A DNA stretch of 64,000 nt from the human T2T-CHM13v2.0 reference genome, Homo sapiens. This document shows, one piece after another, positions 1 through 64,000 of the stretch (its first letter is position 1; every line of letters begins with the position of its first letter). The stretch lies in the NCBI RefSeq assembly GCF_009914755.1, contig NC_060926.1; one strand, written 5' to 3'. The translations under genes and the position numbers were made by a program. The notes below the pieces were generated by a model. That model did no database searches and had not been told where the DNA came from. It saw only the letters and a list, made by a program, of their open reading frames with translations.

Positions 1-3335
<3,335 letters not shown>

Positions 3336-3506
3336 AGTAGGGGAAAAAGTCAATCAGAAATCATTTTTATGTGATTTGGAATCTCAGTGAATAGTATACT
3401 ATTTCAGGTTTCTTTCCATATGGAGAATAACTGTTCTTTTGCTTAACCAGTAACTTCTTCATTTATCAAATTCACCCTAAATGATGTTCTTTTTCTTTTG
3501 TTTTAG

Positions 3507-3553
3507 TGAGGCTGAAGATTGTCACTCAGACCCAAGTGCTAAAATATTAGAAG
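3507..3553 (+). CDS. FSIP2: FSIP2 coding exon (47 nt; EAEDCHSDPSAKILE)
   Basis: Polypyrimidine tract + AG at 3505-3506, GT at 3554; phase 2 in, phase 1 out; splices in frame with the next three exons. Confidence 0.88.
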
Positions 3554-4482
3554 GTTGGACTCCTTTTTCTTAAATTAGAGAGTATTTTTTACTACTTTGA
3601 TGTGTTTTTTTTTTAGTTATCAAACTTGAAGTTAATACAGGTTTTATGTTTTCTATGAGTTTATCTACTTTTGAAAATGATCCAGTATTACCTCATTCAG
3701 GTGTTAAAATGAGTCAAATACTTAGCCTTGCCTAAACTGCCATTAAGATTTCATCACTGATTGTGGTATCAAGTATATGGTTTGATATGAATTCACATTT
3801 ACCATACTCCTGTGAAATATCTACAAAATAGAGTGTATTGTAACAGCAGTTTATATCTGAGCCAGAACCCATGCTACTAGGATTTAATTATTTCTTTGAA
3901 GGATTATGCCTCTTTTTAAAGCTAAATTTATTCCCTCATATTAAAATCGGCCTAGGATGTATCTCACTTTTTTTCATTTTTCTATATATTTTTTGTTTTG
4001 TTTATTCAATCTCTAATAGTCCTGGCTCCTTAGAAAATTTGTAATGACTTTTAGGTTCTCTAACTGTCAAGACCTTAGAGGGAGGATCGATGTGGTTCTA
4101 ACAATGATAGCATATATAAGAGGTAGAGTGTCATGTTTACTATAAAGTCACATTAAAAGTCAAACCACAAGTTTATCATGACTATTTCAAACATGCAACC
4201 AATTCAACAAACATATTCTCCCAATTTGAGAGTGAAAATCATTTTTATCAAGATAATCCATAAAATAGCATTAAGTATGCCAGAATTCTGTGAACATATC
4301 ATAGGTTTCACAAAAACCACTCCTATAATGTCTGAATTGTGGAATTATACTTTGTTAGATGCCAACAGAAACCGTTTCATACAACCATACTCATTTTATA
4401 GATGAGGAAACTCAAGCTGAGGGTAAGGCAGTGACCCATCCAACATTCCTCTGAGTCAAAAACAGAGTCCAGTACAGACCAA

Positions 4483-4660
4483 TGTAACAGACATGGGACA
4501 CCAGAAGGGAGGAGGGAGGTGAGCACTGAAAAATTACCTATTGGGTATAATATTCACTATTTGGGTGATAGGTACACTAGAAGTCCAAACCTCACCATTA
4601 TGCAATATATCCATGTAATACTCCTGCACATGTACCCTGTGACTCTACATAAAAACAAAA
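4483..4660 (+). mobile_element. L1PB-type 3' end fragment inserted in a MIR
   Basis: GAAAAATTACCTATTGGGTATAATATTCACTATTTGGGTGAT..CTGCACATGTACCC then A-rich tail; flanked by MIR-like TTTTATAGATGAGGAAACT. Confidence 0.7.
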
Positions 4661-4965
4661 GTTCCATCTGCATCCCACATCTCCTGCCTCTAAATTCAGT
4701 GTTTTAATATGCTTTATCCAACTTAATTTTGGTGATCTTGCTTAGTTCTTATATCTTTTAGTAATATCACAGGTGTTCAACTGAATCATTTGCTTACTCA
4801 TTCATCCAAAGATTTGCTGAGTGTTTTCTTTGTATCCTGAGATCCCATGTCTGAACAAGACTGACAAAGTTTTTGCTCTCACAGAATTTACACTTTAACT
4901 CAGAGTAGGAAGTCCCATCCCAAGGGTAAGGACTTAAACAAGATAATTCCAGACATTGATAAGTA

Positions 4966-5303
4966 AAGTCATGTGTCACATAATGATGTTTTGGTCAATG
5001 ATGGACCAGTATAAAATAGTGGTCCCATATGATTATAATACTGTATTTCTACTGTACTTTATCTATGTTAAGATACACGAATACTTACCATTGTGTTAGA
5101 GTTGCCTCCAGTATACAGTGTCATAACATTCTGTACAGGCTTGTAGCCTAAAAGACATACATAAAACATAACATATAGCTTAGGTGTGTAGTAGGTTATA
5201 CCATTGAGGTTTGTGTAAGTACATCCTATGATGTTCACACAATGATGGAATCACTTAATGAGGCATTTCTCAGAATGTAACCTTGTTAAGCAAAGCATGG
5301 CTG
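4966..5303. mobile_element. Tigger3a/MER7-type Tc1-mariner MITE
   Basis: Termini (C/A)AGTCATGTGTCACATAA..TTAAGCAAAGCATGGCTG flanked by TA; ~340 bp. Confidence 0.75.
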
Positions 5304-5309
5304 TACTTC

Positions 5310-5980
5310 CCATCTCATTTAGAACCAAATCTCAAGTCATCACAATGGCTTACAAAACCCTAAATCATCTGGGCATCATCCTAACATCCTACTTCCTCTC
5401 TAAGGTACTCCTCTATTTCTTTCTGGCTCAATCCATTCCAATCACACTAACCTCCTTGCTGTTCCTCAAACATTTTATACATTAATGGCCCTTGGATTTG
5501 CTGATCCTCCTGTACTCTTTCCCCTATATCTGCATTGTTCATTCCTTACTTTCAGATCTTGGCTCAAATGTCACCTTCTCAGTGAGGTCTTCACTGGCCA
5601 CACTCTGAAGTTGCAACTTAATTCTGATCAGGACGCTACCTATCCCAGTTCTTTGCTTTACTGGATAAAACTTTCTGTTATACTGTGTATTTTAACTGTT
5701 TTTTTGACTGTCTCTCTAGAATGTAAGCTTCATAAAGGTGGAGATTTATGTCTGTTAACAGCTATATCACCAAGAGCCTAAAACACTATTTTGTTTATAG
5801 TAGATACAGGGATTAATGAGATAGGAGAGACTATTGGAGCAACCAAAGGTGAAGGAGGAGCACAAGAATTCTTTTTTGGTTATGTTGAGATTGAGGTGTC
5901 CTTTAGACATTCAAGTTGAGATGTCACGTAAGCAATTGGATATTTAAGTCTGAAATTCAATGGAAAGATCAAGGCCAGAT
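5310..5980. mobile_element. L2 fragments
   Basis: L2-typical motifs CTCAAATGTCACCTTCTCAGTGAGG, CTAGAATGTAAGCTTCATAAAGG, GTTGAGATTGAGGTGTCC. Confidence 0.6.
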
Positions 5981-7228
5981 ATATTCATTCCTAGTTCATA
6001 TATACAATAAAATCTCAAGTAACTTAAATCCAAAAATCTGGGCACCATAAATATCAGGAATTTTTCTGTGCCTCTTCATCAAAACAACTTCCTAGTTTTT
6101 CTGGAGAGTTGGATGCACATATACCCTAGAAACTTAAAAACTTGTGTTTGGAATCATTGCCCTTGTAGTAAACCCAAATGTCCTCAATCATTTAAAATAA
6201 AGTATGTCAAATTATGTGCAATATAGATTTAGGCGCTTTTTAGGAATATTATCAGCCAACAATGAAATCTTACCAATTTTGTCAGTTACTTTAATCACTT
6301 CTCATATTTGAGCTGATTGAGATTTTACTATTACTTTTTTTTAGAACCCATATTGGCCCAAAGGGTACTTTATATAGTTATTGCTTGTATTGGTTCTTGA
6401 TGAGTGTAGCTATATAAAATGCATAGTTTTTTCTTATATGATATCTTGAGAAATAGCCAAGGAAGACAGTCTCATTCCTATACTATGCATGAGAAAACAG
6501 AGTCAGAGAAGTTAGATGTTCAATGTTCACACAGCTTTAAGCAATGAAGCTAAGATGTAAATACAGGGTTTCTGCCTTCTTAGCAGATTAGCTGCTTCCC
6601 TTGCAGTGGGTTCTTGTGAAGCTTCTCTCACAGTGTCATTTCTACCTCCTTGCCTGAATTTATTTCACGAATACACTGACCTCCCCTGGAATTCAGACAA
6701 CTTTTGGTTCTGTAGACTCCACCAAATATCCTCTGAGCATTGCCTCAAAGCTCTCCTGATTCTCCCAGAAGTTACTATTTAATAATACCAGTACTCTCCT
6801 CTTTATTCTAATAAGCTGCTTTTAAGTAGGCATGTAAAGAAAGTGGTAGAGCTGGAAGGGCTATTAAGAATCATCTATAGAGTAATCCCTCATTGTACAG
6901 GTAAACAAACAGGCTTATAGGGAATGAATGGTTGTGCATAGATGTATAGCTACTAAGTTACAGAGCTTGCCTCTCCCACTATGTTACATTTCATCTGTCA
7001 TAATTTCTAAATTTCTAACTGAAGGGCTAAGACGTCCCAATATTCTAGGGCTCTCACTTATTTCAGTGTTGTTCCCAATTGCTTATACATTTAAAATAAC
7101 AACTTCTTCGACCTGCCTAAACTATATGATTCTTTGGTGAAAAATAAATAATATGATCAGATTTGTGTCAACAAATATACATGCCTCAGAAAGAGACTAT
7201 TTTACTTTTTTTTTTTTAATCTCTACAG

Positions 7229-7272
7229 AAAGTTCTCAGGAACAAAAGCCAGAGCATGGAAACAGTGTTAAG
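7229..7272 (+). CDS. FSIP2: FSIP2 coding exon (44 nt; (E)SSQEQKPEHGNSVK)
   Basis: T-run..CTCTACAG acceptor, AAG|GTAAGT consensus donor; phase 1 in, phase 0 out. Confidence 0.92.
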
Positions 7273-8329
7273 GTAAGTATTTTTAACTAGCCTTAGTTGA
7301 TATATATTAGGAGCTAGTTCAGAACAACTCAGTTTTCATAGTTCAGTCAGGGACTGTGTGGTATGATTTGAAGGATATCAGAAAGCATTCTCCTATTCAC
7401 AATTTCTTACACCCTGTTCCCTCTTCCTAGCTGAGGCCTGTCCCTGGTATATTAAAATATGTTAACAAAATCCTTTGGGTTAAGTCAGCATTCCTTGTTT
7501 AGGGGCACAAAGTAATATACTCGTTCTCCCTAGCATCTAAGTACAATTCTGTTTATTAGCTCTGTTACTACAATCTCCAGAAAAACACTAGAGGGAGTGA
7601 ATTACTTGGCCCTACCTAGGATGAGTAGACTCAAGTGAGCAACGTGGGGAGGTGGGGAGAAAACAGAAGCTTCAAACATGGGAGGTGCATGGCTTGCAGG
7701 ATGTGAGTGCTAATTCTGTTTTTCTGTATTCCTAAACATTACTTCTTTACCGGCAGCTTTCCAAAAAGCCCACCTACTCCCCAGTGTGAGCCAAGAAAAT
7801 TTCCTCTTTATAAATCTTTCTTATAAAGTTTCCAATGAGAAATGAAGCTACACATCTTCGTCTGTGTTTTTTAATCAGATTGTTTCTTTCTTGGTTCAGC
7901 TTAAACACCCTTCGAGTGGGTCCTTCCACCCCCACATACAACATAAGCTATCAATTATGGAGTTACTTCTCAGTATCACAATATAGTACGATTTTCAGAA
8001 CCAACTTTTAAAATCTTATAACTTACACTTAAGATATATTTTTTAAATGTTCAAAGATAATGGATTTGTCACCCACTCAACCTAATCCTCATTTATGAAT
8101 ATAAGTATTTGTTTAACTACCTCAGGCTCCACTTTGGCCACACTTTACAAACAGTAAAATTATATGGCAACAGAAGGGAAATGCTGAAGCTCTAATCTAA
8201 GAACCTATTGACACTCAGTGTGTCAAGTGGAATTTCTGGCTAATCTGGACTCCTTCTGCTTTTGTTCTTTCCCTCTTTGCTACCTTTTCCATGGTAAAAT
8301 TATGGTTAAAGTTGTTATCTAATCCAGTT

Positions 8330-9470
8330 TCAAATAAGGTGGAGTAGGCAGGCTCCATCTTATCTCTCTCACTGATTACAACTAAACACTGTGGGTAACT
8401 ACTGAGGATTCTGAAAAATAAATAACAAGAGTTAGGGCAGGGGAATCAAAACTCAAAGAATGGCCAATGCCATTGTGAGTTTCCTGGGTTTTCTTATTTT
8501 ATTTGCATATCCTCTGGCTTAGACTCAGGAAAACTCAAATCCTGGCATTACATAGATCAACTGGATAGAACATAGCTCCTAGAGAAACCATTGTTTTCTG
8601 ACCGGTTAGGAGATTCCTGTGAGATGGAGAATCTGGGGAGAATCCCCACTTTTTCTCCCTCCTTGGCCCTGCCTCAAGGCAAGGTGCCCTCATGAAGCTG
8701 CATGGCAGTAGCAGCAGAGTTACCACCTAAAACTCTGAAAGAAAATTCTTCTCTGACCAATAGGGAAAGGGTCCTCAGTAGACTGAGGATTATTGATTGA
8801 ACTGGTTGTGCTTTTCTCTGCTTTCTTTTGTCACTTTACTCTTAGTGGTAGATGCAGACATAAACTAGAAACAGCACACACACAGAGGCTAAAGCCACAG
8901 CATTTTAGCCATAGAACTAGAAAAGGGGGCTAATGAGAGTTAGGCATTGAGGAAAATCACAGAAAGAGGAACCTCAAAAATCTGTTTATACTGTCCCCTC
9001 TGAGTTGTACATATTTGGAACTGACCTGAAGTTACATAGACAAAAGTCTTTGAGAACCTGAACTGCATTCTTAATAGTAGTGCACACATAAGGATACTGA
9101 ACACTACAAAAATTTTAAAAACAGAAATTAAATTGAAACCATAGCCATGAGAGGCAGGGTAGGATGTGTGATTTGAACATAATGAGTCAATTACCTACCA
9201 AAAACAAACAAACAAACGAAAAAAATCAATGTTCTCTACAGGATTTTGAAAGGACCAAATATCTGACTACCTATATAAAATGTGTAGGATACATTCCAAA
9301 ATGACTCAACATACAAAGAACAAAGACAATATCTACAGCTTTCAAGGAGAAGGTCAAAAGATGCCAACTCTGACATAGCCAAGGTTTTGACATTTTTAGA
9401 TAAAAACTTTAAAGTCATGATTTTAACAATGCTCCATTAAGTAAGGGCAAGAACTCTTGTGTCTAACAAA
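8330..9470 (+). mobile_element. Ancient L1M 5'UTR/ORF1-start remnant
   Basis: Starts CCAGTTTCAAATAAGGTGGAGTAGG (decayed L1 5' AAGATGGCG motif); ends in ORF1-like GATAAAAACTTTAAAGTCATGATTTTAACAATGCTCC. Confidence 0.5.
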
Positions 9471-9499
9471 CAGATACATGTTTTCACATAACTTAAGTA

Positions 9500-9843
9500 C
9501 TGTCATCCCCTGATAGCTGTAGGGGATTGGTTCCAGGAATCCCCAAAGATATCAAAATTCAGGGGTGCTCAAGGTCTTTATATAAAATGGTGTAATATTT
9601 GCATATAACCTACACACATCCTCCCATATATTTTAAATTATTTCTAGATTACTTATCATAACTAGCACAATGTAAATATTATGTAAATAGTTCTTATGCT
9701 GTATTATTTATGGAATAATGACAAGAACAATAAGTCTATACGTGTTCGGTATACATGCAACCATCCATTATTTTTCATATATTTTTGATCTCTGGTTGGT
9801 TAAACTTATGGATACACAACCCACAGAGAGAGAAGGCCAACTG
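9500..9843. mobile_element. MER2 (Tigger-derived MITE)
   Basis: GGGGATTGGTTCCAGGA..ATATTTGCATATAACCTACACACATCCTCC..GGCCAACTG, TA on both sides. Confidence 0.85.
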
Positions 9844-10885
9844 TATGTCTACTCATCTCCTTTTAGATGAAGGATTCTCAGTCCTAATTCTCTCACATTA
9901 GAGTTTTGTGAGGCATTTAAAAAATATACATTAATGTCTGTCCTACACTTGTTATGGGCCTCAGGGATCCATACTTTTAAAAAAAGTTTCATGGATAACT
10001 CTATTGTACAGCTTAAGTTGAGAATCAGTACTTTACATTGTCTCTGCCCTATTTTATTCCTCAGTTATCTTGTTTCCAATAGCTTAATACATGAGCACCC
10101 TTAAGTCTTCTTGGAGGAACTATGGTAAAACTCTTGTAATAGTTATCTGTTGCTTTTTACCTGATATAGACACTGCACATTCCTCTTGTGTTACATGTAT
10201 TTAAGCCTTGTTTTACTGATTTTTAACAGATGACATTTTAGAATAGCTACAGAATTCTGGTACCCTTCAAATCTACCATTTTAGAATAGCTTCAGAATAG
10301 CTGAAGCCCCAACACCTGTCCCAGGCTATTTTATGCTTCTCTGGGACAATTGCTGCTCTTGCATTCAAAATTGATAAGGGTCTACAGAGTAAAGCTAGTA
10401 CCGGAGACACAATCCCAGCACAACCAGGTCTACAGAGCCACTTTATTGCTCCAGACTCTGCAGTGGCTAAGATTTCAATAGAAGAAAATTTGGGGTTACA
10501 AAGTAAACATTCTTTTTTCTCCCCTTATTATTACATCTTTTTTCAGAAAAGAATTTTTAACTTTTTTCAATTCAGTCAAAGGATAGAGGGGGCAGACAGA
10601 GCTGAGATTTTTCATGAGTTAATATGGCTGAACCATTGACCCTCACTTAGTGCTAGCCAAAGTCTGCATTCATAACAAGGGTCAATCTTAGGCATCTTAC
10701 TTTGCAAAAATTATGAGCCTCAGTCTTACTGAACAATTCTTTGAGACTGCAGAGCACAGATATATTTTATGTAAGATGCTGTAGTGGTATTTATAGGTAT
10801 ATCTAGTGGATTTGAGGACTTATGGGTATATCTAGTGTTTGTGTCCAGTGAAAGACTCAGTTTGTATTTCAATTTACCTTGGCAG

Positions 10886-10955
10886 TTTATCACCATCTTT
10901 GAAAGATCCAAGGATGTTCTTGGCAGTGCAAATCCCTCAAAGGAAGTCATTTCAG
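10886..10955 (+). CDS. FSIP2: FSIP2 coding exon (70 nt; FITIFERSKDVLGSANPSKEVIS)
   Basis: TTACCTTGGCAG acceptor, CAG|GTAC donor; phase 0 in, phase 1 out; peptide visible inside ORF 10784-11014. Confidence 0.92.
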
Positions 10956-12162
10956 GTACAAAATGTACTATTTTAACAACTGGTGTAATTAAACTGTCAA
11001 TTGCATCATTTTGAATTTAGAATTTTTTATTACTTTCCTGGAAATGAGTGGCTCTCCCCTTGCATATTATCAAAATAGGAGTGAAATAATATTCTTACTG
11101 TTTGTATAAATACCAATTTTCAGTTAATTATGTAGCTCTCTATCTTTACACCAAAGGGACAATGGATCATATAACTAAAATATATCAGGCATTAGCTATT
11201 CACATTTTATTTAAAGAAAAAAGTGAGAATCATTAAAGAGAAAAATGACAATAGGTTATCCAAGGTTATCCCACAGCTAACAAGCAGCAGAGCTATGTTT
11301 CAAATCCCAATCTCATGCAACATCATCATTGTCTACACACACAAATAGTTATATGAGCAAGGTAGGTACCATAAACAACAGCAGCAGATTGAGCAGGGGT
11401 GTGTGGCTTATGGGAGATGGCATGCTGCCTTTGAAGGAGGCAGTTGCTACTCATCTACAATCACTGGCATGCTAGATTGTTCCCAGTTCTTCCAGTTTTT
11501 CAAAAGAAGCTGGGTATTAAAGTTTTATATTAAAATGTATAACTTTTGAGTTTCATGTACTACAATCAAGAAAACACAGGATTTTAGTGGCCCTATCGCA
11601 ACTTATTAAGTATCAGAAAAGTATATAAATATTTCTTTATATATAAAATTATTTCTTTATGTATAAAATAATAATTTTGTTAAACTGAGATGATTATATT
11701 CTTTAAAGCCTCATGCTGAATAAGAGGTGCAAAAAAAATCCAAATAGGAACTCTTTTATTACCTACACAGTCCTATTTTCCATGACATAAATAATCACTT
11801 GGGGTCAGTCAATGGAAAATTTACTCAAAGTAGGTGAGAATTTATACTATTTTTTAATGTACTTCTACTTTCTCTTGAGCATTCTGAAATAGGTGTCCAC
11901 ACTGTATAGAGTTGAAAGTTAATTTCCCATTTAACTCATTAGACATTTTCAGAGAGTGTTCTGCTGAGAAAAGAGAAATGGACTTTGTATACGTGACTAA
12001 AGAAGCCTCATAGTACAGTAGGCATAATGATGCCATGAGAGTCAGAAAGTCTGGACCCTATTACCAGCTGGGCCACCTTTTACTCATATGACCTTAGGCA
12101 AGGTATTTTACCTCAGTGTTCAAAAATAAAGATATCATTCTTCTTGTTTACTTTGTCCACAG

Positions 12163-12299
12163 AAACTCCCAAGCCCGATGTCTCCAAACAAGGATCTAAA
12201 ATGCTGACAAAAATGTCTTCAGCTTTGTCAAAGGTGTTTTCTCAATGTAACACCAATATTTCCAGATCTTCCTCACCAGCTCACCAGGATGAACACTGA
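12163..12299 (+). CDS. FSIP2: FSIP2 terminal coding exon ((E)TPKPDVSKQGSKMLTKMSSALSKVFSQCNTNISRSSSPAHQDEH*), fibrous sheath-interacting protein 2 C-terminus
   Basis: CTTTGTCCACAG acceptor, open frame to TGA at 12297-12299; C-terminus recognised as FSIP2 from memory. Confidence 0.92.
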
Positions 12300-12340
12300 A
12301 GCTTTTGTACCTGATATAAGTATGCTTACTTCTTTTAGAA

Positions 12341-12346
12341 AATAAA
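12341..12346 (+). terminator. Polyadenylation signal of FSIP2 (very short 3'UTR)
   Basis: AATAAA 41 nt after the stop codon. Confidence 0.75.
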
Positions 12347-14192
12347 ATGGTTTTTAAAGCATAGTATAGCGTCTTATAAGATGATTCCTATACTACTGAA
12401 AATAAAAGCAAAAGGAAGTGTAGAAGGGACCAGGCAAAGAAGGGTTTAACAAATGCTTTGAATAAGCATTTTGATGTAAGAAATGTTAATAATTAGTATT
12501 ACCTGTGTGCCATGAGAGTAAGTGACTAAACACATAATTATTAAACTAGACAACTCACAGTACCCACCAGAAAATGCACATTGATTGCTCCTGCTAAATT
12601 TTAGAGGATGTTGTTACCAGGACAGTTATTAAATTGAGATGAAAACCAAGCTGAAAATGAAACTATGTCACGGATAAGTTTATTGTTAAAGGCATATTTA
12701 GATACTCGAATAAAAGGATTTATACCAGATAAATTTTTCCCACCTGAAAGTAAAGTTAATTTAGTTTATGTCTCCCAGGCAAAATGATCCAACTGTAGAC
12801 AAAGCACCATTTGAAAGTAAATGATAACTATATATAATTCCATATATGCATAAAATGGCCCCTGTGATAAAAAAAATCCTTGCAAGTAACGTACCTCTTA
12901 TGGATAAAATATCAATCAAGAAATCATTGGTCAATAAAGTTATTAAATAATTTTCAGAAATATTATACACGAATATAGAGATCAAGATCCATTTGTAAAA
13001 ACAAAAGTAATGGGAAAAATTTAATAATATGGCTAGCTAGTGCAGTGATAAAAGAAATTTTTCAAAATTAGCTGAACTTGCTACTTTGTGATAAAGTTCC
13101 AATGTCAGCATGTTTGCCTCTGGAATCCAAGGATGTTTTATAAAGAGATTCAACAGATGGACCAAGAAGCTGGGAAGGAATGTCAAATATCATCACCCAA
13201 AAAGGGTGACTCATGAATTTTTAGAGAATGTGTATTCTGTTTTATCTAAAATTTTCTTGACAATTGCCACTAATAAAGCAGAAACTTCTGAAAAAGTTTT
13301 GTTTTAAAACAACAAACTTCCTTTAATGAAGTTGATCTGTGCAGTAATGACAGGGAAGAAAAAAGTGATTACCTAGTCAAATTTTTACATATAAATAATA
13401 AAATTATTTAACTGGCAATTTAGTCTACTTATAATAATCTCTTAAAAACAGATTAATCCCAAAGATCATACAAAATTGCCGAACTTGTGGATGCAGACCT
13501 TTTAAAAAATGATGGTTGGTGAGAAATAGCTGGAAATTCATCTCTGAATTATTTTCAAAAGAGCTGACTCTACATCAGTTTGCATTAGTTGACAGTGTTG
13601 TTGAAAGCATTCTTACAGATGTCATCCAAACCAATGATGTTTCCCAAACTTAGATATTACGTGCTTATAAGCTGTCTTTCAACGTAACATTTCACTGTAA
13701 AAATTTAAAGCACTGTGATTCACATACTTATCAACTGAAAAATGTAATATATAAACATAAGATACTCTGAATTAAGAGGGTTTTTAATGGTGAAGGTAAT
13801 TTCCTGTTTTCTCTGACTCAAGTAGAGGAAGCAACATCAAGTTCAGAATTAGTCCTTGAAGTTGACAACATTTTAGTAAGGAATGGTTAATGTTATTGAG
13901 AAATTTAAGTCCTAGGAAAAACCATCCAGAAATACTTCTGTGTTAGACATCATGTATGTGAAACATCATCTTTATTTTCAACAAAACTAGTAGGGTAAAT
14001 GTGCTAAAAGTATCAAACACTGAATTGAAAAAATGTGTATTATTACCTGATAAAACCTGTAGTGGCTAAAATCTCTAAAAGTAACATTAGTCTTCTAGCT
14101 AATGACTAATGCTAAAGCAGAAGAAAGTTTTTAAGATTCATAAAATTTAAATTATTCCTTAGGTTGTTGATTCTTTCTATGTTTTACTAAAA

Positions 14193-14505
14193 TGGACTGG
14201 AAAACATTTTGTGTGAAAGGCTAGAAAGTAGACATTTTAGGTTTGTAGATTCTCTGTCAAATCTACTCCATTATGCTATTGTAGCACAAAACCAACCATA
14301 TACAACACATAAACAAATAAATAGATGTGGATGTGATTCAATAAAAATTTCTTTATAAACACTGAAATTTGAATTTCATTTAATGTTACATGTCATAACA
14401 TAGAATTTTTCTTTTGATTTTTTTCAATAATTTGAAAATATAAAAATTATTCTTAGGTTTATTAAAGACAAGTGACAGGACAGCTTTAGCCCATGCTGAT
14501 TTCTG
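14193..14505. mobile_element. MER58 (hAT-Charlie MITE)
   Basis: MER58-like body (AAAGGCTAGAAAGTAGACATTTTAGG..AAACACTGAAATTTGAATTTCAT); 8-bp TSD TACTAAAA/TACTATAA. Confidence 0.72.
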
Positions 14506-14597
14506 TACTATAATAATTTGGAACTCATGAATAAGCTTATTTTTATATGAAGGTACTGATTATTGACTTAAAATAATACTAGTAAAGGTTCAAATTC

Positions 14598-15474
14598 TGT
14601 TGCGGGAAGTCAGGGACCCTGAATGGAGGGACAAGCTGGAGCTGCGGCAGAGGAACATAAATTGTGAAGATTTCATTTTAATATGGACATTTATCAATTC
14701 CCAAATAATACTTTTATAATTTCTTACACCTGTCTTTAATCTCTTAATCCTGTTATCTTCATAAGCTGAGGATGTATGTCACCTCAGGACCACTGTGATA
14801 ATTGTGTTAACTGTACAAATTGATTGTAAAATGTGTGTGTTTGAACAATATGAAGTCAGTGCACCTAGAAAAAGAACTAAATAACAGTGATTTTTAGGGA
14901 ACAAGGGAAGACAACCATAAGGTCTGACTGCCTGCGGGGTTGGGCAAAAAGAGCCATATTTTTCTTCTTGCAGGGAGCCTATAAACAGACCTGCAAGTAG
15001 GAGAGATATCACTAAATTCTTTTCCTAGCAAGGAATATTAATATTAACACCCTGGGAAAGGAATGCGTTTCTGGGGGAGGTCTATAAACGGCTGCTCTGG
15101 GAGTGTCTCTCTTATGTGGTTGAGATAAGGACTGAGATACGCCCTGGTCTCCTGCAGTACCCTCAGGCTTACCAGGGCAGAGTTTTTCCCCACCCTAGTA
15201 AGCCTAGTAAAAGTAGTTCTCCTTTTTGCCCTTTGAAGCATATGATCTACTCCCTGTTCTTACACCTCTTCCCCTTTTGAAACCCATAATAAAAAACTTG
15301 TGGGTTTGAGGCTTAGGTGAGCATCACGGTCCTACCGATACGTGATGTCACCCCCGGTGGCCCAGCTGTAACGTTCCTCTCTTTGTACTCTTTCTGTTTA
15401 TTTCTCAGCTGGCTGACACTTATGGAAAATAGAAAGAACTTATGTTGTAATATTGGGGGCAGGTTCCTCTGATA
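14598..15474 (+). mobile_element. MER11 solo LTR (HERV-K11/HML-8)
   Basis: Begins TGTTGCGGGAAGTCAGGGACC, ends GGGGGCAGGTTCCTCTGATA; perfect 6-bp TSD AAATTC (14592-14597 / 15475-15480). Confidence 0.92.
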
Positions 15475-15607
15475 AAATTCCATTACAAAAATTAGTTTGC
15501 ATAGTTCAAATGTTGATTTCTTTAGTGATTTACTTATTGAATATATTGTTGAAAAGGTATATGAGCATGCTGCTAAAATATACTTTGAGTTAGAAAAAGA
15601 AGAGTTA

Positions 15608-15901
<294 letters not shown>

Positions 15902-17279
15902 AAAGAAGAGTTAGATCAAGATTTAATTTGTAGGTAAATTTCTAGTTCAAAATTCTTTCTTACTTTGAGAGTAGCCAATCAAAATGGATGCAGACATAAA
16001 ATCAGAAGACTTGATAGTCATTGTTGTAAAAGAAATAAACAAACTAAAACCCCAGTTAATATTGCAGCAAAATGGTGGAGCAGGCAGCTCCAAGCTCTTA
16101 TCATCCCACAGAAAAATAAGAAAAAATATGTCAGAAGCAACTTCTTCAGAACTCTGAAAAACAGTCAAAAGTTTACAGCTATTAATCAAACACTGAATCA
16201 AGAAACATAGGAAAGATTTGTGGTATATTTACTTGCCCTTGCCCAAACCCTTTTCTCAACCCAGTAGCAGTCTTGAACAAAGGAGTCTACATTCCAGTGT
16301 GGGGCCTTTTTGAGACAGCACAGCAGATCTTATTCTAAAATTACTGTGTATGTCTGTTCTCAACTTTCTGTGTGCCACATGTACAGCTGAAGCAAGGCAC
16401 TTGTTTCTGTTTTATCTACCTGGGAACTCAGACTGGAAAAGCAGTGGACATTGCTCAAAAACACTGCAAACCAAATAACAACCTGGAGATGCTTGAGGCA
16501 AAAATTAACCAAAGAACCAGAAAAAAAAAAACTGGGGAGAAAATCTTCTAAGAAATTAAGATGCCCACAGCTTCTATGTGGGGGAACTTAGAAAGCCATG
16601 CACATGTATACGGGAAGATCTATCTTCAGAAAAGAACAAAAATAATGTAAGATTTTTACCTCAGGTTTCTCCTTTGGCTCTGTGCAAGCTTAGTTAAGAA
16701 TTGAAGGAGTTCCTTAGCACAGATCTGATAAGCACAGACTGGGAGATATATTTTTAGTTGTTTCCTTGTTTGCTTGTTTGTTTTGTTTTTGTTCTTTAAA
16801 TACTGGAGTTCAAGGAAATCTCTGTGAAAACTCTAACTGAATACCAGGAATGGATACTTCAGTGATCACACAAGGAAGAGTCTTTACAAAAATACACTGT
16901 CAAATACACTGTCAAGACACTAAACAAATAAACCACTAAAGCCTTCAGCAGTCGAAAAACAACAACTCCAGGAAAAGAGGAATATCTGATTTCCATAGTT
17001 ACCACATAGTATTATTATGCCCAATTTTGAAAAACAACTACAAAAATCACAGGAAATACAAAGAAGCAGGAAAGTATGGCTCATTTAAAGGAACAAAATA
17101 AATAACTAGAAGCCATGCCTAAGGAAGTTTATACTTTGGATTAATTATATGAAGACTATAAAACAACTATTTAAAAAATACTAAAAGAGCTAAAAAATAC
17201 ATAGACAAAGAATAAAATAAATCAAGAAAATAATACAAATATTAATAAAGAGAGAAAACTATAAAAAGAAAGTAAACAT

Positions 17280-17496
17280 TCACTGTGGAAAAGTTTGGAG
17301 GTTCCTCAAAAAACTTAAACATGGAATGACCACATAATCTATTATTTTGTCTTCTCAGTATACACCCAAAATAATTGAATGCAGGGATTTAAACGTATAA
17401 TAGTACACCAATGTTTACAGCACCATTTTCCACAAAGCTAAATGTGAAAGAAATCCAAATTTTTAATCAGTAGATGAATAGATAAACAAAATATAG

Positions 17497-17540
<44 letters not shown>

Positions 17541-17962
17541 AGAGAGAGAGAAACCCAATGGAGTCTTAAATTCAGTCTTAAAAAGCAATGAAATTCTGAT
17601 ACATTTTACAAAAAGGAAGAAGCTGGAAAACATTATGCTAAGTGAAAAGGAGACACAAAAGATAAAATGTTGTTCCACTTCTATGGAGTACATAGAGTAG
17701 ACAAATTTATAGAAAAAGAAAGGAGAAATAAAAAGTAGAAAAGAAAGTAGGAAAAAGTAGAAAGTACAGTTGGAGAGAGAGAGGAATGGGAAGTTATTGT
17801 GTAATGAGCACAGTGTTTCTGTTTGTAATGATAACTTCCGGTAATGAATAGAAATGATAATCACAAAACAGGTGAATGTACTTAATGTTAGGGAACTATA
17901 CACTTAAAATCATTAAAATGATAAAAATGGAAAATTTTATGTATTATATATGTTACCACAAT
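17280..17962 (+). mobile_element. L1MB-type 3' fragment
   Basis: CACTGTGGAAAAGTTTGG..AACATTATGCTAAGTGAAA..GTGAATGTACTTAATG..TACCACAAT. Confidence 0.7.
17498..17550. repeat. Compound (TG)n(AG)n microsatellite
   Basis: About 19 TG units followed by about 7 AG units. Confidence 0.95.
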
Positions 17963-19389
17963 AGCAGAAAGGAAATCACATAGAAATTCTGAGGCTGAAA
18001 AATACCATAACTAAAAGAAAAAAATTACTAGAGGGATTCAATAGCAGAGTTTGAACACATAGAAGAAATAATCAGTGAACTTGAAGACAGAACAATTGAA
18101 ATTATTTATTCTGAGAAATAGAAAGAAAAAATAATGAAGAAAAGTAAACAGCCTAAAGGACCTAAGAAAAACCATCAAGAGACCAAAGAATGTAAGGAGG
18201 AAAAATAATATAAGACGAAATAATTTTAAAAACTTATAAATTTGGCAAAAGACATAAATCTGTAAATCCAAACAGCTCCAAGAACTCAAAGTAGAATAAA
18301 CTCAAAGATACTCACACCAAGACACACTATAATCAAAATGTCAAAAGCCAAAGATAAGATTCTGGGAAGGTAGAGTAGAAAGCACAAGAAGTCTCTCACC
18401 TTGCCTAGACAACAATTTTACTGGCAGAATATGGCTGATGTAACTATTTTGGAACTCTGGCATTGACTGAAAGTTGATATATTTTAGAATAAGGCATGGA
18501 TGCTAAATTGCAGTTAATTTCAATTTCTTAGCACAGTAGAAGCTACCTATTTGAATTCCCATTCTGGTGGCAGGCAGCTGTGCTCATGTTCTTGGAGGAA
18601 TCTGCACACAACTTGAGGGAGCACAGGTTGGCAAGGAGGACCACTTCCTCCAAGTTTCATGAGTGTCATCTCTGATCACTGATTGCTGAATCTCATTAAA
18701 GAGGTACAGACAGAGGTGGGTGGTAATTGTTGCTGCACTTTCTTGCATTGTGAAAATGATTTCACTTCCAGCTAAAGTGATTTCCAAGATTTGAAGGACT
18801 GATGGGTCTTTCATCACCTTAAATTTTTCTCCCTTTTTGGGAGCTAGACATTAAACACTAGACATTAGAAAGCAATGCATATACAAAGAAAATAATAAAG
18901 TGATCATACATGCTCAGGAAAAGGTACAGTCTCAGAAAAGACCTGAGAAGACCTTAAGTTTACATCTCAGGCAGATCCTTGGGATACAGAAAGCCACAAT
19001 TAAAAAAAAAATAACTAAAAACAGCAAACTAGGAAGGGGATGATGTGATTTCCACAATTATCACATTTCTTAGATTCAAATGTCCAGTTCCAGTGAAAAC
19101 TCACAAGGCATACAAAGAAACTTGAAAGTGTGGCTCATTCAAAGGAAAAAAAATAAATCAACAAAAATTGTTATTTAAAAAGGCCTGACAGCAAATATAC
19201 TAGAAAAACACTTAAAAACAACATTCTTAAAGATGCTCAAAGATATAAAGTTAAAACTGTGTATGAACAAAATCAAAATATTAATGAAAGACATAGAAAA
19301 CTAAAAGGAAAACAAAAAGAAATTCTAGAGGCAAAAATTACAATAACCTAAATAACACATTTACTAGAGAGATTCAAAAGTGGGTTTGA

Positions 19390-20031
19390 TGTTCCCCTTC
19401 CTGTGTCCATGTGTTCTCATTGTTCAATTCCCACCTATGAGTAAGAACATGCGGTGTTTGGTTTTTTGTCCTTGCTATAGTTTACTGAGAATGATGATTT
19501 CCAATTTCATCCATGTCCCTACAAAGGACATGAACTCATCATTTTTTACGGCTGCATAGTATTCCATGGTGTATATGTGCCACATTTTCTTAATCCAGTC
19601 TATCATTGTTGGACATTTGGGTTGGTACCAAGTCTTCGATATTGTGAAAAAAAAAAAAAGAAAATGCTATCTGTGTAAAAAAATACTTACCATGGTATTT
19701 ACTTGTAGTAGTGAAAAAAATTAAATACCTTAAATGTTCAAAGTAATAGTTAATTACAATGTATATGGAATAGTGTATATATATTAAAGATAATGGTTAT
19801 GCAGATGAACTGTTGGAAATGGATACAATAATTGAGAAAGGATACACATGCCTATGTACAGCATGAGTATGTTAACGAAAAGTAACTATCAATTGATTGC
19901 TTTGGTACACATATATGTATATACCCATGTAAAAATCTTTCATCTCAATTCATTAGTGCTTTTGTTTGTAAGCAATACACATAGAAATGTATTTTCCTTT
20001 TAATTAACAATAAAGTTTAAGTTATAGAAAA
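19390..20031 (+). mobile_element. 5'-inverted short L1PA insertion with 3' transduction
   Basis: 14-bp TSD AAAAGTGGGTTTGA (19376-19389 / 20032-20045); antisense L1PA 3' piece 19390-19646, A-run 19647-19659, ~370 bp foreign DNA, AATAAA at 20009-20014, second A-tail. Confidence 0.88.
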
Positions 20032-20792
20032 AAAAGTGGGTTTGAGCAGGCAGAAGAAAAAACCACAAACTTGAAGATGGAACAATGAAAATTAATTAGT
20101 CTGAGGAATAGATTTAAAAAATTAAAGTGAAGTGAACCTAAGGAACCTGTAGGTCACCATCAAGTGGATCAATGTATGCATTTTGTGAGTCCCAAATGGA
20201 AAAGACAGGGAAAGGGGGAGAAGGAATATTTGAAGAATGTCTGAAGACTTCCCACATTTGATGACAGATGTGAATATAAACATCCAAAGTCAATAAACTC
20301 CAAGTAAGATGATCTCAAAAAGAACCACATTGAGACATGTTATAATTATATTTTCAAAAGACAATGAGAATTTTGAAACCAGTAAGAAAGTAGTGACATG
20401 TCACAGGAATTCTCAATAAGATTGTCAGCAGATTTCTCTTTTTTTAAAAAAAGCATAAGTTCTGAGGTACATGTGCATAACGTGCACGTTTGTTACATAG
20501 GTATACACGTGCCATGGTGGTTTGCTGCACCCATCAACACATCATCTACATTAGGTATTTCTCCTAATGCTATCCCTCCCCTATTCCCCCACCCCACGAC
20601 AGGCCTGGTGTCTGTCCAAGTGTCCCCTCCCTGTGATCCTCTCCCTGTGTCCAAGTGTTTTCATTGTTCAACTCCCACTTATAAGTGAGAACATGCGGTG
20701 TTTGGATTTCTGTTCTCATGTTAAGTTTGCTAAGAATGATGGTTTCGAGCTTCATCCATGTCCCTGCAAAGGACATGAACTCATCCTTCTTT

Positions 20793-26826
<6,034 letters not shown>

Positions 26827-29134
26827 TGAACTCATCCTTCTTTATGGCTGCTTAGTATTCCATGGTATAGATGTGCCAAATTTTCTTTATCCAGGCTATC
26901 ATTAATGCGCATTAGGGTTGGTTCCAAGTCTTTGCTATTGTCAACAGTGTCACAATAAACATATATGTGCATGTGTCTTTATATTAGAATGATTTATAAT
27001 CCTTTGGGTATATACCCAGTATTGGGATTTCTGGGTCAAATTGTATTTCTAGTTCTAGATCCTTGAGGAATCGCCACACTGTCTTCCACAATGGTTGAAC
27101 TAATTTGCACTCCCAACAGTGTAAAAGTATTCCTATTTCTCCACATCCTCTCCAGCATCTGTTGTTTCCTGACTTCTTAATGACTGCCATTATAACAGGT
27201 GTGAGATGGTATCTCAATGTGGTTTTGATTTGCATTTCTCTAATGACCAGTGATGATGAGCCTTTTTTCATGTCTGTTGGCTGCATAAATGTCTTCTTTT
27301 GAGGAGTGTCTGTTCATATCCTTCACCCACTTTTTGATAGGGGTGTTTCTTTTTTTCTTATAAATTTGTTTAAGTTCTTTGTAGATTCTAGATATTAGCC
27401 CTTTGTCAGATGGATAGACTGCAAAAAATTTCTCCCATTCTGTAAGCTGCATGTTCACTCTGATGATAGTTTCTTTTGCTATACAGAAGCTCTTTGGATT
27501 AATTAGATCCCATTTGTCTATCTTGGCATTTGTTGCCATTGCTTTCAGTGTTTTAGTCATGAAGTCTTTTCCCATGCCTATGTCCTGAATGGTATTGCCT
27601 AGGTTTTCTTCTAGGGTTTTTTGTGGTTTTAGGTCTTACATTTAAGTCTTTGATCCATCTTGAGTTAATTTTTGTATAAGGTGTAAGGAAGGGATCCAGT
27701 TTCAGCTTTCTGTATATGGCTAGCCAGTCTTCCCAACACCATTTATTAAATAGGAAATCCGTTCCCCATTGCTCGTTTTTGTCAGGTTTGTTAAAGATCA
27801 AATGGTTGTAGATGTGTGGTGTTATTTCTGAGGTCTCTGTTCTGTTCCATTGGTCTATATCTCTGTTTTGGTACCAGTACCATGCTGTTTTGGTTACTGT
27901 AGCCTTGTAGTATAGTTAGAAGTCAGGTAGCGTGATGCCTCCAGTTTTGCTCTTTTTGCTTAGGATTGTCTTGGCTATGCGGGCTCTTTTTTGGCTCTAT
28001 ATGAAATTTGAAGTGTCTTTTTCCAATTCGGTGAAGAAAGTCAATGGTAGCTTGATGGGGATAGCATTGAGTCTATAAATTACTTAGGGCAGTATAGCCA
28101 TTTTCATGATGTTGCTTCTTCCTATCCATGAGCATGGAATGTTTTTCCATTTGTTTGTGTCCTCTCAAATTTCCTTGAGCAGTGGTTTGTAGTTCTCCTT
28201 GAAGAGGTCCTTCACATCCCTTGTAAGTTGTATCTCTAGGTAATTTATTGTCTTTGTGGCAAACATCAGAGCAGAACTGAAGGAGATAGAGACATAAAAA
28301 GCCCTTCAAAAAAAAATCAATGAATCCAGGATCTGTTTTTTTTAAAAGATCAACAAATAGATAGACCACTAGCCAGACTAATAGAGATAAAAAGAGAGAA
28401 GAATCAAGTAGATACAGTAAAAAATGATAAAGGGGATATCACCCCCGGTCCCACAGAAATACAAACTACCATCAGAGAATACTATAAACACCACTATGCA
28501 AATAAACTAGAAAATCTAGAAGAAATGGATGAATTTCTGGACACATACACCCTCCCAAGACTAAACCAGGAAGAAGTTGAATCCCTGAATAGACCAATAA
28601 CAAGTTCTGAAATTGAGGCAGCAATTAATAGCCTACCAACCAAAAAAAAAAGTCCAGGACCAGACAGATTCACAGCTGAATTCTACCAGAGGTACAAAGT
28701 GGAGCTGGTACCATTCCTTCTGAAACTATTCCAAACAATAGAAAAAGAGAGAATCCTCCCTGACTCATTTTATGAGGTCAGCATCATCCTGATACCAAAA
28801 CCTGGCAGAGACATAACAAAAAAAGAAAATTTCAGTCCAATATCCCTGATGAATATCGATGTGAATATCCTCAATAAAATACTGGCAAACCAAATCCAGC
28901 AGCACATCAAAAAGCTTATCCACCATGGTCAAGTCGGCTTCATCCTTGGGATGCAAGGCTGGTTTAACATGCCCAAATCAATAAATATAATCCATCACAT
29001 AAGCAGAACCAATGACAAACACCACATGATTATCTCAATAGATGCAGAAAAGGCCTTAGATAAAATTCAACAGTGCTTCATGCTAAAAACTCTCAATGAA
29101 CTAGGTATTGATGGAACATAACTCAAAATAATAA

Positions 29135-29308
<174 letters not shown>

Positions 29309-30594
29309 TAATTAGGAAAAGAGGAAGTCAAATTGTCTCTGTTTGCAGATGACATGATTGTACATTTAGAAAACCCCATTGTCTCAGCCCAAAATCTCCT
29401 TAAGATTGTCAGCGGATTTTTCATTAAAACTTTGGAGGTCAGAGTGCAAGGGGTCAGTATATTGAAACTGCTAAAGGAGAAAAAAAAAAAAGCCAAGCAA
29501 AATTGTCCTTCAAATGTGACAAAGAAAATTAAGACATATTCATATGAACAAAAGCTAAAGAATTTTCTTACCACTAGACCTACTCTGCAAGAAATGCTCA
29601 AGGAAGTCCTGCAGGATGAAATGAAAAGACAATAGACAGTAATTCAAAGCCATATGAAGAAATAAAATGTACATAAACATAAATACATTGGAAATTATAA
29701 AAGCTAGTATTAATGTAACATTTATAATACCATCTTAGTTTTCTACATGATTTAAGGTACTAACGTATTTTAAAAACAATTGTCTAAAAGCTAGTACTAT
29801 TGTAACTTTGGTTTATAACTTCACATTTATACTTTAAGAGAAGAATGCATTTAAAATATCACTTTATACTTTTAGACCCACAATGCATAAAGGTGTAACT
29901 TTGTGACAATAACTGAAAGTGATAGGGACAAAACAATGACAGAGCAGAGATTTTGTAAATCACTGAAGTTAAAATAGTATAATTCTAATTAAGTTATTGT
30001 AATTTTAGAATGTTAAATGTAATCTTTATGGTGACTAGAAAGAAAATACCTTAAAATACAAAAGTAAATGAAAAAGAAAGTTAAATATTTCATAACAAAA
30101 AATTAAACATAAAAAACAGGGATGCAGGAAATGAGGGACAAAGAAGTGATAAATCATATAGAAAACAAATAGCAAAATGACAGAAGTATGTCTTTCCTTA
30201 TCAGTCACTACTTTAAGTGTAAATGAATCAAACTGTTTCAAATCAAAAGACAAAGACTGACAGACTAGATTTAAGAAAACATGATTCAATTTTATACTGT
30301 CTACAAGAGACTCCCTTTAGTATCAAAGACACAAATAGATTGAAAGTTGTGACATAGGTGACAACATGGATGAAGCTTGAGCACATTATGCAAAGTGAGG
30401 TAAGCCAGTCACACAAACACAAAAACTGTATGAATTCACATAAATGAGATACTTAGAGTCTTAGCTGAAATTATAGAGACAGAACGTAGAATGGTGGTTG
30501 GCAAGGGCTGGAGGGCTTAGCATGAAAAGATATTGTTTAATGGGTTAAGTTTCAGTTTTACAAGACAAAAAGTGTTAAGGAGATGGATGGTGGT

Positions 30595-32711
<2,117 letters not shown>

Positions 32712-33494
32712 GTGGTGATAGCTGCACAATATTATGAATGTATTTAATACCACCGACATATAAACTTTTAATATGATTCCAATTGTACATTTTATGTTAT
32801 GTGTATTTTACTACAATTTTATAAATTTGGAAAAAAAGGCAATCATAAAAGCAGTGTCAGAAGAGACTCCTCATGTTCATGTACAAGGATTCTCAATAAT
32901 ATTTAAAGTTGTTAAAAAATTGTCAACTAAGAATTCTATGCCTCATAATTTCTTATAAGATACGCTTAAAAGTTGAGGGAGCTTGTTAGCACTAGACTTC
33001 TCCTGTAAGAAATGACAAAGGGAGTCCTGCAAGTTAAAATGAAAGTCACTAGACAGTAAGTCAAAGCCACATGAATAAATAAAATTCTGGCAAAGGCAAA
33101 TACATAAATAAATACATAAGTAATAAAATACTTTTATTTTATTAAAAATAAAAGATATTATATTTTTGATTTCTAATTACATTTTTCATTTTCTACAGAA
33201 TTTAAAAGGCAAACTTATGAAAATAATTATAAATCTATGGTGTTGTCCACACAATATATTCAAAAGCCATTTGTGACAATATACAGGGAAATGGGGAAGA
33301 TTAAGCTGTATAGGAGCAGAAATTCCCCATGCTACTGAAGTTAAATTGAGAGCAATTAAATTGTATGTTATAAATTATAATGTTAAATGTAATCTCCATA
33401 GTATACATTAAGACAATATTCAAAATAAATATATGAAAGAAAATGAGAAAGGAATCAAACTACAAAAAAATCAACTAAACACAAAAGAAGATAG

Positions 33495-34991
33495 TGTTCT
33501 TAGTTCATTTGGGCTGCTATAACAAAAATATTTTAGATGGGGTAATCTATAAACAAAAGATTTTTCCACAGTTCTGGAAAGCAGAAAGTCTGTGATCAAG
33601 GCACCAGCAGATTAGGTGTCTGGTGAGGGCTTGCTCTCTGCCTCAAAGTGGTACTCTCTTCTTGTATCCTCACATGGCAGAAGGGCCAAATGCTGTACCC
33701 TCAGATGGCAAAATGAGCAAAGCAGTCCATGAAATGTCTTTTATAAGAGCACAAATTTCATTCATAAAATTTGCTCTCTCGGGCATCCTTTAAAATTTAG
33801 GTGGAAGTAGCCACACCCCTAAAACTCTCCAACTCTGTGTATCTCCAGAATAAGCATTACACTGATGCCAGCATGGATTACTACAATGTGCCTTCCAAAG
33901 CGGAAGCCGCTGTGGCCTGCACTGCTCCTTGGTCTACTTGAGCCACATCTGGGACAACTAAGGAGCACTATACCAGAATGTGGGGAGCAGAGACTTACGT
34001 AAAGTACCAGGAGTACCCAAGACTCCCCTTTTGTCATTGTTTTGCCCGTAGGCCTTGGCACTCTGAGCCTGCGATGGGAGGGGCAGCATCAATTATCTGC
34101 AAAATGCCTTCAGGATCATTTTTTCACTGTCTTGATAAATAACTACTGGCTTCCTTCTGTTTATATTAATGTTATCAAATGTTTGTTCAGTCACACCCTT
34201 TAGAAGTCAATAAAAGTCATGCTACACCGTCAACACTATGCTTAGATGTATCTTTCACCAAATATCCTATTTCATCACTCACAAGTTCTACTTTCCATGA
34301 AACACCAGGGCATAAACAAAATTTAGCCAAGTTTTTGCCACATTAAAACAAGGATGTCCTTCTAGTTTCGAATGACATGTTTCCCATTGCCATACAAGAC
34401 TTCATTACCTTCATTGTCCATATTCCTATCAAATTTTCCTCATAACCTTTCAGATAGTCTCTAAGATTCTGGCATTCTCCACAACTCTATTCTCCTGGGC
34501 CCTCACCAGAATCAACCTTAACACTCTGTTTTTTGCAAATGTACCACATAACTCTTCCAGAATTATTTATTATCCAGTTCTACGGCTGCTGGAACATTTT
34601 TAGGTATTTATTACAGCAGCATGCTGCTTCTTGGTACCCATTTTTGTCTCGGGTGTTGGCTACTGTAAAAAAAATACCTTCGACTAGAAAATTTATGAAA
34701 AACAGAAATTTATTGCTCATAGTTCTGGAGACTGGGAAGTCTAAGATAAAGGTGCCAGCAGATTTAGTGTCTGGCGAGGGCTTCATAGATGGAGACTTGT
34801 TAGTGTCCTCACATGGTAAAAAGGTCAGAGGGTTCTCTCAAGCCCCTTTTATAAGGGCACTAGACTCATTTATGAGAGCAGAGCATTTATGACTTAATTT
34901 TCTCCCAAAGGCCCCAGTTCTTAATGCTACCAAAATGGGGATTAAGTTTCACCATGAATTTTGGAAGGACATAAATATTCAGACAATATCA
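33495..34991 (-). mobile_element. MaLR provirus (MLT1A-like LTR-internal-LTR, partly deleted)
   Basis: LTR motif AAGG(C/T)(A/G)CCAGCAGATT..GTGTCTGG(T/C)GAGGGC at ~33600 and ~34750; MaLR internal-like sequence between. Confidence 0.72.
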
Positions 34992-34995
34992 CCAG

Positions 34996-35402
34996 TGTGT
35001 TAGGCCATTTTTGAGTTGCTATAAAAAAATGCCTGAGATTCAGGGTTTAATTTGTCATACATTTCTGCAGGCTGTACAAGTATAGGACCAACATCGGCTC
35101 AGCTCCTTGTGAGGGCTCAGGAAGCTGACCATCATGGCTGAAGGCAAAGGGAAGCCAGCATATCATGTGGCAAGAGCAGGAGCAAGAGAGAGAGAGAGAG
35201 TAGGAAGATACCACACTCTTTTAAATAACCGGATCTCATGTAACTGCCAGAGTGATAATTCACTGATCACCAAAGGGATAAGGCTAAGCCATTCATGAGA
35301 GATCTACCCCCATGACCCAAACACTTCCCACAAGGCCCCAACTGCAACACTGGGAATTACATTTCAACAAGATTTAGAGGTGACAACATCCAAATTATAT
35401 CA
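34996..35402 (-). mobile_element. MSTB-type solo LTR
   Basis: TGTGTTAGGCCATT..GAAGGCAAAGGG..CCCCCATGACCCAAACAC..ACATCCAAATTATATCA. Confidence 0.8.
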
Positions 35403-36687
35403 AGCAGTAATGGGAAAAATTAGGGGGGGGAAGCTACCAGACATACAGAAAACAAATAGTAAAATGGTAAAAGTTCTTCTTTATTAGTAATTACTTCAAA
35501 TGTAAATATATGAAAGTCTTCAATCAAAAGACAGAAATTAGCAGAATAACAAAAGACACACACAAAAAACATGATCCAACTATATGCTGCCTTACTCTGG
35601 ATCCAAAGAAACAAATTTTTCAAAAAAGAATGGAATAACACATTCCACGAAAATATTAACCCAAAGAAACTTTGGGTGGCTATACTAATATCACACAAAA
35701 TAGACTTTTGGTCACCTACTGTTCCAAGACCAAAGAATGACACTACATATTGATGAAATGGTCAGAATTCAGTGGATAAATAGTTCTTAAATAAGTTCAA
35801 TATACCACTTTCAATAATGAATAAACATCTAGACTGACCAATAAGTAATTAGAGGATCTTGAACAAAACTATAAACCAATGAGACCTAGTAGATATATAG
35901 AACATTTCCCTCAACAACAGCAGAATACACAAGTGTACCTAGAACATTCTTCAGAATAGACCATATGTTATGTCACAAAACACACCTCCATAAATTTTAA
36001 AATGTAGAATTTTACAAAGTAGCATTTCTAAACAAAATGGAATGATGTTAGTTATCAATAAGTATAGGAAAAATGAAAAATTTAACAAATATTTGAAAGT
36101 TAAACAACACACTATTAATCAATAGAGTCAAAGAAGAGATCACAATGGGGGTCAGAAAATTCATATAAATTTTTAGAAAAATTATAATAAATAGTAACAA
36201 AACATAACAAAGCTTGTGGAATGCAGCAAAGGCAGTGCTCACTGGGAAATTTATAGCAGTAAACGTCTACATTAATTAATAATATATATAAAATCAATAA
36301 CCTTAACATTACATGTTGAGGTAGAAAAATAAGAGCAAAATAAACTCAAAGCTATTCAAAAGAATGAAATAAGGGATTAGAGTAGAGATAAAGTAGAGAA
36401 TAGACAAATAATAAAATCAATGAAGTAGAAAATTGTGTTTTTGAAAATATCAACACAATTGACAAACCTTTAGCTAGACTGACGAAATGTTGAGTAAACT
36501 TTATCACTAATGTGATGCTAGCTTCGGAATTTTTATAAATCTCCTTTATTATATTGATGAAGTTTCTTTATTTTTCTAGTTTCCTGATGGTTCCTGCCAT
36601 GAAAGAGTAGTAGTTCTTGTCAAATGTCTTTTCTGCCTCAATTGAGATGACCATGTTGTTTTTCCTCTTAATTGTATTAATGTGGCG

Positions 36688-37113
36688 TGTATTAGTTTCC
36701 TAGGGCTATTATAACAAAGTACCACAAATTAAATGGGTGAAAAAATATAAATCTATTGTCCCAGTTCTAGAGACAAGAATGCTGAGATCAAAGTGCTGGT
36801 ATGATTGTGCTCACTCTGGAGGCACAGGAAAGTATATGTTCCAGGCTTCTCTCCAAGCTTCTGGTAGCTGCTTGTCTTGACACAAGTATTCACATGGTAT
36901 TTTCCTTTTGGTGTGTGTCTTTCTCTTCACATCACATTCCTTTTTAATAAGAACATCAGTTACATTGGTTTAGGGACCCACCTATTCCAGTGTGACTTCA
37001 TCTTAACTAGTAATTACATCAACAAAGACTCCTATTTCCCAATAAAGCCACATTATAAGTTACTGGGGATTGAAACTTTAACTATTTTGAGGGAGTGCTA
37101 TTAACCCCTACCA
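36688..37113 (-). mobile_element. MLT1B/C-type solo LTR
   Basis: TGTATTAGTTTCCTAGGGCT..ACAAAGTACCACAAA..CCCCTACCA; 5-bp TSD TGGCG/TGGTG. Confidence 0.8.
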
Positions 37114-37699
37114 TGGTGTGTTAAATTGATTGGTTTTCTTAATTTGAACAACCCTTGCATTTCTGGGATAAACCCCACTGAGTTGTAGTTTAAAATCTTT
37201 TTAATATGCTGTCAAATTTAGTTTTATAGCATTTTTGTTAGTTTTCTCCCTATCTATATTCACAAGAAATATCAGTGTTTAATTTTGTTTTCTTGTAATG
37301 TTTTTATATGGCTTAATATCTAGGTAATGCTGACCTCCTAGAATGAGTTAAGAAGTGTTCTTTCCTCTTTTATTTTCTTAAGATTTTGAGATGAATTGGT
37401 GTTAATTTTTTCTTAAATGTTTGGTATAACTCACCAGTGAATTCATCTCTTCCTGGACTTTTCTTTGTTGGAAAGTTTTAATGTTTAACCACAGCTATTC
37501 AACAACTTATTACAAATTTCAACCAGAACAATTAGACATTTACAAAAATGAAATGCATCGAAATTGGAGAGGAAGAAGTCAAACTGTGTCTATTTTCAGA
37601 TGAGAAGAAAAATTCTGTGTATATAGCAAATCCAAAAGAATCCACAAAAAGGCTAAAAGAGCTAACAAACAAATTCAGCAAATGTCCATTATGCAAGAT

Positions 37700-37734
37700 A
37701 CACACACGCGCACACACACATACACACACACACA
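37700..37734. repeat. Imperfect (CA)n microsatellite
   Basis: ACACACACGCGCACACACACATACACACACACACA. Confidence 0.9.
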
Positions 37735-37780
37735 AATTATGTTTCTACGGACCTGAAATAAATATTTTTTAATGTAAGAA

Positions 37781-38150
37781 TGTATATTAGTCTATTTTGC
37801 ATTGTTGTAAAAGATACTGGGTAATTTATAAAGAAGAGAGTTTTATTTGGCTGAAGGTTCTGCAGGCTATACATGCATGGCACTAGCATCTCCTCAGCTT
37901 CTGGTGAGTTCTCAGGAAGGTTTGACTCATAGTAGAAGGCAAAGGGAGAGCAGGTGTGCCATATGGCATAAAAGGGAATGAGACATGCCAGCCTCATGTA
38001 AACAACAAAATCTCACATAAACTCATTACTGTGGGGAAGGTACCAAGCCATTCGTGAGGAATTCACCTCCATAACCCAAACACCTCCCACCAGGCCCTAG
38101 ATCAAATGTCAATATGAGGTTTGGAGGGGACAAACATCCAAACTATACTA
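37781..38150 (-). mobile_element. MSTB-type solo LTR
   Basis: TGTATATTAGTC..GGTTCTGCAGGCTATACA..CCCAAACACCTCCCACCAGGCCC..ACAAACATCCAAACTATA. Confidence 0.78.
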
Positions 38151-41100
38151 GAAAGTAATTCCATTTACAATAGCATCTAAAAAAATAAAATACATGGGAA
38201 TAAATTTAAAGAGATGAAAGGCACTACAAAGAATACATCATTGCTGAAAGAAATTAAAGAAGAGCTAAATAAATGGAAAGACATCCTTAGTTCATGGGTA
38301 GGAAGATTCAATATTATTAAGATGTCAATATTACTCAAAGTGATCTACAGATTCAACATAATTCCTAGCAAAATTCCAATAGCTTTTTTATGCAGAAATA
38401 AAAAAGCTAATGCTTACATTCATAAGAAACTATACAGGGTCCCAAATAGCCAGACCTTGAAAAAGAAGGACATTGTGAGAGGAATCACACTTCCCAATCT
38501 CAAACCTTTTTACAAAGTTACAGTAATCAAAACTGTATAGTAATGGTATATCAAAGAACAATATCAAGAGAGTGAAAAGACAATTTACAGAATGGGTGAA
38601 AATATTTTCAAATCATACATCTGATAAAGGTATAAAATCCAAAATATATTGTAAAAACTCCTACAACTCAACAACAAAAAGGAAAAAACAACTGGGCAAA
38701 GGAGGTGAATAGACATTTTTCCAGAGGAAATATACAAATGAGCAAAAAGCACATGCTATGATGTTCAACACTATTGGGAAATTCAAATCAAAACCACAAT
38801 GAGTCACCACTTCATGCAGACTAGAATAACTACTAAAAATAAATAAACAAAATAAAAATAAAAACAGAAAATAAGTTTTGTCAAGTATGTGGAGAAATTG
38901 GAACACATATATTGCTAAATGCAGGCTAAATGCAGAATTATTACATGACCTAGCAATTCCACTTCTAGGCATATACCAAAAAGAAGGGAAAATATAAACT
39001 CAATCAAATATTTATACATTAATGCTCCTTGGAGTATTATTTGCAATAGCCAAAAGGTGAAAACAACCCAAAAATCTATCATCAAGTGAATGGACAAAAA
39101 AAGTCATATATACATACAATGGAATATTATTTAGCCATCAAAAGGAATGAAGCCCTAATACATACTACGACATAGTTGAACCTTCTGAACATTATGCTAA
39201 GTAAAATAAGCCAGATGTAAATGATAAATATATAATTTCATTTAAATGAGATATCTAAAATAGCAAACTTGCAGACAGAAAGTTGATGAGAGGTTACCAG
39301 GGGCTAAGTTTGAGGGTAAGAACAGAAAGTTACTGCTTAATAGACAGAGTTTCTGTTTGGAATGATGAAAAAGTTTTGGAAGTGTTGATTGCTGCACAAC
39401 ACTATGAACATAATGCTACCGAATTTTACAATTAAATATGGTTAAAATGGCAAGTATTGCCACAATAAAATTAAAAAAAAATCCTCAACTTCTTGGGAAA
39501 CTGAAGACAGTTGTATTTATTAAGGACAGGACATAACACAATTGAATTGAGAAGAGCATCACTAAATGGAAAGAGTTACTTATTAGGCTGAGTAATGCTG
39601 GCTCCTAGAATGAGTTAAGAAGAAAAGAAAACAAAAGACCTATCTCACTGAGTAATCTAGATAATTGGATGTAAAATTCTTAGAGGTAAATGAGAAAAGT
39701 AGTGATGAGAATAAATGAGTGTGTAGTGAGACATTATCAACTGCCTTCCTTAAACTGGGCTCTGGTAATGGGAATATAGTAAAACTGACTGACATTTTAA
39801 TCCTCATTGGCTGTGTAGGAGAAATGTGATCTCTTGGTTTCTATAGCTCTTTGTCATGAAATTTATTATCATAGCACAGTAGGAGCGCAAAGGTGCTAGT
39901 AATCAGAATATCAGATAAATGAATCTTTACTATAGTTTTAAATCCTCAAAGTTAATGTTCCACAGTAATACTGTTCATATTTTAACATTAATTAGACTTT
40001 AAACTTTAGACTTCTTTCACTTTATCTTATTTTGCTTTTATTATATAAGCCCTACATTTTCACGTCCTCATTATGTACCCTATTTCTTTCCCCTATTACC
40101 TTGCCCCAAACTCAGCTGTCCAAATGCCAATTTCTTGCACAAGTTTATCTCATACTCTATTTTTCAAAAGCACAGATTCCATGACCAATTCCAATGTGCA
40201 GTTTCTTTCTGCAACATGGTCAGAAATGCTATTATATAAAAATACAAGTAAATTCTATGCTGTTTCCCCTAGATAATACCAGATTCTACTTTGTATAATA
40301 CTGGACTTGTATTTATTTCCAAAAGAAGAAGACATTACTGAACCAACACATTGCTTTCTACACAGAATTGTGAATTCACCTTCATTTATCCATGAGGATC
40401 TGATTTGATCTGCTAGTTACATTCAGTTAAAGTAATTTAAAAATATAAATCTAAGATGTAAGTTATACATATGGCAAGACAGAGGTCTTGATAATACATT
40501 GAGGAAGCCAGTGTTCAGTCCCTCAATCTCTGCTGACTACTTTCTCATTTCTCCATTCCCTGACTCCCTACTATGGTCACTATCTATACCTCACCTTTTC
40601 ATCTCCTCCCCCATTGCTGTTTACCTGAGTTGTACTTATTTTCTTGATACCTGTTTTTCTATGCATCAAATTTCTGCTAATGTGTTAGATTCTTTAATTG
40701 GGAGACAAGTGTTTGTTGAGTCAACTATACTAGAGTGCTTGCACTACTGGCCCCCAAATTCCCTGATTTATAGCTTGTATTTTGTCTTTAGTATTCAACT
40801 TATTCATTTTATAAATCTAAGTTCCCTCAAACTTGTAAACATAATTTACAATCTGGTATGGTCACTTGTAAATATACTAATTTGTGTTACAAGTGCTTAC
40901 TTTTACTTGTATTCTTTGTTTCATGCTCAATTACCTTACCATTTGGACAGTGGAAAACTGCCTTAAACATTTACCATGGTTTAAAAATTTTATTAATTCC
41001 TTAAAACATTTCAGACTACATGAAAAAAACAGTCCATTTTTCTCAAGAATTCAATACATCTACATCTAAATCTAGTCAACATATGCTTCCTAACATTTAC

Positions 41101-42195
41101 AAAACTCTTAAATCTAATATATCAGACTCTTAAATTTTAAAAATCATATAGTATAAAGTTTCAAAAAAAGCAAAAAATATAATAATTACAAATTAGCAAT
41201 GCTAGGGATTTTGATAAACCTGCACTCATTTAAATGCACCTACACAAATATTAATATATACACATAAACATTATTATGAGTATAAGACAACTTTAAGCTT
41301 TGTGACCAAACCCAAAGATTTGGGTGAAGGATTTCATTGGTGGTTACCATTATGGTGTCTAAAATGATTAAAATTTGCCAGACACAACCCACTGGTCACC
41401 ACTGTGAGAACCAGACCAATCTAGGAGCTATAATCTTGGAAGACACCCAATTGACTTAATATTTATTTAAATCAATAGGAATGTCTCCAAAAGACTATTT
41501 GCCTTCTGATTAGTTTTTTAATTGTCTGAATATATAACCAGAGACTACTTAAACAAGAAGAACCTAAAATGTAGTGAATTAAGAAATTTATTTTCCCATG
41601 AGCAGAGTGAGAGCCCATTAGAGGTCAAGGGAAATAATAAAACAACTAGAGAAAGACAAAGAGACCAATGTTTTCTCTATGAGTGCCAGAGTATTGTCTA
41701 AGTAAATTTACAAATGCTGTGGATAGATTCTTGACTAGAGCTTTCAGGAGTTTAATGAATCTTCTTCCCCCAAACAAGTATAAAATTGAACAAAATTATC
41801 AGAACAAATCTTATCAAGGATCCGGAAATAGACAAAGAGGAAACAAGGAAGTGAGAAGGGATTATTCATGATAACCTGCCAGAGCATCAGGTAAGAACAA
41901 CGTCTGTTTTGTGTGAAGCTGCTTTCTTCCTTCTCTCTTGATCTTTGTCAGGTGGAAGGACAGTTTTCTCAGGGTATGGCTAACCACCATAACCAGAAGC
42001 TTTGCTGTCAAAAAGGGCACACTTTATTTGGGGCAAAATGCAGAAACCCACAGTGATTTTTTCATCAATAATAGCAAACTCAGCAGGAAATAAAGGGGAA
42101 AACCTACAACTCTGCTAGGACTAGTTTGCGGTCATAATTGGTGCACAGAAGGGACTAGCCACAAATTTACAAGGAGATCCTGGATATTGGAAACT

Positions 42196-42466
42196 GAGCT
42201 CTTTATCTGCGTTCACATGATACTTTTGTTTAAAAGCGTGTGGCACTTCCCCAATCCCCCAACATTGTCTCTCTCTTGCTCCTAATTTCACCATGCCGTA
42301 CAGGCTCCCACTTCACCTTCTATCATGAGTCAAAGATCCCTGACACCTCCCCAGAAGCCAAGTAATGTCAGCACCTATAGAATCATCAGCCAATTAAACC
42401 TCTTTTCTTTGTAAATTATCCAGTCTCAGGTATTTCTTTATAGCAACGCAAGAATAGCCTAACACA
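42196..42466 (+). mobile_element. MST/THE1-type LTR, 3' portion
   Basis: CCTCCCCAGAAGCC..AGCCAATTAAACCTCTTTTCTTTGTAAATTATCCAGTCTCAGGTATTTCTTTATAGCAA..CTAACACA. Confidence 0.8.
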
Positions 42467-42469
42467 TCA

Positions 42470-43510
42470 GGGACAAATTTCACTTGTTCATAGCATGTAA
42501 CACGTTTAATGTCCTACTGAATTTGGTTTGCTAGTATTTTATTGAGGACTTTTACATCTATGTTCATTAGCAATATTGGCCTGTAATTTCCAAGCATCTT
42601 TGCTGATCACAATGAAATAAAACTAGAATGATAACAACAGTAAGAAATAGGGTAAATTCATAAACACAAAGAAACTAAGTAAAACAATCAATAGGTCCAA
42701 AGAGGAAGTCAAAAGGGAATTTCAAAATACCTTCAGACGGATGAAAACAAACACAATATCCCAGAACTAATGAAATGCAGGAAAAGTATCTCTTAATTAC
42801 TTGGAGGGAAGTGTATAGACATAAATGCCTACATTAAAAATGAAGAAAGGTCTTTTTTTCCTTAGCCTCCTCCCTCCAGGAAAGGTCTTAAATAAACCAC
42901 CTAACTTTATGCCTTACTCTCTAATTCCTTATACCTCAAGAAATTAGAAAAAAAAAAAAAAAAAACAAATTAAACCCAATGTTAGCAGAAGGAATAAAAT
43001 AATTAAGATCAGAGTAGAAATAAACCAAATAGAGAATATAAAAAGCTTTAGAAGAACATTAAAAAACTAAGAATTTTTTGAAAAACACAATCAACAAATT
43101 CTTCTACTAAGAAAAAAAGAAGATTCAAATAAACAAAATCAGAGATAAAACAGGCAACATTACAACAGATGCCAAAGAAATAAAAATAATCATAAGGAAC
43201 TATTAGGAACACTTATATACAAACAAATTAGATAACCTATAAAAAAAGAATAAATTCCCAGAAACTTACAACCTACCAAAACTGAATTAAGATGAAATAG
43301 AAAGCCAAAACAGATAACAAGTGAATTTTAATTATTAATTAAAGACCTCCCAACAACATAAAAAACTCAGGACTTATGGCTTTATGGATGAATCCTGCAA
43401 AACATTCAAAGAATAATTAGCAACAATCATTCTTAAACTCTTTTTAAACTAGAAGAAGAACGAACACTTCCAAGCTCATTTTATGAGGCAGTATCAACCT
43501 GCTAGCCAAA
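42470..43510. mobile_element. Old L1 ORF2 fragments (42470-42590 minus; 42592-43510 plus)
   Basis: TTTGCTAGTATTTTATTGAGGA (antisense ORF2), then sense EN/linker remnants to CTCATTTTATGAGGC. Confidence 0.7.
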
Positions 43511-43671
43511 GACAAAGTCATCTTTTAAAAACTGTTTCGAAATGTTTACATTGAAATATCATAGAAGTGTTTAACTGTGTCAAAGTCACTAATCTCTTCA
43601 AACTTCATAGAGATAACTTCTGAGCCTTTATTTGCATCAAACTAATTTAAATTGGTCATATAAAGTTTTTC

Positions 43672-49727
<6,056 letters not shown>

Positions 49728-52700
49728 AAAGTTTTTCTACATAAATCATAAATTTTCCAATATTATTTTAAAATACTGTTGTCTTAATTACATGTTTTTA
49801 TGCTGTTGCACTTATAGGAATGCTAATTACGCCCCCAAAAGTTCAAAATTATAGTGAAATCTATTTTTGTGAGGGAGATTGTTTATGATAATACATAAGA
49901 TAACTATCTTCTTTACTTTGGTGAAATAAAATCAACACATTTGGAATTTCTAAGAGACATCTTATTTCCAAAGTTCTTACTGAAATTTTAAGAAAGTGAC
50001 AGCAGATAGGTCATTTGGGGAGGATGTAAGAGGTACATTGATAAAATGATTTAACGTGTATAAACCACTTACGAAAACCTGATACAAAGTAATCTTAAAT
50101 TTGATCAAATAAAAGCATGACCTAAATTTCCATGCAACCTCACATGTCTCACTTCTCCTCTGGAGAATTCAAATAACCCATAATGTCACGTTGAAAGAAA
50201 ATGAGGGTTCATGCGGGTTCATCTAAGACACCCACGTCTCTTTAGATCAATAGGAGAATTAACAGATATGCAATTTTACGTTCAAAGGCACTTAATGACA
50301 GCTAAGGGAACTACTGCAGAAAAGTCTTATGATCTTTTCATGTGAGGTGAAACCTCAAATTTGGAGACTTGTAAGAGTTCTGGTGATAAAAGAAACAATA
50401 AATAAATACACTTAGGGAAGGGTCATATCATTTACACTTCGTTATTCATTTATGTCAGTTTATACGTAGCTAAAAGATTTAACCAGTTCTCTTCACTCCA
50501 GAAAACATAGAAAAGGGTTATGTTGATGGGATAAGTTACTCCCAGTGGGAACAGTGGCTTCCTTAAAGAATACTACCATTTGCACCTAGAAGGATCAGAT
50601 GTGAGAGAGACAAGAGAGTGGTAATGACTTTTTAACTCCAGTACTTAAGAACTACAAGTGCTATGCTTATGATCTCAAAAACTAAGTTAAAAACTAAACA
50701 GAATCCCACATAGGATTTTGGACTTACATTTAATGTTATTTAATGTGCTGAAGGAGATTATGTGAAATATTTACTGAGTTTCTACTATGTCTCAGGCACT
50801 GTGCACAGTGAGGTGATACAAGAATAAGTAGAACACTTGTAGCTTTGGCTCACTATAATACACAAGAAAGACACATTAACTGATAATCACAATACTTTGT
50901 AAAAAGTGATATGACTAATGTAAGCAATGCATAATAGAAAGGTACATTAAAAGCATATCTAATGTACCAAACTAAATAATTTTTAAATATGAAACCAGTT
51001 CTGTAGAAATTACAATAACAAATTCTCAGAAAATGAAATATAAATGTTATATCTTTTATAATAAAAATATGGCTAAATACTAATGAAAATTGGAACATAA
51101 ATGACTATTATATCAACATTGTTGAAACGAATCTGGAGGCCACATATCAAGATATATTAAGAAACATTTATAAATATGCCTGAAGTCTGAAATGAATTAT
51201 GGGGAATCAAAACAATTATGTTAACTCTGAGTATCACTTATTTTTTTCTTTTGTAAAGTATTCGTGATTCTAAAATTAATAAATAAAATTAAATTTTTAG
51301 TAGAATGGAAATCATCATTCCTTATTTATCATTTATTTTCATATGGTTTTTAATGTTAAATAATATTATTTTTAAGGTTAAGTAATATCTTATGTTTTAA
51401 TGCCAAAACTTTCAAACATCATTAACCACAGAAATGCTTGAAATTATGGTAAATTTAACAATTTTACTAAAAGAATTATATAACAATGCATACTTGCAAG
51501 TTGCATTTCTTTCAGTACATCACTTGCATTTGGGTAGGTAAATTCTGAAACAGGAATTTCATTTGTATTTCTAGCTCACACAGCTTTCTAGCTTCTTAGT
51601 TGCAATACTCCTTCAAACAATAGGTTATACAACCACATAAAGTGGGAACAATTTAGGAACTTTCTTTATAGATTTCTGGATTTACAGTCACGATTTTATA
51701 AATACATTTTCCAAGTGAAATAAACACGACAAAGAGAAAAATGAACAAAAAAACCTTTCATTTTCTGATGAATTTATTGGATAGTCTAAGTGTCTTTCAT
51801 CGAATTGTCACATTCTAAACTGATGTGTGAATTGCTAAAGGTTATGCTTATATGCTATGTTTTGAATAAGCTGGAAGTCCATCTTTAATTATTAATACAG
51901 CATATTAGGTGATAAGTGCATTTCTCTGATGTTTACTACAGCACAATAATCAATATGGTTAACTCATTTACACAAACTAATTAAAATTTAATTGCATTTC
52001 ACTGAAAGATTATTAATATTTAAACAAACAAAATTCTACATAAGAACAAAAAGACAATGTTAATAATTTATCCTCAGTTTCAAGACTTTCATAGATGCAA
52101 ATCATGCTTTGAAACTCTCTTCTAATGAATTCATAATAAATATTCAAAGCCAACACATTTAAAAACCCTGTGACAAGTTAGAGTCTAATAAAATGTGAGA
52201 TATACTAGCAACATATTCTCATTCAAGTTAGTCCACAAGCATTACATGAGGTAAGCACTAAATTAATAAAGGATAAATTCTGTTACTGTCAGCATATGTA
52301 GCTGTTACAATTTTCAGTTATTATATCAAGCCAAAAATAGATTAATATAAATGAAAATAGAATTTTGTATGACTAACAGTAGAACCTTTTAAAAATAGTA
52401 TTTATGAAAGCTTTTTATAATACTGAATATGAAAGACTAGGAAAAGGTGTTAAGGAAGATTTGAAAATTTCCTGAATAATTTATCAGTAAGAGAGTACAC
52501 ACCAAATCGAGAAAAGAAGGCAATTCTAACTTGAATAGAGCTGTGAGTGAGAAAAAGAAACATTTACCACTCTCACACTGTTTTGGAAATGTGTAGAGCA
52601 AAGATGAAGTAAAAGAATACAAACACAAGGCTGCCTAACTGAGTTAATTTGGGGAGAATATTTTTTGGGGGGCGGGAGTCAGCCACTACATTATTATTCT

Positions 52701-52979
52701 GTGGTAATGGGAAGAAAAAAACTCAAAATTTGGAGCTCCTTTATTTGGAGCTACATTTGCCACTACATAGTTCAATACACTTCATAGTTCAATAGCTCAT
52801 AGTTCAAATATCACAGGCTTTCAATCCCTGAGCAGTTTGCATCCTGGTGCCAGCATAGTTCAATAGTAGTCAGATATTTAATTAAGCCCACAGAAAAGTT
52901 GAGATAGTTAGCTAGTCATATATAGAAAACAAATATATCGATACCACAAAATTTACTCTTAAATTTATTCATATAAATA

Positions 52980-53620
52980 TCAATATGGCCAAAAGAAACT
53001 GAATACCAACTCTTATCTTACATAATATATAAAACTTTACTCAAAATGGATCACAGATCTGAATGTAAAAGCTAAAACTAGAAAAGTTCTGGAAAAATAT
53101 TAGAGAAATTCTTTGTCATCTAGTGTAAGAGAAACTTTCTTAGAAGTAGGCAAAATATTTTAACAGGCACTTTGCAAATAAAAGATTCATGAACGGCCAA
53201 TAAGCATATAATAAAATGTTTAGCAGGAAAATGGGTTTAAAATGATGGTATGTCTATGTGATGATACACGACACAACAATAAAAAGGAAATTAACTACTA
53301 TTGATAAATGCAACAACATGGATGAATCTCTAAATTATTTTCTTGTGTGAAATGAAGTAGACAAAAGTAGTGCATACTCCATGGTTTCACTTATATAAAA
53401 ATCCAGAAAATTAAAACATACATAGTGACAAGAGGCTTGTGTGCAGCCAGGAGCAGAGAAAGAAACAGGTTGCAAAGGTGTATAAGGAATGTTTGGCATG
53501 ATAGAGATGTTTGTGGTAATGGTTCCACAGTTACATTATCACTCAGACTTCATAAAATTTTATCTTGTCCATGGTTTAAGTTTATATAAATTACAGCTCT
53601 AAAACTTAATAAGACGACTA
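52980..53620 (+). mobile_element. Highly decayed L1ME-type 3' fragments
   Basis: ACTCAAAATGGATCACAGATCTGAATGTAAAAGCTAAAACTA; GCAACAACATGGATGAATCTC. Confidence 0.6.
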
Positions 53621-54278
53621 TATAAAGGATTTATACACAAGACTGTGTATCATGTTACAGATTTAAATAGAAAACAATTAATATATAATTTCCAATATGA
53701 GTTTAAGTAAATTATAATCCAGTTGCATAAGTCAGTTTCACTAAAAACTAAACCATTAAAATTGTTATATATTGTATATACATAATTAAATTTCTATGGT
53801 TAGCCTTTTATACATTTAATAACATATCATGATTCAAATATGAATATTATGAGCATTAGGTTTATGATATGTATGAATATGAAGAGTATTATAATTATTA
53901 TACAAAAAAGAAACATAAAGATATCATATATTTTAATAACAGATCTGGAGAATTAGTATTGTAAGGGCTCTAGTAACAAAGTTACTTAAGTTTGGAGTAG
54001 GCTTCTTCTAAACCTATTTCTTCTAAAACACCTGTTAGTTTTAGTGCATGCTTTTGCAGAAAGCAAGGTTTCTGAGGAAAACATATAATTGGCAAAAATT
54101 ACACATTCATTATACATTATAATTATAGTCTAATTATATCTTTCCAGGATGCTGTTTTTTAAAAGTCAATGAGGTATTTAAGATAGATGTGTAATTCAGT
54201 GTTATGTTTTTGATGTAAAATTGATGTGCATAAAAAGTTCAGAGACAGGAGAAACCAATGAATAAGAAAAAATTGTTC

Positions 54279-57200
54279 TGGTTCAAGATAGCTGACTGGA
54301 ACAAGCTAGTGGGTACACTCTCACAGAGAGGAATCAAATTAGCAAGGAAATGTTAACACTTCAAGTTGATTTTCTGAGAGAGAAAACTGGAATTCATCAG
54401 AGAAACAACAGAAATCATGGGAAGCAGAGAAGAGTGAAGCCAAGCAGCGCGCTGAGTTGGAAGCAGCATCTAGCTAGGAGAGGCTCCCCAACACAGGGAA
54501 GGGCTGAATAAATGAGAGACTCCTGAGGCTCCGCACTCTGGCCAAAGACCTTTACAATTCTAGCTATGGGAGAGCCCCTTCTATCCCCGTGGGCCTCCAG
54601 ACTAACACAGGAAGCTGCCTAGATACTGTGCAGAGGCATTGTTCAAGCCCACGAGAAATGCCACAGGCTTTGATCACAGCAGTTGCATCCTAGTGCCAGC
54701 TGCGCTGCCCTACCAGGAAGAGAGTGGAAAGGTGGGCATTTTCATGCACCCCAAAGATAGACACAACAGCCACTGCTGTGGGATGAACGAGTGGACAAAA
54801 CACACACCCCACAGCTGTCTGCCTCCACTGCTCCCCTATCTAGTGGGCAGACCACATAAGCCATGGCTGCCTTCCTCAGCAGCTGCCTGGCCCCTACCTG
54901 AGTATTTTGGCTATGCCCCAGCATTATTCTGAGATCCCAGCCCCCAAAGGCTGGTAATCTGCCCTGGGGCTCCTAAAACAGTTGCCACCACCATTACCAC
55001 CACAGTCTCTGCTATCCTTACCCCATTGTGCCAGGGAAGGAGCAACGAGACTGGGCACATTTGTGTGCCTCGAACAGTAAAATCTACCACTGCCTCTACA
55101 GGAGAGAAGTGCAAGTGAGCCGTGTGCCTGAAGCTTCCAAACTCCATGGCTCCCACTGAGGTGGACTGCCCTTCCCAATGGCAGGCCTACAGAGTAGCCA
55201 CTCTGCCTTGGTCTAAGCATTTTGGCTATGGCACAGCACCCTTCTGAAATCCTAGCCCTTGGAGGCCTACATTCTGTTCTGTGGCCCCCACTGCCAATGC
55301 TGCTGCCACCACCATACTCACTGCCAGTCCAGGGAGGGAGCGGGAGACTGGGTACCTTCACATGTCCCAGCGAGGGATACCTGTTGCTGCTTCTGTGAGA
55401 GGGAGGCATGAGTGAGCCATGTACCCCACAAGTGCCTTCCTCTACTGCTACTGCTGAGGGGGCCCTGCCTTCCCCACTGACAGGCCCACAGAGTAGCCAC
55501 CCTGCTCCTACCTGATCATTTCAGCTATGGCTCAGAGCTCTTCTGAGAGCCCAGCCGCCAAAGGCCTGTGATCTACCTTGGGGATCCCACCACCTGAGCA
55601 TTTTGCTGACACCTGAGCATTCTGCCTGCCTCTGCCTGAGAGTTCTGCTGGTGACCTGTGGACCAGGCTGCCTCTCAGTATCACAGCCAGCACCTAGACA
55701 CAGGAGACCTGAGGACAAGTTCGCTGGCTTGGCCTCAGTCCAGTCCCTCCAGAACTTGTGTATGCCATTCAGTGGGCCATCTAGGTATCTGGATTTTTTT
55801 CACTCCCTGCAGAATTTAGGTTGGGCTGAACCAACCAGCCTACCCCACCACAGCTGAAACCCACCTACATGTTCTGAAAGGCAGAGCTCTTCCCACGCTA
55901 CATGACATGCATTATCTGAGGCTCTCAGCTACATTGTGGCCTTGAGATGGAGGATAGTGTGCATCTAAACTGAGAATCATGAGCTCTGGGATAGCAGTAT
56001 GATAGAGAAACACATCATGTTCCTGTTTGTCTAGGATGTGGAGCTGGTGCAGTCCCCTCCTCCGCTGCAGACACCGCTACATTTCATCAGGAGTTCCCCG
56101 AGTCAGCCTCATCAGGGCTGCTGCCTGCGATTGTCATGGGGTATTCATGGCTGAGATTGTTGGTCTAGCTCTGCCCAGCTTTGTTTCCCATACCATTCAG
56201 CTGGACAAGGAACCCAGAGCACCAGGTATTTCACAGACTAGCCCATCACCTGAAACAACAGAGTGCACCTCTCAGTAAAGTGAGATGTTGAACTGCATAA
56301 CCCAATACAAAACGTACTGACAGAACTGCACAGAGCTATAGAAGCAGAGCCAAAGGACCCTACCCAACATATGCTACATTCACACACTCAAGGAGAGAAA
56401 AAAAATCCAATTGAAAGTAAATTAAATAAATAAAAAAAACTCCAGGTAAGAAAGATCCAAATTAAGAATGCTGGCACCATGAAAAAACTGAGTGTTATGA
56501 CACCACAAAAGGATCATATTAGCTCTCTAGCAATGGATCCTAACCAAAATAAAAGTTCTGAAATAACAAATAAAGTAATAAAAATATGAATTATCAGGAA
56601 GCCCAATGTGATCCAAAAGGTTGAAAACCAACACAAAGGAATCAGATAAAAACAATTCCAGTTATGAAAGAAGAGATAGATATTAAACAATAATAATCCA
56701 AACAGTACTTGGAAATGAAAAATTCACTTAAGGAATTTCAAACACAATTCAAACATTTAAGATTCAATCAGACCAAGCAAAAACAAACAAACAAAAAAAC
56801 AAACAAAAAAAAAACACTTTCAGAGCTAAAAGACTGGTCATTTGAATTAACTCAGACAAAAATAAAGGCAGAATTTTATAAATGAACAAAGTCTTAGTGA
56901 CCAAGCCTATGAGTTACAGGCAATCCTAAAGGAGAAGGAAAAAAGTTAAAAGTTTGAAAACCACCTTAGAAGGAATAATTTAAAAAATTGTCTGATCTTT
57001 CTAGAGATTAAGACATCCACATTTAAAAGAGCTCAGAGAATGCCTTGAAAATACTTTGCAAGACAAACTTCACCAAGGCATATAGTTATCAGACTAGCCA
57101 TAGGCAATGTGGATGCAAAATTCTAAAAGCAGCTAGAGAGAAGCATCTACTTACCTATAAAGGAAATCCCATTGGACTAACAGATGACTTATCAGCAGAA

Positions 57201-59187
57201 AATGTACAAGTCAGACGAGATTTGGGACATATTTTCAGCCTTCTTCAAGAAAAAAATGCCAGCCAAGAATTTCATATCCTGCCAAATTAAGCTTCATCAA
57301 TGAAGGAAAAATAGTCTTTCCCAGAGTAGTAAATTCCAAGGAAATTTAGTACCATTAGACTGTTCCTATGAGAAATGCTCAAAGGAGTTCTAAACATGGA
57401 ATTGAAAGGATACTCACCATGATAAAAGCAAATGCAAATATTATACAAAGCTTACAGATTCTATAAAACAGTTATAAAATTGAGACTAGAAAGCAACTAG
57501 CTAACATTATGACTGGAACAAAATCTTACACATCAATATTAACCTTGAACATAAATGACCTAAATGTTCCATTTAAAGATATAGACTGACAAATTTGATA
57601 AAAACACAGGATCCAACCATCTGCTGCCTAGAAGAGATCGATGGAATGGGTAAAGACACCCACAGACTCAATGGAAAGGGGTGGAAAATGATATATCATA
57701 CAAACAGAAAATAAAAATAAGCAGAAGTATCTATACTTATATGAGATATACCAGACTTTATATCAACAACAGTAAAAAGACAAAGATGGTCATTATAAAG
57801 GGCTCAATTCGACAAAAAGATATGACCATCCTAAATATATATGTGCCCAATGTCAGAGCTTCTAGAGTCATAAAAGAAATACTACTAGACCTACGAAAAG
57901 AGATTGACAGCAGTACAATAATGGTGGGAAACTTTAAAACCCCACTGATGACACAAAACAGATGACTGAGGCAGAAAATTCATAAAGAAACTCTAGACTT
58001 AAATTGGGTTCTAGATCAAACAGATCTGATAGACATTTACAAAATATTCTATTTAACAACAGAGAATATATTTTTTTTCATGCATACATGAAACATTTTC
58101 CAAAATAGATCACATGCTTGGCCATGAAACAAGTCAATAAATTAAAAAATAATAAAAATCATACCAAGTATTTTCTCAAACAACATTGGAATAAAAGTAG
58201 AAATTAATACCAACAGGAACTAGGGAAACGATACAAATACATGGAAACTGAACAACTTGCTCCTGAATGATCTTTTGGTAAACAATGAAATTAAGGCAGA
58301 AATCAATAATTTTTTGAAATAAAGGAAAACAGAGACAACTTATCAAAAGTTTTGGGACACAGCAAAAGCACTGCCAAGAGGGAAGTTAATACTATTAAAT
58401 GTCTATATCGAAAAGATCAAAAGAGCTCAAATTAATAACCTAATATCTCACTGCAAGGAAATGGAAAAAAGAGAACAAACCAAACCCAAAGCTAGCAGAA
58501 GAAAGGAAATAACAAAGATCAGAGTTGAACTAAATAATATTAAGACCAAAACAAAATACAAAAAAAATCAATGAAACAAAAACCTGTTCTTTGAAATGAT
58601 AAACAGAATTGACAGACCACTACATTAGCTAGATTAACCAAGAGAAAAGAGAAGATTGATTCAAATTAGCACAATCAGAAATGATTGTAAAGTTGACTTT
58701 ACAACTGATACCAGAGAAATACAAAAGATCATCAGAGACTACTATAATATCTCTATGTGCACAAACTAGAAAACCTGGAGGAAAGGGGAAAATTCCTGGA
58801 AACATGCAACCTACCAAGATCAAGCCAGGAAAAAACAGAAACCCTGAACAAACCAATAATGACTAATTAGGTTGAATCAGTAATTTAAAATTTCCCATAA
58901 CAAAAAAGCCCAGGACCAAATGGATTCACAGCTAAATTTTATCAGATGTGCAAATAAGAATTGGTACCAATCTTACTGAAACTATTCCATAAAATTGAGG
59001 AGGAGGGATTTTTCTTTAACTCATTCAACAAAAACATTGTCACTCTGATACCGCATCAGATAAGGACACAACAAAGAAATAAAACTATAGGCCAATATCC
59101 CTGATTAGCATAGATCCAAAAATCCTCAATAACACTAGCTACCCAAATCCAATAACACATCAAAAAGATACTACATCACTATCAAGT
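54279..59187 (+). mobile_element. L1PB/L1MA-era element: long GC-rich 5'UTR, ORF1, 5' half of ORF2; 3'-truncated
   Basis: CAAGATAGCTGACTGGAA start; ORF1 remnant KILKAAREK..YKGNPIGLTDDLSAE; ORF2 ATGACTGGA at 57509; stops at the HHDQV-equivalent with no poly(A). Confidence 0.8.
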
Positions 59188-59553
59188 AAACACTATAAAC
59201 CACTCATTAAAGTAGTTTTGTTGAAATGAATGTAATTGGAGAATACTTAAAAGGGGTAGGTAACGTCAAGGGAGAGCATTTTTTTTTTTTTTTTCAGAGT
59301 AAGGGAGAGATAACATGTTTAAATGCTGATAGAAATAATCTAGTAGATAAAAAGTTCTCGACTAAGTGGACAGAGAGAATTGCTGGAACTAAATTTCTGA
59401 AAAAGTAAAAGGGGATAAGACCTAGTACTAATGAGGAATGTTGACTGGGAACCTTGAAAGTCCATTTCAGCAATGAACAAAGGTCAAGATACATGAGTAC
59501 ATGTTTGGGAGGCTTATGGGAATATTATTTTGATTGCTATAGTTTTCTTAGGG

Positions 59554-59734
59554 CAGTGGTTCTAAGACCAGCAGATGTCAGAATTACGTAGATGGCTTGT
59601 TAAGATATAGATTGCTAGGTCTCAACTCCATAGTTTCTAATTTACTATGCCCGGGAATGGGCCAAAGAATTTGCTTTTCTTAAAAGTTCCTAGGTGGTGC
59701 TGTCATTCCAGGAACTATATGCTGAGAACTGCCT
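59554..59734. mobile_element. MER5A (hAT MITE)
   Basis: CAGTGGTTCT..GGCTTGTTAAGATATAGATTGCT..AGAATTTGCTTTTCT..TGAGAACTGCC. Confidence 0.7.
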
Positions 59735-60460
59735 TAGGGGCAATGGGATCAAAGACCTCTGCCAAGGTTAAGACCAGGAGGATTGCTATATTGGATATTT
59801 GAAGAACTATCCAATCCAAATATTTATCCATTATATTTAGATGGAATATTCATCCAAAGGGGATGGTGAAAGGAAAAGGATGACTTCGTGACAGGACTAA
59901 GAACTAAAGTTTTGTGATCAGCAATTTAAAATAAAACCAGGCAACATGCTTCTGTGATTTGTTCCATAATATTTAGCTGCATCAATAGAGAATAGAGGCA
60001 TGGAGTAGAAAGACAGTATTATGATTTAGTCAAGTGAAAGAAATGAAGTAATTGATAAGAAAGAAAAAAGAGGGCATTTTTATAGGGCATGATTACAACT
60101 TTTGACCAATAATTTAAACTGTTCAAGGAAAGGAGTGAGACATAGGTAAGAAGGCTGTGGCAGGGAAAAATAGGATAGTACAAAAAATTAAAAGATGTCT
60201 GGAGACAGTGTACCAAGGGAATAAAGTGGGAAAGTAGTGGCTTGGTAACAGACTTAGAAGTCTGAAATTAAGATGGTAATATAGGGACACATACATTCAC
60301 ACATAGAATATTGGTTACTCACCTATTGTTGTACAAACTGGCCATAGGGATGTTACTGCTTTGTCTAGTTTCTAGTAGATGACATACTTAAATGAATAAA
60401 CATTTAAGTAGATAATTGGTGATCAAGATCATTGTGGAAGAAAGAGTCAAGAAACAGAGA

Positions 60461-60807
<347 letters not shown>

Positions 60808-61757
60808 TTATCATGTAGTTGGATATTGAAATCACCAATAATTACAATAGAAGCTATATTACAGTGAGTTACAATAATTCAGGGACTAAAATATTTATGA
60901 AATATTGAGAAATAAACTGAGGAATAGAAGATAATTACAAGAAGGGTAGTGAGGGATATGTTGAGATTACATGAGATTTAAATCTGGATGTTTATAGAGA
61001 ACAGAGAAAAAGTAAAACTATTCTGGAAGCAACAATAAAGAAAAAAAAGTACCTACTTCTATAAGGCCTACTTTTCACTTTCACATCTTAAACCATATAT
61101 AAAATAGAAGGCATATATTTTTTAAAACTCTACCGCTTGACAGGACTGAATGAAAACATTTCTTAGGGAATGGCTACATTTCAGAGTAAGAAAACAAACA
61201 AAACTCAAAAAATTTAGATTTTAAAAAACAGAGTGAAGAATTTCAGGAGGTAAGTAGGACTGGGAGGTGGGGGTGGGAAAGTATTGTATAGAGCTGTATG
61301 AGGATTAGAATTTTAGGAGGAAAGATTTGCCTAGATGTCATGGGCTTCTTGTGGAGGCTGACATGAATGGCATGGAATCTGACAAAATTAGTATTCATAA
61401 ACCCAACGCAGCCCAGTAGGTCAAATGTTCGAGGGAAAAAGGAAGAAACACAGCATTCTAGGAGTGCTATTTGATTACTCGTGATGGTCACATGAAAATA
61501 TGTAGAAAAGTGAATTTACCTGCTGTGGGCTCTTTATTTATTCCAGTGGAATTTTTTGAAAAAAAAATATTGCCTGGTTTTGGTTGGAAAGGGAGATGCA
61601 AGACATGAGATTTCACTCTCATAAATATCTCCACATTCTTTCCCAAAATTGATTACACCATCTTGATTCATTTTTCTTCCAGTTGGGGGATAATAGTGAA
61701 ATTTTTTGCAGAATATGTTTCATTCATTTCTTTTACATATGTTTCTTTTTTTTGGCA

Positions 61758-64000
<2,243 letters not shown>

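What the first reader, a model, noticed from the sequence alone, without database searches (positions are those of the whole stretch)
12540..40416. Hidden tandem 'shadow' copy of the FSIP2 3' region starting ~200 bp after the FSIP2 poly(A) signal
Seen: removing TSD-bounded insertions (MER58, MER11, Alu) and the 16040-39481 L1 stack leaves a continuous, frameshifted protein-like sequence on the + strand. It ends at an intact GT donor (39686), and a further pseudo-exon follows at ~40323-40416. Knowledge (FSIP2 sequence from memory): pieces match in order, e.g. SACLPLESKDV = SACLPLESKDV; HEFLENVYSVLSKIF ~ HKFLENVISALFSKIF; QVEEATSSSELVLEV ~ QVEEEVSNSELVLEA; RTGHNTIELRRASLNG ~ RTGHSIAELRRASISG; TEPTHCFLHRIVNS ~ TEPTHYFIHRIMSS. 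Inference: an ancient intron-retaining tandem duplication of the end of the giant exon plus later exons. It was either a lost paralogue or a lost alternative C-terminus of this sperm fibrous-sheath protein. The ORF track barely shows it (only 13110-13307).
Basis: partly seen in the sequence, partly recalled or inferred. Interest (0 to 1): 0.85.

Follow-up and report, generated by a model that had tools for sequence, protein, structure and literature searches.

The report
Decayed partial duplicate of FSIP2's end
Just past the end of the human sperm-tail gene FSIP2 lies a broken, roughly 100-million-year-old partial copy of the gene's last large exon and one later exon, cut up by mobile-element insertions; it is an ordinary dead pseudogene, partly annotated already.

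Summary
Ten collinear DNA matches (64-72% identity; E from 3e-6 to 1e-90) link window 12542-40452 to FSIP2. They cover the last ~2.5 kb of giant exon 17, its GT donor, a piece of intron 17, and the exon carrying TEPTHYF, which is exon 19. An old interspersed repeat, an LTR-like element, an Alu and a 23.4-kb LINE stack interrupt the copy.

Retained intron sequence and the donor make it an unprocessed genomic duplicate, not a retrocopy. It carries 16 stops in 570 codons and 29 frame-breaking indels. Exon 18' is missing and exons 20'-23' were not found.

Protein trees and site patterns place its origin in the eutherian stem, near the FSIP2/FSIP2L split. A position outside therians is rejected (p-AU 0.002).

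Its branch shows no codon-position bias: (pos1+2)/pos3 = 1.17, 95% CI 0.91-1.57, against 0.58 for FSIP2. It therefore looks neutral since birth. This argues against a long-lived paralogue or alternative C-terminus.

RefSeq already annotates 12662-14189 as an FSIP2 pseudogene (LOC100420895). Only the extension across the insertions and the dating are new. Interest is low.

The parts
12542..14105 (+). Pseudo-exon 17', main block. It is the counterpart of FSIP2 exon-17 residues ~2303-2941, with a shadow-specific loss of ~82 codons (parent -13084..-12835).
   Evidence: Five collinear blastn HSPs at 64-71% identity, best E 1e-90. tblastn hits in order. Pfam FSIP2 hits. The deletion is specific to the shadow. 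RefSeq LOC100420895 covers 12662-14189.
14198..14460 (.). Old interspersed repeat inserted into the pseudo-exon.
   Evidence: 39 other genomic places listed at 70-82% identity, from 563 first-look candidates. Absent from the parent exon at this point.
14595..15476 (.). Younger repeated element of ~880 bp, LTR-like.
   Evidence: About 40 genomic copies match at 90-93% over its first ~580 bases, most with a second matching piece at 76-89%; 2131 first-look candidates, 40 scored.
15478..15608 (+). Pseudo-exon 17' fragment, counterpart of parent -12221..-12090.
   Evidence: blastn 64% identity, E 1e-9. tblastn aa 3012-3045, 44% identity.
15610..15898 (+). Alu insertion with poly(A) tail and a flanking direct repeat.
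   Evidence: 81% identical to the Alu at parent -9735..-9436. The parent stretch -12106..-12090 aligns on both sides of it, which indicates a target-site duplication.
15898..16031 (+). Pseudo-exon 17' fragment, counterpart of parent -12106..-11974.
   Evidence: blastn 69% identity, E 4e-12.
16032..39478 (.). 23.4-kb stack of LINE-type retrotransposon copies on both strands, splitting the pseudo-exon. It ends in a poly(A) run at ~39470-39481.
   Evidence: Pfam RVT_1 and Exo_endo_phos on ORFs at 22577-24855 (- strand), and RVT_1 at 28324-29118 (+ strand). Many L1-to-L1 hits. Poly(A) seen.
39479..39685 (+). Last part of pseudo-exon 17', counterpart of parent -11977..-11788.
   Evidence: blastn 68% identity, E 4e-17, running 25+ nt into the intron. 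tblastn aa 3092-3151.
39686..39687 (+). Retained GT splice donor of exon 17'. The shadow has TTAGAG|GTAA against CTAGAG|GTAA in the parent.
   Evidence: Sequence.
39881..40094 (+). Remnant of intron 17, counterpart of parent -11413..-11184.
   Evidence: blastn 67% identity, E 3e-6 and 7e-5. Window 39800-40280 has no other match in the genome at E <= 0.001, so this is not an interspersed repeat.
40322..40416 (+). Pseudo-exon 19', counterpart of parent -5550..-5450. It has a 6-nt deletion, an in-frame TGA and a lost donor (GT to TT); the G of the acceptor AG is missing in the alignment.
   Evidence: Alignment. blastn 72% identity over 183 nt including flanks, E 4e-26. The exon number comes from the Aotus protein tails.

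Best explanation
This is a non-functional, unprocessed (DNA-level) partial duplicate of the 3' part of FSIP2.

In the stem lineage of placental mammals, a genomic segment was copied to a site about 180 bp downstream of the FSIP2 transcript end. The segment began inside giant exon 17, near residue 2303 of that exon, and ran at least through exon 19.

The copy had no promoter, no upstream exons and no acceptor of its own, so it was dead on arrival. It has drifted neutrally since. It picked up stops, frameshifts, an ~82-codon deletion and a deletion that removed exon 18' with most of introns 17 and 18. It also received four rounds of mobile-element insertion: an old repeat, an LTR-like element, an Alu and a LINE stack.

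Shown here: the homology, its order, the retained intron and donor, the disablements, the neutral substitution pattern, and the placement after the marsupial split.

Inferred: the mechanism (tandem or local duplication), the absolute date, and the absence of any function.
For: 1. Homology and order. Ten of 15 blastn HSPs form one collinear chain from 12542 to 40452. tblastn hits run in the same order. Pfam FSIP2 hits fall in the right profile order.

2. Genomic copy, not a retrocopy. The GT donor is retained at 39686. The match runs into the intron. A 214-nt intron-17 remnant is present and is single-copy in the genome. The intron flanks of exon 19' also align.

3. Broken. Over 1782 aligned exonic nt, the p-distance is 0.292 and K2P is 0.378. 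There are 36 indels, 29 of them not multiples of three, and 16 stops in 570 codons.

4. Neutral since origin. Differences from the parent are flat across codon positions: 0.307, 0.269 and 0.301. In a three-way decomposition with FSIP2LP, the branches are FSIP2 0.093, shadow 0.279 and FSIP2LP 0.172. The (pos1+2)/pos3 ratio is 1.17 (95% bootstrap CI 0.91-1.57) for the shadow and 0.58 (0.37-0.91) for FSIP2.

5. Age.
- At 43 sites where the eutherian and marsupial consensus differ, the shadow has the eutherian state at 27, the marsupial state at 0 and another residue at 16.
- The AU test rejects a position outside therians (delta lnL 13.7, p-AU 0.002).
- Of 22 catarrhine-derived states it shares 1, against 8 ancestral and 13 other.
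- An old repeat, whose copies are only 70-82% alike, sits inside it.

6. Only two FSIP2-like loci besides the gene itself were found in this genome: this one and FSIP2LP on chrX.
Against: - No other mammalian genome could be read, so presence across eutherians and absence in marsupials is inferred from protein trees, not seen at the locus.
- The shadow is a very long branch (0.85 substitutions per site). Its exact position changed between analyses: sister to FSIP2 with 84-89% UFBoot in the 22-taxon IQ-TREE, but sister to FSIP2L with SH-like 0.99 in the 63-taxon FastTree. The AU test cannot separate these.
- The codon-position test cannot exclude a short early functional phase. The lower CI bound of 0.91 leaves room for a minority of substitutions under constraint.
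- The expected copies of exons 20-23 and of the 3' flank were not found. A strict tandem duplication is therefore unproven, and the original 3' limit is unknown.
- 14106-14197 plus 14461-14594 could not be shown to be FSIP2-derived.
- Transcription was not tested.
Confidence: 0.85

Rival explanations
1. Once-functional unit. The copy served for a substantial time as a tandem FSIP2 paralogue or as an alternative 3' end of FSIP2, and was lost later.
For: The donor GT of exon 17' is still intact. FSIP2 itself is weakly constrained here: human versus bat proteins are about 70% identical, and the FSIP2 ratio is 0.58. A weakly selected copy would therefore be hard to tell from a neutral one. The bootstrap CI of the shadow ratio (0.91-1.57) does not exclude a brief constrained phase.
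Against: The shadow ratio is 1.17, and its CI barely overlaps that of FSIP2 (0.37-0.91). Its branch is three times as long as FSIP2's. The copy starts in mid-exon, so no acceptor, upstream exon or promoter was copied with it. It lies beyond the gene's poly(A) site. None of the 82 database relatives retrieved with the FSIP2 C-terminal query, of which 60 were placed in the tree, groups with it as a separate orthologue clade.
Confidence: 0.07
2. Relic of the birth of FSIP2L. The duplication that left this shadow is the same event, or the intermediate copy, that gave rise to X-linked FSIP2L (human FSIP2LP). The shadow would be what stayed behind at the source locus.
For: FSIP2, FSIP2L and the shadow diverge at practically the same point in the eutherian stem. 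Marsupial sequences fall outside all three. The 63-taxon FastTree joins the shadow to the FSIP2L clade with SH-like 0.99. The AU test does not reject that topology (delta lnL 0.65, p-AU 0.42).
Against: - IQ-TREE with 22 taxa puts the shadow with FSIP2 instead, at 84-89%, and that topology has the best likelihood.
- The shadow shares the FSIP2L state at 0 of 5 FSIP2L-derived sites.
- There are no clade-specific deletions relative to human FSIP2 that could serve as shared indel characters.
- FSIP2L proteins and FSIP2LP extend far upstream of the shadow's 5' limit, so a truncated copy cannot be their source as it stands.
- Long-branch attraction is a likely cause of the FastTree result.
Confidence: 0.06
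3. Processed pseudogene or chance/repeat artefact. The similarity comes from a retrocopied mRNA, or from interspersed repeats shared by both places.
For: Many of the 57 HSPs between the two regions are Alu or L1 matches. Exon 18 is skipped, as it could be in a spliced template.
Against: Exon 17' and exon 19' are separated by about 640 nt. That gap contains the retained donor and a single-copy intron-17 remnant. The intron flanks of exon 19' align. No poly(A) tail follows the copy. The exonic pieces match only FSIP2 and FSIP2LP in the genome, with E down to 1e-90.
Confidence: 0.02

Closest known systems
LOC100420895, 'fibrous sheath interacting protein 2 pseudogene' (RefSeq; window 12662-14189)
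   Same: It is the same object. The RefSeq span covers HSPs 2-5 of the chain, that is, the main block of pseudo-exon 17' (against the hub annotation).
   Different: RefSeq gives no exons and stops at 14189. The pieces at 12542-12637, 15478-15608, 15898-16031, 39479-39734, 39881-40094 and 40276-40452 lie outside it. These amount to about 1.0 kb, spread over 26 kb because of the insertions. In the paper library the locus name occurs in one paper only; I saw the search listing and did not open it.
FSIP2LP (HGNC:55625), unitary pseudogene of X-linked FSIP2L
   Same: It is the other FSIP2-derived dead locus in the human genome. It is also of eutherian-stem origin. HGNC describes it as degraded in situ, with intact orthologues in horse, pig, cat, dog and mouse (PMC9825485, one passage read).
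   Different: FSIP2LP was a full gene that died late. It has 52% amino-acid identity to FSIP2 and 12 stops in 806 codons, with a branch of 0.172 and a ratio of 0.92. The shadow is a truncated copy with no sign of ever being constrained: 48% identity, 16 stops in 570 codons, 29 frameshifts, and a branch of 0.279.
Unprocessed (duplicated) pseudogene fragments next to their parent gene
   Same: Local DNA-level copy, retained exon-intron structure, no promoter, neutral decay, and later transposable-element insertions.
   Different: Nothing in kind. It is unusual only for its age, which is close to the limit at which neutral DNA stays alignable, and for being split by a 23-kb LINE stack.

Membership tests
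Unprocessed (duplicated) pseudogene | Significant sequence homology to a parent gene, in the parent's order | tested here: met
   Ten collinear HSPs, best E 1e-90; tblastn hits in order.
Unprocessed (duplicated) pseudogene | Exon-intron structure of the parent retained (intron sequence, splice sites) | tested here: met
   GT donor at 39686. The match runs into intron 17. A 214-nt intron-17 remnant is single-copy in the genome. The exon 19' flanks align.
Unprocessed (duplicated) pseudogene | Disabling mutations (stops, frameshifts, lost exons or splice sites) | tested here: met
   16 stops in 570 codons and 29 frame-breaking indels. Exon 18' is absent. The exon 19' donor is lost.
Unprocessed (duplicated) pseudogene | Neutral substitution pattern | tested here: met
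   (pos1+2)/pos3 = 1.17 (CI 0.91-1.57), against 0.58 for FSIP2.
Strict head-to-tail tandem duplication reaching past the FSIP2 poly(A) site | Second copies of exons 20-23 and of the 3' flank (12364-12541) downstream of exon 19' | tested here: inconclusive
   Nothing above noise was seen for exons 20-23 with 60-nt flanks in 40417-64000; part of that output was cut from view. At E <= 1e-3 there were 22 HSPs between parent -5450..12541 and 40417-64000. I dropped 17 unseen as multi-copy, and the 5 kept do not fall in exons 20-23. Tiny exons at ~70% identity may be undetectable, and much of the region is LINE sequence.
Processed pseudogene (retrocopy) | Exons joined without introns, 3' poly(A), flanking target-site duplication | tested here: not met
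   About 640 nt containing intron-derived sequence lies between exon 17' and exon 19'.
Pfam FSIP2 (PF15783) sequence family | Match to the profile above the gathering score | tested here: met
   Fragment 13513-13650 scores 31.5 bits against a cutoff of 27. Fragment 13095-13304 scores 17.6 bits, below the cutoff. Two other fragments had no hit. The parent segment scores 1348.7 bits.

The most novel reading that the evidence does not exclude
FSIP2, X-linked FSIP2L and this shadow arose in one burst in the placental stem lineage. On this reading, the shadow is the in-situ remnant of the local duplicate from which FSIP2L was seeded before it moved to the X. That would give a physical 'fossil' of the birth of a sperm-tail gene family member. 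The trees leave the three-way split unresolved (AU p 0.70, 0.42 and 0.22), so this is not excluded.
Probability: 0.06. Interest if true: 0.35.

Novelty: already known. Interest (0 to 1): 0.14.

Why it matters
It matters little for biology. This is a textbook dead duplicate, and its core is already in RefSeq.

Three practical points follow:
- The pseudogene annotation could be extended to 12542-40452, with the insertions marked.
- Reads or variants from the FSIP2 exon-17 3' part are unlikely to mis-map here at about 70% identity.
- The locus gives a neutral calibrator beside FSIP2. It shows that this part of FSIP2 is only moderately constrained (ratio 0.58), and that FSIP2 and FSIP2L split after the marsupial divergence.

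Tried and rejected
- A 70-aa shadow ORF searched against the whole genome found only itself. It was too short and too diverged to reach the parent.
- A dynamic-programming alignment with very cheap gap extension gave 74.8% identity but scattered tiny blocks through the repeats. I discarded it as overfitted.
- A first tiling of the shadow by tblastn failed because of a duplicated option. Plain tblastn loses most of the copy at frameshifts. I replaced it with a nucleotide alignment mapped onto parent codons, with X at stops and gaps.
- A search for pseudo-exons 20'-23' found nothing convincing.
- A search for exon 18' found nothing: tblastn best E 0.91, blastn best E 0.01 on the wrong strand.
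- The leftover 14106-14197 plus 14461-14594 against the missing 182 nt of parent gave z = 1.1, not significant.
- A look for inverted or direct terminal repeats around 14080-14640, to check the 'MER58' call, was inconclusive. No repeat library was available, so no family names were confirmed.
- Site patterns to decide between shadow+FSIP2 and shadow+FSIP2L had too few informative sites. No clade-specific deletions were found.
- Full constrained ML searches timed out. I used fast searches instead.
- Exon 18/19 counterparts of FSIP2LP in chrX 128745001-128765000 gave only one weak hit with a cow FSIP2L tail (E 0.006). I did not pursue this.
- Human and chimpanzee 646-aa database proteins end inside exon 17, so they gave no exon map. 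Aotus proteins did.
- Literature: 'FSIP2' + 'pseudogene' gave 21 papers, of which I saw 15 listings and one passage. 'LOC100420895' gave 1 listing, 'FSIP2L' gave 3 listings, and 'FSIP2' + 'tandem duplication' gave 8 papers with 7 listed. By title and abstract, none describes this copy. Supplements were not opened.


Full report
**What was checked**

The window holds only the last four FSIP2 exons. I therefore fetched the 84 kb upstream from the same assembly. It contains two giant open exons on the + strand: 2985 aa at window -32311..-23357 and 3153 aa at -21225..-11767.

The true end of the second exon (exon 17) is at -11788, followed by GTAAGT. Tails of Aotus FSIP2 proteins mapped onto the human locus give the later exons:
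- exon 18 at -7274..-6864 (137 codons, open in human)
- exon 19 at -5550..-5450
- exons 20-23 as annotated in the window

tblastn with exon 17 hits the window in order. Residues 2356-2856 match 12641-13875, residues 3012-3045 match 15506-15607, and residues 3092-3151 match 39505-39700.

Sensitive blastn gave 15 HSPs. Ten form one collinear chain from 12542 to 40452 at 64-72% identity, with a best E of 1e-90. Three are Alu matches and two are weak off-diagonal hits.

The chain crosses the exon-17 donor. The shadow reads TTAGAG|GTAA at 39680-39689, against CTAGAG|GTAA in the parent. The chain then continues into intron 17 for about 25 nt. It resumes with a 214-nt intron-17 remnant (39881-40094 to -11413..-11184). 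It ends with exon 19 and its intron flanks (40276-40452 to -5595..-5414; alignment).

The intron remnant is not an interspersed repeat. Window 39800-40280 has no other match in the genome at E <= 0.001.

Pfam's FSIP2 profile (PF15783) independently recognises shadow fragments at the expected profile positions. One of them is above the gathering score.

**Anatomy**

The FSIP2-derived pieces are 12542-14105, 15478-15608, 15898-16031, 39479-39734, 39881-40094 and 40276-40452.

Between them lie four insertions:
- An old interspersed repeat at about 14198-14460. Thirty-nine other copies are listed at 70-82% identity, from 563 first-look candidates.
- A younger LTR-like element of about 880 bp at about 14595-15476. 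About 40 copies match at 90-93% over its first ~580 bases.
- An Alu at 15610-15898. Seventeen parent bases are duplicated on both sides of it, which indicates a target-site duplication.
- A 23.4-kb stack of LINE copies on both strands at 16032-39478. Pfam finds RVT_1 and Exo_endo_phos. A terminal poly(A) is visible.

About 226 nt (14106-14197 and 14461-14594) should correspond to 182 parent bases, but they are not significantly similar (z = 1.1).

The shadow has an ~82-codon deletion of its own.

It lacks exon 18 altogether. Parent -11184..-5595, which includes exon 18, corresponds to only about 180 nt of shadow. No exon-18 match exists anywhere in 12364-64000. Exon 18 is ancestral: homologues were found in 16 of the 83 stored proteins, drawn from the FSIP2 clade, the FSIP2L clade and turtles. 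Its absence here is therefore a later deletion.

Nothing recognisable follows 40507. Exons 20-23 with flanks give only noise; part of that output was cut from view. A search with the whole parent stretch -5450..12541 against 40417-64000 gave 22 HSPs at E <= 1e-3. I dropped 17 of these unseen as multi-copy, and none of the 5 kept falls in those exons.

**How it arose**

Retained intron sequence and a retained donor rule out a retrocopy. The copy begins in mid-exon, at parent -14317 (about residue 2303 of exon 17), 178 nt after the FSIP2 transcript end at 12363.

The simplest model is a local, tandem-type genomic duplication with one breakpoint inside exon 17. Whether it reached past exon 23 is open, because no 20'-23' or second 3' flank was found.

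**State and mode of evolution**

I mapped the eight exonic HSPs onto parent codons:
- 1782 aligned nt, p-distance 0.292, K2P 0.378
- differences of 0.307, 0.269 and 0.301 at codon positions 1, 2 and 3
- 36 indels, 29 of them not multiples of three
- 16 stops in 570 codons
- 48% amino-acid identity

The human genome contains one other FSIP2-like locus, on chrX. This is FSIP2LP, named by HGNC as a unitary pseudogene of FSIP2L (PMC9825485, one passage read).

Using it as a third sequence over 1628 shared sites, a star decomposition gives these branches:

| Lineage | Branch length | 95% CI |
|---|---|---|
| FSIP2 | 0.093 | 0.070-0.115 |
| Shadow | 0.279 | 0.245-0.312 |
| FSIP2LP | 0.172 | 0.143-0.199 |

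The ratios of (pos1+2) to pos3 substitutions are:

| Lineage | Ratio | 95% CI |
|---|---|---|
| Shadow | 1.17 | 0.91-1.57 |
| FSIP2LP | 0.92 | 0.69-1.30 |
| FSIP2 | 0.58 | 0.37-0.91 |

The shadow therefore shows no trace of purifying selection. A short early functional phase cannot be strictly excluded.

**Age**

Database searches with the parent segment returned 33 longer and 49 similar-length vertebrate FSIP2/FSIP2L proteins.

In a 22-taxon IQ-TREE (LG+F+G4, UFBoot), turtles root the tree and marsupials are sister to all placental sequences. The placental sequences split into two clades. One is an FSIP2 clade with human, Aotus, bats, pangolins and vole. The other is an FSIP2L clade with FSIP2LP, Tupaia, hedgehog, cow and musk deer, at 100% support.

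The shadow attaches at that split, as sister to FSIP2 with 84-89% support and a branch of 0.85. A 63-taxon FastTree instead joins it to the FSIP2L clade (SH-like 0.99), while the node uniting all placental sequences has only 0.31.

An AU test on 26 taxa, using fast constrained searches, gives:

| Topology | delta lnL | p-AU |
|---|---|---|
| shadow+FSIP2 | 0 | 0.70 |
| shadow+FSIP2L | 0.65 | 0.42 |
| shadow+(both) | 0.81 | 0.22 |
| shadow outside therians | 13.7 | 0.002 (rejected) |

Site patterns agree:
- At 43 sites where the placental and marsupial consensus differ, the shadow has the placental state at 27, the marsupial state at 0 and another residue at 16.
- Of 22 catarrhine-derived states it shares 1, and of 15 primate-derived states it shares 3.
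- Sites that could separate FSIP2 from FSIP2L are too few to decide.
- There are no clade-specific deletions.

The copy thus dates to the placental stem, after the marsupial split and before the radiation of at least the sampled Boreoeutheria. My recollection of neutral rates on the human lineage, which comes from no call, makes a 0.25-0.31 branch roughly 100-160 million years. That fits.

**Comparison with what is known**

RefSeq already lists 12662-14189 as 'FSIP2 pseudogene' LOC100420895 (hub annotation). In the paper library that name occurs in one paper; I saw the search listing only and did not open it.

By the listings of four searches, no paper describes the copy's full extent or age. 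Supplements were not opened.

The finding is therefore a more complete anatomy and a date for a known, ordinary unprocessed pseudogene fragment.

**Verdict**

The ancient intron-retaining duplication is supported. The lost paralogue or alternative C-terminus is not. 'Hidden' is only partly true.

Confidence in the dead-on-arrival duplicate is about 0.85.

The boldest reading still open is that the shadow is the source-locus relic of the event that created FSIP2L. I put this at about 0.06.

Interest is low.

Noticed in passing
FSIP2 and FSIP2L proteins P0003-P0083; human chrX G000:C23:128764949-128780221: In both trees, placental FSIP2 and X-linked FSIP2L form two clades that split after the marsupial divergence. 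The koala, wombat and sugar glider sequences fall outside both. FSIP2L thus looks like a placental-stem innovation.
   Followed up: partly
Proteins P0004, P0031, P0035, P0036, P0045, P0048 (Aotus nancymaae): The owl monkey has at least five or six FSIP2-like predicted proteins, 76-85% identical to the human segment, and the search tables list different longest-contig lengths for several of them. This could be a lineage-specific amplification or an assembly or annotation artefact.
   Followed up: no
FSIP2 exon 17, G000:C2:186290353-186294480 (window about -19650..-15520): The C-terminal 800 residues match four or five other stretches of the same giant exon at 24-26% identity (E 4e-10 to 9e-21; a further hit has E 0.8). 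The exon is therefore built from ancient internal repeats of the FSIP2 domain.
   Followed up: no
window 22577-24855, - strand: A LINE copy inside the stack keeps long open pieces of ORF2: 439 aa with RVT_1 and 327 aa with Exo_endo_phos. It is much younger than its surroundings. The RefSeq 'enhancer' at 26057-26566 lies within the same repeat-masked block.
   Followed up: partly
human chrX, L015-L017 and L022-L024 (FSIP2LP): FSIP2LP covers 806 of 864 query codons at 52% identity, with 12 stops. Its codon-position ratio of 0.92 is already near neutral. That suggests it has been dead for a large part of its branch on the human lineage.
   Followed up: partly
Protein P0030 (2773 aa, source unnamed): This is an FSIP2-domain protein only 36-38% identical to human. 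It branches between turtles and mammals on a long branch, and its lineage is unknown.
   Followed up: no
window 42376-42466: A short element of about 70-90 nt matches two places in the FSIP2 introns (-581..-495 and -10365..-10302) at 77-82% identity. It is probably a small interspersed repeat.
   Followed up: no
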